This document shows, piece after piece, positions 1 to 64,000 of a stretch of DNA of 64,000 nucleotides. This DNA is from an uncultured Acidobacteriota bacterium (GTDB taxonomy: Bacteria > Acidobacteriota > Thermoanaerobaculia > Multivoradales > JBCCEF01). The stretch covers positions 2,938,496-3,002,495 of the forward strand of contig CAVSQV010000003.1 in assembly GCA_963730155.1 (NCBI GenBank). The letters run 5' to 3'. The notes beneath the pieces were generated by a model. The model searched no databases. It had not been told where the DNA came from and was given only the letters and a program-made list of their open reading frames with translations. The first letter of the stretch is position 1; the number at the start of each line of letters is the position of its first letter. Position numbers and translations under genes: made by a program.

Positions 1-275
1 GCACCGCGGATCCTGAGCGAGGTCGAGGATGTCCTTCCGTGGCACTGTCTCACGATCATTGGAGAGGCGACGAAGAAGCTGCCGGCCGAGGTGACCGAGC
101 CCCATCCCGAGATAAGTGGCGGGCGATGGCCGGGATGCGCGACCGCCTGATCCACGACTACTTCCGCGTCGACTATGAGCTGGTGTGGGACGTAATCACT
201 ACGAAGATACCGGATCTTCGAGCTCCGATTCAGGAGCTTCTCGAAGGGCCTGAGTCCCGCGGACAGCCCTCGTAG
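1..275 (+). pseudogene. HepT-like HEPN/DUF86 toxin remnant (nucleotidyltransferase substrate-binding family), 5'-truncated by the window and frameshifted
   Basis: Frame 1 from nt 1 gives ...ILSEVEDVLPWHCLTIIGEATKKLPAEVTEPHPEIS then a stop. Frame 3 (track ORF 39..275) continues WRAMAGMRDRLIHDYFRVDYELVWDVITTKIPDL, which contains the HEPN Rx4HxY motif (R-DRLI-H-D-Y). The two halves join with a 1-nt indel near nt 115-120 (gagata-ag-tggcgg). The M start of the track ORF is an artefact. Confidence 0.55.
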
Positions 276-297
276 AGGAAGCCGGTGCCGATCTCGA

Positions 298-1287
298 ATG
301 GGGGGTTCTATGCAGCATGCCGATACGTTCTTCAGCTATTCGCGTGATGATAGCGAGTTCGTCCTGAAGCTGGCCAGCGGGCTCAGAGAGCAGGGCGTCA
401 ATCTGTGGCTGGACCAGTTGGACATCGAAGCCGGCGAGCGGTGGGACTCGGCGGTCGAGAAGGCCCTGGGATCCTGCCATACCCTGATCGTCGTGCTGTC
501 GCCTAGCTCGGTCGCCTCCGTCAACGTGATGGACGAGGTTTCATACGCCTTGCAGTCGGACAAGCGAGTGGTGCCCGTGCTGAGCCGTGCCTGCGCCGTC
601 CCATTTCGTCTCCGCCGCGTCCAGCACATCGACTTCGTGGACGACTACGATCGGGGCTTCAAGCGCCTCATCCAGGCACTGTCCGGCGCTCCTGGGGACG
701 CCGCAGTCTCACCGGCGGTGGCGCCGCTGGACCGGCTGCCCGCCCGTGTCGAGCCGGCAGCCGATCGCGCTTCCGGAGGTCCTTATCGTCACCCGGGGAA
801 ACGGCTGGCCGTCGGCATCGGTGTTGTGGCGGTCCTTGCCCTGGTCTCCTTCCTGGTGTTCCAGTTCGTCCCGAGAGGAACCGTCAACACGCCGCCCGAG
901 CAGGTCGATCCGTCGGCCGGGAGCGTCGGCACCGGCGAGATACTGGCGGTGGAAACGGACCAGACGGAGTCGAAGGCCGGCCCAGTTCAGGTAGAGCTGA
1001 CGCGCGCCAACGAGACGGATCTGGCGCTGGATGTCAACTGGATCGATTTCCAAGGGGTGGAGCGCTTCTCCGGAACGATAGAGCCAGGCGACAGCCGGGT
1101 CGCGGGAACTTCCAACAGCGGGGCTCTGTTCAGGGTGAGAATCCACGACCCTCAGTGCGCCGAGTTGAATCGAGTTGAGGTCGAGGTGTTCCAACTGGTG
1201 GACGCACCGAAGCAGACCCTGAAGATCAGCCCACACATGATCACGTCGGACATGAGACAGCGAGCGAAATCCCGGCTGGGCTGCTAA
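298..1287 (+). CDS. TIR-domain protein with a single transmembrane helix and a ~130 aa C-terminal extracytoplasmic domain
   Basis: The N-terminus FFSYSRDDSEFVLKLASGLREQGVNLWLDQLDIEAGERW...TLIVVLSPSSVASVNVMDEV has the bacterial TIR (TIR_2-like) pattern, including the conserved Glu in the S-x-x-x-x-(D)E context. A hydrophobic helix LAVGIGVVAVLALVSFLVFQFV follows, then an unassigned C-terminal domain. A G-rich RBS (gaatgggggg) precedes the alternative ATG at 310. Confidence 0.75.
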   Translation: MGGSMQHADTFFSYSRDDSEFVLKLASGLREQGVNLWLDQLDIEAGERWDSAVEKALGSCHTLIVVLSPSSVASVNVMDEVSYALQSDKRVVPVLSRACAVPFRLRRVQHIDFVDDYDRGFKRLIQALSGAPGDAAVSPAVAPLDRLPARVEPAADRASGGPYRHPGKRLAVGIGVVAVLALVSFLVFQFVPRGTVNTPPEQVDPSAGSVGTGEILAVETDQTESKAGPVQVELTRANETDLALDVNWIDFQGVERFSGTIEPGDSRVAGTSNSGALFRVRIHDPQCAELNRVEVEVFQLVDAPKQTLKISPHMITSDMRQRAKSRLGC

Positions 1288-1338
1288 AACTCCGGGTGCG
1301 ATCATCGGGACAAACCGGGCCAATCAGAGCAAGTCGGA

Positions 1339-2637
1339 TCAGAGCGGCTCGAACCGGTAGCCGAGCCGCTCCTTCACCTCCTCCAACCGCTGGAGCAGGG
1401 TCGCGCGGTCGGGGGCGCCGAGGTTGACGATCCCGTAGCGGTAGCTCTTGCCGTCCTCCCACCAGTCGAAGTCGACCAGCTCCTCACCCTCCTCGCATTC
1501 GGTCCAGATGCGCGTGCCGGGATGGAGAGCCTCGGCGGCGGCTACGTCGTCGAGGTTCGGGGCGTGGACGACGCGCACCGGCTCGAAGACGCGCAGCGGC
1601 ACGCTGGCGGCGGCGGCGAACCTCCCCTCGCGCCGGGCGCGGCGCGGGGATTCGCCGGCGGCCAGGGCGAGCGCGATCTCGTAGCCGGCGACGCCGTCGA
1701 CCTTGGCGTAGAGGTCGGAGAACTGGCCGCACATCCGCGGGTTGATCTCGATGATCGCGAGCCGCCCGGTCGCCGGGTCCCGGATCATCTCGAGGTTGAA
1801 GAGCGTCGATTCGAGCCCCGAAGCGCGGATCGCCCGCGCCGCGATCGCCGCCATCTCCTCCTGCACCGCCGCCGGCAGGTCCGAGGGGTAGTCGAAGCGG
1901 ACGAAGCTTCCGGTCGCCGGGTCGGTCACCGAGTCGACCACGCCCAGGATCTCGACCTCGCCGCCGGCGACGTACCCCTCGACCGTGGCCAGCCGTCCGG
2001 TGAGGAGCTCCTCGGCGAGGAAGTAGCGGCCGCCGACCGGCGTCGGCAGGTAGCGGCCGAGCAGGCGGTCGAAGGCCTGCATGTACCGGGCGGCGAAGGT
2101 CTGCACCGCCTCGGTCGAGAGGAACTCGACCAGCTCGCCAGGCGAGTCGATCCGGCCGGCGTGGATCGAGTACGCGCCCTTGACCGGCTTGACGAAGCAC
2201 GGGTACGTGAGCGCCGCCGCGGCCGCCGCCAGGTCTCGCGAGGGAATCGGCGGCGAGGAAAACGGCGCCGAGTCGACCAGCGCGAAGCCGGGGACCGCCT
2301 CCGGCACCGCGGCGACCTGGCTCCGGCGCGACAGGTACTTGTGGGCGACGCCGAGGACCGCCTCGGGCCGCGAGCCGGGCAGGCCGAGCTCGGTGGCGAG
2401 GGCGGCGGCGACGGGGGCGCCGGGGTAGTCGCTCGAGCTGGCGACCCCGTCGATCCGGCCGCGCCACTCCGCGGCCGTCCGATCGATGAAGTCGAGGACG
2501 TCGAAGTCGTAGCTCACCGCGTCGGCGGAGGGCTCGGCGAAGAGCGGCTCGAAGCGGTCGCCCCAGCCGTGCCGGCAGGCTTCGAGCTGCCGGCGGTCCC
2601 AGCCGGTGGGAAAGACGAACAGGATTCGCTTCTTCAC
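1339..2637 (-). CDS. ATP-grasp domain protein (carboxylate-amine ligase superfamily)
   Basis: 432 aa with protein-like composition. The central and C-terminal region shows the ATP-grasp pattern (..YPCFVKPVKGAYSIHAGRIDSPGELVEF.. and ..GRLAIIEINPRMCGQFSDLY..). The gene converges on the TIR gene. Confidence 0.8.
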   Translation of the reverse strand: MKKRILFVFPTGWDRRQLEACRHGWGDRFEPLFAEPSADAVSYDFDVLDFIDRTAAEWRGRIDGVASSSDYPGAPVAAALATELGLPGSRPEAVLGVAHKYLSRRSQVAAVPEAVPGFALVDSAPFSSPPIPSRDLAAAAAALTYPCFVKPVKGAYSIHAGRIDSPGELVEFLSTEAVQTFAARYMQAFDRLLGRYLPTPVGGRYFLAEELLTGRLATVEGYVAGGEVEILGVVDSVTDPATGSFVRFDYPSDLPAAVQEEMAAIAARAIRASGLESTLFNLEMIRDPATGRLAIIEINPRMCGQFSDLYAKVDGVAGYEIALALAAGESPRRARREGRFAAAASVPLRVFEPVRVVHAPNLDDVAAAEALHPGTRIWTECEEGEELVDFDWWEDGKSYRYGIVNLGAPDRATLLQRLEEVKERLGYRFEPL

Positions 2638-3025
2638 CGGACGGGGACTATACCCGCGTGAGAACCGCCGCGGCCGGTCGTCACGCCGCTCGCACGGCTT
2701 ATGAGCTTACGGGCATAGAATCACCGGGCTCGACCTCACCGGGACTCCGGGCTCTCCGCTCGCCTCCGGGGCGAAGTCGTTGACCTCGCGTTGCTTGGCG
2801 GCGGAGATCGGCGATCGGCCGGCGCTGGCACGCGGCGTGCCGGAGGCAGTCCGATCCGATCCGGCGCACTGGTGGCGTCTCGCGACACTGGAAGTGAGGA
2901 GCAGTGCGCCCATGAATCCCTGATTCCCGGGACCCCGGGCACGGGCCATCCGGTCCGCGGGCCGTTCCGTCCCCGGACGAGCGCCGACGAGTAGACCCGA
3001 CCCACGATCCAAGGAGAAGGAAGCG

Positions 3026-4630
3026 ATGAGGATCCGACCGCTGACGCTGGCCCTGGCCGCGGCTCTCGCCTGCGGCGTCGTCTCCGGCGCCGCCGCCGAC
3101 ACCGTGACCGACTGGAACGCCGCCATCCTCGACGCCATCCGCGTCGATCGCACCAACCCGCCGCGGGCGACCCGCAACATGGCCCTGATGAACACTTCGA
3201 TCTTCGACGCGGTCAACGGCATCGCTCCCGCCTATCACCACTACCACGTCGCCCCCGCGGCGCCCGCCGGCGCCTCGCCCGAGGCGGCGGCCGCGGCCGC
3301 GGCGCACCGCGTGCTGTCGGCGGTCTACCCGGCGCAGCAAGCGGCCTTCGACGCCCAGCTCGCCGACTCGCTCGCCGCGGTGCCCGACGGCGCCGCCGAG
3401 GACGACGGCGTGGCCTGGGGCGAGCAGGTGGCCGACGCGATCCTCGCCCTGCGCGCGGACGATGGCAGCACCTCGGTGGTCGACTACCTCTCGCCCACCG
3501 GCGCCAACTGGTGGGTGCCGACGCCGCCGGCGTTCGCGCCCGCGCTGCTCCCGCAGTGGGGATCGGTCGCTCCCTGGTGCCTGTCGAAGTCGAGCCAGCT
3601 CCGCCAGGCGGCGCCGCCGCCGCTCTCGAGCTCGGAGTACGCCGCCGCCTACAACGAGGTGCGCGTCCTGGGTGACGCCGACAGCGCCGTCCGCACCGCC
3701 GACCAGTCCCAGATCGCCCTGTTCTGGAACGACGGCGCGGGCACCCACACCCCGCCCGGCCACTGGAACGAGATCACCCAGAGCCTGTCCGTGCAGGAGG
3801 GGCTGTCGCTGCTCGAGAATGCGCGCCTCTTCGCGCTCCAGGGGCTGACCGTGGCCGACGCCGCGATCGTCTCCTGGGAGAACAAGTACCACTGGAACCA
3901 CTGGCGGCCGTACACCGGGATCCTGCACTCCGACATCGACGGCAACGACCAGACCGGGCCCGATCCGGGCTGGTCGAGCTTCATCACCACGCCGCCGTTC
4001 CCGGCCTACACCTCCGGCCACAGCACCTTCAGCGGCAGCAGCAGCCGGCTCCTGGAGCTCTTCCTCGGCACCGACGACATCGCGTTCAGCGCGACCTCGG
4101 ACGGCCTGCCGGGAGTGACCCGCGCCTTCGCCAGCCTGTCGGAGGCGGCCGAGGAGGCCGGCCAGAGCCGGATCTACGGCGGCATCCACTGGCAGTACGA
4201 CAACTCCGGCGGCCTGGCCAGCGGCCGGGCGCTCGCCGAGCACGTCTTCTTCAACTTCCTGCGCCCGCTCGTCGCGCCTTCGACCTGCGCCGCCGACGGC
4301 GACACCCTCTGCCTCTCCGGCGGCCGCTTCGAGGTCGAGGCCGCGTGGCGCACCGAGGAGGGCGGCGGACCCGCGACCGCGATCGCCGACACGGACGAGT
4401 CCGGCCGGTTCTGGTTCTTCAACCCGAACAACACCGAGGTGGTGGTCAAGCTCCTCAATGGCTGCGGGCCGTTCGACCACTTCTGGGTCTTCGCCTCCGG
4501 CCTGACCGACGTCGAGGTGACGCTGACCGTCACCGACACCGAGACCGGCGCGCAGCGGATCTACTTCAACCCGCAGGGCAAGGACTTCGCGCCGGTGCTC
4601 GACACGGCGGCGTTCGCGACCTGCCCGTAG
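3026..4630 (+). CDS. Secreted PAP2/vanadium-dependent haloperoxidase-family protein with an extra C-terminal Cys-bracketed domain
   Basis: Signal peptide MRIRPLTLALAAALACGVVSGAAA. All three acid-phosphatase/vanadium-haloperoxidase signature motifs are present: KYHWNHWRP (Kx6RP), YTSGHST (PSGH) and SRIYGGIHWQYD (SRx5Hx3D). The C-terminal ~120 aa (CAADGDTLCLSGGRFEVEAAWR...FWFFNPNNTEVVVKLLNGCGPFDHFWVFASGLTDVEVTLTVTDTETGAQRIYFNPQG...FATCP) is a separate conserved-looking module. Confidence 0.8.
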   Translation: MRIRPLTLALAAALACGVVSGAAADTVTDWNAAILDAIRVDRTNPPRATRNMALMNTSIFDAVNGIAPAYHHYHVAPAAPAGASPEAAAAAAAHRVLSAVYPAQQAAFDAQLADSLAAVPDGAAEDDGVAWGEQVADAILALRADDGSTSVVDYLSPTGANWWVPTPPAFAPALLPQWGSVAPWCLSKSSQLRQAAPPPLSSSEYAAAYNEVRVLGDADSAVRTADQSQIALFWNDGAGTHTPPGHWNEITQSLSVQEGLSLLENARLFALQGLTVADAAIVSWENKYHWNHWRPYTGILHSDIDGNDQTGPDPGWSSFITTPPFPAYTSGHSTFSGSSSRLLELFLGTDDIAFSATSDGLPGVTRAFASLSEAAEEAGQSRIYGGIHWQYDNSGGLASGRALAEHVFFNFLRPLVAPSTCAADGDTLCLSGGRFEVEAAWRTEEGGGPATAIADTDESGRFWFFNPNNTEVVVKLLNGCGPFDHFWVFASGLTDVEVTLTVTDTETGAQRIYFNPQGKDFAPVLDTAAFATCP

Positions 4631-4665
4631 TCCTCGTTGCGGGGGGCTGCTCGAGCCCCCCGCCT

Positions 4666-5922
4666 TCATCCCCCGATCCGGAACAACTCGCCCGCCGCCA
4701 GGCAGTCGCAGAGGCGGCGGTACGTGCGCTCGAGGGCGCGGCGGCCGGGGTCCGTGCCGAGCGCGCCGAGGATGCGGCGGGCGAGAGTCCCCTCGGCGAG
4801 GTAGAGGTCGAGGAAGCCGCCCCAGGGCCCGGGCTCGAGCAGGCCGGCCGCGGCGGCGGTCTCGGCGAGGTGCGCCCAGACCCGGCCGGCCGGGAGCGGC
4901 GAGGTGGGGAGGCCGAGGACGGCGAGGAGCGCCGGGTCGTCGACCAGCGCGCGCTCGCCGTCGCGGATCGCCCGTTTGAGGAGCGCCGCCAGCGGCGCCG
5001 TCGGCAGCGCCTGGAGCTCGGCGAGCAGCGCGAAGCGCTCGGCGTCGAGCAGCCGGAGCGCCGCCACCGCCAGCGCCGCCACCGAGAGGTCGGCGCCCGG
5101 CCCTTCCTGCGTGTCGATCACCCGGATCTCGATCGAGCCGCGGCCGAAGCGGGCGATCGCGCCGCGCGAGTTGAGGAACTCGTCGCGCAGGACCCCCTCG
5201 GGGTCGTGGGGCGCGATCTCGGCGAACATCGGCTGGAAGATCACCCGGTCGTAGTCGGCCCGGGTGAAGACCGGCTCGGGGATCACCTCGCCGGCCACCG
5301 ACGGCACCCGGCCGGCGTTGCCCCGGTAGGCCTCCATGCGGCTGTCGAGGAGGCCGGTGACCCGTCCTTCGACCACCGGCGAGGAGGCCGCGAGCGCCGG
5401 CAGGAGCGGCAGCACGGCGCGGATCGCCGCGTGGAGGCGGCCGAACTCGGCGTCGCCGTCGAACGGGAGGTTTAGATGCAGGCTCTGGAGGTTCGACCAG
5501 CCGTGCCCCTGGCAGCCGAAGATGCGGTCGAACGCCTCGTAGATCGCGCTGTTCTCGTGCGGCCAGAGCCGGGTCTCGCGCTCCGGGTCCATCCACGGGT
5601 GCATCGCGGTCGGCATCAGCCGGCCGCCCATCGGTCCGAGGATGCCGAGGATCCGCTCCACGCTCTCCTGGAAGCGCCCGGGGAGCGGCGCCAGCGCCGG
5701 CGCCGGGCCGGTGGTCTTGAGCTCGACGACGTGGAGCACCAGCTCGTTCGACCACGAGATGCCGCCGACGTCGATCTCCGACTCGTAGGAGCCGGCGACC
5801 GCCTTGATCAGCTCGTCGGTCGCCGGCAGCACGTCGAGGGTCGCGGCGTCGACCAGCATGAATTCGATCTCGACCCCGACCGCCTCCCACAGGCGCCAGC
5901 GGCGCGGGGCGGGCTCGCTCAC
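4666..5922 (-). CDS. Glutamate-cysteine ligase family 2 (GCS2/YbdK-like) carboxylate-amine ligase
   Basis: 418 aa. The N-terminus WRLWEAVGVEIEFMLVD and the overall length and pattern match GCS2-type ligases. It lies 14 nt downstream of the RimK-like gene on the same strand. Confidence 0.8.
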   Translation of the reverse strand: MSEPAPRRWRLWEAVGVEIEFMLVDAATLDVLPATDELIKAVAGSYESEIDVGGISWSNELVLHVVELKTTGPAPALAPLPGRFQESVERILGILGPMGGRLMPTAMHPWMDPERETRLWPHENSAIYEAFDRIFGCQGHGWSNLQSLHLNLPFDGDAEFGRLHAAIRAVLPLLPALAASSPVVEGRVTGLLDSRMEAYRGNAGRVPSVAGEVIPEPVFTRADYDRVIFQPMFAEIAPHDPEGVLRDEFLNSRGAIARFGRGSIEIRVIDTQEGPGADLSVAALAVAALRLLDAERFALLAELQALPTAPLAALLKRAIRDGERALVDDPALLAVLGLPTSPLPAGRVWAHLAETAAAAGLLEPGPWGGFLDLYLAEGTLARRILGALGTDPGRRALERTYRRLCDCLAAGELFRIGG

Positions 5923-5935
5923 CGCTTTGCCTTTC

Positions 5936-7414
5936 TCACCGCTGCGGCTCCGGCGCCTTGCGCTTCTCGACGCGCTCCATGAACACCTCCATCACCCGCC
6001 GGTAGAGCGCGTCGCCGACCACCTCGTCCTCGAAGCCGCCGTCGACGTTGGGGTTGTCGTTGACCTCGATCACCCAGCAGTCGTCGCCGCGCTGCTTCAA
6101 GTCGACGCCGTAGAAGCCGTCGCCCATCAGGCGCGCCGCGGCGGTGGCACGCTCGATCACCTTCGGCGGCACCTGGTCGATCGCGAAGCCGCGCACGATG
6201 CCGTAGTCGGCGACCTTCCCTTCGGCGTCGCGCTGGATGATCTGCCAGTGCCCCTCGGCCATGTGGTACTGGGCGGCGAAGAGCGGCTGGCCGGCGATCA
6301 CGCCGACCCGCCAGTCGAAGTCGGTGGGCAGGAACTCCTGGGCGATCAGGAGCTCGGAGTCCTCGAGGAAGGCGCGGCCGACCTCGAGCATCTGGGCCGG
6401 GCCGTCGATGCGCTTGACCCCTTTCGAGAAGTAGCTGTCCGGCTGCTTCAAGATGCACGGATAGCCGGTCTCGCGCGCCACCGCCTCGAGGCTCTCGGCG
6501 TCGAGGATCCGGGTCGCCGGCATCGGGATGCGCGCCCGCGCCAGCGCCTCGGCGAGGAACACCTTGTTCGAGCAGCGGAGAATCGACTCGGGATCGTCGA
6601 TCACCACCAGCCCCTCGGCGGTGGCGCGGCGGGCGAAGCGGTAGGTCGGATGGTCGACCGCGGTGGTCCAGCGGATGAACAGGGCGTCGAACTCGGCCAG
6701 CCGGCCGTAGTCCTCGGGGCCGATCAGCTCGGGGCGGAAGCCGACGTGGTGGGCGGCGCGCAGGAAGCGCCGGATCGCCTTCTTGTTCGACGGCGGTTCG
6801 GTCTCGGCGGGATCGACCAGGATCGCGAGGTCGAAGCGGCCGGCGGCGACCCGGTTGGCCGCCGGGTAGCGGCGGGCGAAGTGCTGGCGCGCCGACTCGA
6901 TCACGAAGTCGCGGTGGCTGGGCGGGATCTCGCGGGCGGCGATCGGGCGCAGGCTCTCGAGCCGCCAGGCGCCCTCGTCGTCGTGCCCGAACGCCGCGCG
7001 CAGCATCGGCGCCGGGAAGTGGTTGAAGAGCTTGGTCGCCAGCCGCTGGTGGCGGTGCGCCAGGTTGCGGCCGAAGTAGACCGAGAGGGTGAACTCCTCG
7101 GCGGCGATCGGGGCGAGGCTGCGCTGGATCTCGGCCTCGAGGTCGTCCGAGATCAGGTTCAACCGGGTACGGTGACGCAGGTCCTGGATCGTCGTCACGC
7201 TCGGCACCGGCCGGTGGCCGCGCGCCTGGGCGAGGAGCGAGACGTAGTAGCCGAGGCTCTGATAGCGGTAGCGCCGGCAGAGGTTGAAGACCTTGACGCC
7301 GCGGCCGACCGAGTATTCCGGATCGGTCAGGTAGCGCCGTGCCGGCACCACCGAGACGCCGGGCACGTCCAGCGGCCAGTCCTCGGGCTTTTCGACCACG
7401 AACAGGATGGGCAT
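5936..7414 (-). CDS. RimK-family ATP-grasp ligase with an N-terminal RLAN-like domain
   Basis: 492 aa. The C-terminal half has the RimK-type ATP-grasp pattern (..GYPCILKQPDSYFSKGVKRI..LIAQEFLPTDFDWRVGVIAG..CWVIEVNDNPNVD..). The N-terminal ~230 aa resembles the RimK-like ATP-grasp N-terminal domain that is found with GCS2 partners. Confidence 0.8.
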   Translation of the reverse strand: MPILFVVEKPEDWPLDVPGVSVVPARRYLTDPEYSVGRGVKVFNLCRRYRYQSLGYYVSLLAQARGHRPVPSVTTIQDLRHRTRLNLISDDLEAEIQRSLAPIAAEEFTLSVYFGRNLAHRHQRLATKLFNHFPAPMLRAAFGHDDEGAWRLESLRPIAAREIPPSHRDFVIESARQHFARRYPAANRVAAGRFDLAILVDPAETEPPSNKKAIRRFLRAAHHVGFRPELIGPEDYGRLAEFDALFIRWTTAVDHPTYRFARRATAEGLVVIDDPESILRCSNKVFLAEALARARIPMPATRILDAESLEAVARETGYPCILKQPDSYFSKGVKRIDGPAQMLEVGRAFLEDSELLIAQEFLPTDFDWRVGVIAGQPLFAAQYHMAEGHWQIIQRDAEGKVADYGIVRGFAIDQVPPKVIERATAAARLMGDGFYGVDLKQRGDDCWVIEVNDNPNVDGGFEDEVVGDALYRRVMEVFMERVEKRKAPEPQR

Positions 7415-7565
7415 GGTTCCCTGGCCTTTCGGCTTCCATCAATTGCCGGCATCGTAGCTCAGCACACCCCCGGGATCGCAGGGCCAAGTGGAAACCTCGG
7501 CGGCTCCACCCGGTGAACCTTTCGGCCTAGCGAAGTGTCTAAGCAATAAACAGGGGGGTGCGATC

Positions 7566-8264
7566 ATGACCTGCAGCAAGTACGCGTTTCTCGTTCCGGT
7601 GTTCGGGGCCGCGCTCGCCGCGGCCTTCACCGCTCCGGCCGCGGCCGACGGCGACTGGCGGCTCGAGCTCTCCGGCGTCTACACCGAGGCGACCTCCGGG
7701 GGCGCCCCCGACGGCTCGTTCGGCGGCGGCCTGGCGGTCGGGTACCGGCTCACGCCGCGCCTCGGCATCGAGTTGGGCGCGTTGACCGCCGAGCTCTCGG
7801 ACGAGACGCGCGTCGACTTCTTCGACGTCTTCGAGGTGACCGTCGAGACCTCGCTCGGCTACACCCCGGTCCTCGCCCGCCTCGACTTCCACCTGACGCC
7901 CGACCGCCGCGCCGACGTCTACGTAGGACCGGTGGCCGGGTACGTCTTCTTTGACGACCTCACCCTGCGCACCTCGATCGAGTTCCCGGGCCTGCCGGGG
8001 CCGGGGCCGGTGCCGGTGACCGAGATCCGGCTCCGCGCCGACGACCAGTTCACCTGGGGCGCCCACGCCGGCGTCGACGTCCGCGTCGGCTCCGCCGGCA
8101 GCCGCGCGTTCATGAGCGCCGGCCTCACCTACCTCGACCTGCCGGTCGAGGTCGAGGTGCCGGCGGGCGGCGAGATCGAGGGCGGCGGCGAGATCGACTT
8201 CGACGCGGAGCGCGGCGACCTCGACCCGCTGATCCTCCACCTCGGCTTCGGCGTCCGCTTCTAG
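7566..8264 (+). CDS. Outer-membrane beta-barrel protein (OmpW/OmpA-like)
   Basis: RBS caggggggtgcgatc then ATG. The signal peptide is MTCSKYAFLVPVFGAALAAAFTAPAAA. Alternating amphipathic strands end in ...LHLGFGVRF with a C-terminal Phe. The track ORF starts earlier at 7488 but has no RBS there. Confidence 0.6.
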   Translation: MTCSKYAFLVPVFGAALAAAFTAPAAADGDWRLELSGVYTEATSGGAPDGSFGGGLAVGYRLTPRLGIELGALTAELSDETRVDFFDVFEVTVETSLGYTPVLARLDFHLTPDRRADVYVGPVAGYVFFDDLTLRTSIEFPGLPGPGPVPVTEIRLRADDQFTWGAHAGVDVRVGSAGSRAFMSAGLTYLDLPVEVEVPAGGEIEGGGEIDFDAERGDLDPLILHLGFGVRF

Positions 8265-8279
8265 CTCCGCTCTCCGGCG

Positions 8280-8708
8280 TTACCGCCGGCGCAGCAGCGC
8301 GTCGGCGCTGTAGCGGCCGGCGCCGGCGAGGAGGAAGGCGAGCGCGACGACGCCGTAGAGCATCGCCATCTCCTTGGTCTGGAACGGATCCGCGCCGTGG
8401 ACGACGAAGAACGCCGTGCCCATGGTGCAGAGGATGAAGACGGCGGCCGGGCGGGTCAGCAGGCCGATCGCGAGGAGCGCGCCGCCGACCGCCTCGGAGA
8501 GCGCCGCGGCCCAGGCGAAGACGGCCGGGGCCGGGAACCCCATCTGGGCGACTCCGTCGACGAACTGATCGGAGACCGGGAGCTTGCCCAGGCCGTGGCC
8601 GAGGGCGAGGCTGGCGCCGGCGGCGGCGCGCAGCAGGAGCAGGGCGAAGTCGAGCAGCGCGGAACGGCCGTCCGCGCCGCCGACCAGGAGGTTCCGGATA
8701 CTTGGCAT
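8280..8708 (-). CDS. DoxX-family membrane protein
   Basis: The internal start MPSIRNLL follows a good context. The protein is 142 aa with four predicted TM helices (FALLLLRAAAGASLALGHGLGKL...AAVFILCTMGTAFFVVHG...), typical of DoxX. The upstream part of the track ORF is Arg/Gly-rich artefact. Confidence 0.7.
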   Translation of the reverse strand: MPSIRNLLVGGADGRSALLDFALLLLRAAAGASLALGHGLGKLPVSDQFVDGVAQMGFPAPAVFAWAAALSEAVGGALLAIGLLTRPAAVFILCTMGTAFFVVHGADPFQTKEMAMLYGVVALAFLLAGAGRYSADALLRRR

Positions 8709-8767
8709 GCGGGCTTCAACCCGAGCCGGAACGGGTGCCTTCCCGCTCCGGCCCGGGCCGGACCGAA

Positions 8768-11221
8768 TCAGCGCTGGAACGAGAACCGCGTGCCGACGAA
8801 GGCCGACAGCGGCGAGCCTGGATACAGCGCCTGGGCACCCGGGGCGGCCACGTTGAACACGTTGACGGCGGCGATGTACTCCTCGTCGAACAGGTTGCGC
8901 ACCTCTCCGAACAGCTCCCACTGCCGGGCAGCGAAGCCGCCGCGCAGGCCCATCAGGGCGTAGCCGTCGACGGTGTAGGTGTTGGCGAAGTCCGCGTAGC
9001 GCTCGCCGAGGAAGTCGAAGGTCGGGCCGGCGTAGAAGCCCGTCCGATGCCGGTAGAGCGCCTCGCCGCGCACGACATAGTCGGGCGCTGCGGGGAGGTC
9101 GTTGTCACCGTAGACCGGATCGCCGTCGAAGTGGAACCGGTTGAGCGTAACGCTGACCTGCGGGTCGAGGCGATGCCCGCCGCCGCCGAGCTCGAAGCTC
9201 GCGGCCACCAGCGCCTCGATGCCGGCGTGAACGGTCTCGTCGATGTTGGTCGTCAGACTGTTCCCCGGCGCGTTCGGATCGTCCAGCGACAGGATCTCGT
9301 CGCTGATGCTCGCGTAGTACGCGCTGATGTCCCACGTCCAGCTCGTTCCGGCCGCTCGCCGCGACGTGGAACGCCAGCCGACCTCCGCCACGGTGCCGCT
9401 CATCGGATCGAGGGTGGCGTTGCCGCCGCGCACGTTGTCCTCCATCTGGAACGTGGTCGGCGCCTCGAACAGGCGGCTGAGGTTGCCGTACAGCTCCCCG
9501 GCATCGTTCAGCGCGGCGATCACGCCCACGCGCGGATTGACGGAGGAGTAGTCGGCCTTGGGGTTGCTCACCGCCCCGGTGTCCGCGTTGATCGTGCGCA
9601 CGTCGCGCGCCGCATCGACGTACTGGGCGCCGAGGACGACCGAGACGCGGTCGGAGGCGCGCCAGCGGTCGACGAAGAACGCCTCCACGCTGTCGGCGCT
9701 GTTGTCGACGAACTCGGAGATCCCGTTCGGCCGTCCCCCGTCGTTGCGGAAGTTCCCGCCCTCGACCGACCCCTCGCCGTAGTTGAGACCGACCTGGAGG
9801 TCGTGCGCACCCACGGTCTGGTCGTAGCGGACCACGGCGCCGAGATCGGCGTGATCGGTGTCGACCAGGAGGCTGAACACCTCCACCGGCGGGGCCGGTC
9901 CGGGCCCGTCGAAGTCGACCAGGATCCGGTCGACGATCGGGTGGAACAGCGACTGCTCCTCGTACGACAGTCCGGCCGTGAACGACCGGTCGCCGTCGAG
10001 GGTCCAGATCGCCTTGGCCGCCAAGCGCGCGGTCTCGACCTCCTTCCCATAGTCGCCGCCGAGCGCGGCTGCGCTCGCCTGATCCGGGTCGGCGTCCGCC
10101 TGGGCGCGCGTCAGCGCACCCGGCAGCGCCAGCGCGTTGTCGATGTACGTCGCGTAGGCGCGGACGCTCACCGAGTCCGAAGGCTGCCAGCCGGCGTTGG
10201 CGTACACGCTCCAGCGGTCCTGGTCGCTGTGATCGCGATAGCCGTCCCATTGCTTGGTTTCCGCCGTCAGGATCCCGTCCAGCGAGTCGCCGGCCGCGCC
10301 GACCGTGGCGCGGCCGTCCAGTGCGCCGTAGCTGCCGCCGCTCAGGGAGGCGGCGACCGGGGCGCTGTTGCGCGCCGTGGGCGACACGAGATCGATGGCG
10401 CCGCCCAGCGTGCTCGCGCCGTAGGTGAGCGCGTTGGCGCCCCGCGCCACGCTGGCGTAGCGCGCGCTCAAGGGATCGGACACGCGATTGTGGCCGTTGC
10501 CGTCGGCGGTCGTGACCGGCAATCCGTCCTGGAGCAGCTTGATGCCGTTCTTGTCGTAGGCCACGGAATCGAGGTTGGAGCCGCGGCTCGAGAAGAACAG
10601 CTCGTCGCCGCCGTAGGCGCTCTCGGACCACATGCCGGGCACGTAGCGCAGCATGTCCGGCAGCCCGGCGACGTGCTGGGTCTGGAGATCCTCGATGTCC
10701 ACGACCGTGACGCCGCCCGGCGTCGCCGCGCGCTGCTCCTCGACCTCGGCCCGCGCCAGGTCCTCGGTCACGGTGATGCTCTCCCTGAGCGGCTCGACGA
10801 CCAGCCGGAAATCGGCCACCGCCGATCCCGTCGAGGCGACGCTCACTCGTCGTTCCATCGCCTGGAAGCCCGGAGCCGTGACCCGGAGCGTGTACTCGCC
10901 CGGCTCGAGTCCCTCGAACCGATAGCGGCCTCGGCCGTCGGTGGCGGCGGAACGGGTGGCGGCGACGCCGCTCACGAGCTCCACCGTGGCTCCGGGGACG
11001 GAAGCACCCGTCGGGTCCGAGACCTGTCCGGTGACGGCGGCCGTCGCGCGCTCGGGGACCGGGGTCGCCGGGGCGGGCGGACTTGCATAGAGCGGGGCCG
11101 CGGCCAGCGCCGCGGCCAGGGCGAACGGCACGAGCGCCCGGAGGGCGCTCGGGGTCGATACGGTTCGCTGCGGGGCCGGCCGCTTCCGGGCCGGCCGGCG
11201 GTTCGTGATCAGGCAGGTCAT
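8768..11221 (-). CDS. TonB-dependent receptor with an N-terminal carboxypeptidase-regulatory-like domain
   Basis: 817 aa. It has a signal peptide and a CarbD-reg-like segment (VTGQVSDPTGASVPGATVELVSGVAATRSAATDGRGRYRFEGLEPGEYTLRVTAPGFQ). A plug and 22-strand barrel-type sequence follows, ending FVGTRFSFQR. Confidence 0.85.
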   Translation of the reverse strand: MTCLITNRRPARKRPAPQRTVSTPSALRALVPFALAAALAAAPLYASPPAPATPVPERATAAVTGQVSDPTGASVPGATVELVSGVAATRSAATDGRGRYRFEGLEPGEYTLRVTAPGFQAMERRVSVASTGSAVADFRLVVEPLRESITVTEDLARAEVEEQRAATPGGVTVVDIEDLQTQHVAGLPDMLRYVPGMWSESAYGGDELFFSSRGSNLDSVAYDKNGIKLLQDGLPVTTADGNGHNRVSDPLSARYASVARGANALTYGASTLGGAIDLVSPTARNSAPVAASLSGGSYGALDGRATVGAAGDSLDGILTAETKQWDGYRDHSDQDRWSVYANAGWQPSDSVSVRAYATYIDNALALPGALTRAQADADPDQASAAALGGDYGKEVETARLAAKAIWTLDGDRSFTAGLSYEEQSLFHPIVDRILVDFDGPGPAPPVEVFSLLVDTDHADLGAVVRYDQTVGAHDLQVGLNYGEGSVEGGNFRNDGGRPNGISEFVDNSADSVEAFFVDRWRASDRVSVVLGAQYVDAARDVRTINADTGAVSNPKADYSSVNPRVGVIAALNDAGELYGNLSRLFEAPTTFQMEDNVRGGNATLDPMSGTVAEVGWRSTSRRAAGTSWTWDISAYYASISDEILSLDDPNAPGNSLTTNIDETVHAGIEALVAASFELGGGGHRLDPQVSVTLNRFHFDGDPVYGDNDLPAAPDYVVRGEALYRHRTGFYAGPTFDFLGERYADFANTYTVDGYALMGLRGGFAARQWELFGEVRNLFDEEYIAAVNVFNVAAPGAQALYPGSPLSAFVGTRFSFQR

Positions 11222-11529
11222 CTTCTGATTCCTCTCTCACCCGCCGGGCGGGGACGCGGATGCGCCGCCGGTCCCGGCGTGAGGGCCCCGTTTCCGATGG
11301 AGCGCCTCTCCTGTCGTCCTGGCGACTCCGCGATGCGGCGGCGTCGCCTCGGGAGCATCGAGCCGCCGGCGCCGGATGCGGCGGGGCGGCTCGCCGGCCG
11401 GCGGGGACGCGAGGCCCTCCTCCGGCGGTCAGCGGGGTGGGATGGACCCGGCCGCCGCGGCTCGCCCGGCGCAGGGGCGACGCGCCGCGGCCGGCCGCCC
11501 GCGCGGGCGGCTCCGGGTCCGGCTGAGGC

Positions 11530-11892
11530 TCAGGACGATCGGGGTGGCGGGGTCTCGGGCACGCGCGGGACCGAGGGGAGGGCGCGGGCGGCGGCGGCGG
11601 CGGCGAGGTCGGCGGCCCCCGGCGGCAGCAGCGCCGCCGCGGCCGCGAGGACCGCCGGCTGCAGCGTGTCGCGCGCGTGTGTCGGGGAGCCGGGCGCCTT
11701 CGGAGTGCGCTCGAGCGAGCAGCCCGAGCCGTCGGCCATCGAGCACTGGAGGCCGGTCTTGGCCATTGCCGACTTGAGCGGGCAGACGCCGTCGCAGCAG
11801 CAGCCCGGACCGCGCGCGAGCGCGGTGCCCGACGCCGTGGCCAGCGCCACGAGGACGGCGAGCAGGCAGCAGAGGGATCGGCTCCGTTTCAC
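11530..11892 (-). CDS. Small secreted Cys-rich protein (GTG start)
   Basis: GGAG lies 9 nt upstream of the GTG. The N-terminus VKRSRSLCCLLAVLVALATASGTALA is signal-like. The mature part contains GPGCCCDGVCPLKSAMAKTGLQCSMADGSGCSLE. The gene is ~300 bp upstream of the TonB receptor on the same strand. The C-terminal half is low complexity. Confidence 0.35.
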   Translation of the reverse strand: MKRSRSLCCLLAVLVALATASGTALARGPGCCCDGVCPLKSAMAKTGLQCSMADGSGCSLERTPKAPGSPTHARDTLQPAVLAAAAALLPPGAADLAAAAAARALPSVPRVPETPPPRSS

Positions 11893-11997
11893 GTGTGCCG
11901 CACTCCAGCAAGAAGCAAACAAAGAATCTTGGCCGAGTCTACACCAATACTCCTGTCCGCAACATGACAGGCCTCGGCACGGACCAGGCGACCTCGC

Positions 11998-12342
11998 TCA
12001 CCGCGAACGCTCCTCGCGCCCGTCCGGGGCGGGCAGGTCGGGGAAGAGGAGCGGCAGGTCGGCGACCCGGCGCCACCCCTCGCCCGGCGCCACCGGCTCG
12101 ACTTCGATGCCGTCGAAGTAGCGGTCGAGCACGGCGTCGCACTCCTGGGCCAGCGGCGGCGAGCAGTAATCCTCCTCCTCCCACACCGCCACCCCTGGCT
12201 CTTCGACCCGGGCGCCGATCAGGCTGGCGGTGAGGGCGCGGCCGAACGGCTCGAGGTCGAGGAAGGCGTCCGACTCGAGCTGCTCGGCGAGCTGGTCGAG
12301 CCGGTCGGGGCGGATCTGCGCGCGGACGAGATAGTGGGCCAT
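11998..12342 (-). CDS. Hypothetical protein (114 aa)
   Basis: The internal ATG is preceded by gaggagg. The sequence MAHYLVRAQIRPDRLDQLAEQLESDAFLDLEPFG...DYCSPPLAQECDAVLDRYFDGIEV has protein-like composition. The upstream part of the track ORF is artefact. Confidence 0.45.
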   Translation of the reverse strand: MAHYLVRAQIRPDRLDQLAEQLESDAFLDLEPFGRALTASLIGARVEEPGVAVWEEEDYCSPPLAQECDAVLDRYFDGIEVEPVAPGEGWRRVADLPLLFPDLPAPDGREERSR

Positions 12343-12394
12343 CGAACGGACCTCCTCGGCTGGGAGTGCCGAGGCTATCCCACGCGGCCGGTCC

Positions 12395-13021
12395 TCAGTG
12401 GACGGTGAGGGCGTAGAGGGAGCCGCCGGCCGGGAACTCGACGTCGCCGAAGGCGCCGTCCTCGGGGCGCACCGCCAGGATCGAGAACCCCAGCCGCCAC
12501 TCGCCGCGGCCGAACCTCGCCTTGGCGAGCTGCAGCTCGCGCGCCGGCGCGCTCTCGAACTGCGCCTGCGCGGGCTCTTCCGTCCGATCGACGCCACGGA
12601 ACCGGAGGGGGTTCGCGGTCCAACCCTCGACCTTCCACCACCGCTCGTCCAGAGCGTTCGCGGGCGCCGCCTCGGGTCGATCCGCGGGCCACTCGCCGAG
12701 CTGGGCCGACACGTGCAGGTTCAGCGCCTCGGCGAGCGCCGGCGCCTCGATCCGCAGGTCGAGGATGCCGAAACCTCCGCGCGGGACGGTGAAGCAGAGC
12801 CAGACGTGGTGAGGGTCCTGGTAGGCGTAGAGGTCGACCCCGGGCGCGACGGCGACGGCTCCGGCTCCGAGCGCGGCGTACTCGCCGCAGTCGCCGTCGA
12901 CGAGAGGTGCGGCCAGCGGGGCGCCGGGGGCCGGCGCGGGCGGCGGCGCGGCGCAGCCGAGCGCGGCGAGGAGCAGGGCCGCCGGCGCGGTCCGCGCGGC
13001 GATGGAGCGGGTCGGGCGCAT
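12395..13021 (-). CDS. Hypothetical secreted protein or lipoprotein
   Basis: The start MRPTRSIAARTAPAALLLAALGCAAPP is a signal peptide with a lipobox-like ALGC. The protein is 208 aa with balanced composition (...HHVWLCFTVPRGGFGILDLRIEAP...). Confidence 0.5.
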   Translation of the reverse strand: MRPTRSIAARTAPAALLLAALGCAAPPPAPAPGAPLAAPLVDGDCGEYAALGAGAVAVAPGVDLYAYQDPHHVWLCFTVPRGGFGILDLRIEAPALAEALNLHVSAQLGEWPADRPEAAPANALDERWWKVEGWTANPLRFRGVDRTEEPAQAQFESAPARELQLAKARFGRGEWRLGFSILAVRPEDGAFGDVEFPAGGSLYALTVH

Positions 13022-13100
13022 ATTCGCGGAGGTTATCCCAGCCGGCGGCTCGAATCGGCTTAGAATCGGTGCAACCATTCGAGGCCAGGAGGGGAGCACC

Positions 13101-13340
13101 ATGATCAAGCTGTACGACAGCGAGACCGGCGCCGCGCTCGGGCGGATCACCGACGAACAGTTCACCTTCCTCGAGGACCACCTCGAGGAGGAGTCCGAGG
13201 ACGACCAGGACTACTACTTGAGCGCGGCGACGATCGACGTCCTCGCCGAAGACGGGGCGGACGCCGAGCTGGTGGCGCTGCTGCGGAAGGCGCTCGGCGA
13301 CCGCGACGGCGTCGAGCTGCGCTGGGAGCGGGCGGACTGA
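13101..13340 (+). CDS. Small acidic hypothetical protein (79 aa)
   Basis: RBS aggagggg then ATG. The sequence is MIKLYDSETGAALGRITDEQFTFLEDHLEEESEDDQDYYLSAATIDVLAEDGADAELVALLRKALGD. Confidence 0.45.
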   Translation: MIKLYDSETGAALGRITDEQFTFLEDHLEEESEDDQDYYLSAATIDVLAEDGADAELVALLRKALGDRDGVELRWERAD

Positions 13341-13449
13341 TTTGTAAAGGGGGGCGGCTACGCCGCCGCGAGCCCTGGCGGGCTCGGCCGCATCGGAACC
13401 AGTTTCGGCTTTCCAGGCTCTCTGGGGATGGAACGAAGGAGGGACCTCC

Positions 13450-13884
13450 ATGGAGCAGCACCACTACCCCGTCGACGTCACCTGGGAGAGCGGCAAGGAG
13501 GGGCGTGCCAGCAGCTCGGACGGCCTGCCCGCGATCACGGTCGCCTCGCCGCCGGAGTTCGGCGGCCCGGGCGGCCTGTGGAGCCCCGAGCACCTGTTCG
13601 TCGGCGCGCTCGCCTCCTGCTACATGACCACCTATCTGGCGATCGCCGAGCGCTCGCGGCTCGAGGTCGCCGGCCTCGCGGTGCCGGCCGAGGGACGGCT
13701 GGTCCAGGGCGAGGACCGGCGCTTCTCGATCGACCGCGTGGTGCTCCGGCCGGTGATCCGGATCCGCGTCGAGGCGGACCGCGAGAAGGCCGAGCGGATC
13801 GCCCACAAGAGCGAGGAGGTCTGCCTGATCACCCGCTCGGTGCGCTCCGAGGTGGTGCTCGAGGCGACGATCGAGGTCGGGTAG
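13450..13884 (+). CDS. OsmC/Ohr-family peroxiredoxin-like protein
   Basis: 144 aa. The segment ...GGLWSPEHLFVGALASCYMTTYLAIAERSRLEV...VVLRPVIRIRVEADREKAERIAHKSEEVCLITRSV shows the OsmC fold pattern with its paired Cys residues. Confidence 0.8.
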   Translation: MEQHHYPVDVTWESGKEGRASSSDGLPAITVASPPEFGGPGGLWSPEHLFVGALASCYMTTYLAIAERSRLEVAGLAVPAEGRLVQGEDRRFSIDRVVLRPVIRIRVEADREKAERIAHKSEEVCLITRSVRSEVVLEATIEVG

Positions 13885-14827
13885 AGAGCGGCCAGACCGC
13901 CATCGCCAGGCCGGCCAGCGCCAGCCCGCCGCCCAGCCACTCGGCGGCGTTCATCCGCCAGACGAAGACCGCCGGGAAGAGCAGCGAGAGGGCGAGCTTC
14001 GAGACCGTGGTCAGCGGCGGGTTGAGGAAGACGGTGAAGCCGACCGTCGACGCCGGCAGGTGTCGCAGCAGCCAGACCCAGACCGCGTAGCCGAGGAGCG
14101 TGCAGAGGAGCGAGAGATAGAGCAGCGCCGCCCAGCCGGCGGCCGGCAGCTCCAGGAGCTCTGCTCCGCCGACCCAGGGGAGGATCGCAAGGAGCGGCAG
14201 GCTGCCCAAGCCGACCGTCAGGTAGGTCCAGACGAGCGGCGAGCCGGCGGCGGTGACCGGCTTGCTGACGATCGAGTAGAGCGACCACGACAGCGGCGCC
14301 AGCGCGGTCACCCCGAGCACCAGCCCGTACTCGGCGATCGCCCCGGGCTCGCCCTTGCCGGCGGCGATCACCACCAGCCCGGCCACCGACACCAGGAAGG
14401 CGACGATCCGCCGCCGGGTCAGCCGCTCGCCGAGGAACGCCGCGGCCAGCAGCATGACGAAGAGCGGCAGCAGCGCGCTGGTCAGCGACGCCACCGGCGG
14501 CGGCACGCCGTGCTGCTGCCCGTAACCCAGCGCGAGGTTGTAGCCGGGGACGGCGAGCAGCCCCCCGAACGCCGTCCGCCACGGATGCCGGCGCACCAGC
14601 TCGAAGCTCTCCCGGCGGCGGAAGAGCAGGCAGTAGGCGAGGCAGACCGGCCCGACCGGCACGAACCGCCCGACCGCCAGGCTCACCCAGTCCAGGCTCG
14701 CCGCCGCCCCCTCGCCGCCCAGGAGGTAGGAGATGGCGACGAAGCTGTTGCTCCAGATCAGGAACAGGCCGAGCGCGACGGCGAGGTAGAGGCCGGTGCG
14801 GCGCGTCGTCGCCTCGCCGGTGTCCAT
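13829..14827 (-). CDS. EamA/DMT-family transporter
   Basis: 332 aa with ~10 TM helices in two EamA-like repeats. Its 3' end overlaps OsmC convergently by 56 nt. Confidence 0.75.
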   Translation of the reverse strand: MDTGEATTRRTGLYLAVALGLFLIWSNSFVAISYLLGGEGAAASLDWVSLAVGRFVPVGPVCLAYCLLFRRRESFELVRRHPWRTAFGGLLAVPGYNLALGYGQQHGVPPPVASLTSALLPLFVMLLAAAFLGERLTRRRIVAFLVSVAGLVVIAAGKGEPGAIAEYGLVLGVTALAPLSWSLYSIVSKPVTAAGSPLVWTYLTVGLGSLPLLAILPWVGGAELLELPAAGWAALLYLSLLCTLLGYAVWVWLLRHLPASTVGFTVFLNPPLTTVSKLALSLLFPAVFVWRMNAAEWLGGGLALAGLAMAVWPLSTRPRSSPRAPPRSAPSG

Positions 14828-14846
14828 GGTCTCCGCCGGCGAACCG

Positions 14847-17048
14847 CTAGGCCGAGGCCGGCGGCTGGGGTGGCGGCGTGGGAGCCGGCGGCCCCGCCCC
14901 GCGCCGCCGCCGGCGGTAGAGCACCAGCAACAGGAACGCCGCTCCGATCGAGAGACCCACGAAGAGCACCAGCAACAGGGCGCAGGCGAACGGCACCCAG
15001 GGGAACATGGCGTCGCCGAGCTCGCCGCCGGTTTCCGCCGCGGCGCCGTCGGAGCCGCCGCCGGCCGTCCCCTCGAGGGTCAGGGTGTAGCCGGTCGAGT
15101 CGATCACCTCGCGCAGCGCCTCGGCGTAGCGGCCGACCTCGCCGGGCTCGACCTGGCGGCCCTTGGTCCGCAGCTCGTAGACCAGCTCCACGCTGTCGTC
15201 GCCGGGGGTCGAGGTGACGGCGAAGTCGAACCAGGGGACCTCCAGCTCCTCCTCGACCGGCTGGAACTCCCACGGGGTCGAGGCGCGGATCGAGACCGTC
15301 TCGCGGTTCACGAGGTCGCGCGGCAGGTCGAGCGGGGCGCGGCGGTCGGTGTCGTCCGGATCGATCAGGTCGCCGGCCAGGGTCAGCGGCAGGAGGTCGC
15401 AGGCCAGCCCGGGGTCGCGCGCCTCCCAGCAGCCGACCACCCGGTAGCGCTCGGTGATCACCAGCCGGTTGGCGTCGCGGTCGTCGGCGATCTCGAGCGG
15501 CCCGAGCGGCTCGACGGTGCGCTCGCCGTCGGTGTAGTAGTCGACGTAGCCGTCGAGCAGCTCCTCGGCGGTGGTCGCCGCCAGCGACCGGCGCAGCCGC
15601 TCGGCGCCGGAGCGCACGTGGGTGGTCTCGATCGTCACCTCGAACGCCTCGCCGGCCGCCGTGAGGCGGTAGTCGTAGTGCGTCGAGGTCGTCCCGGGGA
15701 GGCTCGGCTCGGGCGGGATCGCGGTCAGCGAGTCCACACCCGGCAGTAGTTCCAGGGCGTAGCCGTAGGCCGGGAACCAGAGGTCGAGAGCGCTCCCGCC
15801 CTGGAGCTCGAGGGTGGGGTCGATCCACACCCGCTCCCCGTCCAGGCGCGCCACCACCACCACGTGGTCGAAGGCGAACGGCGAGGGCTGCCACTCGGCC
15901 ACCCGGTAGGCCGTGTCGACGTCGACGAACGCCGGCCAGGCCTCGATGCCGAGGGCGGCGAGGAGACCGACCAGCAGGCGCGATTTGTCCTTGCAGTCGC
16001 CGTAGCGCCGGCGCGCGATGGTCGCGAGGTCGTGCGGCTCGTGCGAGTGGGGGCCGAGCGCGATCGCGTAGTAGCGGATCTCGTCCTGCACCCAGCGCGC
16101 GGCGGCGACCAGGCGGGCGCCGGGGTTGTCGGGGTGGGCGGCGGCGATCTCGGCCGCCGCCGCGGCGACCTCCGGGGGCGGCGGCTGGGGCGGGTAGAGC
16201 GCGCGCCCCCACTCGACGACCTCGGCCCAGTCGGCGAACTGGCTGAGCTGGACCCAAGGGTGGGTGAACCAGCCGGGGGGCGCGTTCGGCTCCACTTCGA
16301 TCGCAGGCAGGTCGCGCAGGTGCCAGGTCAGGAGTTCGCGATCGCCGTCGCGCGAGCGTTCGGGCGGCGGCGCGTCCTCGCCGTGCAACCGGTAGTGGAG
16401 CGGGCGGCCGGCCGGCGCCGCCACGCGCACCCGCTGCTCGGCCACCGGCACGCCCCAGCCGAGCGTGAAGCCGCCGGCGTAGCGCCCGCCGAGGATCGGG
16501 TTGAGCCCCTCGACGGTGTAGGCGATGCGCACCACGTCGCCGACCCGCACGTCCTCGGCGACCAGGAGCAGGGTCAGGCGTTCGTCGTAGACCTGGCGGC
16601 CGAGCTCCGGCTCGCGCTGGAGCACCGAGCTCTGGGCGGTGGCCAGGCGGTCGTGCCAGGCGCCGTCGCGGCGGACCTCGAGGGCGTGGACGCGCAGCCG
16701 CTGCGAGGCCGGGTCGAAGGTGATCTCCCACTGCGCCGCGTGGTCCCGCCCCTGCTGCGACAGCACCTCGACCACCCGCTCGGCGTAGGTCGCGGTGGCG
16801 GCGCCGCCGGCCAGGAGCTGGTCGTCGACCCGCAGGTAGGCGAACGCCGACGCGGCCGCCGGTGCCGGGGCCGGCTCGCCGGCCGGCACCACCCAGGCCG
16901 GCGCCGGCCCGCGGAGGATCGCCGGGTGCTCGGGGAGGTCGGCGGACGCCGCGGGCGCCGCGAGCGCCAGCGCGGCGGCGAGCGCCGCGCACCGTCCTCG
17001 GTCCGCTGTCGTGGTGGTCACGCGCATGTCGTCCGCCGGGTCGCGACG
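14847..17048 (-). CDS. DUF3857 and transglutaminase-like domain protein with a C-terminal membrane anchor
   Basis: Start at MRVTTTTADRGRCAALAAALALAAPAASA (signal peptide). A transglutaminase-like Cys motif (RRRYGDCKDKSRLLVGLLAALGIEAWPAFV) is present. A C-terminal TM helix is followed by a poly-Arg stop-transfer. Track residues upstream of this start are artefact. Confidence 0.75.
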   Translation of the reverse strand, partial: RRDPADDMRVTTTTADRGRCAALAAALALAAPAASADLPEHPAILRGPAPAWVVPAGEPAPAPAAASAFAYLRVDDQLLAGGAATATYAERVVEVLSQQGRDHAAQWEITFDPASQRLRVHALEVRRDGAWHDRLATAQSSVLQREPELGRQVYDERLTLLLVAEDVRVGDVVRIAYTVEGLNPILGGRYAGGFTLGWGVPVAEQRVRVAAPAGRPLHYRLHGEDAPPPERSRDGDRELLTWHLRDLPAIEVEPNAPPGWFTHPWVQLSQFADWAEVVEWGRALYPPQPPPPEVAAAAAEIAAAHPDNPGARLVAAARWVQDEIRYYAIALGPHSHEPHDLATIARRRYGDCKDKSRLLVGLLAALGIEAWPAFVDVDTAYRVAEWQPSPFAFDHVVVVARLDGERVWIDPTLELQGGSALDLWFPAYGYALELLPGVDSLTAIPPEPSLPGTTSTHYDYRLTAAGEAFEVTIETTHVRSGAERLRRSLAATTAEELLDGYVDYYTDGERTVEPLGPLEIADDRDANRLVITERYRVVGCWEARDPGLACDLLPLTLAGDLIDPDDTDRRAPLDLPRDLVNRETVSIRASTPWEFQPVEEELEVPWFDFAVTSTPGDDSVELVYELRTKGRQVEPGEVGRYAEALREVIDSTGYTLTLEGTAGGGSDGAAAETGGELGDAMFPWVPFACALLLVLFVGLSIGAAFLLLVLYRRRRRGAGPPAPTPPPQPPASA

Positions 17049-17205
17049 GAGGATAGCGCGAGGGCCCGCGCCCACCCGCCACCGGATTGCCATCTCCGAG
17101 ATTCCCGCCGGAATGGGAAACTGACGCGCTCCGTGCGGTAGGCTCGCTCGCCATCCAGTCCGCCCGCGCCGCGGAAGGCGCGCCCGCTCCCCGACCGGGA
17201 GGTCC

Positions 17206-19926
17206 GTGCCGCCGATGGCCGAAGCGCCCGCAAGATCCCAGAGCGCTCCACCCGGCACGCGCCCCCGCGCGGGCCGCCGCCTTGCCCTCCTCTTGGCCAT
17301 CCTTGCGCTCGGCGCCTGCTCGGCCGAGCCGCCACCGGCGGACAACTCGCCGGCCCGCCGCCTGCAGCTCGCCGACGGCTGGCGGATCCGGGCCGCGGCC
17401 GAGGTTACGGCGGGCGGCGAGACGGTCTCGAGCGCCGGCTTCGACGACGCCGGCTGGCACGCGGCGCGGGTGCCGTCGACCGTGCTCGGCGCGCTGGTCG
17501 ACGGCGGCCTCTACGGCGATCCCTACTTCGGCGACAACCTAGAGCGGATCCCGAAGGAGCAGTTCGCGGGGGCGTGGTGGTACCGGCGTGAGATCGAGAT
17601 CGCGCCGCCGGCGCCCGGGACGCGCCACCGGCTCGAGCTCGACGGCGTCAACCAGCGGGCGAACGTCTGGCTCAACGGTGAGCTGGTGGCGGGAGCCGGC
17701 GAGGTCGTGGGCGCCTTCCGGCGCTTCCGCTTCGACGTCACCGGCCGCCTGACCGCGGGCGTCAACGCGCTCGCGATCGAGGTCCTGCCGCCGCGGCCGG
17801 GCGACTTCACGATCGGCTTCGTCGACTGGAACCCGGTGCCGCCCGACCGCAACATGGGGCTCTGGCGCGGAGTGGCGCTGGCGGCGACCGGGGCGGTCGA
17901 GATCGACGACGTCTTCGTCCGCACCGATCTCGATCTCGGCGGCGCGGGCGGCGGCGCCCGCGAGGGCCGCGTGACGGTCTCGGCCCTCCTCGCCAACGGC
18001 TCACCGGAGCCGGTCGCGGGGGAGCTGCGCGGCGAAATCGAGGGCCGCCGCTTCCGCCTCCCCTACGTGCTCGCCGCCGGCGAGGAGCAGCGGGTCGAGC
18101 TGTCGCCGGAGCGGCTCCCCGAGCTGACTTTCGAGCGGCCGCGGCTCTGGTGGCCGCACGACCTCGGCGAGCCGGCGCTCTACGAGCTGCGGCTCGAGGC
18201 GGCGGTCGGTGACGGCGGCGGCGAGGTCTCGGACGCCGAGCGGGTCACCTTCGGCATGCGCGAGGTGTCGGACTACCGGAACGCCGAGGGTCACCGCGGC
18301 TACCGGATCAACGGCCGCGAGGTGCTGATCCGCGGCGGCGGCTGGGTCGACGAGCTGCTCCTGCGCGAGGACCCGCGGAAGGTCGAGGATCAGGTGCTCC
18401 TCGCCAAGCACGCCAACCTCAACGCCCTGCGGCTCGAGGGTTTCTGGGGCTCGAGCGAGACGATCTACGAGCTCGCCGACCGCCACGGCCTCTTGGTCCT
18501 CGTCGGCTGGAGCTGCCAGTGGGAGTGGGAGGAGTACCTCGGCGGGCCGGTCGACGAGTTCGGCGGCATCGACACCGAGGAGGAGATCGAGCTGGTCGCG
18601 GCCTCGTGGGCCGACCAGGTCGCCTGGCTGCGCAACCACCCGAGCGTCCTGGTCTGGGTGCTGGCGAGCGACATGCTGCCGCGGCCCGCGCTCGAGCGGC
18701 GCTACCGCGACGAGCTGGCGGCGCTCGACCCGTCGCGCCCGGCGCTCGCCGCCTGCTCGGTGCGCACCAGCGAGGTCAGCGGGCCGACCGGGGTCAAGAT
18801 GAACGGCCCCTACGACTGGGTGCCGCCGGTCTACTGGTATCTCGACCGCGAGCGCGGCGGCGCCTACGGCTTCAACACCGAGACCGGCCCCGGGCCGCAG
18901 CCGCCGCCGCTCGAGAGCGTCCGGCGGATGATCCCGCCCGAGCACCTCTGGCCGATCGACGAGATGTGGGACTACCACTGCGGCCGCCACGAGTTCAACA
19001 CCCTCGACCGCTACAACCTCGCGCTCGACCGCCGCTACGGCCCGTCGGACGGCGTCGAGGAGTATCTGGTCAAGGCCCAGGCCGCGAGCTACGAGGCGGT
19101 CCGCGCCATGTTCGAGGCGTTCGCGGTGAACCGGCCGTCGACCACCGGCGTCGTCCAGTGGATGCTCAACTCGGCGTGGCCGGAGATGTACTGGCAGCTC
19201 TACGACTACTACCTGATGCCCAACGGCGCCTTCTACGGCACGCGCATGGCCGGGCAGCCGCTGAGCCTGGTCTACGACTACGGCGACGGCACCGTCCGGG
19301 CGGTCAACGCCACCCTCGAGCCGGCCGCCGGGCTGGAGGCGACGGTGCGCGTCCTCGGCCTCGACTCGCGGGTGATCCACGAGGAGACCGTCGCGGTCGA
19401 CGTCCCGCCCGGCCGCGCGGCGGCGGTCGCCGAGATCGCGGCGCCGCCGGGCGAGCCGGTCTGGTTCCTCGACCTGCGGCTCCGGCGGCCAGGCGGCGCG
19501 GAGGCGGGCCGCAACTTCTACTGGCTGTCGGCGAAGCCGGACGTCCTCGACTGGGAGGCCTCGACCTGGTTCTACACCCCGGCGCGCGAGTTCGCCGACT
19601 TCACCGCCCTCGACCGCCTGCCCCCGGCCCGGCTCGCCGCGAGCGTGACGGTCGAGGAGGCCGGGGACGACGGCGAGCGCCTCCTGCGCGCACGGCTGCG
19701 CAACGAGGGCGATTCGCTCGCCTTCTTCGTCGAGCTGCGCGCGGTCGACGCCGCGACCGGCGCGACCCTGCTGCCGGTGCGCTGGGACGACAACTACGTC
19801 TCGCTCCTGCCGGGCGAGGAGCGCGAGCTGACCGCCCGGTTTCGCGCCGGTGACGGTCCGGCCGGCGGCGGCGTCCGGCTCGACTGGTCGGGTTGGAACG
19901 TCGCCCCCGGTTCGGCGGCGCCGTGA
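17206..19926 (+). CDS. Glycoside hydrolase family 2 lipoprotein (exo-beta-D-glucosaminidase or beta-mannosidase-like)
   Basis: 906 aa. Lipoprotein signal LLLAILALGACS. The N-terminal sugar-binding, central TIM-barrel (..NALRLEGFWGSSETIYELADRHGLLVLVGWSCQWEWEEY..WMLNSAWPEMYWQLYDYY..) and C-terminal beta-sandwich regions are typical of GH2. Confidence 0.85.
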   Translation: MPPMAEAPARSQSAPPGTRPRAGRRLALLLAILALGACSAEPPPADNSPARRLQLADGWRIRAAAEVTAGGETVSSAGFDDAGWHAARVPSTVLGALVDGGLYGDPYFGDNLERIPKEQFAGAWWYRREIEIAPPAPGTRHRLELDGVNQRANVWLNGELVAGAGEVVGAFRRFRFDVTGRLTAGVNALAIEVLPPRPGDFTIGFVDWNPVPPDRNMGLWRGVALAATGAVEIDDVFVRTDLDLGGAGGGAREGRVTVSALLANGSPEPVAGELRGEIEGRRFRLPYVLAAGEEQRVELSPERLPELTFERPRLWWPHDLGEPALYELRLEAAVGDGGGEVSDAERVTFGMREVSDYRNAEGHRGYRINGREVLIRGGGWVDELLLREDPRKVEDQVLLAKHANLNALRLEGFWGSSETIYELADRHGLLVLVGWSCQWEWEEYLGGPVDEFGGIDTEEEIELVAASWADQVAWLRNHPSVLVWVLASDMLPRPALERRYRDELAALDPSRPALAACSVRTSEVSGPTGVKMNGPYDWVPPVYWYLDRERGGAYGFNTETGPGPQPPPLESVRRMIPPEHLWPIDEMWDYHCGRHEFNTLDRYNLALDRRYGPSDGVEEYLVKAQAASYEAVRAMFEAFAVNRPSTTGVVQWMLNSAWPEMYWQLYDYYLMPNGAFYGTRMAGQPLSLVYDYGDGTVRAVNATLEPAAGLEATVRVLGLDSRVIHEETVAVDVPPGRAAAVAEIAAPPGEPVWFLDLRLRRPGGAEAGRNFYWLSAKPDVLDWEASTWFYTPAREFADFTALDRLPPARLAASVTVEEAGDDGERLLRARLRNEGDSLAFFVELRAVDAATGATLLPVRWDDNYVSLLPGEERELTARFRAGDGPAGGGVRLDWSGWNVAPGSAAP

Positions 19927-20984
19927 GTCTGCGCGGCGAGATCCTCGAGCAGCCGGCGGTGCTCCGGCGTCTCCTCGCCGCGCAGTCCGGCGCCGCGGCC
20001 GCGATCGCCGCCGAGGTCGCGCGCACCGGGATCGACTACGTCTACCTTGCGGCGCGCGGCACCTCGGACAACGCCGGCCGCTACGCCCAGTACGCCTGGG
20101 GCGCCCTCGGCGGCGTGCCGGTGGCGCTCGCGGCGCCGTCGCTGTTCAGCGTCTACCGGCGGCCGCCGCGGCTCGGCCGGGCGCTCGCGGTCGGCGTCTC
20201 GCAGTCGGGGCAGTCGCCGGACATCGTCGCGGTGATCGAGGAGGCGGCGCGCCAGGGCGCCCCGACGCTGGCGATCACCAACGACCCGGCGTCGCCCCTG
20301 GCGCGCGCGGCGCGCTTCGTCCTCGACACCGCGACCGGCCCGGAGGACGCGGTGGCGGCGACCAAGACCTACACCGCGCAGCTCCTCGCGATCGCGCTCC
20401 TGGCCGCGGCGATGGCGCCCGCGGGCGGGCTCGGCGGTGATCTCGCGGGTGAGCTGGCCGGCGATCTCGAGCGCGTCCCCGGCTGGATCGAGGAGATGCT
20501 CGGCCGGGAGGACGACGCGGCCGCCGCCGCCGGGCGCCACCGCGCGGTCGAGCGCGCGGTCGTCCTCGGCCGCGGCTACGACTACGCCACCGCCTGGGAG
20601 TGGTCGCTCAAGCTCAAGGAGCTGGCCTACGTGGCGGCCGAGCCGTACTCGCCGTCGGACTTCCAGCACGGGCCGGTGGCGATGATCGAGCCCGGCTTCC
20701 CGGTGCTGGCGATCGCGGCGCGCGGCGCCGCGCTCGACGGCACCCGCGATCTCCTGGCGCGTCTCGCCGGCGAGCGCGGCGCCGAGCTGACCGTGCTCTC
20801 GAACGACGAGCGGACCCTCGCGCTCGCCGCGACCCCGCTGCCGCTGCCGGCCGACCTGCCCGACTGGCTGAGCCCGCTGGTCGCGATCGTCCCCGCCCAG
20901 CTCTACTGCCTGCACCTGGCCCGCGCCCGCGGCTGCGACGTCGAGGCGCCCAGAGGGCTCCGCAAGGTCACGCGCACGCTCTGA
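19923..20984 (+). CDS. Tandem-SIS-domain sugar-phosphate isomerase or deaminase (GlmS C-terminal/AgaS/NagB-II-like)
   Basis: GTG start with a 4-nt GTGA overlap on the GH2 stop. Two SIS domains are present (..VYLAARGTSDNAGRYAQY.., ..VGVSQSGQSPDIVAV.., ..VVLGRGYDYATAWEWSLKLKELAYV..). Confidence 0.75.
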   Translation: MSLRGEILEQPAVLRRLLAAQSGAAAAIAAEVARTGIDYVYLAARGTSDNAGRYAQYAWGALGGVPVALAAPSLFSVYRRPPRLGRALAVGVSQSGQSPDIVAVIEEAARQGAPTLAITNDPASPLARAARFVLDTATGPEDAVAATKTYTAQLLAIALLAAAMAPAGGLGGDLAGELAGDLERVPGWIEEMLGREDDAAAAAGRHRAVERAVVLGRGYDYATAWEWSLKLKELAYVAAEPYSPSDFQHGPVAMIEPGFPVLAIAARGAALDGTRDLLARLAGERGAELTVLSNDERTLALAATPLPLPADLPDWLSPLVAIVPAQLYCLHLARARGCDVEAPRGLRKVTRTL

Positions 20985-20987
20985 CCG

Positions 20988-22557
20988 CTACCGGTGAAGG
21001 GCCCAGAAGCCCGGCGCCGGCGCCTCGCGGTGGACGTAGAGGCTGGCGCCGTCGCGGGAGACCGTGCCGTGCCAGCTCTCGGCATCGACCGTCAGGCGGA
21101 GGCCGCAGCCCGCGGAACGCTCGGCGGCGATCGGCTCGGAGCTCTCGCCGCCCTCGGGCAGCGGCCAGCTCAGCCGGCCCTCGAAGCCGCCGGCGGCGGC
21201 GGCCAGCGTCAGCCGCAGGCGGCTCTCGATCAGCTCGCCCCCTTCGCCGACCGCGGCGCCGCCGCCGACCCACTCGCCGGCCGGGTCGCAGGCGGCGCCG
21301 GCCGCGGTATCGGCAGGCGGGCGCGCCGCGGCCGGATCGGAGAGCGCGAAGGCCTCGGTCGAGCGCACGAACGAGGTCAGGTAGCCGTTGCAGTCGACGA
21401 TCCCGGCCAGGTGCGCCGGCGGCTCGCCCGCCGGAGGCGGCACCCCCGGGATTCCGCGCCAGGGTCCCGAGCTGCGACCGGTAGGCCTCGACGGCCCGGA
21501 GCTTCTCCGCCTCGGGGCCGCGGTACATCCGCTCCGGCAGGCAGAGGTGGAGCGGCTCGCCGTACGGGGCGTCGTCGGGGAAGGCGTCCGGCCACTCGGG
21601 GCGGAAGCGGTGCGCGCGCAAGGCGGCGATCCATCCCGGGTCGGCCTCGGCGCAGCGCTCGTCGGGGCAGGCGCAGGCGACCGCCTCGGGACCCGGATAC
21701 CAGCAGTCCGGCGCCGGCGCGTGCTTCGGCGTGTGGGCGTGGATGACCGCGTAGGCCACCGGCCGCGGGCGCTCGAAGCCGTCGTTGATCGACTTGACGA
21801 AGTTGCCCAAACCGGCGTGGTCGCCGTGGCCGTCGAGCGGGTGGGTGGTCGCGAGCAGCGTGCGCTCGGAGGTGGCGGCGATCCGCGCCGAGAGCGCCGC
21901 CGCCAGGGTCCCGGCGGTCAGCTCGGTCACCGGGCCCTCGCCGTAGCCGCCGGCGCAGCTCTCGCAGTCGGCGCAGGCGCCGAAGTCCGAGCGCCGGAGC
22001 GGGGTCGACGGCCGGCCCAGGCGGGCCTCGCGCCAGGCCGCGGCGAGGCCGGTGTCGGGGTAGCCGAGGAAGGCCGGCGCCGGGCGGCCGAGGAGCGCCG
22101 CCGCCGCGGTGCTCTCGCCCCGGCGCACCCGCGCGAACTCCGCGAGGTCGGCGGCGTCGCAGGTGGCGCCGCGCACCGAGCCGCTGCTCCAGAAGCGGCA
22201 CGCCTCGCAGTAGGCGTCGCCCTCGGTGACGACGACCACCTCGACCGGCTTGCCCTGCTCGAGGTAGGCCGCGGTCAGGCCGGCGAAGCCGAGCACCTCG
22301 TCGTCGGGATGGGGCGCGAGCACCAGGAGGCCGTCATAGCCGGTGAGCGCGGCGTCGTCGCACGCCGGAGCCGGCGGAGCGGCTAGTTCGCCCTCGGGCA
22401 CCGCGGCGCAGACCGGCGGACCGGCGGGCGGGGCGCCGGGAGCGCCGGCCTCCCGCCGCGCGGCGCCGGCGCAGGCGAAGAGGAGAAGCAGGGGGATCGC
22501 GACGGCGAGCCGCGGCCGCGCCGGGCGGCCCTCGGCTCGATGGTCAGTTGCCCTCAT
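20988..22557 (-). CDS. PIG-L/LmbE-family deacetylase with a possible appended C-terminal domain (frameshift near 21443-21450)
   Basis: RBS ggagg then the second ATG (MRATDHRAEGRPARPRLAVAIPLLLLFACAGAA, signal-like). LmbE motifs are present: LVLAPHPDDEVLGFAGL, HPLDGHGDH and AVEAYRSQ. After ...RSQLGTLARNPGG the LmbE reading frame degenerates into Arg/Gly-rich sequence. A different frame (track ORF 20988..21443) encodes a protein-like 150 aa domain (GIVDCNGYLTSFVRSTEAF...SLYVHREAPAPGFWALHR). The junction sits at a C5G3 homopolymer (cacccccggg). Confidence 0.6.
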
Positions 22558-22694
22558 GGAACCTCCAGGCGGCCATTCTAGCGGCACGCTCTCTGGGCCC
22601 GCGGGCTCTTGCGACGCTCAAGGACTTTGCATACATTTCCTCGCCGATCGAGGACAGTGATCCCAGCCCCGAGAATACGGAGGGAGCGACTGCG

Positions 22695-23954
22695 ATGAGA
22701 GTCGAGACGCGATTCGTTCGGGTCCTGAGGCTCGCGGCCGCGGCGATCGCGGCCTGGCTGCTGCTGCCGGCCGCGGCGGGCGCGATCAACGTCTGCGGCG
22801 ACGGCGTCTGCCAGAAGACCGGCATCCCGATCGAGACCGCCACCAACTGCCCCCAGGACTGCGGCGGCGGATCGACGGAGCCGCGCCTGCCGTCCGACCT
22901 GCGCGGCCTGACGAGCTGCGCCTGGGGCGCCGCCGACTGCAACCCGCCGCTGACCGGCTTCAGCGCGATCCACCAGGTCAACAACCTGTTCACCGGCCAG
23001 GGCCAGGCCAAGCGCTCGCACCTCCTGGAGAAGACCGGCACCCAGAGCGTGCTCAACATGTCCTGGCACTGGCAGTCGATTCAGCGCGCGGTCGCGGGAA
23101 CGAACGGCCGCTTCCTCGCCGCGACCGCCTCGATCGACAACGCCCCCGGCCGCCTCTACGTCTTCGAGGTCGGCGAGGAGCCGGCGAACGGCGATCCGTT
23201 CGGCGCCGGCAGCGGCCAGGTCGGCGCCAACCGCTCGCTGATCATGCTCACCGCCGACAACCGCAGCTCGGGCGACGGCAAGCGCCGCAACCACGCCGGC
23301 GGCTCGCAGCTCCTGGGCCGGATCCTCGGCGTCGGCGTCGAGTGCCACAAGAACCAGAGCGTCTGCTCGGGGTTGAACGCCGCGGTCGCCTTCCACGACC
23401 TCTCGACGCCCGCGACGCCCGCCGCGCGGGGCAACTTCGAGCTCCCCTACACCAACGCCGGCACGGTGTCGCTGGCCAAGCTCGCGACCGGCGAGTACCT
23501 GATGATCGTCGGCGAGGGCGACGCCAACAAGCTCAACTTCTATACCTCGACCAGCCCGACCTCGGGGTGGACCTTCCGCGAGTCCTGGAGCAAGTCGACC
23601 GACACCGTGTTCACCTCGATCGGCGACAGCAACTACGGCGCCTACCAGAACCTCCACCTGGTCACCGACGCCACCGACGGCGGCCGGCTCTACCTGGTCG
23701 CGACGCACAACGACAGCGCCCTCGCCAACGGCGACGACTGGGTCGACCTCTACCGGGTCGAGAGCGTCGCCGGGCAGGCGCGGCTGACCAAGGTCGCCAA
23801 GCGGCACATCTGGTGCGACTCGTTCTGCAACCTCGACGCCGGCGGCGGCGCCTACGTCACCCCGGCCGGCCGCCTGGTGGTCTACGGCATCGAGCACTAC
23901 CCGGACGGCTGCGGCCAGACCTGCACGCGGACCGCGGAGTACGCGTTCCCGTGA
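22695..23954 (+). CDS. Hypothetical secreted protein (419 aa)
   Basis: RBS ggagggagcgac then ATG. The signal peptide is MRVETRFVRVLRLAAAAIAAWLLLPAAAGA. It is followed by a small Cys-rich module (INVCGDGVCQKTGIPIETATNCPQDCGG) and a beta-rich Ser/Thr/Asn-rich domain. No family could be assigned. Confidence 0.55.
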   Translation: MRVETRFVRVLRLAAAAIAAWLLLPAAAGAINVCGDGVCQKTGIPIETATNCPQDCGGGSTEPRLPSDLRGLTSCAWGAADCNPPLTGFSAIHQVNNLFTGQGQAKRSHLLEKTGTQSVLNMSWHWQSIQRAVAGTNGRFLAATASIDNAPGRLYVFEVGEEPANGDPFGAGSGQVGANRSLIMLTADNRSSGDGKRRNHAGGSQLLGRILGVGVECHKNQSVCSGLNAAVAFHDLSTPATPAARGNFELPYTNAGTVSLAKLATGEYLMIVGEGDANKLNFYTSTSPTSGWTFRESWSKSTDTVFTSIGDSNYGAYQNLHLVTDATDGGRLYLVATHNDSALANGDDWVDLYRVESVAGQARLTKVAKRHIWCDSFCNLDAGGGAYVTPAGRLVVYGIEHYPDGCGQTCTRTAEYAFP

Positions 23955-23960
23955 CGCCGG

Positions 23961-24827
23961 TCACACCGGCCGGTTGACCCCCAACCGCCAGCGGTCGTTC
24001 CAGCGCGCCCGGTCGCGCTGGCGGCGGGGCGACAGCGGCGCCCACTCGGGGGCGGCGGCGGAGACCCAGGCGGCGAGCAGCTCGGCGCGGTCGCCGTGGC
24101 CGACGCGGTCGAGCAGGAAGCCGAGGCGCTGGCTCCAGGGGACCGGCGACAGCTCCGCCGCGGCGCGCAGGCGCTCCGGGTCGAGGACCGGTGCCAGCTC
24201 GGCGAGGACGCTCGTCACCTCGTCGAGACCGCCGCAGTGGCGGGGGTAGCCGATGAGGTCGAACGCGGTCGCCTCCGGGGTCGAGAACCGCAGCGGGCCG
24301 CGCGGCGTCGCCACCTCCTCGACCGGCACCTCGGCGGCGTTGTGGCGGGCGACGAACCCGACCCGCACCGGACCGCAGCGGATCCGCGGGCGGTTGCCCG
24401 GCACCACGACCTGGAACTCCGCCGGCGCGGCCGCCCCGACGTGATGGGCGGCGGCGGTCAGCAGGCCGGCGTAGTAGGGGGTCCCGAGGTGCGCCATGAG
24501 CTGGGGCACGAGCTCCTCGACGGGCGGGGCGCCGAGCCGGCGGTGCTCGGGGGCGAGCACGACGTGGAAGCCGCGGTAGGGAACCGCGACCCGGCCGCTG
24601 GTCTTGAGCCGGCCGAGGATCCAGCGCGCGTTGGCGAGGGAGCCGCCGAGCGCTCTCACCGCCTCTTCGGTCGAGAAGGCCAGGCGGTCGCGGGCGATCA
24701 TCTCGTGGAGGAAGGCGGCCGCGGGTCCGGGCCGTTCGGCCTCCGGCGCGGGTCCGTCCCCCCGCCTCCTCCCGTCGTTCCCGCTCGTCTTCGACCCCGA
24801 TTCGTCACTGATGTGACGACGGTCCAT
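23961..24827 (-). CDS. AbiEi-like (COG5340-type) antitoxin-family transcriptional regulator, with no AbiEii partner in the window
   Basis: Start MDRRHISDES. An N-terminal wHTH-like segment (FSTEEAVRALGGSLANARWILGRLKTSGRVAVPYRGFHVV) is followed by a C-terminal region (VPQLMAHLGTPYYAGLLTAAAHHVGAAAPAEFQVVVPGNRPRIRCGPVRVGFVARHN) resembling AbiEi/COG5340 proteins. No COG2253/DUF1814 nucleotidyltransferase lies adjacent. The assignment is from memory of the family pattern. Confidence 0.5.
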   Translation of the reverse strand: MDRRHISDESGSKTSGNDGRRRGDGPAPEAERPGPAAAFLHEMIARDRLAFSTEEAVRALGGSLANARWILGRLKTSGRVAVPYRGFHVVLAPEHRRLGAPPVEELVPQLMAHLGTPYYAGLLTAAAHHVGAAAPAEFQVVVPGNRPRIRCGPVRVGFVARHNAAEVPVEEVATPRGPLRFSTPEATAFDLIGYPRHCGGLDEVTSVLAELAPVLDPERLRAAAELSPVPWSQRLGFLLDRVGHGDRAELLAAWVSAAAPEWAPLSPRRQRDRARWNDRWRLGVNRPV

Positions 24828-24873
24828 GCCGGTAGGTCCGGCCGGGAGCCGGGGCGGTTCAGCGCCGCCGGAA

Positions 24874-26124
24874 TCAGCGCTTTTTCTCGGCGCTCTTGAA
24901 GAAGTCGCCGAGGGTGCCGAGGCCGCCGCCGGCGCGGCCGCCCTGGCCGGCCGGCGATCCCGGCGCGGCGGCGGCCTCGTCGCGCGCCTCGTCCTCACCG
25001 TCGGCGCCGGCGTCGCCGGGCCGGGCCATCGACAGCGAGATGCGGCGCCGCTCGGGATCGACCGCGAGCACCGTGACCGTGACTTCCTGGCCGACCTCGA
25101 CCACCCGGCGCGGATGGTCGATCCGGCGGCCGGCGCCGAGCTCGCTGACGTGGACCAGGCCGTCGATCCCGGGGGCCAGCTCGACGAAGGCGCCGAACGT
25201 CTCGAGGCGGGCGATCCGGCCGCGCACCTCGGAGCCCTGGGCGAAGCGCGCGGCCGCGTCGCGCCAGGGATCGGGCGCGAGCGCGCGGCTCGAGAGCGAG
25301 ACGCGGCCGGGTGCGCCGGGCTTCCTCGGCTCCTCGATCTTCCTCACCTCGACGTCGATCTCCTGGCCTACGGCCAGCACCTCGGCGGGATCGGCGACCC
25401 GCGCGTGGCTGATCTCGCTGACGTGGAGGAGCCCCTCGATGCCGCCGAGGTCGACGAAGGCGCCGTAGGAGGTCAGCGAGGTGACCTTGCCGCGGACGAC
25501 CTTGCCGACCGCGAGCCGGGCGAGCGCCTCGGCGGCGCGCGCGGCCGCCTCCTCGGCCAGCAGATCGCGGCGCGACAGCACGACGTCGGGGCGGCGGCCG
25601 CGGCCGCTCTCGAGCTTGGTGACGCGGAAGGTCAGGCGCCGGCCGACGAACTCCGAGGGGTCGGCGACGAAGCCGAGGTCGAGCTGCGACACCGGGCAGA
25701 AGGCGCGCACGCCGGCGACCTCGACATCGACGCCCCCCTTGTTGACGCCGGTGACCCGCCCTTCGACCGGGATGCGGTGGCGCGCCGCCTGCTCCAGCTC
25801 GGCCCAGGCCGCCTCGCCGCCGGCGCCGGTGCGCCCCGGCCGGACCCGCAGCACCAGCCCGCCGGTCTCGCGGTCGAGCGCGGCGACCACCGCCTCGACC
25901 CGGTCGCCGACCGCGACCGTCAGCCCGCCCTCCGCATCGCGCAGCTCGTCGAGGGCGATCATCCCCTCCGACTTGCCGCCGAGGGCGACGAAGGCGGTGT
26001 CCTCCCCGAGCGAGACGATCTCCCCCTCGACCCGGTCCCCGATCTTCGGCGCCGCCGCCGGCGCCGCCTGCTCGGCCTCGAAGCGGGCGAGGAGGGTGGC
26101 GAAGTCTTCCTGGTCCACGATCAC
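24874..26124 (-). CDS. RNA-binding protein with four S1 domains (ribosomal protein S1-like)
   Basis: 416 aa. S1/OB repeats appear as IGDRVEGEIVSLGEDTAFVALGG.., ..VEGRVTGVNKGGVDVEVAGVRAFCP.., ..VVRGKVTSLTSYGAFVDLGGIEGLLHVSEI.. and ..VRGRIARLETFGAFVELAPGIDGLVHVSEL... The protein is too short and too divergent to be canonical rpsA. Confidence 0.8.
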   Translation of the reverse strand: MIVDQEDFATLLARFEAEQAAPAAAPKIGDRVEGEIVSLGEDTAFVALGGKSEGMIALDELRDAEGGLTVAVGDRVEAVVAALDRETGGLVLRVRPGRTGAGGEAAWAELEQAARHRIPVEGRVTGVNKGGVDVEVAGVRAFCPVSQLDLGFVADPSEFVGRRLTFRVTKLESGRGRRPDVVLSRRDLLAEEAAARAAEALARLAVGKVVRGKVTSLTSYGAFVDLGGIEGLLHVSEISHARVADPAEVLAVGQEIDVEVRKIEEPRKPGAPGRVSLSSRALAPDPWRDAAARFAQGSEVRGRIARLETFGAFVELAPGIDGLVHVSELGAGRRIDHPRRVVEVGQEVTVTVLAVDPERRRISLSMARPGDAGADGEDEARDEAAAAPGSPAGQGGRAGGGLGTLGDFFKSAEKKR

Positions 26125-26366
26125 CGCCGCATCCGCTCGAGCGTGACACGGACGATCTCGTCGGTCAGCGGCGGCAGCTCCTCCGCCGGAACCGCGACCG
26201 GCCCGTCGGCGGTCGTCTCGAGCGCCATCGGGGTCGTTGGCGGCTCGATCTCGATCAGCCCCTCGCGCTCCCGGATCTCGATCGCCTGACCGCCGGTCAG
26301 GTTGAGCCGTTCCCGCAGGCTCTCGGGGATGACGACGCGGCCGGCGGCGTCAATGGTCGTGACCAT
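26121..26366 (-). CDS. AbrB/MazE/SpoVT-family DNA-binding protein (antitoxin-like)
   Basis: 81 aa. The N-terminus MVTTIDAAGRVVIPESLRERLNLTGGQAIEIRER has the swapped-hairpin AbrB-type motif typical of VapB/MazE antitoxins. Its stop overlaps the S1-protein start by 4 nt (ATGA). Confidence 0.7.
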   Translation of the reverse strand: MVTTIDAAGRVVIPESLRERLNLTGGQAIEIREREGLIEIEPPTTPMALETTADGPVAVPAEELPPLTDEIVRVTLERMRR

Positions 26367-26545
26367 GGCACGACGATACCATCGGCGCGGGGAGCATCTC
26401 GCGTGGGCTCCTTTCCCGCCACCCCCTCATCCGACATCGATCACGGCTCCGTAGTCCGCTCTCGACCGCGGCTTTCCTGACCGCGGTCCTGCGGAGCAGC
26501 GCATGGAGCGCTCGCTCCTTACCCTTTCGTTGGGAGAGTCGAACC

Positions 26546-27300
26546 ATGAGGATGGTAATCAAGCACTGCAGATGGGTCGCGGCCGCCGGGGCGCTCGGGC
26601 TTGCCCTTCTGACCACGAGCGCGACCGCACAAGAGCCTGGAGCGCCCTACCCTCCGGCGGGATCCGAGGAGGTCGTCCCGCGCTCCGCCCCGCGGCCGCA
26701 GGGGGGCACCGGGGCGGCGGGTGGAGCCAACCCCGTCGTCTCGGTCACTGCCAACCAGTGTGCCGCCAGGGGCGGAAGCTGCGATGCCGCCAACGACTGT
26801 GTGGTGTTCCGGAACGATCCCGAGCTCGGCTTGGTCCCGGTGATCGAAGGGACCTGTTCGGGCGGCGGCGACGGGGGCGGCCCGATCGGCGGCGGTTCAC
26901 AGGGCGGCGGCCCGGTCAACAACTGCACCGACGGGATCAACTCCGTGAGCTACAACGGCTTCTCTGTCGACTGCGGCAAGGAGGGCGAACGCTGCACCGC
27001 CGCCTGCCAGGAACGCCTCGACCCTCGCCATCCGCAGGCTCTGCAGCGATGCCTGCATTCGGGTCAACCTCAACTGCTGCACCGGCGAGGACCCGATCCG
27101 GCAGCAGTGCACCGCGCCGATCGGCGGCGACCGGCGCCGGCGCTGCGCTACCGATCGGGAGAGGCGCGATGTCGTCTGCGGTACCGACCCGGGCACGATC
27201 AACGGCCTGCCGCGCTCGATCCAGGACTGCCTGCAGGCGAGCCGGCTGCGGGAGGAACTGCTGCTCCGGGCTGGTCGAGCCCGAGAGCTGAGGACTGCCG
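26546..27300 (+). CDS. Secreted Cys-rich, Gly-rich protein, probably frameshifted near 27045
   Basis: RBS gggagag then ATG. The signal peptide is MRMVIKHCRWVAAAGALGLALLTTSATAQEP. It is followed by Cys-spaced modules (NQCAARGGSCDAANDCVV..GTCSGGGDGGGPIGGGSQGGGPVNNCTDG..SVDCGKEGERCTAACQERL). After ...RCLHS the frame turns into Arg-rich sequence. The +1 frame continues as Cys-rich sequence (ACIRVNLNCCTGEDPIRQQCTAPIGG...CGTDPGTINGLPRSIQDCLQ). The 3' end is uncertain. Confidence 0.4.
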
Positions 27301-27364
27301 GTCTGGACGAGAATCGGGCCGCCGTCCCCGCGGGCGGCGGCCCGATCGCCCGCTCACGCCGTCT

Positions 27365-30300
27365 TCAGACCGCCGCCGGGAGCCCCTCGTCCAGGGTGTC
27401 CTCGCCGATCTCGCCCACCGGCTCGCCCTCGCCCGACTCGGCCTCGGCGGTGCGGGTCTTGGCGACCAGCACGTAGATCGACGGCACGACGAAGAGCGTG
27501 AAGACCGTGCCGATGATCATGCCGGTGACCAGCATGATGCCGATGCGTTGCGCGCGCCGGCGCCCGGGCCGGTGGCGAAGACCAGCGGCAAGTGGCCGAC
27601 CACGGTGGCGGCGGTGGTCATCAGGATCGGCCGCAGCCGGGTGCGTCGACGGCCTCGATGACCGCCTGCGAGCTTGTCCCGCCCCTGCTCCTGCAGGTGG
27701 TTGGCGAACTCGACGATCAGGATGCCGTTCTTCGCCACCAGGCCGACCAGCGTGATCAGTCCCACCTGGCTGTAGATGTTGAGCGTGGTGAAGCCCAGGA
27801 ACGAGAAGAGCAGCGCGCCCGGAGAGCGCCAGCGGCACCGAGCCGGCGAGGATGATGAACGGATCGCGGAAGCTCTCGAACTGCGCGGCCAGCACGAGGT
27901 AGATCAGGATCGCCGAGAGCAGGAAGGTGCCGAGGAACTTGCTCGCCCTCGATGCGCAGCTGGCGCGACTCGCCGGCGTAGTCGACGGTGAAGCCCGGCG
28001 GCAGGATCTTCGCCGCCTCCTCCTCGAGGAAGCCGAGCGCCTGGTCGAGCGAGACGCCCGGCGGGATCGCGCCCTGGATGCGCACCGCGTTGAGCTGCTG
28101 GAAGCGCTTGAGCTCGCGCGGCTCGGTCGTGGTCTCGAGCGTGGCGAAGGTCGAGAGCGGCACCAGCTTGCCGTCGGGCCCGGTGACGTAGATGTCCTCG
28201 AGCTGGTCGGCGGTCAGCCGCTCGCTGCGCTTGACCTGCGGGATCACCTTGTAGCTGCGGCCCTGGATGCTGAAGCGGTTGACGTAGTTGCCGCCCAGCA
28301 GCGTCGAGAGGTCGCGGCCGGCCTGGCGCGAGGTCGACGCCCAGCGAGCGCACCTTGTCGCGGTCGAAGACCACCTCGGCCTGCGGCTGGTCGAACTTGA
28401 GGTCGGTGTCGGCGAACATGAAGAGGCCGCTCTGCGAACGCCTTGCCGACGAGCTGGTTGGCGAACTCGATGAGCTCGCTCGGGCTCGGCCGTCGAGGCG
28501 ATCACGAAGTCGACCGGGAAGTCGCCGCCGCCGGGCAGCGGCGGGCGGCGTGATCGGGATGACCCGCACGCCCGGGATCTGCGACAGCTTCGCCGACGCC
28601 TCGATCTGGAGCTCGGCCGACGGTGCTGCTCGCGCTCGCTCCACGGCTTGGTCACCATGCCGCCGAAGCCGCCGGTCGGGAAGGTGATCTGGAAGGTGGC
28701 GTCGGTCTCCGGGAACGACTCGAAGACCTCGTCGATCTCGTCGGCGAAGAGCGTGGTCTGGTCGATCGTCGCGTTGGCGCGCGGCCTGGACGATGCCGAA
28801 GACGACGCCCTGGTCCTCGGCCGGCGCCAGCTCGCTGCTGCGAGAACATGTAGAACGGCACGATCAGCAGCGACGACGATCACCCACAGCGTGAGCACCA
28901 CCGGCCGGTAGTCGAGCGTCCCCGACGAGCAGCCGCGCGTAGCGCTCGCGGACGCTCTCGAAGCGGCGGTTGACCAAGCCGGCGAAGCCGCGCTCGGTGT
29001 CGCCGGCGCGCAGCAGCTTCGAGCCCATCATCGGCGACAGCGTCAGCGCCACGACGCCGGAGACGATCACCGCGCCGGCCAGGGTGAAGGCGAACTCGCG
29101 GAAGAGCGAGCCGGTCAGGCCGCCCTGGATGGCGACCGGCGTGTAGACCGCGGCCAGGGTGATGGTCATGGCGATGATCGGACCGACCAGCTCGCGGGCC
29201 GCGTGCGATGCGCCGCCTGCGAACGGCGTCTTGCCCACGTGCAGGTGGCGCTCGACGTTCTCGACCATGACGATCGCGTCGTCGACCACGAGGCCGACCG
29301 AGAGCACGATGGCGAGCAGCGTCAGCAGGTTGATGGTGAAGCCCGCCGGCCAGCATGAGGAAGACCGCGCCGATCAGCGAGATCGGGATCGCCACCACCG
29401 GAATGATCACCGAGCGCACCGAGCCGAGGAAGAGGAAGATCACCAGGATCGACGATCAGCAGCGTCTCGCTCGAGGGTCTTGAGCACCTCGTCGATCGCG
29501 TCCTGGATGTAGTCGGTCGAGTCGTAGGGGATGCCGGCCTTCATCCCGGCCGGGAGCTGCGCCTGGATCTCCGGCATCGCCTCGCGCACCTGCGCCGATC
29601 ACGTCGAGCGTGTTGGCGGTCGGCAGCACCCAGATGCCCATGAAGGTCGCGGTCTCGCCGTTGAAGCGCACCTCCTGGTCGTAGTTCTCGGCGCCGAGCA
29701 CCACGTCGGCGATCTCGCCCAGCCGCACGACGCACGCCGTCCTCCTCCTTGACCACGAGCTGGCGGAACTCCTCGGCGGTCTGCAGGTCGGTGTTGGCGA
29801 TCAGGTTGACCGACATCATCGAGCCCTTGGTCCGGCCGAGCGCGGAGAGGTAGTTGTTCGCCGCCAGCGCGTCGCTGCGACCTCGGACGGCGAGATGCCG
29901 AGCGCCGCCATCCGCTCGGGCTTCGAGCCAGATCGCGCATGGCGAAGGTGCGGTCGCCGAGGATGTCGGCGCGCTGCACGCCGCTGATCGCCGACAGCCG
30001 CGGCTGCACGACGCGGGTCAGGTAGTCGGTGATCTGGTTCTGGTCGAGATCGTCGGAGGAGAAGCCGAGGTACATCGCCGCGAACTGGCTGTCCGCCGTC
30101 TCGAGCTCGATGATCGGCGCCTCGGCCTCGGGCGGCAGGTCGTTGCGCACCTGCGCCACCTTGGCCTGGATCTGGGTCAGCGCGGCGTTGGTGTCGTAGT
30201 TGAGCTTCAGGTGCACGGTGATCGTGCGACACGCCCTGCGCGCTCGACGACTCCATGTAGTCGATGCCGTCGGCGCTGGCGATCACCCGCTCGAGCGGCG

Positions 30301-30495
30301 TGGTGATGAAGCCGCGCACCAGGTCGGCGTTGGCGCCGATGTAGGCGGTGGTCACCCTGATCACCGCGATGTCGCTGCGCGGGTACTGCCGCACGGTGAG
30401 CGAGCGGATCGCCTGCAGCGCCGGCGATCAGGATCACCAGGTTGACGACGATCGCCAGCACCGGGCCGGCGGATGAAGAGGTCGGTGATCTTCAT
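27365..30495 (-). pseudogene. RND (HAE1/AcrB-like) inner-membrane efflux transporter, disrupted by multiple frameshifts
   Basis: The start MKITDLFIRRP and the end ...VVPSIYVLVAKTRTAEAE...DEGLPAAV are recognisable. AcrB-like segments are spread over at least 9 track ORFs in all three minus frames ([86 protein letters not shown] and others). The span length is not a multiple of 3. Confidence 0.75.
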
Positions 30496-30499
30496 CGAG

Positions 30500-31647
30500 C
30501 TGTCCTCCGGGCGTTCGTGGGCTTGGCGTCGGCGCTCGTTGCCGGGCTGGATCTCGTTGTTGACCTGGACCGCGGCGCCGTTGCGCAGCTTGAAGACGCC
30601 CGAGGTCACGACCTCCTCGCCCGGCTTGACGCCGGAGAGGACCGCGACCTGGTCGCCGCGCGCGCCGCCCAGCTTCACGAACTGCTGGCGCACGCCGCGG
30701 TAGGTCTTGCCGTCCGGCCCCTTGCATCGTCCTCGACGATGAAGACCGAGTCGCCGTAGGGCGCGTAGCTGATCGCCGAGGCCGGCAGCGCGACCACCGC
30801 CTGCCGCCGCGCCGAGCGCCGACCTGCGCCTCGACGAACATGCCGGGGCGCAGCGCGGCCGTCGGGGTTGGCGAAGGTCGCCTGCACCTGGACGTTGCGG
30901 GTCGCCTCGTCGACGACCGAGTCGACGGCGGTGATCTTGCCCGCGGCCGAGGCGCCGGCGGTGCCCTCGGCGGTCACCTGGACCTCGGTGCCCGGCCGCA
31001 GGCTGCGCCGACCTGCTGCTGCGGCACCGCGAAGTTGACGTAGATCGGGTCGAGCGACTGCAGCGGCACGACCGGGTCGCCGGCGTTCAGGTACTGGCCG
31101 AGGTTGACCTGGCGGATGCCGAGGACGCCGGCGAACGGCGCCCGGATCGTCTTGCGCTCGATGGTGGCGCGGATCTCGCCCACCCGCGCCTCGGCCTGCG
31201 TGCGGCTCGGCCTCGGCCCGGTCGAACTCGGCCTGCGAGATCACCCCCTTCTCGCGCAGCCCGCGGCATCCGCTCGAGGTTGAGCCGGGCCAGCTCGCGC
31301 TGCGACTCGGCGGCGGCGAGCTGCGCCTCCTCCTGGCTGGTGTCGAGCTCGACCAGCACCTCGCCCTTGCCGCACCGCGCGCCCGGAGTCGAAGGCGATC
31401 CGCTCGACGATGCCCGGCAGGTCGGCGCTGACGGTGACGCCCTGGACGGCGGCCACCGTGCCGATGGCGGAGAGCGTCGCCGGCCACTCGCTCCTGCTGG
31501 GCGACCACCGTGGTCACCGCCTCGGGCGGCGGCTGGAACGACGAGCCCTGGGCGATGGCCGTCTGGATCTGCCGGAACTTGAACATGCCGAGCGCCGATC
31601 AGCAGGACCGCGACGACGACCAGCATCAGGATCATGCGCTTTGCCAT
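30500..31647 (-). pseudogene. Membrane fusion protein (HlyD/AcrA-like periplasmic adaptor), frameshifted
   Basis: RBS ggagga then ATG (MAKRMILMLVVVAVLLIGA). Adaptor-like pieces (GEIRATIERKTIRAPFAGVLGIRQVNLGQYLNAGDPVVPLQSLDPIYVNF; ..VTSGVFKLRNGAAVQVNNEIQP) lie in different frames. No stop separates this gene from the RND start in the C-terminal frame. Confidence 0.6.
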
Positions 31648-31664
31648 GGTGGGATCCTCCGGTG

Positions 31665-33294
31665 TCTACTGCGCTTCTTGGGACGCTTCTTGGGGCGCTT
31701 CTTGCCGAGTTTCCGACTTCGATGCCGCGTTGCTGCGAGCAGCGACGCCGGTGGCGCGCGCCAGCTCGGTCGCGCGCGTCGGTAGTCGGTCTGACCGCCT
31801 CGATCTCGTCGAGCCGGGCGCTCGAGAGGTCGTTCTGGCGCGTCAGCACCAGGAAGTTGGTCGACATGCCCGACCGCGAAGCGCTCGCGCTCGGCGCCGA
31901 GCTGGACCTCGGCCGCCTCGCGGGCGGCGCGCGCCGCCTCGATGCGCCGTCCGCGGTCTCGAGCGCCGCGGCGGCGTCGAGCACCTCGGCGCGCACCGCC
32001 TTGCGCAGGATCGCGAGGTCGGCCTCGGCCTGCCGCTCGACGCTCTCGGCGATCGCCGCCGCCGCCCGCGCCTCGCGGTTGCCGATCGGCAGTTCGAGAC
32101 GCGAAGCCGATCCGCGCCTCGTCGAAGTCGCCGTCGACGAGCAGCTCGAGCGAGTCGCCGAAGTCGCCCTCGAGACCGCCCGGCACGCCGACCGGGAAGC
32201 CCGGGATCGGCTCGTTGCGCGGATTGCGCGAGCCGGCGAGACCGAAGCGGTCGTAGGAGACCACCGCGTCGAGCGCCGGCTTGACCGCGTCGCGGGCGAA
32301 GCCGGTCTCTGCGCGCCGCTGCTCGATCACCGCCTCGGCGGCGTCCAGCTCGGCGCGCAGCGCCAGCGCTTCGCCGATCGCCGCGCCGAGATCGACCTCG
32401 ACCGGCGTCACCTCGACCGGCTCGACCGGCACCACCGGCGCCAGCCAGAGATCGGCGTCGGCGTCCGACAGGATCAGGAGCTTCAGGTTGTTCTCGGCCC
32501 GGGCGACCAATTCGCGGGTCTCCAAGAGCTCGCCCCGCCGCCGCTCCAGCTCGGCGCGCGGCTGAGCGATCTCGGTCTCGGGCGAGGCCCCGTTCTCGAT
32601 ACGGATCTCGGTCTCGGAGAGTTGCTCCTCGGCGAGCGCGCACCGCCTCCTCGCGAACCTCGACGGCGCGGCGGAAGGCGAGCAGGATCCAGTAGGCCCG
32701 CTCGACCTCGGCGACCGTCTCGATCACCTCGCGCTCGAGCGAGGCGGCGGCGCGGTCGCGATCGGCGGCGGCGACCCGGAGGCGCAGCCGGGCGGCGTCG
32801 ATCCCGCGGTCGCGCAGGAGCGGCTGGCGCAGCTCGACGCCGAGGCCCGACCCGTACGATGGCGACAACAGGTCGAACGAGGCGTCCGATTCCGTGCGCG
32901 CGCCGTCGGCGGAGACCAGCACCTGGCCGCCGGTGGGGAGGAGCTGGCGCACGCCGGCGCCGGCGTCGAAGCCCTCGAGCGTGGGCGCCAGCTCGCCCTC
33001 GGGCGCCCCGGAGAACGCCGAGTTGACCGGCGAGGTGCTGCGGAACCAGCCGGCGTCCACCCCGAGCACCGGGTCGTAGGCGCCCTCGGCGCCGGTGATC
33101 GCCGCCTCGGCGGAGTCGAGCGACAGCCGCTCGATCAGGATGGTCTCGTTCTTCTCGAGGGCGCGCGCGATCGCCTCCTCGAGGGTCAGCGCGGAGAGGT
33201 CCGTAGTTTGTGCGCCAGCCGCGGGCGCGAAGGCGGCGACGAGCGCCAGCGCGGCCAGCCGCCGCGGCGCCCGGGTTCGGAGGATCGATCTCAC
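31665..33294 (-). pseudogene. TolC-like outer membrane factor, frameshifted
   Basis: GTG start with a signal peptide (MRSILRTRAPRRLAALALVAAFAPAAGAQ). The N-terminal ~215 aa are OMF-like (LTLEEAIARALEKNETILIERLSLDSAEAAITGAEGAYDPVLGV...). Continuation pieces in two other frames (ETRELVARAENNLKLLILSDADADL..., ...STNFLVLTRQNDLSSARLDEIEAV) end ...QEAPQEASQEAQ. Confidence 0.65.
31671..31710 (-). repeat. 12-nt tandem repeat, about 3 copies, at the 3' end of the OMF gene
   Basis: The plus strand reads gcgcttcttggg acgcttcttgggg cgcttcttgcc. On the minus strand this encodes the (Q-E-A-x)3 tail ..RQEAPQEASQEAQ-stop of the TolC-like protein. Confidence 0.4.
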
Positions 33295-33533
33295 GTCTTG
33301 TCTCCCACCAGCTCGACCTTCTGGATGCAGGGATCGATCCCCGCGGCGAAGCTCTCGAAGCGCGCGGCGTCGAGTGCGACCAGAGCCCGCACCTCGCAGA
33401 CGTTGAAGTGCAGCCCGCTCTCGATCAGCTCCTGGATCGCGGCCTGCGGACCGGCGCCGAAGCGGCGGCGGAACCCCTCGTCCGTCACCAGCTTCCCGAT
33501 CACCGTCTCGACGTTGCGTTGGCTCATGGTCAC
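33291..33533 (-). CDS. Small Nif11/NHLP-leader-like domain protein (80 aa)
   Basis: The sequence is MTMSQRNVETVIGKLVTDEGFRRRFGAGPQAAIQELIESGLHFNVCEVRALVALDAARFESFAAGIDPCIQKVELVGDKT. The x-L-V-T-D-x-x-F-R-x-R-F...P-x-A-A-[IL]-x-E-L pattern followed by an amphipathic helix resembles Nif11/NHLP-type leader-like domains. Its TGA overlaps the GTG start of the downstream OMF gene (GTGA). Confidence 0.55.
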   Translation of the reverse strand: MTMSQRNVETVIGKLVTDEGFRRRFGAGPQAAIQELIESGLHFNVCEVRALVALDAARFESFAAGIDPCIQKVELVGDKT

Positions 33534-33781
33534 CTCCCCGGCGGGGGCGTCTACTCCAAGGCGCGTGCCAGGCCCCCCGGGGAGCGGCCCCCCGAGCCGA
33601 AAGTCCCTGACCTCATCAGGCTTCGGCGAGCGAGACCCGTGGCCCGGCGCGTCGCGAACCGGTCGGCCGCGAGTGTCGATAACTCTACACTCTGTCGGAA
33701 TGCGGGCACCTGGCGGCTGTCCCGATCCACCGACGGGCGCCGCACTGGGGGGATGAGGAAGACCTGCACAGGAGGACCGCC

Positions 33782-35458
33782 ATGCCCCGGAGCCCGCTCG
33801 CGCCAGCCGTCGCCGCCGTCGTCGCCCTCGCCCTCGCGCTGCTCGCCCTGCCCGCCGGCGCCGCCGCGGCCGGCCCGGCGCCGGACCTCGTGCTCTTCAA
33901 CGGCAAGGTGTTCACCGCGGACCCCGGACGGCCGTGGGCCTCGGCGGTGGCGGTGCGCGGCGCGCGCATCGCCGCGGTGGGCGAGGATGCGCCGGTGCGC
34001 TCGCTCGCCGGACCGGGGACGGTGTCGATCGACCTCGGCGGGCGCGTCCTGGTGCCCGGCTTCAACGACGCCCACGGCCACCTCGGAGTCGGCTTCCCGC
34101 GCCTGACCCTGCCGCCGATCGCCATCCCCGGCCCGGGTCCGACCCTCGCCCAGGCGCTCGACCAGGTGGCCGGGGCGGTGGCGGTCGCCGCGCCGGGCGA
34201 GGTGATCCTGGCGATCGTCGGCGAGGCGGTGATCCTCGACCCGGCGGCCGACCGCACGGCGATCGACGCGGTGGCGCCCGACAACCCGGTGATGCTCCTC
34301 ACCTGGTCGTCGCACAGCGCGGTGGTCAACAGCGCGATGCTGGCGCTCGGCGGCGTCGGCGAGGAGGAGCCCGACCCGTTCGGCGGCTCCTACGACCGCT
34401 TCCCGGGCACGGACGTGGTCAACGGCGTGGTCCACGAGTACGCGCTGTTCCGGCTCATCGGCGCGGTCCGCGCGACCGTGCCCGACGCGGTGCTGCGCGC
34501 CGAGTTCGAGGCCCTGACCGCGCTCGCCGCCCGGGCCGGCGTGACCACCGTCCAGGAGATGACCATCGGCGTCTCCCGCGCGCGCAGCGTCGCGATCCTC
34601 GCCGGCGCCGATCTCGCGGTGCGGGTGCGCTCGATGTGCGTGCCGCTGGCGCTCGACGAGCCGTGCGCGCCGGGGCCGGTGACGCCGCTCGACCGGCTGA
34701 CCTGGTCCGGGATCAAGTGGCTGGTCGACGGCACGCCGATCGAGCGCAGCGCCGCGCTGCGCGAGCCCTACGCCGACCACCCGGGGACCGGCCGGATCAA
34801 CGTCGGCGGCGCCGACCTCCGGGCGGCGGTCCGGCGGAGCCTCCTCCACCCGCTGACCGGCCAGCTCTTGACCCACGCGGTCGGCGACCGCGCCCTCGAC
34901 CAGGTCCTGGGCGAGCTCGACCGCTCGGCGCCCGACCTGGTCTGGCGCCTGCTCCGCCCGCGCATCGAGCACGGCGACCTGCTACACCCCGAGCAGATCG
35001 CCGCCGCGCGCCGGCTCGGTGCGATCGTGGTCCAGAACCCGACTCACCTGGCGGTCGACTTCGAGCCCTCGCTCGGTCCGGTGCGGGCGGCGGCGATGCA
35101 GCCGTTGCGCACCCTGCTCGAGGAGGGCGTCCGCCTCGCCCTGGGCTCCGACGCCGCCCTCCCCAACCCGTTCCTCGACGTCTTCCTCGCCGTGGTCCAC
35201 CCGTTCCACCCGGACGAGGCGCTGACCGTCGAGCAAGCAGTCACCGCCTACACCCGAGGCTCCGCCTACGCCGAGCACCAGGAGTGGCAGAAAGGGGCGA
35301 TCCGGCCCGGCTACCTGGCCGACCTCGCGGTGCTCTCCCAGGACGTCTTCGCGATCCCGCCCGCGGCGATCCCGGCGACGGTGAGCGTGCTGACGCTCGT
35401 CGGCGGCGACGTGGTGTGGGACGCGGGCGTCCTCACACCTGCCGCTCCTGGGTCTTGA
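33782..35458 (+). CDS. Secreted amidohydrolase-family metal-dependent hydrolase
   Basis: 558 aa. The signal peptide is MPRSPLAPAVAAVVALALALLALPAGAAAA. The metal-binding HxH motif is (VPGFNDAHGHLGVG). The C-terminal region ...LGSDAALPNPFLD... is typical of amidohydrolase_3-like enzymes. Confidence 0.8.
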   Translation: MPRSPLAPAVAAVVALALALLALPAGAAAAGPAPDLVLFNGKVFTADPGRPWASAVAVRGARIAAVGEDAPVRSLAGPGTVSIDLGGRVLVPGFNDAHGHLGVGFPRLTLPPIAIPGPGPTLAQALDQVAGAVAVAAPGEVILAIVGEAVILDPAADRTAIDAVAPDNPVMLLTWSSHSAVVNSAMLALGGVGEEEPDPFGGSYDRFPGTDVVNGVVHEYALFRLIGAVRATVPDAVLRAEFEALTALAARAGVTTVQEMTIGVSRARSVAILAGADLAVRVRSMCVPLALDEPCAPGPVTPLDRLTWSGIKWLVDGTPIERSAALREPYADHPGTGRINVGGADLRAAVRRSLLHPLTGQLLTHAVGDRALDQVLGELDRSAPDLVWRLLRPRIEHGDLLHPEQIAAARRLGAIVVQNPTHLAVDFEPSLGPVRAAAMQPLRTLLEEGVRLALGSDAALPNPFLDVFLAVVHPFHPDEALTVEQAVTAYTRGSAYAEHQEWQKGAIRPGYLADLAVLSQDVFAIPPAAIPATVSVLTLVGGDVVWDAGVLTPAAPGS

Positions 35459-36533
35459 GCGAGACGTAGGTCCCCGAGCTGAGGCCCAGGAGGACGAGGA
35501 GCTGGTCGCTGAAGGTGGGCATCGTCAGCCGGGTCACGACCGCGTAGACGAAGTAGCCGCCGAGGACCAGCGTCCAGAGGACGAACTGGAGGCGGTAGAC
35601 GCTGTAGCCGTTCTCGTCTTGGAGCAGGTCGGAGAAGAAGGTCTTCGCCGACTGGCGCTTGATCGCCGTGGTCTGCGCCAGCTCGGCCGCCACCTTGCGC
35701 TGCTGTTCGAGCACCGCCTGGTCGCTCACCTTCGCCACCGTCTGCGGGTCGTTCAGCCTGGCCTGCTCGCTCTCGAGCGCCTCCCGCCGCCGGACCTGTG
35801 CCTCCTTGCCGCCGTCGACCACCGCGCTGCCCAACCCGGTCGCGGCGCTGATGCCGAGGAGCGCCAGGACGTCGCCGTTGAGGTTGGCGGCGGCGCCGGT
35901 CGAGATCAGGATCAGCAGGAAGGCGCCGAGCGCCAGGACGGTCCAGAACGCGATCTGCGTGCGGCCGAGGCTGTAGGGACCGGCGGCCCCGCCCTCGCGC
36001 AGGAGCGGCGTCGTCCGCGCGAGCCAGACGGTGAGCCCGGCGATCAGCAGCATGATGCCGATCCAGGTCCACCTCCAGAACGGCGTCAGCACCGAAAGGG
36101 TCAGTGCGACCTCGTTCGTGCGCGGCCAGGCGACCCCGGGGCACGACTCGTAGCCGAGGCTCGCCTTCACCCGCCGGGTCCCGGGACCGAAGAGCGAGCC
36201 CGAGGCGAGGTGCGCCCACGGGTTGTGCCCGGAGTCCGCCGCCGCACCCTGCATCCAGCTCGGCTCGAGGTCGAAGCGCACGCGGTCGGGCCCGAGATGC
36301 TGGGGCACGATCCCGGGCATCGCGAAGCCGTCGAGGAAGAGGCGCAGCTCCTGGTCCGGCCCGCGGTCGGGACAGAGGCGCTCGAGGTTCGCGACCGTGA
36401 ACGTCACCTCGTCGCCGAGCGCGAAGCGGTCCGGCGTCACCGACCGGATGGCGGCGCCGCCCTGGGCCTCGGCTCCTGTGAAGGCGATCCCGGTGATCGC
36501 TACGCCGAGAAGAACACGACCGATGGCATTCAT
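35433..36533 (-). CDS. Hypothetical membrane protein with an N-terminal signal, a periplasmic domain and a C-terminal 4-TM region
   Basis: RBS ggtaagaggaaaagggggggacc then ATG (MNAIGRVLLGVAITGIAFTGAEAQ). The protein is 366 aa. A coiled-coil-like segment (RREALESEQARLNDPQTVAKVSDQAVLEQQRKVAAELAQT) lies between TM helices. It overlaps the amidohydrolase 3' end convergently. Confidence 0.55.
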   Translation of the reverse strand: MNAIGRVLLGVAITGIAFTGAEAQGGAAIRSVTPDRFALGDEVTFTVANLERLCPDRGPDQELRLFLDGFAMPGIVPQHLGPDRVRFDLEPSWMQGAAADSGHNPWAHLASGSLFGPGTRRVKASLGYESCPGVAWPRTNEVALTLSVLTPFWRWTWIGIMLLIAGLTVWLARTTPLLREGGAAGPYSLGRTQIAFWTVLALGAFLLILISTGAAANLNGDVLALLGISAATGLGSAVVDGGKEAQVRRREALESEQARLNDPQTVAKVSDQAVLEQQRKVAAELAQTTAIKRQSAKTFFSDLLQDENGYSVYRLQFVLWTLVLGGYFVYAVVTRLTMPTFSDQLLVLLGLSSGTYVSLKTQERQV

Positions 36534-36629
36534 GGTCCCCCCCCTTTTCCTCTTACCGTCTGACTCGGGTATCTCCCTTGAGGGTAGCATCGCACTGCTA
36601 GAGTCGGGGAACGTCGAGAGGGGCTACTC

Positions 36630-36896
36630 ATGAAAGAAGCAGTCCTGACCTACCCTGACGGCCTTCCTCAGTCCCTCAAGCTCTCGGACCGGGAGTTCGC
36701 CGAGGAGCTGCGCTTCCTCGCAGCGGCCAAGCTCTTCGAGCTGGGCCGGCTGTCTTCGGGTAAGGCCGCCGAGCTCGCGGATCTCGATCGGCTCACCTTC
36801 CTGGGCCGCCTGGCTTCGATCGGCGTCGCGGCGATCAACCTGCGAGAGGAAGAGGTGACCGCCGAGCTGGACATGGCCCGCGGTCTGGCTGGATGA
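36630..36896 (+). CDS. UPF0175-family antitoxin
   Basis: 88 aa. The sequence MKEAVLTYPDGLPQSLKLSDREFAEELRFLAAAKLFELGRLSSGKAAELADLDRLTFLGRLASIGVAA matches the UPF0175 pattern (..EEF..E.R.L.A.KLYE.G.LS.G.AAELAG..R.EFL..L...GV...). RBS gagagggg. Its stop overlaps the next gene's start (ATGA). Confidence 0.8.
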   Translation: MKEAVLTYPDGLPQSLKLSDREFAEELRFLAAAKLFELGRLSSGKAAELADLDRLTFLGRLASIGVAAINLREEEVTAELDMARGLAG

Positions 36897-37387
36897 GCCC
36901 GTGGATCGTCGACGCCGGACCCTTCGTCTTCCTCGCGAAGCTTGACCGTCTGTCCGTCCTGAGAGGACCCGCTCCATCGGTCCTGATGCCGGCGGCAGCG
37001 GCCCGCGAGGTCCTGGCGCACCCGGATCGCGCGACACAGGCGCTCCAGCGTGCGTCGAGCGACTGGCTGGAGATCGTCGAGGTCGAAGATCGCCTCGCCG
37101 CCGGCCTCCTCCTCCCCTCCCTTGGACCCGGCGAAGCCGAGGTGATCGCCCTGGCGAGGGAACGATCTGCGACGACCGTGGTCCTGGACGACCTCGATGC
37201 CCGGCGATTCGCCCGCCGGGTCGGCCTTCGACCGGTCGGCACGCTCGGCCTGCTGCTCGCCGCCCGCTTGCGCAACGAGCTGCCGTCGCTCCGCGCCGAG
37301 ATCCTCCGACTGGAGGAGGCGGGGTTCTACGCCAGCGACGCGCTGACCGCTGCCGTTCTGGAGGCGGCCGGCGAAGCGCCGCCGTGA
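36893..37387 (+). CDS. DUF3368-family PIN-like nuclease (toxin partner of UPF0175)
   Basis: 164 aa. The sequence MSPWIVDAGPFVFLAKLDRLSVL...GPGEAEVIALARERSATTVVLDDLDARRFARRVGLRPVGTLGLLLAA has the DUF3368 pattern (VVDTSPLI.LA.IGRLDLL ... GEAEAIALA.E...DLLLIDD..AR..A...GL...GTLG.L). Confidence 0.75.
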   Translation: MSPWIVDAGPFVFLAKLDRLSVLRGPAPSVLMPAAAAREVLAHPDRATQALQRASSDWLEIVEVEDRLAAGLLLPSLGPGEAEVIALARERSATTVVLDDLDARRFARRVGLRPVGTLGLLLAARLRNELPSLRAEILRLEEAGFYASDALTAAVLEAAGEAPP

Positions 37388-37388
37388 C

Positions 37389-39477
<2,089 letters not shown>

Positions 39478-39602
39478 CGGACCGACGATGTTACTCCGCG
39501 GCCGCGGCGGCGCTCCGGAGGCGGCGCTTCGAGTTCGACCGCAAGCCGCGCATAGCGGGCCGGCCGCGGGAGGCCTATCCTCTCGGGTCAGGAGGCAGGG
39601 CG

Positions 39603-40721
39603 ATGACCATGATCCAGAGCCGACGGTTCGATCCCGAGGCCGACCCCGACGCCGCCTGGGCCGCGGTCGAGACGCGCGACCGCGGGAGCGACGGCCGCTT
39701 CGTCTTCGCGGTCACGACCACCGGCGTCTTCTGCCGGCCGTCGTGCCCGGCGCGCCGGCCGAAGCGCCGGAACGTCCGCTTCTTCGCCGCCCCCGAGGCG
39801 GCCGCCGCGGCGGGGTTCCGGGCCTGCCTGCGCTGCCGCCCGGCCGAGGCCGGCGGCGAGGCCGCGGCCGACCCGGCGCTCGCGCCGGTCCTCCAGGCGC
39901 GCGACTACCTCGAGGCGCACCTCGACGAGACGGTGACCCTCGATCGCCTGGCCGCCGAGGTCGGGCTCTCCCCCTGGCACCTGCAACGCAGCTTCAAGCG
40001 CCGGCTCGGCGTGAGCCCGCGCGACTACGTCAACCAGCGCCGCCTGGAACGCCTGCGCGGCCGTCTGAGAGATGGAGACGACGACGTGACCACCGCCCTC
40101 TACGACGCCGGGTTCGGCTCGGCGAGCCAGCTCTACACCCAGTCCGACGCCCGGCTCGGGATGACCCCGGGCCGCTACCGCGCCGGCGGCGCCGGCGAGC
40201 GCATCCGCTTCGCCACCGTGCCGACCGCGCTCGGCCGCCTCCTGGTCGCGGCCACCGACCGCGGGGTCTGCTCGGTCCAGCTCGGCGACCGCGACGAGGA
40301 CCTCGCGGCCGGCCTCGAGCGCGAGTTCCCGCGCGCCGCGATCGAGCCCGCGGACGACCGGCTCCAGCCGTGGATCGACGCCGTGCTCCGATTCGTCGAA
40401 GGGCACGTCGATGGAGACCTTGCGGGCGAGCCCGCCGCGCGGCCGCCGCTCGACCTCGCCGGCACTGCCTTCCAGCGCCGCGTCTGGCAGGCCCTGACCG
40501 AGATCCCGCCCGGTACCACCCGCACCTACGGCGAGGTCGCGGCCCGGCTCGGCCGCCCGACCGCCGCGCGCGCAGTGGCCCGCGCGTGCGCCACCAACCC
40601 GGCGGCGGTGGTGGTGCCCTGCCACCGGGTGGTGCCGGCGGGCGGCGGGACCGGCGGCTACCGCTGGGGCGCCGAGCGCAAGCGCGCGCTCCTGGCGCGC
40701 GAGCGGGCGGGCCGGGGCTAG
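39603..40721 (+). CDS. ada: Bifunctional Ada regulator: methylphosphotriester-DNA methyltransferase/AraC-type HTH fused to O6-methylguanine-DNA methyltransferase
   Basis: The N-terminal Zn-Cys4 Ada domain is FVFAVTTTGVFCRPSCPARRPKRRNVRFF...ACLRC. An AraC-type HTH lies in the middle (LDRLAAEVGLSPWHLQRSFKR). The C-terminal MGMT carries the PCHRV active site (VVPCHRVV). Confidence 0.85.
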   Translation: MTMIQSRRFDPEADPDAAWAAVETRDRGSDGRFVFAVTTTGVFCRPSCPARRPKRRNVRFFAAPEAAAAAGFRACLRCRPAEAGGEAAADPALAPVLQARDYLEAHLDETVTLDRLAAEVGLSPWHLQRSFKRRLGVSPRDYVNQRRLERLRGRLRDGDDDVTTALYDAGFGSASQLYTQSDARLGMTPGRYRAGGAGERIRFATVPTALGRLLVAATDRGVCSVQLGDRDEDLAAGLEREFPRAAIEPADDRLQPWIDAVLRFVEGHVDGDLAGEPAARPPLDLAGTAFQRRVWQALTEIPPGTTRTYGEVAARLGRPTAARAVARACATNPAAVVVPCHRVVPAGGGTGGYRWGAERKRALLARERAGRG

Positions 40722-40725
40722 GCCC

Positions 40726-43074
40726 TCACAGCTCCTTTCGCCGCAGCCGCAGCGCGTTGGCGATCACCGACACCGACGAGAAGCTCATCGCCGCGGCGGC
40801 GAGCATCGGGGAGAGGAGCCAGCCGGTCCAGGGGTAGAGGAGGCCGGCGGCGATCGGGATGCCGAGGGTGTTGTAACCGAACGCCCAGAGCAGGTTCTGG
40901 CGGATGTTGGCGAGGGTGGCGCGCGACAGGCGGCGGGCGGTGACGATGCCGCGGAGGTCGCCACGGACCAGGGTCACCGCCGCGCTCTCCATGGCGACGT
41001 CGGTGCCGGTGCCCATGGCGATGCCGACTTGCGCCCGGGCCAGCGCCGGGGCGTCGTTGATGCCGTCGCCGGCCATCGCGACGAAGCGGCCCTCGGCCTG
41101 GAGGCGCTCGATCTCGGCCAGCTTCTCCTCGGGGCGGACCTCGGCGAGGAAGCGGCCAATGCCCAGCTCGCGCGCCACCGCCTCGGCGGTCGGCCGGGCG
41201 TCGCCGGTGAGCATGACGATCTCGACCCCCTCCTCGCGCAGCGCGGCGATCGCGGCCGGGGTCGACTCCTTGATCCGGTCGGCGACGGCGAGGAGGCCGG
41301 CGGCGCGGCCGTCGATCGCCAGCATCACCACCGTGCGGCCGGCCTGGCCTAGCTCGGCAGCGGCGGCCGCGAGCGGTGACGGGTCGATCCCGGACCCCTC
41401 GAGCAGCCGGCGGTTGCCGAGCGCGGCGGCCCGCCCTTCGACCTCGCCGCGCACCCCCTGGCCGGTGACCGACTCGAAGCCTTGGGTCTTCGGCGTCTCG
41501 ACGCCGCGCTCCGCGGCGCCGGCCAGGATCGCGGCCGCCAGCGGGTGCTCGCTGCCGCGCTCGAGCGCCGCGGCGACGCGCAGCACCTCGTCCTCGGTGA
41601 AGCCGGGGGCGGCGCGCACCGCGACCAGGCGCGGCTTGCCCTCGGTCAGGGTGCCGGTCTTGTCGACCACCAGGGTGTCGACCCGGCTCAAGGTCTGGAT
41701 CGCCTCGGCGTCGCGGAAGAGGACTCCGTGCTCGGCGCCGCGGCCGGTGGCGACCATCACCGACATCGGCGTCGCCAGGCCGAGCGCGCACGGGCAGGCG
41801 ATGATCAGGACCGCGACGGCGTTGACCAGCGCGTGGGCGAGCCGCGGCTCGGGGCCGAGGATCGCCCAGGCGGCGAAGGTGATCGCCGCCACCGCCAGCA
41901 CCGCGAGCACGAACCAGCCCGAGATGACGTCGACCAGGCGCTGGATCGGCGCCCGGCTGCGCTGCGCCTTCGCCACCAGCTCGACGATCCGCGCCAGCAG
42001 CGTCTCCGAGCCGACCCGTTCGGCGCGCACGACCAGCGAGCCGGTGCCGTTGACGGTGGCGCCGACGACGGCGTCGCCCGGGCCCTTTTCGGCCGGCATC
42101 GGTTCGCCGGTGATCATCGACTCGTCGACCGCGCTCGCGCCCTCGACCACCGTGCCGTCGACCGGCACCTTCTCGCCCGGGCGGACGCGGAGCAGATCGC
42201 CGGGCGCGATCTCGGCGAGCGGCACGTCCTCCTCGCGGCCGTCGTCGCCGATCCGCCGCGCCGTCGCCGGCGCCAGGCCGAGGAGGCGCCGGATCGCCGC
42301 TCCGGTCTCGCCGCGCGCCTTGAGCTCGAGCACCTGGCCGAGGAGCACCAGGGCGGTGATCACCGCCGCGGCCTCGAAGTAGACCGGCACGCGGCCGCCG
42401 TGGCCGCGGAAGGCGGGCGGGAAGATCCCGGGCGCGATCACCGCCGCCAGGCTGAAGCCGTAGGCGACGCCGACGCCCAGGCCGATCAGCGTGAACATGT
42501 TGAGACTGCGGTTTTTGACCGACGCGACCGCGCGGACGTAGAACGGCCACGCCGCCCAGGTCGCGACCGGCGTCGCGAAGAGGAGCTGGAGCAGCACCTG
42601 GACGCGCGGCGAGAGGAGGCGCCCGATCGGGTCGCCCGGGATCATCTCGCCCATCGCCAGCGCCAGGGTCGCGAGCGCCAGCGGCACCGAGATCCGGAAG
42701 CGCCGCAGCATGTCGAGGTACTCGGGGTTCGGACCCTCCTCGGCGGTCACCGTCCGCGGCTCGAGCGCCATGCCGCAGATCGGGCAGCTCCCGGGCCGGT
42801 CGCGCACCACCTGCGGGTGCATCGGGCAGGTCCACTCGGTCTTGATGGCGGCGGCGGCCGGGGTCGCCGGCTCGAGCGCCATGCCGCACTTCGGGCAGGC
42901 GCCGGAGCCGGCGGCCTCGACCTCGGGGTGCATCGGGCAGGTCCAGACGGCGCCCGGGGGCGCCTCGGCCGGGAGTGCCTCGGCCGCCCCGGCGCAGCAG
43001 TCGTGTCCGGCCGGCGCAACGGGCTCGGCGCCCGCGTCGTGGCAGCAGGCGTGCTCGTGCTTCGGCTCGGGCAT
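40726..43074 (-). CDS. copA: Copper-translocating P1B-type ATPase with duplicated N-terminal heavy-metal-binding domains
   Basis: Start [13 protein letters not shown]. Two CPMHPE...CPxCGM(A)LEP metal-binding repeats are followed by a TM domain with the CPC motif ([13 protein letters not shown]), the DKTGT phosphorylation site ([11 protein letters not shown]), [10 protein letters not shown] and [10 protein letters not shown]. Everything upstream of this start in the 1295-aa track ORF is antisense artefact. Confidence 0.85.
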
Positions 43075-43116
43075 CGAAGGAAGTGTAACGCCCGCCGACC
43101 GCGCTACACTTCCACC

Positions 43117-43617
43117 ATGCCCGCGCGCGAAGACTCGGTCCTGAAGAGCCCCTGGTTCTGGGGCGTCGGCGGCTGCTGCCTCGGTTGCGTCGGCATCCCG
43201 CTGGCGCTGGTGGCGATCTTCGGCGCCGGCATCTTCGGCGCCCTGGGCGCGATGTCGCACAGCGACGTCATCGACCTGGCGATCACGCGCGCCGAGGCCG
43301 ACCCGCGGGTCGCCGAGACGCTCGGCACGCCGCTCGAGCGCGGCTTCATGTTCCAGGGCTCGATCCAGATCGAGAACGACCGCGGCTCGGCCGACGTCGT
43401 CGTGCCGGTCACCGGCCCGCTCGGCAAGGGCGAGCTGTGGGTGGTCGGCAGCCGCGAGGGGGGCGAGTGGCGCCTCGAGCGCCTCGAGGCCGAGATCGTG
43501 GCGACCGGCGAGCGGATCCCGATCGACCTCGGCGGCCTGCCGCCGGCCGCCGCGCCGGCGACGCCGCTGGAAGCGCCCGATCCGGCCGCTTCGACGGACG
43601 GCGATCCGGTCATCTGA
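43117..43617 (+). CDS. Membrane-anchored hypothetical protein (possible Coa1/DUF1783-like fold)
   Basis: ATG in frame with track ORF 41482..43617. The N-terminal TM is [41 protein letters not shown]. The soluble domain is ...[79 protein letters not shown]. The family assignment is tentative. Confidence 0.4.
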
Positions 43618-43644
43618 CCACGGCCGCCCCCGAGCCTGCTCCCG

Positions 43645-44727
43645 ATGTCCACCCTCCTCCTCTTCGTCCTCGGCGGCGCTCTGCTCGTGGCGGGCGCCGA
43701 GCTCCTGGTGCGCGGCGCCTCGCGGCTGGCGGTGGCGGCGGGGATCTCGCCGCTGGTCGTCGGCCTGACCGTGGTCGCCTTCGGCACCAGCGCGCCGGAG
43801 CTGGCGGTGACGGTGGGCGCGGCGGTGACCGGCCAGGCCGACGTCGCGCTCGGCAACGTCGTCGGCAGCAACATCGGCAACGTCCTCCTGATCCTCGGCC
43901 TCTCCGCCGCGGTGGCGCCGCTGGTGGTGGCGCAGCGGCTGGTCTGGATCGAGGTGCCGCTGATGATCGGCGTCTCGGTCGTCACGCTGCTCTTCGCGCT
44001 CGACGGCCGGATCGGCCGGATCGAGGGGCTCCTCCTCTTCGCCGGCATCGTCGCCTACACCGTCTTCGCGGTCCGCCGCAGCCGGCGCGAGAGCGCGGCC
44101 GTGCGCGCGGAGTACCGCGAGGAGTTCGGGCGCGCCGGCCGGAGCCGTTGGGCCTGGGCGGTCGACTGCGCGATGGTGCTCGCCGGGCTGGCGCTCCTGG
44201 TCCTCGGCGCCCACTGGCTGGTCGAGGGCGCGGTCGCCGTGGCCGAGGCGCTCGGGGTCAGCGAGCTGGTGATCGGCCTGACCGTGGTCGCGATCGGCAC
44301 CTCGCTCCCGGAGCTCGCGACCTCGGTACTCGCCTCGCTCCGCGGCGAGCGCGACATCGCGGTCGGCAACGTCGTCGGCAGCAACCTCTTCAACCTCCTG
44401 GCGGTGCTCGGCCTGGGGAGCGCGCTCGCGCCGGACGGCATCGCGGTGCCGCGCGCGGCGCTGACCTTCGACCTGCCGGTGATGATCGCGGTCGCCGTCG
44501 CCTGCCTGCCGATCTTCTTCACCGGCCACGCCATCTCGCGCTGGGAGGGGTGGCTGTTCATCGCCTACTACGGCGCCTACACCGCCTTCCTGATCCTCGA
44601 CTCCGCGAGCCACGACGCGCTGCCGGCGTTCTCCGCCATGCTCGCCTGGTTCGCGCTGCCGCTGACCGCGGTGACCCTGGCGATGCTGACCTGGCGCGCC
44701 GCGCGGGCCGGCCGCGGCGGCGATTAG
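43645..44727 (+). CDS. Ca2+/cation antiporter (CaCA family, YrbG-like)
   Basis: 360 aa. Two alpha-repeat regions carry GTSAPELAV.. and [10 protein letters not shown].. motifs. About 10 TM helices are predicted. Confidence 0.8.
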
Positions 44728-44771
44728 CGATCGACCGGCGACGGCCTAGACCTCGCCCCGGAGGGTTCCCG

Positions 44772-45104
44772 ATGGAGCACACCGAGCCGCCGCCCCGAAC
44801 GCCGGGCCTGTCCGCCTCCCGCCGCGCCCGCGTGCTTCGCCACCCCACCACCGAGGCGCGCAGCGCGATCGCCCGCGGCGCGACCGCGGTCGGTGCCGCC
44901 GGCACCGGCGCCGCCGCGACCGGCGCCCTCGCCCTCGGCGCCCTCGCCGTCGGCGCGCTGGCGATCGGCTGGCTGGCGGTCCGCCGCCTGACCGTGCGCG
45001 AGGCGCGCTTCGGCAAGGTGACGATCGAGGAGCTGGAGGTCGGCCGGCTCAAGGTGCGCGAGATCGAGCGCGGCGGCGAGCTGCTCGGCGGCCCCGGGCG
45101 CTGA
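44772..45104 (+). CDS. Small hypothetical membrane protein
   Basis: GGAGGG lies ~8 nt upstream of ATG. The sequence is MEHTEPPPRTPGLSASRRARVLRHPTTEARSAIARGATAVGAAGTGAAATGALALGALAVGALAIGWLAVRRLTVREARFGKVTIEELEVGRLKVREIERGG. This is a weak call. Confidence 0.3.
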   Translation: MEHTEPPPRTPGLSASRRARVLRHPTTEARSAIARGATAVGAAGTGAAATGALALGALAVGALAIGWLAVRRLTVREARFGKVTIEELEVGRLKVREIERGGELLGGPGR

Positions 45105-45106
45105 CC

Positions 45107-45541
45107 TCACCGGCGCTCCGGCCAGTAGAGGGCGATCTCCCGCTCGGTCGGGATCGCGAGCGCGATCGGCCCCAGATCCCGGCGCTCCTCGGCGAGCCGC
45201 AGCTCGTCCAGGACGTCGACCATCGCGCCGTAGGGCGCGGCGGGCCGGGCATGGACGATCACCGGCTTCTCGGGCGCGGCAGCGAGGATGGGCGCGAGAT
45301 GTCCGACCAGCTCGCCGAGCGGCATGCCGCGGCCGTCGACGGAGAGCCCGCCGTCGGCGCCCACCTCCACGAACACCGATTCGAGCGGCTCGACCTCGCC
45401 CTCGATCTCGTCGGAGAACCGGAGATCGAGCCCGGCGGTCGTCGCGAAGGTCGCGGCGACCATGAAGAAGACCAGGAGCAGAAAGGCGACGTCCGACATC
45501 GAAGCGGTGGGGATGTCGATCGGGACTCGGAGTCTCGTCAT
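45107..45541 (-). CDS. ExbD/TolR-family biopolymer transport protein (no ExbB or TonB adjacent)
   Basis: RBS ggaggg then ATG (MTRLRVPIDIPTASMSDVAFLLLVFFMVAATF.. is the characteristic ExbD N-terminus and TM). The periplasmic domain is ...LSVDGRGMPLGELVGHL...PVIVHARPAAPYGAMVDVLDEL. Confidence 0.75.
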   Translation of the reverse strand: MTRLRVPIDIPTASMSDVAFLLLVFFMVAATFATTAGLDLRFSDEIEGEVEPLESVFVEVGADGGLSVDGRGMPLGELVGHLAPILAAAPEKPVIVHARPAAPYGAMVDVLDELRLAEERRDLGPIALAIPTEREIALYWPERR

Positions 45542-45609
45542 GGGGCCCTCCGTGGTTGGTCCTACCCGTTCGGACCCGCGGCGGGCCGTTCGAGTTCCGA
45601 GCGTGAGCC

Positions 45610-45638
45610 TTGACGGATCATCCTCGACCACCTACGAT
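45610..45638 (+). promoter_or_regulatory. Sigma70-like promoter candidate (TTGACG-N17-TACGAT) with flanking GATCATCC direct repeats
   Basis: TTGACG gatcatcctcgaccacc TACGAT lies in the 197-bp divergent intergenic region, ~100 bp upstream of the DUF433 gene. GATCATCC occurs twice about 31 bp apart and ACGATCA occurs twice. These repeats are a possible operator for autoregulation. Confidence 0.3.
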
Positions 45639-45738
45639 CACAGACGATCATCCCGGGGCCATTTGTCGGACGCCGGGGATCGCTCCGGAAAGCCGGCCCA
45701 ATCGCCACGCACCGTTTCCAGCGACCGGGAGCATGTAA

Positions 45739-46431
45739 GTGAACCGGCAGACTGTAAGGGCAACCGTCCTCGATTCGCCCCGCTATCGTCTGGCGGAGGC
45801 GGCCGGGTACATCCCGGGGCTGTCCGTTGCTACGTTGCGGAGCTGGGTTCTGGGTCGGACCTATCCGGTGCAGGGTGGAGAGGCCGTGTTCAAGCGGCTG
45901 ATCCAACTGCCCGCCAGCCTTGATCAGCGGCTTTCCTTCACGAACCTGATCGAGGCGCATGTGCTGTATGGCCTTCGCGTCAACCGCGGGATTTCGATTC
46001 GGGACCTGCGCACCGCCATCGACTATGCCGAGAAGGAGTTCGGCATCTCGCACCTGCTGGCCCACAAAGAGCTGCTGGTCCTCCCCGGGAATCTCTTCAT
46101 CGAGCGCTACGGTCAGCTCGTCAACCTCGGCAAGGCCGGCCAGCTAGGCATGAGAAAGGTCATCGAGGCCTACCTGGAGCGGGTACAGCACGACGATCTG
46201 GGCTTCGCCCGGAGCTTCTTCCCCATCGTTCCATGGGCTCCGGGAAGCCGTGACTACCTCATCGATCCCGAGGTGGCGTTCGGAAAGCCTATAGTCGTGA
46301 AACATGGGGTTCGGGTGGCCACCGTTGCCGATCGCTATGAGGGCGGGGAAGATCTAGAGACCCTGGCGCGCGACTATGGGCTCCAGACAGAAGAGATCGA
46401 AGCGGCGATCACGTACGCGCGAGCGGCCTGA
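45739..46431 (+). CDS. DUF433-domain protein (antitoxin-like) with an N-terminal extension
   Basis: 230 aa. The C-terminus ...RDYLIDPEVAFGKPIVVKHGVRVATVADRYEGGEDLETLARDYGLQTEEIEAAITYARAA matches the DUF433 pattern (G.P.I.GTRI.V..V...ag.S.eeIa.dYp.Lt.edI.aAL.YA). Confidence 0.65.
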   Translation: MNRQTVRATVLDSPRYRLAEAAGYIPGLSVATLRSWVLGRTYPVQGGEAVFKRLIQLPASLDQRLSFTNLIEAHVLYGLRVNRGISIRDLRTAIDYAEKEFGISHLLAHKELLVLPGNLFIERYGQLVNLGKAGQLGMRKVIEAYLERVQHDDLGFARSFFPIVPWAPGSRDYLIDPEVAFGKPIVVKHGVRVATVADRYEGGEDLETLARDYGLQTEEIEAAITYARAA

Positions 46432-46888
46432 TCCCGTCTTCTTCGCAGACCGCAATCTGGACTCTCCGTCTTTCGTCGAGCCCCTGCTGGGCGCCGGCAT
46501 TCGTGTCGAGCGTTTCTTCGCTCACTTCACGAAGGACGACACGCCGGATCAGGAGTGGGCTCGCCTGTGCGCTGGCAACGGCTGGCTCGCTCTTACCGGT
46601 GACAAGGACATCGCCTCGATTCCCGAGGAGATCGACGCCGTGATGATTCACGGCGCCTGTCTCTTCATTCTGACCTTCGGTCACGGCACGAATCACCCGC
46701 TTCTTGCCGAGAACCTGATTCGAACGGCTGGCCGAGTGCTGCGCTTTCATCGCCACAACCCGGCACCATTCATCGCCAAGGTGAACCGGCCGAACGCCAG
46801 GGACTGGGAGGCGGGTAAGCCGGGAACCGTTCGCATGTTCAGAAGCTACGAGAGCTGGACCGCCCGCCGGCGCTCTCACCCGAGGTAG
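46376..46888 (+). CDS. DUF5615/Mut7-C-like PIN-fold protein (toxin partner of DUF433)
   Basis: The protein-like core is VFFADRNLDSPSFVEPLLGAGIRVERF...GWLALTGDKDIASIPEEIDAVMIHGACLFIL. The only in-frame start is an ATG 56 nt inside the upstream gene, so the N-terminus MGSRQKRSKRRSRTRE is uncertain. Confidence 0.55.
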   Translation: MGSRQKRSKRRSRTRERPDPVFFADRNLDSPSFVEPLLGAGIRVERFFAHFTKDDTPDQEWARLCAGNGWLALTGDKDIASIPEEIDAVMIHGACLFILTFGHGTNHPLLAENLIRTAGRVLRFHRHNPAPFIAKVNRPNARDWEAGKPGTVRMFRSYESWTARRRSHPR

Positions 46889-47277
46889 ATCCGCTCCAGC
46901 GCCTCGGGGTTACGGCGGAAGATCACGCCGGCGAGGTGGGCCGAGAGCAGGACCGCGTAGAGGCTCACCGCTGCGGCGACGGCGCCGGCGGCGAACGAGA
47001 TCGGCACCAGCCGTTCACGAGGGCTGCATCTTGCCACGGGGGCCGCCGCCACAACCCTGCTCCGCGGCGCCCGTATCAACCCGGGTGGGCGCCGGGAAGG
47101 CTCGCGGGGGCACCCCTGTTGTGTCCCGTTTGATGCGTCGAGGGAGCACCGAACCGTCGAGACCGGGCGAGTTTCCGCCGCGCTAGGATCGGCGGCGCAC
47201 GCCGGCCGCGGCGCCCGGTCGCGGGGAGCGGCCGTGGCGGCGAGCCGCCGGCAGGGCCACCGGGAGAGGGAGAGTCG

Positions 47278-49608
47278 ATGAACCACGAGATCTCGCACCG
47301 AGCACCGCTCCGCCCGAGGACACCGTCCCCGGGAGCAGCGCGCAACCGCCGCGCGCGCCGCACGCCGGGCGGTTGGCCGCTCGCGGCCGCGGTCGCCGCC
47401 GCGCTGGCGGCGGTGGCGGTCGCCGCTCTCGGGGCGCCGCCGGGCTGCGACGCCGCCGGCTGGAGCCACTGGCGCGGGCCGGCGCGCAACGGCACCTCGC
47501 CCGAGACCGGGCTGGTGTCGAGCTGGTCGACGGAGGGCGAGAACCTGGTCTGGCGCCAGGACTTCGTCGGCCGCTCGACGCCGGTCGTCTTTGACGGCCG
47601 GGTCTGCGCCAACGGCCGGGTCGGCGAGGGGATCTCGCGCCAGGAGATGGTCGCCTGCTTCGACGCCGGCACCGGCAAGAAGCTCTGGGAGCAGCGCTGG
47701 ACGTCTACCACACGACGGTCCCGTTCAACCGCGTGGGCTGGGCCAGCCTGGTGGGCGACCCCGAGACCGGCAACCTCTACGCCCACGGCGTCGGGGGGCT
47801 CTTCTTCTGCTTCGACCGCGCGACGGCAAGGTCGTCTGGTCGCGCGCGCTGACCGAGGAGTTCGGCTTCATCGGGCTTCGGCGGCCGCACCCACACGCCG
47901 ATGATCGACGAGGACCGGCTGATCCTCTCCTTCGTCGAGCAACTGGGGCGAGCAGGCGCCGCCGCGCACCCGCACGTTCGCCTTCGACAAGCGACGGGCG
48001 AGCTGCTCTGGGTCTCGATCCCCGGCGGCCCCGATGGCCGACAACAACTCGCAGCGACGCCGCGGTGGCGGTGGTCAACGGCCAGCGTCTGCTCATCGAG
48101 GGCAACGCCGACGGCTGGATCTATGCCATCAAGGCGCGCACCGGCGAGAAGGTCTGGAGCTTCCAGCTCACGCAAGGGCGGGATCAACATCACGGTCGCG
48201 GTCGACGGCAACACCGTCTACGCCTCCCACAGCGAGGAGAACGTCGACGCGCCGATCATGGGCCGGGTGGTGGCGATCGACGCGACCGGCACGGGCGACG
48301 TGACCAAGACCCACGAGCGGTGGCGGGCGACCGCTGGGCGTCGGGCTTCTCCTCGCCGCGTTCGCACGACGGCGACGCTCTACGTCGTCGACAACTGGCG
48401 CCAACCTCTTCGCCCTCGACGCCAAGACCGGCCGCGAGCTCTGGAAGCACAAGCTGGGGACGGTGGGCAAGGGCTCGCCGGTGCTGGGCCGACGGCAAGC
48501 TCTACGTGACCGAGGTCAACGGCCGCTTCCACATCCTGAGGCCGGCCGCGACGGCGTCCGGCCGCTCGACATCGAGAAGCTGACCATGCCCGGGAGCGGC
48601 CGCTACGCCGAGATCTACGGCTCGCCGGCGATCGCCTACGGCCGGATCTACTTCACGACCGAGGCGGGGCTCTACTGCCTGGGCGACCAGAGCCAGCCGT
48701 TCAAGGTGACCAAGGACGAGCCGGTCGAGCCCGCCGGCGAGGAGCCCGGCCGCCCGGCGCCGCGGCCGCCACGCTGCTCCAGGTGGTCCCGGCCGAGGTC
48801 CTGATCGCGCCGGGCGAGACGGTCCGCTTCCCGGTCAAGGCCTTCGACGCCCAGGGCCGCCCGCTGGCGGCCCCGCGACGCCACCTGGGCGCTCGAGGGT
48901 CTGGCCGGCACCGCTCGCCGACGGCCGCTTCACCCCGGCGGCCGGCGCACCCGCCAGGCCGGCAAGGTGGCGGCGAAGGTCGGCGGGCTGGAGCGCGACG
49001 GCGCGGGTGCGGGTCAACCCGCCGCTGCCCTGGAGCGACGACTTCGAGGCGGCGTCGAGGCGCGGCAAGACCGCCCTGGTGGATCGGCGCGGCTGCCAAG
49101 TTCCCGGTCGCCGAAGTCGGACGGCGGCAAGGTGCTGTCGAAGCCGCCGCTGCCGCGGGCCGACCGCTCCGACGTCCTGCTCGGGCCGCCGGCGCTCTCC
49201 AACTACACCATCCAGGCCGACCTGCTGGGCACCGCGCAAGGGGCGGAAGCGCCCCGACCTCGGGCTGATCAACAGCGGCTACACCTGGACCTGATGGGCG
49301 CCCACCAGAAGATCCAGCTCCGCTCCTGGCCTCGGAGCTGCGCTGGAGAAGTCGGTGCCGTTCCCGTGGGAGCCGGACGTCTGGTACACGATGAAGTTCC
49401 GGGTCGACCAGCAGGGGGACAAGGCGCTCGTGCGCGGCAAGGTGTGGCGGCGCGGCGAGCCCGAGCCGCGAGGAGTGGACGATCACGGCCGAAGACCCGC
49501 AGCCGGTCCGCCAGGGCAGCCCCGGGCATCTACGGCTACTCGGCGGCGGAGATCTACTACGACAACCTGCAGGTGACGGTGAACTCCGAGAAGGATGCGA
49601 AGGAATGA
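47278..49608 (+). pseudogene. BamB-like PQQ-repeat beta-propeller protein with a C-terminal beta-sandwich-like domain, heavily frameshifted
   Basis: The signal and N-terminus are MNHEISHRAPLRPRTPSPGAARNRRARRTPGGWPLAAAVAAALAAVAVAALG...WSHWRGPARNGTSPETGL. Propeller blades and the C-terminal domain (..PFPWEPDVWYTMKFRVDQQGDKALVRGKVWRRGEPEP...GIYGYSAAEIYYDNLQVTVN) are spread across at least 7 overlapping track ORFs in three frames. Confidence 0.6.
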
Positions 49609-51230
49609 CGTCCGATCGATCTCCGCCGCCGCGGTGCTGGCGCTGGCGGCGCTGCCGGTGACCGTCGCTGCCGAGGAACCTGCGATCGCCATGTTCGGCG
49701 GGGACCCGAGCCGCCAGACCGCTGAGGCGCCGCAAGGCGCCGAGGCGGCCTCGCGGGAGGCGCATCCGCCATGTTCGGCGGCGGCCCTCGCGCAACATGG
49801 CCTCCGCCGAGAAGGGCCTGCCCGCGAAGTGGGACCCCGAGACCGGCGCCAACATGCTCGTGGATGCCGCCGCTCGGCTCGCAGAGCCTACGGCGGCCCG
49901 GTCGTCGCCGGCGGCAAGGTCTTCGTCGGCACCAACAACGAAGGCGCCGCGCAACCCGAAGCTCGACCGGCGACCGCGGCAGTCCTGATGTGCTTCGACG
50001 CCAACGACCGGCAAGTTCCTCTGGCAGTCGGCGCACGACAAGCTCCCGGCCGGCCGCGTCAACGACTGGCCGCTCGAGGGCATCTGCTCCGGCCCCGGCG
50101 TCGAGGGCGACCGCCTCTACTACGTCAGCAACCGCTGCGAGGTCGTCTGCGCCGACGCCGAGGGCTTCCGCGACGGCAAGAACGACGGCCCGTTGACCGA
50201 CGAGACCGACGACGACCGAGACCGACGAGGACGTGGTCTGGAAGCTCGACATGATCGGCGAGCTGGACGTCTTCCCGCACAACCTGGCCGCCGGCTCCCC
50301 GCTGATCGTCGGCGACCTGCTGTTCATCGTCACCGCCAACGGCGTCGACGAGGGGCACATCAACATCCCCGCGCCGCACGCGCCGAGCTTCATCGCGGTC
50401 GACAAGAAGACCGGCAAGCTGCTGTGGGAGGACAACTCGCCGCCGGCGAGAACATCCTGCACGGCCAGTGGTCGAACCCGGCCTACGCGCGTGATCAAGC
50501 GGCAAGCCGCAGGTGATCTTCCCCGGCGGCGACGGCTGGCTCTACTCCTTCGAGCCCAAGACCGGCAAGCTGCTCTGGAAGTTCGACTGCAACCCGAAGG
50601 ACGCCGTGTACGAGCTCGGCGGCACGCGGCACCCGCAACGACTTCATCGCCACGCCGGTCGTCTACGACGACAAGGTCTACATCGGCGTCGGCCAGGACC
50701 CCGAGCACGGCGAGGGCGTCGGCCACCTGTGGTGCATCGACGCCGGCGACGGCACGGCGACGTCACCGGCAAGGCGCGTGGTCTGGCACCGCGGCGGCGA
50801 GGACTTCCACCGCACGCTCTCGACCGTGGCGATCGCCGGACGGCATCGTCTACGCCTCCGACCTCTCGGGCCACCTCTACTGCCTCGACGCCAAGACCGG
50901 CCAGCACTTCTGGACGCTACGACGCCTTCGCCGCCATCTGGGGCTCGCCCTTCGTCGCCGACGGCAAGGTCTACCTCGGCGACGAGGACGGCGACGTCGT
51001 GGTGCTGCGGGCGGGCAAGAAGAAGGAGCTCCTGCACGAGATCAACCTGGGCAGCTCGGTCTACACCACGCCGGTGGCCACGGACGGGGTCCTCTACATC
51101 ATGACCCGCGCGACGCTCTTCGCGATCGAAGGAGGGCGCGACGTGGCAGCCGGCGGCGCCGCCGGCGCCGCCGGCCGAGGCGCCGGCGCGGTGATCACCG
51201 AGGCCGGCCGACCGGCGCCCGCCCCGGCGG
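49595..51230 (+). pseudogene. Second PQQ-repeat beta-propeller protein, frameshifted
   Basis: The signal peptide is MRRNDVRSISAAAVLALAALPVTVAAEEP. Propeller segments (..[54 protein letters not shown].. ; ..[36 protein letters not shown].. ; ..[81 protein letters not shown]) alternate between frames. Confidence 0.55.
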
Positions 51231-52332
51231 CCGCGGACGCGAGCGCCCTCGCCGACCGCGTCGCCGAGGCGCGCCGCGGCTCGACGCCCACGTGCGCGAG
51301 ACGTGGCCTGGCACTTCTCGACCCGAGACCGGCAGCCCGTTCTGGCTGGAGCGGGCGCGAGGCGCTCGGCTTCGATCCGCGCGAAGGAGGTCCACGGCTA
51401 CGACGACCTCGAAGCTCTTCGGCCACTTCGAGGACTCCTGGCTGCGCGGCGGTCCGGTGCGCCGCTGGATGCCCCGGGGGCTCGCCGGCCGGCCGGTCTA
51501 CGTCTTCGAGACCGGCGGCACGACCGGGGTGCCGAAGTCGCGGGTCAACATCGAGGACTTCCAGATCGACTACGAGCGAGTTCAGCGACGCGCTGCCCGA
51601 CGAGGGCTTCCCGCCCGGGCGCCGACTGGCTGATGCTCGGGCCGACCGGCCCGCGCCGGCTGCGGCTGGCGGTCGAGCACCTGGCGCAGCACCGCGGCGG
51701 CATCTGCTTCCACGTCGACCTCGACCCGCGCTGGGTCAACCGGCTGATCAAGGACGGCCGCCTCCGCGAGCTGGAGGAGTACAAGGCCCACGTCATCGAG
51801 CCAGGGGCTGACCGTGCTCCGGGCGCACGAGATCCGCTGCCTGTTCACGACGCCGAAGCTGCTGGACGCGCTCTGCGAGCGCAGGCTCGTCTCGCCAAGC
51901 TGGGCATCCGCGGCATCTTCTGCGGCGGCACCGAGATGAACGCCGCAGTTCCACCGCTTCGCCCGCGAGGAGCTGGTGCCGGGGATCGAGTTCGTGCCGA
52001 CCTACGGCAACACGCTGATGGGGCTCGCCTGCCCGAAGCCGTTCGACCCGGCGGCGCCCGACTACACGATCACCTACTACCCGCCCGCACCGCGCGCGGT
52101 CTTCGAGCTGGTCGACCCCGACGACCCGGAGCGCGCCGGTCGAGCTACGGCGAGACCGGGCGGGTGATGCTGACCACGCTCACCCGCGAGCTTCTTCATG
52201 CCGCGCTTCCTCGGAGCGCGACGAGGGCGAGCGGGCCGAGCCGATCGAGCGCTATCCCGTGGGACGGCGTGACGCAACCTGCGGCTCTTCTCGCGGCTGG
52301 CCGAGATTCGGTGGTCGGTCGGGGTGTATTAG
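51230..52332 (+). pseudogene. LuxE/PaaK-family adenylate-forming enzyme (acyl-protein synthetase or phenylacetate-CoA-ligase-like), frameshifted
   Basis: Segments in three frames: ..[54 protein letters not shown] (adenylation P-loop-like TGGTTG-PK); ..[74 protein letters not shown]; ..QFHRFAREELVPGIEFVPTYGNTLMGLACPKPFDPAAPDYTITYYPPAPRAVFELVDPDDPER. Confidence 0.55.
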
Positions 52333-52343
52333 ATGACGGTCCG

Positions 52344-53856
52344 ATGCTTCCCCTCCTGCTCCGCGGCGGACGCCCCTACCGCAGCCTGGAGGCGCGACCT
52401 CCTGCGCGACGCCGCGACGGGCGAGCCGGTGGCCGAGGTCGCCAGGCCGAACCCGGGGCTCATCGCGAAGCGATCTGCCCGAGCGATCGGCGCGGCGCGC
52501 CGGACGCTCGCCGCGCTCCCCGCCGCCGAGCTGCTCGCGATCTGCCGCCGGGCGGCCCGCCTCTTCGCCGAGGCCGAGCTGCCGCCGGCGACGGCGTCCA
52601 GGGCTCGGACGACTACGTCCGCCAGCTCTCGGCGACCTCCGGCCTGCCGGAGACCCTCTGCCGGCTCAACATGGAGAAGATCCGCACCGTGCTCGCCGGC
52701 ATGGAGGCGGTGCTCGCCGGGCTGACGCGGGGGCTCGACCTCTCGGTCCTCGACTCCGGCTGGGCGGAGGACGGACGGCCGGATCGTCTCCTTCCGCGCC
52801 GCAGACCGACGCCCTGGGCGCGGTCCTGCCCAGCAACTCGCCGGGCGTCCACAACCTCTGGCTGCCGGCGCCGGCGCTCAAGATCCCGGTGGCGCTCAAG
52901 CCCGGGCGCGAGGAGCCGTGGACGCCGTTCCGGATCGGCCAGGCGCTGATCGCCGCCGGCCTGCCCGCCCGGGCGCTCTCGGCTTCTACCCGGCCGACCA
53001 CGGCGGGCGCCGCCGAGATCCTGCTGCGCTGCGGCCGGTCGCTGCTCTTCGGCGACGAGTCCACGGTGCGCCCCTGGGAAGGCGATCCGCGGGTGCAGAT
53101 CCACGGCCCGGGCTGGAGCAAGGTGCTCTTCGGCGAGGACCAGGCTCGCCCACTGGGAGAGCCATCTCGACCTCCTCGTGCCGGTCGATCGCCGACAACG
53201 GCGGCCGCTCGTGCCTCAACGCCTCGGGCGTCTGGGTGCCGAAGCCGGCGGCGGCGGCAACGGCCTCGGCCGCAGGCTCGCCGAGGCGCTCGCGCGCCGG
53301 CTGGCCGCGATCGAGGCGCTGCCGCTCGACCATCCCGAGGCGCGGCTCGCCGCGTTCCCGCGATCCCGCAGGCGGCGCATCAGATCTCCGACACTGATCG
53401 ACCGCCAGCTCCGCCTCCGCGGCGCCGTCGATCTGACCGCGGCGATCCGCGGCCGCGCCGGGTGGCCGAGGCCGGCGGCTGCACGTTCCTGCTGCCGACG
53501 CTCATCTGGTGCGAGGACCCCGACCACCCGCTCGCCAACACCGAGCTGCTGTTCCCCTTCGCCTCGCGTCGTCGAGGTCCGCAGGACGAGATGCTCGCGC
53601 GGATCGGCCCGACGCTCGTCGGCCACCGCGCTCACCGACGGACCCCGCCTTCGAGCGCGAGCTGCTCGACTGCCCGCGCGATCGACCGGCTGAACCTGGG
53701 GCCGGTCCCGGCGCGGTGCCGACCTCCCGCGTGTCCTGGGACCAGCCGCACGAGGGGAACCTCTTCGAGCACCTCTACCGCCACCGCGCGCTCGGCGGGC
53801 CGGCGCTGACGGCGGGTGCGGCACGGCCGGCGGTTGCCGCGGGAGCGCCGGCATGA
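52344..53856 (+). pseudogene. LuxC-like acyl-CoA reductase (aldehyde-dehydrogenase-fold), frameshifted
   Basis: Segments: ..DYVRQLSATSGLPETLCRLNMEKIRTVLAGMEAVLAGLTRGLDLSVLDSGWAEDGR ; ..LGAVLPSNSPGVHNLWLPAPALKIPVALKPGREEPWTPFRIGQALIAAGLPARALSFYPADHGG ; ..AEILLRCGRSLLFGDESTVRPWEGDPRVQIHGPGWSKVLFGED ; ..SIADNGGRSCLNASGVWVP ; C-terminus ..NLGPVPTSRVSWDQPHEGNLFEHLYRHRALGGPA. Its stop overlaps the next gene's ATG (ATGA). Confidence 0.5.
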
Positions 53857-55121
53857 GCGCCGTCGCCCGGCTCACCTCCGGTCCGACCGGCGGGCACGAG
53901 CCGGCCTCGCTCCAGGCGGGGATGACCCCTTCCGGCACCGCGCGCTGGCGCGCCCGGTGGGCGCGATCGAGGTCTCGTTCGGCGCCGGCACGGCGGCCTC
54001 GCTCGGGGAGCTGGTGCGCGCCGTCGCACCGGACGCCTCCCGCGCGCTGGTGGTCACCGATCCCGGGGTGCGCGCCGCCGGCCACGCCGAGGCCGCCGCT
54101 CGCCGCGCTCGCCGAGGCCGGCTCGAGACCGCGATGTTCGACGGCGTCGGCGAGAACCCGACCACCGAGCGAGGTCGACGCCGGCGCCGCCTTCGCCGCG
54201 CCGTTCGCGCCCGACCTGCGTCGTCGGCCTCGGCGGCGGCAGCGCGATCGACTGCGCCAAGGGGATCAACTTCCTGCTCACCAACGGCGGCCGGATGGAG
54301 GACTACCGGGGCGCGGCAAGGCGCGGCTGCCGATGCTGCCGTCGATCGGCGTGCCGACCACCGCCGGCACCGGCAGCGAGGCCCAGTCCTACGCCCTGAT
54401 CTCGCACGCCGAGGACCCACCGAGAAGATGGCCTGCGGCGACGACAAGGCGCGCTTCCGCGCGGTGGTGCTCGACCCGCGCGCTCGCCGCGACCGCGCCG
54501 CGCCGGGTCGCGGCCGCGGCGGGGATCGACGCGGTGTCGCACGCGGTCGAGAGCCACGGTGACCACGGCGCGGCAACCCGGTGTCGCGGATGCTCTCGCG
54601 CGAGGCCTGGCGCCTGCTCGACGGCGCGCTGCCCGCGGCGCTCGCCTCGCGCGGCGAGGACCTCGGCGAGGATCTCGACGCGATCGGCCGCATGCTCTTG
54701 GGCGCCCACCTCGCCGGCGCCGCGATCGAGCACTCGATGCTCGGCGCCGCCCACGCCTGCGCCAATCCGCTGACCGCCCGCTTCGGCGTCGACGCACGGC
54801 GTGGCGGTCGGCCTGATGCTCCCCCACGTCGTCCGCTTCAACGCCGCCGTCGCGGCCGAGGGCTACGCCGAGCTGGCCGACGCGGCCGGCCTCGACGCCG
54901 GCGCCGAAGGCGCCGGCCCGGCGGCCGCGCTGGCGCGCCGGATCGAGGGGCTGCGCGCCGCCGCCGGCCTCCCCGGCCGGCTCGCCGAGGTCGGCGTTTC
55001 GGCGCGCGCGCTGGCGGAGCTGGCCGCCGACGCAGCCACGCCAGTGGACGCGGCAGGTTCAACCCGCGGCCGCGTCTCCGAGTGCCGACTTCCTGAGGCT
55101 GCTAGTGAATCCGCGCTCTAG
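53853..55121 (+). pseudogene. Iron-containing (group III) alcohol dehydrogenase, frameshifted
   Basis: Segments: ..[60 protein letters not shown] ; ..[31 protein letters not shown] ; ..[31 protein letters not shown] ; ..AAGIDAVSHAVESH ; C-terminus ..AHACANPLTARFGVDA..GVAVGLMLPHVVRFNA. Confidence 0.65.
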
Positions 55122-55129
55122 CTGCCTCG

Positions 55130-56249
55130 CCGCCGCTGCTCCTCACGCTCGCCGCCGCCCGCCGCGGCCGACTGGACCGCGCTTCCGCGGCGATGCCCGG
55201 ACATCGCCGGCCGCGCCGACTGCCGCGCTGCCGGCCGAAGCCCGAGCTGAAGCTGGACGCTTCGAGGCCGAAGCGGGCTTCGTCGTCGACCGCGGCGATC
55301 GTCGGACGGCACGGTCTACGCCGCCTCGCTCGACGGCCAGCTCTACGCCCTCGACCTCGCGACCGGCAAGCAGCGCTGGAAGCTACGAGGCCGGCGACGA
55401 GATCAAGTCGTCGCCCGGTCGTGTTGGCAGGACGGTGGCGGACGGTCTACTTCGGCGACGAGACGGGCAAGCTCCACGCCGTCGACGCCGCGACCGGCAA
55501 GGCGCGCTGGATCTTCACCGCCGACGGCCGGGATCATCTCCTCGGCCAACTTCGCGCCGGCGACTGCATCCTGTTCGGCTCCTACGACAACCGCCTCTAC
55601 TGCCTGCGGCCGGAGAGCGGCAAGGCCGTCTGGAAGGTCGAGACCGACGGCTACGTCCACGGCACGCCGGCGATCGCCGGCGGCGACACGCTGGTCGCCG
55701 GCTGCGACGGCTTCCTGCGCCGTGGTGCGCCTGGCCGACGGCAAGGAGGTCGCGACAGGTCGAGCTCGGCGGCTACGCCGCGGCGAGCCCGGCGGTCGCC
55801 GGCGGCCGCGCCTTCGTCGGCACCTTCGAGAACCAGGTCCTGGCGGTCGACCTCGAGACGGGCGCGCTCGCCTGGCGCTACGAGCACCCGGTGCGCAAGT
55901 TCCCGTTCTACGCCTCGGCGGCGATCGCGGCGAGGGGACGGGTCGCTGGAGGACGGTGCGTGGTCATCGTCGGCGGCCGCGACAAGATGGTCCACGCCCT
56001 CGACGCCGCCGACGGCGCCGAGCGCTGGACCTGGTCCGCCGGCGCGCGCGGTCGACGCCTCGCCGGTGGTCGCCGGCGGCCGGGTGCTGGCGGCGACCAC
56101 AGGGCGGGGTGCTCGTCGCGCTCGACCTCGCGACCGGCGAGCCGTCGTGGCGCTTCGACGCCGGCGCCCCGTTCGACGCCTCGCCGGCGGTCGCCGCCGG
56201 CCGGCTGGTGATCGGCGACGCGGACGGCATCCTCTACTGTTTCGGCTAG
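55130..56249 (+). pseudogene. Third PQQ-repeat beta-propeller protein (short, ~370 aa), frameshifted
   Basis: Segments: ..VYAASLDGQLYALDLATGKQRWK ; ..TVYFGDETGKLHAVDAATGKARWIFTADGRDHLLGQ..ILFGSYDNRLYCLRPESGKAVWKVETDGYVHGTPAIAGGDTLVAGCDGFLR ; ..AFVGTFENQVLAVDLETGALAWRYEHP..VVIVGGRDKMVHALDAADGAERWTW ; end ..VLVALDLATGEPSWRFDAGAPFDASPAVAAGRLVIGDADGILYCFG. Confidence 0.55.
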
Positions 56250-56339
56250 GGGCCCAACCACGCGGCCGCGAACCCCGTACCTCACACCGAGAACCCACCA
56301 CCCGGCGACGCGCCCGAACCACGACCCGCGAAAGGCCTC

Positions 56340-57738
56340 ATGAGCCGTACCGACACCGCGACCCTCGAACCGCACGCCGCCGCCCCCTCCCCGAGCCGGC
56401 CACCGCCGGCCAGAGCTCCGAGGACACCGAGGTCGGCAGCGTCTTCGTCTCCAACTACCCGCCGTACTCGGCGTGGAGCCCGGAGGCGGTGGCCGCGGTC
56501 GAGCGCCGGCTCGCCGCGCCGGCCCCGGATCCGGCGACGCCGCTCGGCCTCTACCTCCACATCCCGTTCTGCCGCAAGCGCTGCAAGTTCTGCTACTTCC
56601 GCGTCTACACCGACAAGAACTCGGGCGAGATCGGCCGCTACCTCGACGCCCTGGCGCGCGAGGTCGAGCTCTGGCGCCGAGCGGCCCGCGATCGCCGGCC
56701 GGCCGCTCCGCTTCGTCTACTTCGGCGGCGGCACGCCGTCTTACATCAGCGTCCGCCAGCTCGAGGAGCTGTTCGGCCGCGTGCGCGCCGCGTTCTCCTG
56801 GGACCGGCGCCGAGGAGGTCACCTTCGAGTGCGAGCCGGGGACCCTCACCGAGTCCAAGCTCGAGGCGATCCGCGAGCATCGGCGTCACCCGCCTGTCGC
56901 TCGGCATCGAGAGCTTCGACGACGAGATCCTGCGCGAGAACGGCCGCGCCCACGTCTCGACGGAGATCTACCGCGTGCCTGCCGTGGATCCGCGAGCTCG
57001 GCTTCGACCAGCTCAACGTCGACCTGATCGCCGGCATGGTCGGCGAGACCTGGGAGACCTGGAAGGCGACCGTCGAGCGGACGCTCGAGGTCGAGCCCGA
57101 CAGCGTCACCGTCTATCAGATGGAGCTGCCGTTCAACGACCGTCTACTCGAAGGACGTCCTGGCCGGGAGCTTCGAGCGCCCGCTCGCCACCTGGGCCGA
57201 CAAGCGCGCCTGGCACGACTAGGCCTTCGAGCGCTTCGAGGCGGCCGGCTACGAGGTGTCGAGCGCCTACACCGTGGTGAAGAGGAAGCCCGGCGACGCC
57301 GGCAGCCGCTTCGTCTACCGCGACGCGGTCTGGCACGGCAGCGACCTGCTGGGCACCGGGGTCGCCTCGTTCTCCCACTTCCGCGGCGTCCACTTCCAGA
57401 ACGAAGCGGGCTGGGTTCCGTATCTGGACTCCGTGGAAGCCGGCCGCCTGCCTCTAGCCCGCGCCTTCGAGGCCGCCCCCGAGGACCTGCTGCGCCGTGA
57501 GCTGATCCTCCAGATGAAGCTCGGCCGGGTCGAGGCGGCGCCGTTCGCGGAGAAGTTCGGCGTCGACGTGCTGGAGCGCTTCGCCCCCGCCCTCGAGCGG
57601 CTCGAGCGCCGCGGCATGCTCGCGCTCGACCGGACCGGCGGCGGCCGCATCGAGCTGTCTCGCGACGGGCTGCTGCAGGTCGACACCCTGCTGCCCGAGC
57701 TGTACGACGAGCGCTACCGCAAGGGGCGCTACACCTAG
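56340..57738 (+). pseudogene. HemN/HemW-like radical SAM enzyme (oxygen-independent coproporphyrinogen-III oxidase family), with frameshifts and an in-frame TAG
   Basis: The radical SAM CX3CX2C motif is LYLHIPFCRKRCKFCYF. Further segments: ..RFVYFGGGTPSYISVRQLEELFGRVRAAFSWDR ; ..[47 protein letters not shown] ; ..LNVDLIAGMVGETWETWKATVERTLEVEPDSVTVYQMELPFN ; ..WADKRAWHD-TAG-AFERFEAAGYEVSSAYTVV (in-frame TAG at 57220-57222) ; C-terminus ..LERFAPALERLERRGMLALDRTGGGRIELSRDGLLQVDTLLPELY. Confidence 0.7.
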
Positions 57739-57811
57739 GAGCCTCGCTGCCGAGATTTCCGCGCACCGGGCCCGAACCGCAACCGACCGATCTCCCCAGC
57801 CGAAGGAGAGG

Positions 57812-59116
57812 ATGATGACCGCGATCCGCCCAGCCCTCGCCTCCGCCAGCTTCAAGCCCGCCGCCCGCGCTCCGTTCGTCGCTGCCGCTGTCCTTCTCGC
57901 CGCCGCCGCGCTGGCGCTGCCGGCCGCCGCGCCGGCCGCCGACTGGCCGATGTTCCGCGGCCCGGGCGCCTCCGGCGTCTCCCCCGAGACCGGCCTCCTC
58001 GCCGCCTGGCCCGCGGCCGGCCCGTCCGAGGTCTGGCGCGTGCCGCTCGGCGAGGGCTACTCCGGGCTCTCGGTGGTCGGCGGCCGGATGTACACGCTCT
58101 ACGCCGACGCCCAGGACGAGCTGGTGGTCGCGCTCGACGCCGCCACCGGCAAGGAGCTGTGGCGCTACCGGCTCGACGCCAAGTACTTCGACGGCCAGGG
58201 CAACGGCCCGCGCTCGACGCCGACGGTCGAGGGCGGCACCGTCTTCGCCTACGGCGCGCGCGCCAAGCTCGCCGCGCTCGACGCCGAGAGCGGCCGGCTC
58301 TTGTGGAGCCAGGACCTGAAGAAGTCGTTCGGCGCCCGCCCGCCGCAGTGGGCGGTCTCGACCTCGCCGCGGGTCTGGGGCGACCTCCTCTTGGTCGACG
58401 CCGGCGGCCGCGAGGGCGCCTCGATCGTCGCCCTCGACAAGCGCAGCGGCGTGGTCAAGTGGACCGCCGGCACCGACGTCCAGGGCTACTCGACGCCGCT
58501 GGTGATCGCGGTCGGCGGCAAGGACGTCGCGGTCTTCTTCACCGGCAGCAAGATCGTCGGCCTCGATCCCGCCGGCGGCGAGATCCACTGGTCGCTCGGC
58601 TGGGAGACCAGCTACGACGTCAACGCCGCGACGCCGGTCTTCGTGCCGCCCGACCGGGTCTTCCTCTCCTCCGGCTACGGCGTCGGCGCGGTGATGCTGG
58701 AGGTGACCGCCAAGGGGGGCAAGACCGCGGCGACCGAGGTCTGGCGCAGCAAGGGGATGAAGAACCAGTTCTCGACCTCGGTCTACCACGCCGGCCACCT
58801 CTACGGCTTCGACGACTCGATCCTGAAGTGCCTCGACGCCGCGACCGGCGAGGAGAAGTGGAAGGCGCGCGGCTTCGGCCACGGCTCGCTGATGCTCGCC
58901 GACGGCCGGCTCTACGTCCTCTCCGACCGCGGCACGCTGGCGCTGGTCGAGGCGACGGCGGAGAGCTACAAGGAGGTCGCCCGCTTCGAGCCCCTCGACG
59001 GAAAATGCTGGACGATGCCGACGGTCGCCGGCGGCAAGCTCTTCGTGCGCAACGAGAAGGTGGTGGCGGCCTACGATGTCGCTGGGGGTGGGGAGGTGGA
59101 CCGTGCGTCGCGTTGA
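57812..59116 (+). CDS. BamB-like PQQ-repeat beta-propeller protein (intact)
   Basis: 434 aa. The signal peptide is MMTAIRPALASASFKPAARAPFVAAAVLLAAAALALPAAAPAA. The N-terminal motif is DWPMFRGPGASGVSPETGLLAAWP. Repeated blades follow (..GGRMYTLYADAQDELVVALDAATGKELWR.. ; ..VFAYGARAKLAALDAESGRLLWS.. ; ..HLYGFDDSILKCLDAATGEEKWK..DGRLYVLSDRGTLALVEA..KLFVRNEKVVAAYDV). Confidence 0.8.
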   Translation: MMTAIRPALASASFKPAARAPFVAAAVLLAAAALALPAAAPAADWPMFRGPGASGVSPETGLLAAWPAAGPSEVWRVPLGEGYSGLSVVGGRMYTLYADAQDELVVALDAATGKELWRYRLDAKYFDGQGNGPRSTPTVEGGTVFAYGARAKLAALDAESGRLLWSQDLKKSFGARPPQWAVSTSPRVWGDLLLVDAGGREGASIVALDKRSGVVKWTAGTDVQGYSTPLVIAVGGKDVAVFFTGSKIVGLDPAGGEIHWSLGWETSYDVNAATPVFVPPDRVFLSSGYGVGAVMLEVTAKGGKTAATEVWRSKGMKNQFSTSVYHAGHLYGFDDSILKCLDAATGEEKWKARGFGHGSLMLADGRLYVLSDRGTLALVEATAESYKEVARFEPLDGKCWTMPTVAGGKLFVRNEKVVAAYDVAGGGEVDRASR

Positions 59117-61301
59117 GACCCTGGCCTTCGGTTTCGGACTGCTGCTCTTCGCCGCCGCGCCCACGCTCGCCCAGGACGCGGAACCGCAGGAGGCGCCCGC
59201 GGCGACGCAGCCGGCCGGCCCCGAGGACGAGGCGGCCGATCCGACCTACCTCTTCGGCGACGAGGTCGAGGTGAAGGGCGAGCTGCCCTGGATCCCGTCG
59301 TCGAACACCGTCGCCGCCAAGCTCCCGCTGCCACTGCGCGAGACCCCGGCGAGCGTCTCGGTGATCCCGGGGCCGCTCCTCGCCGAGCAGGGGGCGAGGA
59401 TCCTCGGCGACGCGCTCGAGAACGTCTCCGGGCTCGGCGTCCACACCGGCAGCGGGGTGTTCGACTTCTTCGTCGTCCGCGGCCTCGACTCGGTGTCCTC
59501 CGGGCTGATTCTTTCCGACGGCGCACCCGAGCTCGAGACCACCTTCTACCAGCTCTACAACGTCGAGCGCGTCGAGGTCTTCAAGGGGCCGACCTCGTTC
59601 CTCTACGGCGGCGGCCCGCTCGCCGGCACCGTCAACCTGGTGCGCAAGCAGCCGTCGCCCGGCACCTTCGGCCGGGTCACCGCCGGCGCCGGCAGCTTCG
59701 ACACCTACGAGGCGACCGCGGACGTCAACGCCGGCTCGAAGGACGGCGCGCTGTCGTTCCGGGTCAACGGCCTCTGGCGGCAGTCCGACGGCTTCCGCGA
59801 CGGCCGCGAGAGCGACCTCGCGGCGCTCAACCCGGCGCTGACCTTCCGGCCGAGCGAGAGCTGGTCGCTCAACCTGAACGTCGAGCGGATCGACGCCGAG
59901 TACCTCTCGGACAACGGCCTGCCGCTCTTGTTCGACCAGCAGGGCGCGGCGACCATCGTCCCGGACGTGCCGCGCGAGCGCTCCTACCAGTCGCCGTTCG
60001 ACCTCTCCGACCAGGCGATCGACCGCGCCCAGCTCGACTGGGAGGCGATCGTGTCGCCGAACCTCCTGGTGCGCGACAAGGCCTACTGGCGGAGCATGGA
60101 GTGGGACTCGAAGGCGACCGCGTTCAGCGGCGTCGTGCCGATCCCGGTCCTCGGCGACCAGGTGATCCGCAACCTCCTGATGCTCGACGACGAGCAGGAG
60201 TTCCTGGGCAACCAGCTCGAGGCGATCGCGAGCCTGGGCGACGACTTCGTAACCCACGAGATCCTGTTCGGCGTCGAGGCGGTCCGCTACACCGACCGCT
60301 TCGGCTTCGATGTCGCCTTCCTCCCCCTGATCGGCCTCGACGACCCGGTCGAGACCGCGCCCGGCTCGATCGACCTCCTGCCGCGGATCCCCGGGCAGGC
60401 GCTCGGGGCCGACGCCGAGGTGACGACCATCGCCCCCTACGTGGTCGACCAGATCCGGATCGGCGAGCGCTTCACCGTCCTCGCCGGCGCGCGCTGGGAC
60501 ACGGTCGACTTCGAGGACGCCTTGGCCGGCACCCGGCGCGACGACGACGAGCTGTCGCCGATGCTCGGCGCGGTCTGGGCGCCGCGGGCGGAGACCTCGA
60601 TCTATGCCAACTACGCCGAAGCGTTCTCGCCGCCCTCGACCTTCACCCCGGCCGAGGACCGGGTGCCCGAGGACAGCGAACAGGCCGAGGCCGGGGTCAA
60701 GACCGCCCTCTTCGACGGCCGCGCCGAGGCGACCCTGGCGGCGTTCCGGATCGACCGCACCGGGGTCGCGATCCCCGATGCGACCGGCGTCGTACGCCAG
60801 ATCGGCGACCAGCGCTCGCAGGGGCTCGAGGCCGAGCTGCGCGGCACGGTCGGCGGCGACCGGCCGGCCTGGGTCTCGCGCCTGCGCTACCTGTTCGCCT
60901 ATGCCTACACCGACAGCGAGCTGACCGAGTACCGCGAGCAGCAGTTCCTCCTGGTGCCGCCGTTCGTGGTGGTGCGCGACTTCTCGGGCAACGACGCCCC
61001 GTTCACCCCGGCGCACACAGCGAGCCTCTGGCTCTCGACCACCCTGCCGCACGACGTCGGGCTCGGCGCCGGCGCGCGCTGGGTCTCCGACCAGTACATC
61101 GACGAGGACAACGCGTTCGCGATCGACGGCTACGCCACGCTCTCGGCGTCGGCGACCTGGGGCCGCGAACTCTGGCGCCTGCGCCTCAACCTCGACAACC
61201 TGACCGGCGAGGAGTACCTGACCCGCGGCTTCGGCGGCTTCTCGGTGATCCCGGCGCCGGGGTTCGCGGCGACGGCGCGGGTCGAGGTGGGGCTGTTTTG
61301 A
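59076..61301 (+). CDS. TonB-dependent receptor (siderophore or small-substrate type)
   Basis: 741 aa. Signal peptide and plug (..VSVIPGPLLAEQGARILGDALENVSGLGVHTG..VFKGPTSFLYGGGPLAGTVNLVRKQP). The barrel ends ..ARVEVGLF. An alternative GTG start at 59103 would reduce the overlap with the upstream gene to 14 nt. Confidence 0.85.
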   Translation: MSLGVGRWTVRRVETLAFGFGLLLFAAAPTLAQDAEPQEAPAATQPAGPEDEAADPTYLFGDEVEVKGELPWIPSSNTVAAKLPLPLRETPASVSVIPGPLLAEQGARILGDALENVSGLGVHTGSGVFDFFVVRGLDSVSSGLILSDGAPELETTFYQLYNVERVEVFKGPTSFLYGGGPLAGTVNLVRKQPSPGTFGRVTAGAGSFDTYEATADVNAGSKDGALSFRVNGLWRQSDGFRDGRESDLAALNPALTFRPSESWSLNLNVERIDAEYLSDNGLPLLFDQQGAATIVPDVPRERSYQSPFDLSDQAIDRAQLDWEAIVSPNLLVRDKAYWRSMEWDSKATAFSGVVPIPVLGDQVIRNLLMLDDEQEFLGNQLEAIASLGDDFVTHEILFGVEAVRYTDRFGFDVAFLPLIGLDDPVETAPGSIDLLPRIPGQALGADAEVTTIAPYVVDQIRIGERFTVLAGARWDTVDFEDALAGTRRDDDELSPMLGAVWAPRAETSIYANYAEAFSPPSTFTPAEDRVPEDSEQAEAGVKTALFDGRAEATLAAFRIDRTGVAIPDATGVVRQIGDQRSQGLEAELRGTVGGDRPAWVSRLRYLFAYAYTDSELTEYREQQFLLVPPFVVVRDFSGNDAPFTPAHTASLWLSTTLPHDVGLGAGARWVSDQYIDEDNAFAIDGYATLSASATWGRELWRLRLNLDNLTGEEYLTRGFGGFSVIPAPGFAATARVEVGLF

Positions 61302-62578
61302 GCGATCGCACCTGGGACGCGGTGGTGATCGGCGGCGGCCCGGCCGGCGCCACCGCGGCGACCCTGGTCGCCCTCCGCGGCCGCTCGGTGCTCCTGCTCG
61401 AGAAGGCGCCCGGGCCGCAGCTCAAGGTCGGTGAGTCGCTGATGCCGGCGACCTACTGGACCCTCGAGCGGCTGGGCATGCTCGAACGGATGCGGGCGAG
61501 CGACTTCCCGCGCAAGTACAGCGTCCAGTTCTACACCCGCGGCGGCCGCGCCTCGGCGCCGTTCTACTTCTTCGAGACCGACCCCGAGGAGTCCTCCCAG
61601 ACCTGGCAGGTGCTGCGGAGCGACTTCGACCGCCTGCTGCTCGAGAACGCCGCCGAGAAGGGGGTCGAGGTGCGCTTCGGCTCGGCGGTCGAGGCGGTGC
61701 GCTTCGAGCGCGGGGAGGAAGGCGAGGAGCCCCGCGCGGTCGGCGTGCGCGCCGCGATCGACGGCGGCGAGGTTCGCGACGTCGACGCCCGGGTGGTGAT
61801 CGACGCCAGCGGCCAGCGGGCGCTGATCTCCCGCTCGATGGGGCTCAAGGAGGACGACCCGCGGCTCCGCCACGCCGCCTACTGGAGCCACTTCAAGGGC
61901 GCCCGCCGCGATCCCGGGATCGACGAGGGGGCGACCCTGGTGCTGCGCACCGAGAGCCCGCGCAACTGGTTCTGGTTCATCCCGCTCCCGGGCGAGCGGA
62001 CCTCGATCGGGGTGGTCGGGCCGGTCGAGGACCTGGTTGACGGCGGCGACCCGGAGGCGGTCTTCGCGCGCGAGCTGGCGCGCTGCCCGGCGCTCGCCGA
62101 GCGGATGGCCGGGGCCGAGATGCTGATGCCGGTGCGGGTCGCCCGCGACTACTCGTACCTGAGCAGCCGGGTCGGCGGCAACGGCTGGGTGCTCGCCGGC
62201 GACGCCTTCGGCTTCCTCGACCCGCTCTACTCCTCGGGGGTGTTCCTGGCCCTGGAGTCGGGGGCGATGGCCGCCGACGCGGTGATCGACGCGCTCGACG
62301 CCGGCGACCTCTCGGCCGCGCGCCTCAACGCCCACGGCGAGCGCTACGCCGACGGCATCCGCGCGATCCGCCGGCTGGTCTACGCCTTCTACGACCCGGA
62401 GTTCAGCTTCGGCCGCTTCCTCGAGCGCTTCCCGGACCAGCGCCCCGGCATCGTCGACCTCCTGACCGGCAACGTCTTCCGCAAGCCCTACGAGGAGACC
62501 CTGGCGGCGCTCGACCTCTTCGCCGCCGAGCGCAGCGCCGCGGCGGTCGAGACCGCGGAGGCGGAGGCGCGCCGGTGA
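61298..62578 (+). CDS. Flavin-dependent halogenase-family protein (FAD-binding, WxWxIP motif)
   Basis: TTG start overlapping the TonB-receptor stop (TTGA). GxGxxG is WDAVVIGGGPAGATAA. The conserved Lys context is LKVGESLMP. The WxWxIP motif is SPRNWFWFIPLPGE. The second FAD motif is ..GWVLAGDAFGFLDPLYSSGV. Confidence 0.75.
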   Translation: MSDRTWDAVVIGGGPAGATAATLVALRGRSVLLLEKAPGPQLKVGESLMPATYWTLERLGMLERMRASDFPRKYSVQFYTRGGRASAPFYFFETDPEESSQTWQVLRSDFDRLLLENAAEKGVEVRFGSAVEAVRFERGEEGEEPRAVGVRAAIDGGEVRDVDARVVIDASGQRALISRSMGLKEDDPRLRHAAYWSHFKGARRDPGIDEGATLVLRTESPRNWFWFIPLPGERTSIGVVGPVEDLVDGGDPEAVFARELARCPALAERMAGAEMLMPVRVARDYSYLSSRVGGNGWVLAGDAFGFLDPLYSSGVFLALESGAMAADAVIDALDAGDLSAARLNAHGERYADGIRAIRRLVYAFYDPEFSFGRFLERFPDQRPGIVDLLTGNVFRKPYEETLAALDLFAAERSAAAVETAEAEARR

Positions 62579-62838
62579 GGGCGGCGCGGCAGGCGGCCGC
62601 GGCGGCGACCGCGGACGCGACGGCGCCGGCCCGGCACGGCGCGGCCTGGTTCTACCTCGGGCTCGGGCTGCTCTTCGCCCTTCATCACGACTTCTGGTTC
62701 TGGGACCGGCCGCGGCTGGTGCTCGGGCTCCCCGCCGGGCTCCTCTACCACGTCCTCTACTGCGTCGCCGCGGCGGGGCTGATGGCGTTCGCGGTGCGCC
62801 GCGCCTGGCCGCCGCCGGGCCTCGGCGACGGCGGCTGA
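62575..62838 (+). CDS. DUF3311-like small membrane protein (accessory to the sodium:solute symporter)
   Basis: GTG start overlapping the halogenase stop (GTGA). Two TM helices (WFYLGLGLLFALHHDFWFWDRPRLVLGLPAGLLYHVLYCVAAAGLMAFAV). Its position directly upstream of the symporter is typical. Confidence 0.6.
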   Translation: MRAARQAAAAATADATAPARHGAAWFYLGLGLLFALHHDFWFWDRPRLVLGLPAGLLYHVLYCVAAAGLMAFAVRRAWPPPGLGDGG

Positions 62839-62866
62839 TCCCACGAACGGGGCGGGGGGAGCAGCC

Positions 62867-64000
62867 GTGATCGAGGCCGTGGTCGGGGTCTATCTCGCGC
62901 TGGTGCTGGCGATCGGCTTCCTCGCCCGGCGCCGGCTCGCGGCCACCGGCGACGACTACTTCACCGCCAGCCGCACGATCGGGCCGGTGATCCTGCTCGC
63001 GACGCTCTTCGGCACCCACATGACCGCGTTCAGCCTGCTCGGCGCCTCGGGCGAGGCCTACCACCGCGGCGTCGGCGTCTTCAGCCTGATGGCGTCGTCC
63101 TCCGCCCTGGTGGTGCCGGCGGTCTTCTACTTCGTCGCCCCGCGCGTCTGGACGGTGTGCCGGCGCGGCGGCTTCCTGACCCAGGTCGAGCTGGTGGCCG
63201 CGCGCTGGGGCAGCCCGGCGCTGGCGCTGGCGGTGGGCGGGGCGCTGGTCGCGCTCCTCCTCCCCTACCTGGTGATCGGGATGATGGGCGGCGGCATCAC
63301 GATCACCGAGATCACCCGCGGCCGGGTGCCGGAGTGGGCCGGGGGGCTGGTGATCGCCGGCGTGGTGTTCGCCTACGTCGCCGCCGGCGGCGTGCGCGGC
63401 ACCTCGTGGGTCAACACCTTCCAGACCGTGGTCTTCGTCGTCCTCGGCGCGGTCACCGCCGGCGTGGTGATCGTGAAAGCCGGCGGCCTCGACGTGCTGG
63501 CCTCGCGGGTCGCCCCCGCGCTCCTGGTCCACGGCGACCGCGTGCCGCCGCTCGAGCTGCTCTCCTACGCGCTGATCCCGCTCTCGGCCGGCACCTTCCC
63601 GCACATCTTCACCCACTGGCTGAGCGCGCGCGGCCCCGAGACCTTCAAGCTGCCGATCGTCGCCTACCCGCTGTGCCTCGCCGCGGTGTGGCTGCCGAGC
63701 GTCCTGGTCGGCGTGCTGGCGAGCGCCGACCTCCCCGGCCTCGAGGGCCCGGCCGCCAACTCGGTGCTGATCCGGGCGATCGACCTCCACGCTCCCGGCG
63801 TCCTCACGGGCCTCCTGGCCGCCGGCATCTTCGCCGCGGTGATGAACTCGCTCGACAGCCAGGCCCTGGCGCTGTCGTCGATGGTCACCCGCGGCCTCGG
63901 AGCCCGCTCTCCCGCGGCCACGGCCTCCGCGGCCGCCGGCCGTCGCCAGCTCTTCGCCGGGCGCCTGTTCGTCGCCGCCGTCCTGGTCCTCACCTACGCC
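62867..64000 (+). CDS. Sodium:solute symporter (SSF) family transporter, 3'-truncated by the window end
   Basis: RBS ggcgggggga then GTG. The protein begins VIEAVVGVYLALVLAIGFLARRRLAATGDDYFTASRTIGPVILLATLFGTHMTAFSLLGASGEAY. The ORF is open to the window end at 64000. It is not in the track because it has no stop inside the window. Confidence 0.75.
   Translation, partial: MIEAVVGVYLALVLAIGFLARRRLAATGDDYFTASRTIGPVILLATLFGTHMTAFSLLGASGEAYHRGVGVFSLMASSSALVVPAVFYFVAPRVWTVCRRGGFLTQVELVAARWGSPALALAVGGALVALLLPYLVIGMMGGGITITEITRGRVPEWAGGLVIAGVVFAYVAAGGVRGTSWVNTFQTVVFVVLGAVTAGVVIVKAGGLDVLASRVAPALLVHGDRVPPLELLSYALIPLSAGTFPHIFTHWLSARGPETFKLPIVAYPLCLAAVWLPSVLVGVLASADLPGLEGPAANSVLIRAIDLHAPGVLTGLLAAGIFAAVMNSLDSQALALSSMVTRGLGARSPAATASAAAGRRQLFAGRLFVAAVLVLTYA

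Follow-up and report, generated by a model that had tools for sequence, protein, structure and literature searches.

The described enzyme that comes closest to the protein studied here is FasV, which we take to be the halogenase of the Streptomyces fasamycin aromatic-polyketide pathway, acting on the free polyketide. Its structure is deposited as PDB 8ZOP ('Structure of FasV in complex with FAD', released 2025), and a literature search on '8ZOP' found no publication. Among the related enzymes, PltA, Mpy16 and Bmp2 require a carrier protein, a prolyl-AMP ligase and a dehydrogenase; the 'variant B' enzymes CndH (512 aa) and CmlS (591 aa) have an additional C-terminal domain; and the tryptophan halogenases PrnA and RebH, which share the same chemistry and the hallmarks GxGxxG, Lys and WxWxIP, are ~100 aa longer than the protein described below and hold a tryptophan-binding module. 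The catalytic Lys of RebH and PrnA is K79, ~30 residues downstream of their GVGEATIP motif. A halogenase-like fold with two Trp lining the re-face channel also occurs in QhpG, LodB and GoxB (PMC7876137), which hydroxylate protein Trp residues and lack the catalytic Lys.

Within the window, by which we mean the whole 64,000-nucleotide stretch of DNA that was analysed, a 426-aa flavin-dependent halogenase-family protein is encoded (Table 1) by an open reading frame without internal stop, the same in length and sequence as the database gene call P0001. This agrees with the first-pass annotation, which had described the gene as intact and as translationally coupled on both sides. Codons overlap at both ends: the TTG start at 61298, preceded at ~10 nt by a GAGGTG Shine-Dalgarno-like element, shares bases with the stop codon of the TonB receptor gene (TGA, 61299-61301), and the halogenase gene's own stop (TGA, 62576-62578) shares bases with the GTG at which the DUF3311-like ORF begins (62575). 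A promoter and terminator scan gave counts within chance, and terminator-like sites were not above chance in 51-64 kb.

Table 1. Features of the halogenase locus (window coordinates)
Feature	Position	Strand	Basis
EhpF-like truncated ANL adenylating enzyme, without C-terminal domain	51277..52329	+	
EhpG-like aldehyde dehydrogenase-family protein, three frames in window	52356..53814	+	
Iron-containing alcohol dehydrogenase (Fe-ADH), frameshift-dense zone	53957..55072	+	
'prop1' beta-propeller (Beta-prop_ACSF4/PQQ_2 type), three frames in window	55224..56246	+	
HemN-like (class C-type) radical SAM gene, CRKRCKFCYF cluster motif, no fourth Cys	56393..57738	+	
'prop2' secreted BamB/PQQ-like beta-propeller, signal-peptide-like N-terminus	57812..59116	+	sequence, locus comparison
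TonB-dependent receptor, siderophore-receptor subfamily (Plug + beta-barrel)	59076..61301	+	profiles, locus comparison
Flavin-dependent halogenase-family protein, 426 aa	61298..62578	+	sequence, profile, fold
Small DUF3311-like membrane protein, usual symporter companion	62575..62838	+	
Sodium:solute symporter family (SSF) transporter, runs past window end	62867..64000	+	

The two motifs originally named as hallmarks are present. GxGxxG reads GGGPAG (aa 12-17; G12 and G14 in 171/172 orthologues, G17 in 168/172), and WxWxIP reads WFWFIP (aa 224-229), which in the PDB sequence search aligns with the same motif of FasV, CndH, 3NIX and PltA. The residues K73, E46 (in the GES segment), W224, W226, I228, P229, D302 and D308 are invariant in all 172 orthologues, down to ~40% identity; the segment at aa 301-314 is GDAFGFLDPLYSSG. 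The catalytic Lys had at first been placed at K43, within LKVGESLMP, and on this point the conservation check went against the first-pass annotation even as it upheld WxWxIP: the K43 position holds His in 43/52 genome orthologues, and the residues aligned to it are H in FasV, Q in CndH, V in 3NIX and H in PltA. The GVGEATIP of PrnA/RebH corresponds to GESLMP here, and we take this GESL segment to be the counterpart of a flavin-proximal stretch in which tryptophan halogenases have no catalytic Lys. It is K73 (FPRKYSVQF) that lines up with the lysines of FasV (fqrKygg), CndH (fpiKrgg) and PltA (fpkKfga), and by these alignments K73 is the equivalent of the catalytic Lys (PrnA/RebH K79).

Profile and fold searches both returned halogenases rather than monooxygenases, as the initial call of a flavin-dependent halogenase had it. 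The protein matches Pfam Trp_halogenase (PF04820) at 80.3 bits (cutoff 21, E=1.8e-22), and its top NCBIfam model is that of CmlS, at 179.4 bits well under the equivalog cutoff of 900 (NF033113). FasV was the best match in the PDB sequence search (E=2.5e-65), and the ten best distinct sequences, which include FasV, CndH, PltA, Mpy16, CmlS, Bmp2, ChlB4 and RadH, are all halogenases except the uncharacterised 3NIX. Searching the PDB with a family profile raised the scores (FasV 311 bits, PltA 266, CndH 265, with PltA, Mpy16 and Bmp2 at 231-266), and 14 halogenase-family sequences head that list. An AlphaFold model of the protein (pLDDT 93) gave only halogenase-family entries at Foldseek ranks 1-39 (TM 0.70-0.87), among them FasV (TM 0.83/0.87, 36% identity) and PltA, Mpy16 and Bmp2 (TM 0.83-0.87), and the first monooxygenase at rank 40 (TM 0.70). 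GxGxxG, GES, Lys and WxWxIP all align with FasV, a similarly compact protein of ~410 aa; GESL, K and WxWxIP align with CndH and CmlS; and the hallmarks are shared with PltA, Mpy16 and Bmp2. Identity to FasV is nevertheless only about 36-45%, and a polyketide synthase, unlike in the FasV pathway, is absent here.

Tryptophan halogenases, the original comparator, proved to be the wrong one. None is found among the best 60 PDB profile matches, the related Xcc4156 comes no higher than Foldseek rank 50 (TM 0.66/0.56), and at 426 aa the protein falls short of the PrnA/RebH type (~530 aa, with a C-terminal tryptophan-binding module). It fits instead the ~410-450 aa phenol/pyrrole ('variant B'-like) enzymes FasV, PltA, CndH, Mpy16 and Bmp2; the carrier protein on which the PltA type depends was not found among the cluster genes of loci L021 and L001. 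On ranked profile and fold scores, on which this class placement rests, the predicted protein thus groups with phenol/pyrrole halogenases and not with tryptophan halogenases or monooxygenases.

The halogenase fold and the WxW motif are, as a counter-point, also found in the monooxygenase QhpG, which retains both channel Trp and has the halogenase CmlS as its closest structure (PMC7876137), so that WxWxIP does not separate halogenases from monooxygenases as absolutely as first supposed. We weighed whether the protein is a flavin monooxygenase or hydroxylase like QhpG, LodB or GoxB, hydroxylating the cluster's aromatic intermediate or a protein/peptide residue without halide. NCBIfam matches to QhpG (130 bits), LodB (80) and GoxB (80) point that way, as does the fact that NocN and other radical SAM enzymes of class C often act on peptides, but we consider it rather unlikely. 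All three matches lie under their cutoffs (130.5 bits against 240 for the QhpG model, NF049967), QhpG is outside the best 60 PDB profile matches, and the channel residues named for QhpG are Arg70, Val72 and Trp74, with no Lys (PMC7876137), whereas the halogenase-defining Lys is invariant in the orthologues. The radical SAM/SPASM-protease-QhpC context of QhpG is absent at the halogenase locus.

Locus comparison placed the gene in a cluster of ~14 genes that occurs in Acidobacteriota, Planctomycetota, Verrucomicrobiota and Poribacteria. Its enzymes are an EhpF-like adenylase, an EhpG-like aldehyde dehydrogenase, an Fe-ADH, a HemN-like radical SAM protein and the halogenase; transport and export are represented by the DUF3311 protein with its solute symporter and by an ABC/FtsX exporter; and the other members are a beta-propeller protein, a GT4 glycosyltransferase, a thioesterase and a PaaK-like ligase. 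Members that turn up repeatedly in different phyla are the EhpF/EhpG-like pair, the Fe-ADH, the GT4, the thioesterase and the FtsX exporter. In 38/42 loci the radical SAM gene lies upstream of the halogenase gene on the same strand, and in Poribacteria the two occur alone; this pair is the core of the cluster. The radical SAM protein has the motif CxxxCxxCYF or CxxxCxxCYY in 38/38 orthologues, while HemN requires the fourth Cys of CxxxCxxCxC, and its score on the HemN model (TIGR00538) is 174.6 bits against a cutoff of 325. Among the cluster genes of loci L021 and L001 no carrier protein (PP-binding) was found, small ORFs having been searched non-exhaustively, and no flavin reductase or halide-related gene was seen in the cluster. 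A 181-aa gene between the radical SAM and halogenase genes in Verrucomicrobiota and Planctomycetota was considered as a chorismate lyase and rejected, there being no Pfam, NCBIfam or PDB match.

The match between the adenylase and EhpF is full-length (3.5e-49), and the adenylase's TGGTTGxPK motif is invariant across orthologues, as is the catalytic Cys of the EhpG-like protein. As with EhpF-EhpG in the phenazine (D-alanylgriseoluteic acid) clusters, the adenylase gene is directly followed by an aldehyde dehydrogenase-family gene, but the phenazine core genes of the ehp clusters are absent from the halogenase cluster. EhpF/EhpG were reportedly proposed by Bera et al. in 2010 to convert an aryl carboxylate to the aldehyde via the adenylate. 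A LuxC/LuxE-type fatty acid reductase was rejected for this pair, since no such Pfam matches were obtained and EhpF is the clear homologue.

The neighbours named in the first-pass annotation, a TonB receptor, a DUF3311-like ORF and an SSF symporter, were all recovered. The receptor contains Plug and TonB_dep_Rec_b-barrel domains and exceeds the TIGR01783 cutoff (247.3 bits against 223.5), and the DUF3311 score of 29.2 bits is just under the cutoff of 30. In L055, a 93%-identical relative, genes for a GT4 glycosyltransferase and then a large FtsX-type permease come after the symporter. A role of the symporter as a halide (NIS-like) importer found no support: it had no PDB match at E<0.001 and only generic SSS, PanF and PutP similarity. 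The TonB receptor had been stressed as context, but the conserved partner is the radical SAM gene. The receptor occurs at 5/6 Acidobacteriota loci and at 0/36 others, and its adjacency to the halogenase is confined to Acidobacteriota of the Thermoanaerobaculia type: in this lineage alone it has been inserted between the genes for the radical SAM protein and the halogenase, with prop2 co-inserted in Thermoanaerobaculia-type loci.

Another reading is that of a geranylgeranyl-reductase-type flavoprotein reducing double bonds in an isoprenoid/lipid tail, a quinone side chain or a linear tetrapyrrole; in the tetrapyrrole version, a ChuW-like radical SAM enzyme would act on heme imported via the TonB receptor. 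The protein scores 131 bits on TIGR02032 and 61 on MenJ, the GT4, thioesterase and FtsX exporter are lipid-like features, and the radical SAM protein reaches 168 bits on the ChuW/HutW model next to a TonB receptor in this lineage. We regard such a reductase as extremely unlikely, however: the 131.1 bits fall short of the 158.8 set as the TIGR02032 cutoff, structures of geranylgeranyl reductases such as PDB 3OZ2 reach 82 bits by profile against 311 and a TM of 0.66 against 0.83-0.87, the halogenase-specific Lys and WxWxIP are invariant, and the receptor is missing from 36/36 non-acidobacterial loci and favours the siderophore model (247 bits) over the heme-receptor model (87). ChuW-like anaerobic heme degradation was likewise rejected as the main reading of the locus, the receptor being lineage-specific and of siderophore type, the radical SAM protein falling below its equivalog cutoffs (HemN 175/325, STM4012 174/380, HutW 168/400) and the remaining cluster genes not fitting.

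The nearest description in the literature is the 'Halo_AMP' pseudoclass of sponge metagenomes, uncharacterised clusters defined by a halogenase and an AMP-binding enzyme (bioRxiv 10.64898/2026.08.03.742642); a search for the present cluster architecture itself found none, this preprint being the sole relevant item. Those clusters resemble the present one in repeatedly containing radical SAM, PQQ-like, glycosyltransferase, thioesterase, TonB and glycolipid-exporter-like genes, in having Bmp2-like halogenases and in a host range that includes Acidobacteriota and Poribacteria. The focal family (CC A), compared by description, differs in having P450s, which are absent here (bioRxiv 10.64898/2026.08.03.742642).

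Many genes upstream of the halogenase are indeed broken into several reading frames, as first reported, and 57.8-64 kb is clean. Frameshift-dense zones are patchy in the window (26-39.5 kb, 47.3-57.8 kb). Compared with a 93.6%-identical relative, five +1 insertions, none of them compensated and each of a single base (56675, 56806, 56879, 56975, 57143), break the radical SAM gene, and the EhpG-like and prop1 genes are each spread over three frames. Upstream genes also diverge from their orthologues more than downstream genes do, the Fe-ADH having only 36% identity to its L001 orthologue. With five upstream cluster genes frameshifted, the halogenase gene might be a still-intact remnant of a decaying pathway, without current function, and real frameshifts would mean that this genome no longer has a working pathway. 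We judge this very unlikely: all the indels are single-base insertions and the frameshift zones are patchy, both of which are typical of local long-read consensus error, the radical SAM frame is intact in L055, and the halogenase, receptor, propeller and symporter genes show dN/dS of 0.25-0.40 (0.25 for the halogenase against the 93%-identical relative). Elsewhere in the window, 57 kb from the halogenase gene, the ORF at 3026-4630 is confirmed as a vanadium-haloperoxidase-family protein, with 4CIT as its best PDB match (6e-33) and the SGHS and RxxxGGxH regions aligning.

Taken together, the protein is probably a phenol/pyrrole-class halogenase, cytoplasmic, two-component and FADH2-dependent, and its gene belongs to the core of a conserved, operon-like cluster. 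By established halogenase chemistry, a separate flavin reductase would supply reduced FAD, which with O2 would form the flavin C4a-hydroperoxide; attack by chloride or bromide would yield hypohalous acid, which would tunnel to K73 and there be directed to electrophilic halogenation of an electron-rich carbon, E46 presumably adjoining the flavin and the two Trp of WxWxIP holding the organic substrate off it. Because no carrier protein was found among the cluster genes, we infer a free rather than carrier-bound substrate, probably an aromatic, carboxylate-derived small molecule. Its activation and reduction may fall to the EhpF/EhpG-like pair and the Fe-ADH, its modification to the radical SAM enzyme and the halogenase, its glycosylation to the GT4 and export of the product to the ABC/FtsX pump; the TonB receptor and the extra beta-propeller would be lineage add-ons, possibly for uptake of product or precursor. 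Halogenases need O2, yet the partner radical SAM protein is oxygen-sensitive, and the class Thermoanaerobaculia takes its name from a strict anaerobe, which counts against an O2-dependent halogenase.

A bolder proposal, which we hold to be distinctly unlikely, is that the radical SAM-halogenase pair is an ancient two-enzyme module making a new class of halogenated, glycosylated aromatic metabolite, embedded with the EhpF/EhpG-type carboxylate reductase, glycosyltransferase and ABC/FtsX exporter in Acidobacteriota, Planctomycetota and Verrucomicrobiota. The product might be transiently halogenated and then rearranged by the radical SAM enzyme; being so widely inherited, it would resemble an envelope component, cofactor or metallophore rather than a strain-specific antibiotic, and would be recaptured through the TonB receptor in Thermoanaerobaculia.

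Predicted halogenases are common, so the gene alone is a routine annotation and no surprise, though a reasonable lead toward a new halogenated metabolite. The useful result is its context, a radical SAM-halogenase pair in four phyla with fixed tailoring, glycosylation and export genes, and the cultured carriers Luteolibacter marinus and Haloferula rosea make the question experimentally tractable. A compact halogenase acting on free substrates may be a gain for biocatalysis, and finding a product would reveal the chemistry behind a cluster type that could only be catalogued, from sponge metagenomes, in the 2026 preprint (bioRxiv 10.64898/2026.08.03.742642).

The first-pass annotation had proposed a flavin-dependent halogenase in this window, and comparisons by sequence, profile and fold agreed with this assignment. 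The protein scored 80 bits against the Pfam Trp_halogenase model (cutoff 21), while its best NCBIfam model was CmlS at 179 bits, far under the 900-bit equivalog cutoff, followed by two models that were likewise sub-threshold, geranylgeranyl reductase (131 bits; cutoff 158.8) and QhpG (130 bits; cutoff 240). A sequence search of the PDB returned FasV (8ZOP) as the best match (2.5e-65), and CndH, the uncharacterised 3NIX, PltA, Mpy16, CmlS, Bmp2 (two entries), ChlB4 and RadH made up the rest of the top ten. In the profile search that had been suggested as a check, halogenases led the PDB ranking: using a family profile (A1) built from 39 sequences, FasV/8ZOP scored 311 bits, followed by PltA (266), CndH (265), Mpy16 (261) and ChlB4 (238) and, lower, by Bmp2 (231), CmlS (230), RadH (179), CtcP (126) and PltM (99), with a geranylgeranyl reductase at 82. 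Neither a tryptophan halogenase nor the monooxygenase QhpG was among the best 60 matches. The AlphaFold2 model of the protein was confident (pLDDT 93.2, pTM 0.92), and in a Foldseek search with it against the PDB the top match was again 8ZOP ('FasV in complex with FAD'; TM 0.83/0.87). Halogenase-family entries occupied ranks 1-39 throughout, the first monooxygenase appeared at rank 40 (TM 0.70), a geranylgeranyl reductase had a TM of 0.66, and the tryptophan-halogenase-like Xcc4156 came at rank 50. The earlier analogy to tryptophan halogenases was therefore not upheld. We consider it highly probable that the protein belongs to the halogenase family, and the profile scores and both the PDB and Foldseek rankings make it a compact flavin-dependent halogenase-family member on the phenol/pyrrole ('variant B'-like) branch. 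The family is common, with 836 matches at E<=1e-30 and 5,930 at E<=1e-10 among 1.84 billion 50%-identity representatives, and relatives at 55-65% identity number in the thousands, mostly in Thermoanaerobaculia.

Both nucleotide-binding and halogenase motifs reported at first pass were present, GxGxxG as GGGPAG (aa 12-17) and WxWxIP as WFWFIP (aa 224-229). By contrast, the equation of LKVGESLMP with the catalytic-lysine KIGVGEATIP region had to be abandoned, since the lysine of this segment, K43, fell opposite H in FasV, Q in CndH, V in 3NIX and H in PltA when the protein was aligned by HMMER with halogenases of solved structure, and the position is His in 43 of the 52 genome orthologues. In RebH and PrnA the catalytic lysine is K79, about 30 residues past GVGEATIP. 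The corresponding residue here is K73, within FPRKYSVQF, which aligned with fqrKygg of FasV, fpiKrgg of CndH, fqqKfga of 3NIX and fpkKfga of PltA. Across 172 aligned orthologues, 120 of them database proteins and 52 from genome loci, with identity down to about 40%, K73, E46 of the GES motif, W224, W226, I228, P229, D302 and D308 were kept in every sequence; thus, the hallmark set is intact, albeit through a lysine other than the one first named. An alternative reading is that the protein is a monooxygenase on a halogenase fold, as the fold and the WxW are common to it and QhpG. Indeed, QhpG, whose closest likeness is CmlS, keeps the two channel tryptophans (PMC7876137), so WxWxIP alone is no proof of a halogenase. 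The invariant lysine is the stronger argument, and since this invariance and all of the rankings oppose a monooxygenase, we regard that reading as unlikely.

The halogenase gene itself is, as first described, intact. A database gene call, P0001, on a 3.48 Mb contig was identical to it over 100% of its length, and a dN/dS of 0.25 against a 93%-identical relative indicates purifying selection. The TTG start at 61298, preceded about 10 nt upstream by a GAGGTG element, overlaps the TGA stop (61299-61301) of the TonB receptor gene, and it is credible because orthologues start at the same point, a few residues ahead of GxGxxG. At the other end, the TGA stop (62576-62578) overlaps the GTG start (62575) of the next ORF. 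The first-pass annotation had described coupling on both sides; the overlaps with both neighbours are there, and, being of 4 nt each, they suggest that the halogenase may be translationally coupled to both flanking genes.

Features of the window and of related loci (window coordinates unless a locus is named)
Feature	Locus	Position	Strand	Remarks
Vanadium-dependent haloperoxidase-family protein (PAP2 superfamily)	window	3026-4630	+	PDB 4CIT, 6e-33
BamB/PQQ-like beta-propeller fragments	window	47383-51097		5' of EhpF-like gene; frameshifted
EhpF-like C-terminally truncated adenylase, then EhpG-like aldehyde dehydrogenase	window	51277-53814		
Same pair	L001	419-2946		
Second secreted beta-propeller	window	57812-59116		
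TonB receptor	window	59076-61301		
Halogenase	window	61298-62578	+	426 aa, no internal stop
Radical SAM-halogenase two-gene module	L012	7961-10786		Poribacteria sponge symbiont
Radical SAM-halogenase two-gene module	L014	8400-11227		Poribacteria sponge symbiont
181-aa gene	L021 (Luteolibacter marinus)	9459-10004		also in 31 other Verrucomicrobiota/Planctomycetota loci

The main new finding is the context of the gene. Comparison by tblastn of two complete-genome-scale relatives (L001 and L002) and 52 GTDB species loci showed that the halogenase forms part of a same-strand cluster in three phyla: Planctomycetota, Verrucomicrobiota and, in the Thermoanaerobaculia type, Acidobacteriota. Haloferula rosea (L018) and Luteolibacter marinus (L021; halogenase orthologue at 10001-11251) are cultured carriers. 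The cluster comprises genes for a beta-propeller protein, DUF3311 and SSF symporter proteins, an EhpF-like adenylase (~370 aa), an EhpG-like aldehyde dehydrogenase (~470 aa), an Fe-ADH, a Beta-prop_ACSF4-type beta-propeller, a HemN-like radical SAM enzyme, the halogenase, a GT4 glycosyltransferase, a YbgC-like thioesterase, a small membrane protein, a PaaK-like ligase, and an ABC ATPase with a ~1,100-aa FtsX permease. The co-occurrence of the halogenase with radical SAM, tailoring and export genes is conserved. Verrucomicrobiota and Planctomycetota alone add a 181-aa protein without a Pfam, NCBIfam or PDB match, whose gene, wherever carried, has the radical SAM gene on one side and the halogenase on the other; it was not detected in Thermoanaerobaculia-type loci, where a beta-propeller and the TonB receptor fill that slot. 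The packing is operon-like, with no terminator-like sites above chance, and among the cluster genes none was found for a carrier protein, a polyketide synthase, a non-ribosomal peptide synthetase or a flavin reductase. Of the 42 loci with enough flank, 38 had the radical SAM gene 5' of the halogenase and co-directional with it, and in Poribacteria this pair stands alone amid unrelated genes (PD40/dockerin beta-propeller proteins and a sulfatase), the other cluster genes being absent.

Adjacency to a TonB receptor and a symporter had also been pointed out, and both genes are there. The symporter, which continues past the window end, and its partner adjoining the halogenase, a small DUF3311-like membrane protein (29.2 bits; cutoff 30; the orthologue in the close relative L055 is recorded as DUF3311), form a pair that is a true cluster member of variable position: it follows the halogenase in Acidobacteriota and Planctomycetota but opens the cluster, at the 5' end, in Verrucomicrobiota. 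The 5' neighbour, a Plug and barrel TonB-dependent receptor (TIGR01783, siderophore receptor, 247 bits; cutoff 223.5), is incidental: together with the second secreted beta-propeller it separates the radical SAM gene from the halogenase in 5 of 6 Acidobacteriota loci and in 0 of 36 elsewhere. This lineage-specific receptor, as well as the scores and motifs, opposes the reading of the protein as a geranylgeranyl-reductase-like reductase, a heme-degradation variant included, which we hold to be highly improbable. As annotated, the receptor ORF shares its first 41 nt with the 3' end of the beta-propeller ORF ahead of it, and the true start may be further downstream. The vanadium-haloperoxidase-family gene noted at first pass is valid at the family level, its best PDB match being the Zobellia iodoperoxidase with the SGHS and RxxxGGxH motif regions aligning, but it is 57 kb away and no link to the cluster is evident.

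Among the cluster enzymes, the adenylase matched EhpF (PDB 3L2K/3HGU) over its full length (3.5e-49), and its TGGTTGxPK motif and the aldehyde dehydrogenase Cys were invariant across orthologues. As in phenazine (D-alanylgriseoluteic acid) ehp clusters, an aldehyde dehydrogenase-family gene directly follows the adenylase gene; unlike in those clusters, the pair occurs here without phenazine core genes. The radical SAM protein fell under all equivalog cutoffs, with HemN and the class C methyltransferase NocN as best PDB matches, and all 38 orthologues had CxxxCxxCYF or CxxxCxxCYY while lacking the fourth Cys of HemN. The propeller fragments 5' of the EhpF-like gene are the counterpart of the cluster 5'-end propeller gene in other phyla.

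In the window the EhpG-like, ACSF4-type propeller and radical SAM genes are each spread over several frames, as would be expected if the halogenase were a remnant of a decaying pathway. In a GC3-phase scan, frameshifts were dense from 26 to 39.5 kb and from 47.3 to 57.8 kb, zones in which the coding phase changes at intervals of a few hundred bases, while the remaining window has long coherent phases and 57.8-64 kb is clean. Compared with L055, a 12.8 kb short-read contig with 93.6% nucleotide identity to the window whose radical SAM gene is intact in a single frame, the radical SAM gene here has five uncompensated single-base insertions (56675, 56806, 56879, 56975 and 57143), whereas in the propeller, receptor, halogenase and symporter genes every indel is a multiple of three or is cancelled by another only a few bases away. 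Because all five events are +1, with no deletions, and the dense zones occur in patches, the likelier cause is local consensus error of a long-read assembly; the zones resemble such error more than genome-wide pseudogenisation, and with the L055 frame intact, pathway decay seems improbable.

From established halogenase chemistry, the enzyme would convert FADH2, O2 and halide to hypohalous acid, which K73 would steer to an electron-rich carbon while the WxWxIP tryptophans would block direct oxygenation. Judging from the gene context, the substrate may be a free aromatic or an aryl-carboxylate-derived intermediate, whose carboxylate the EhpF/EhpG-like pair and the Fe-ADH would reduce, and which the radical SAM enzyme would further alter before glycosylation and export. 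That the protein halogenates in vivo within such a pathway we consider probable. In gene content the cluster looks like those of the 'Halo_AMP' pseudoclass that a 2026 preprint describes from sponge metagenomes (bioRxiv 10.64898/2026.08.03.742642), uncharacterised clusters with a halogenase and an AMP-binding enzyme, often accompanied by radical SAM, PQQ-like, glycosyltransferase, thioesterase, TonB and glycolipid-exporter-like genes, in hosts that include Acidobacteriota and Poribacteria. The conserved radical SAM-halogenase cluster is an uncharacterised system that is worth metabolomics in its cultured carriers.
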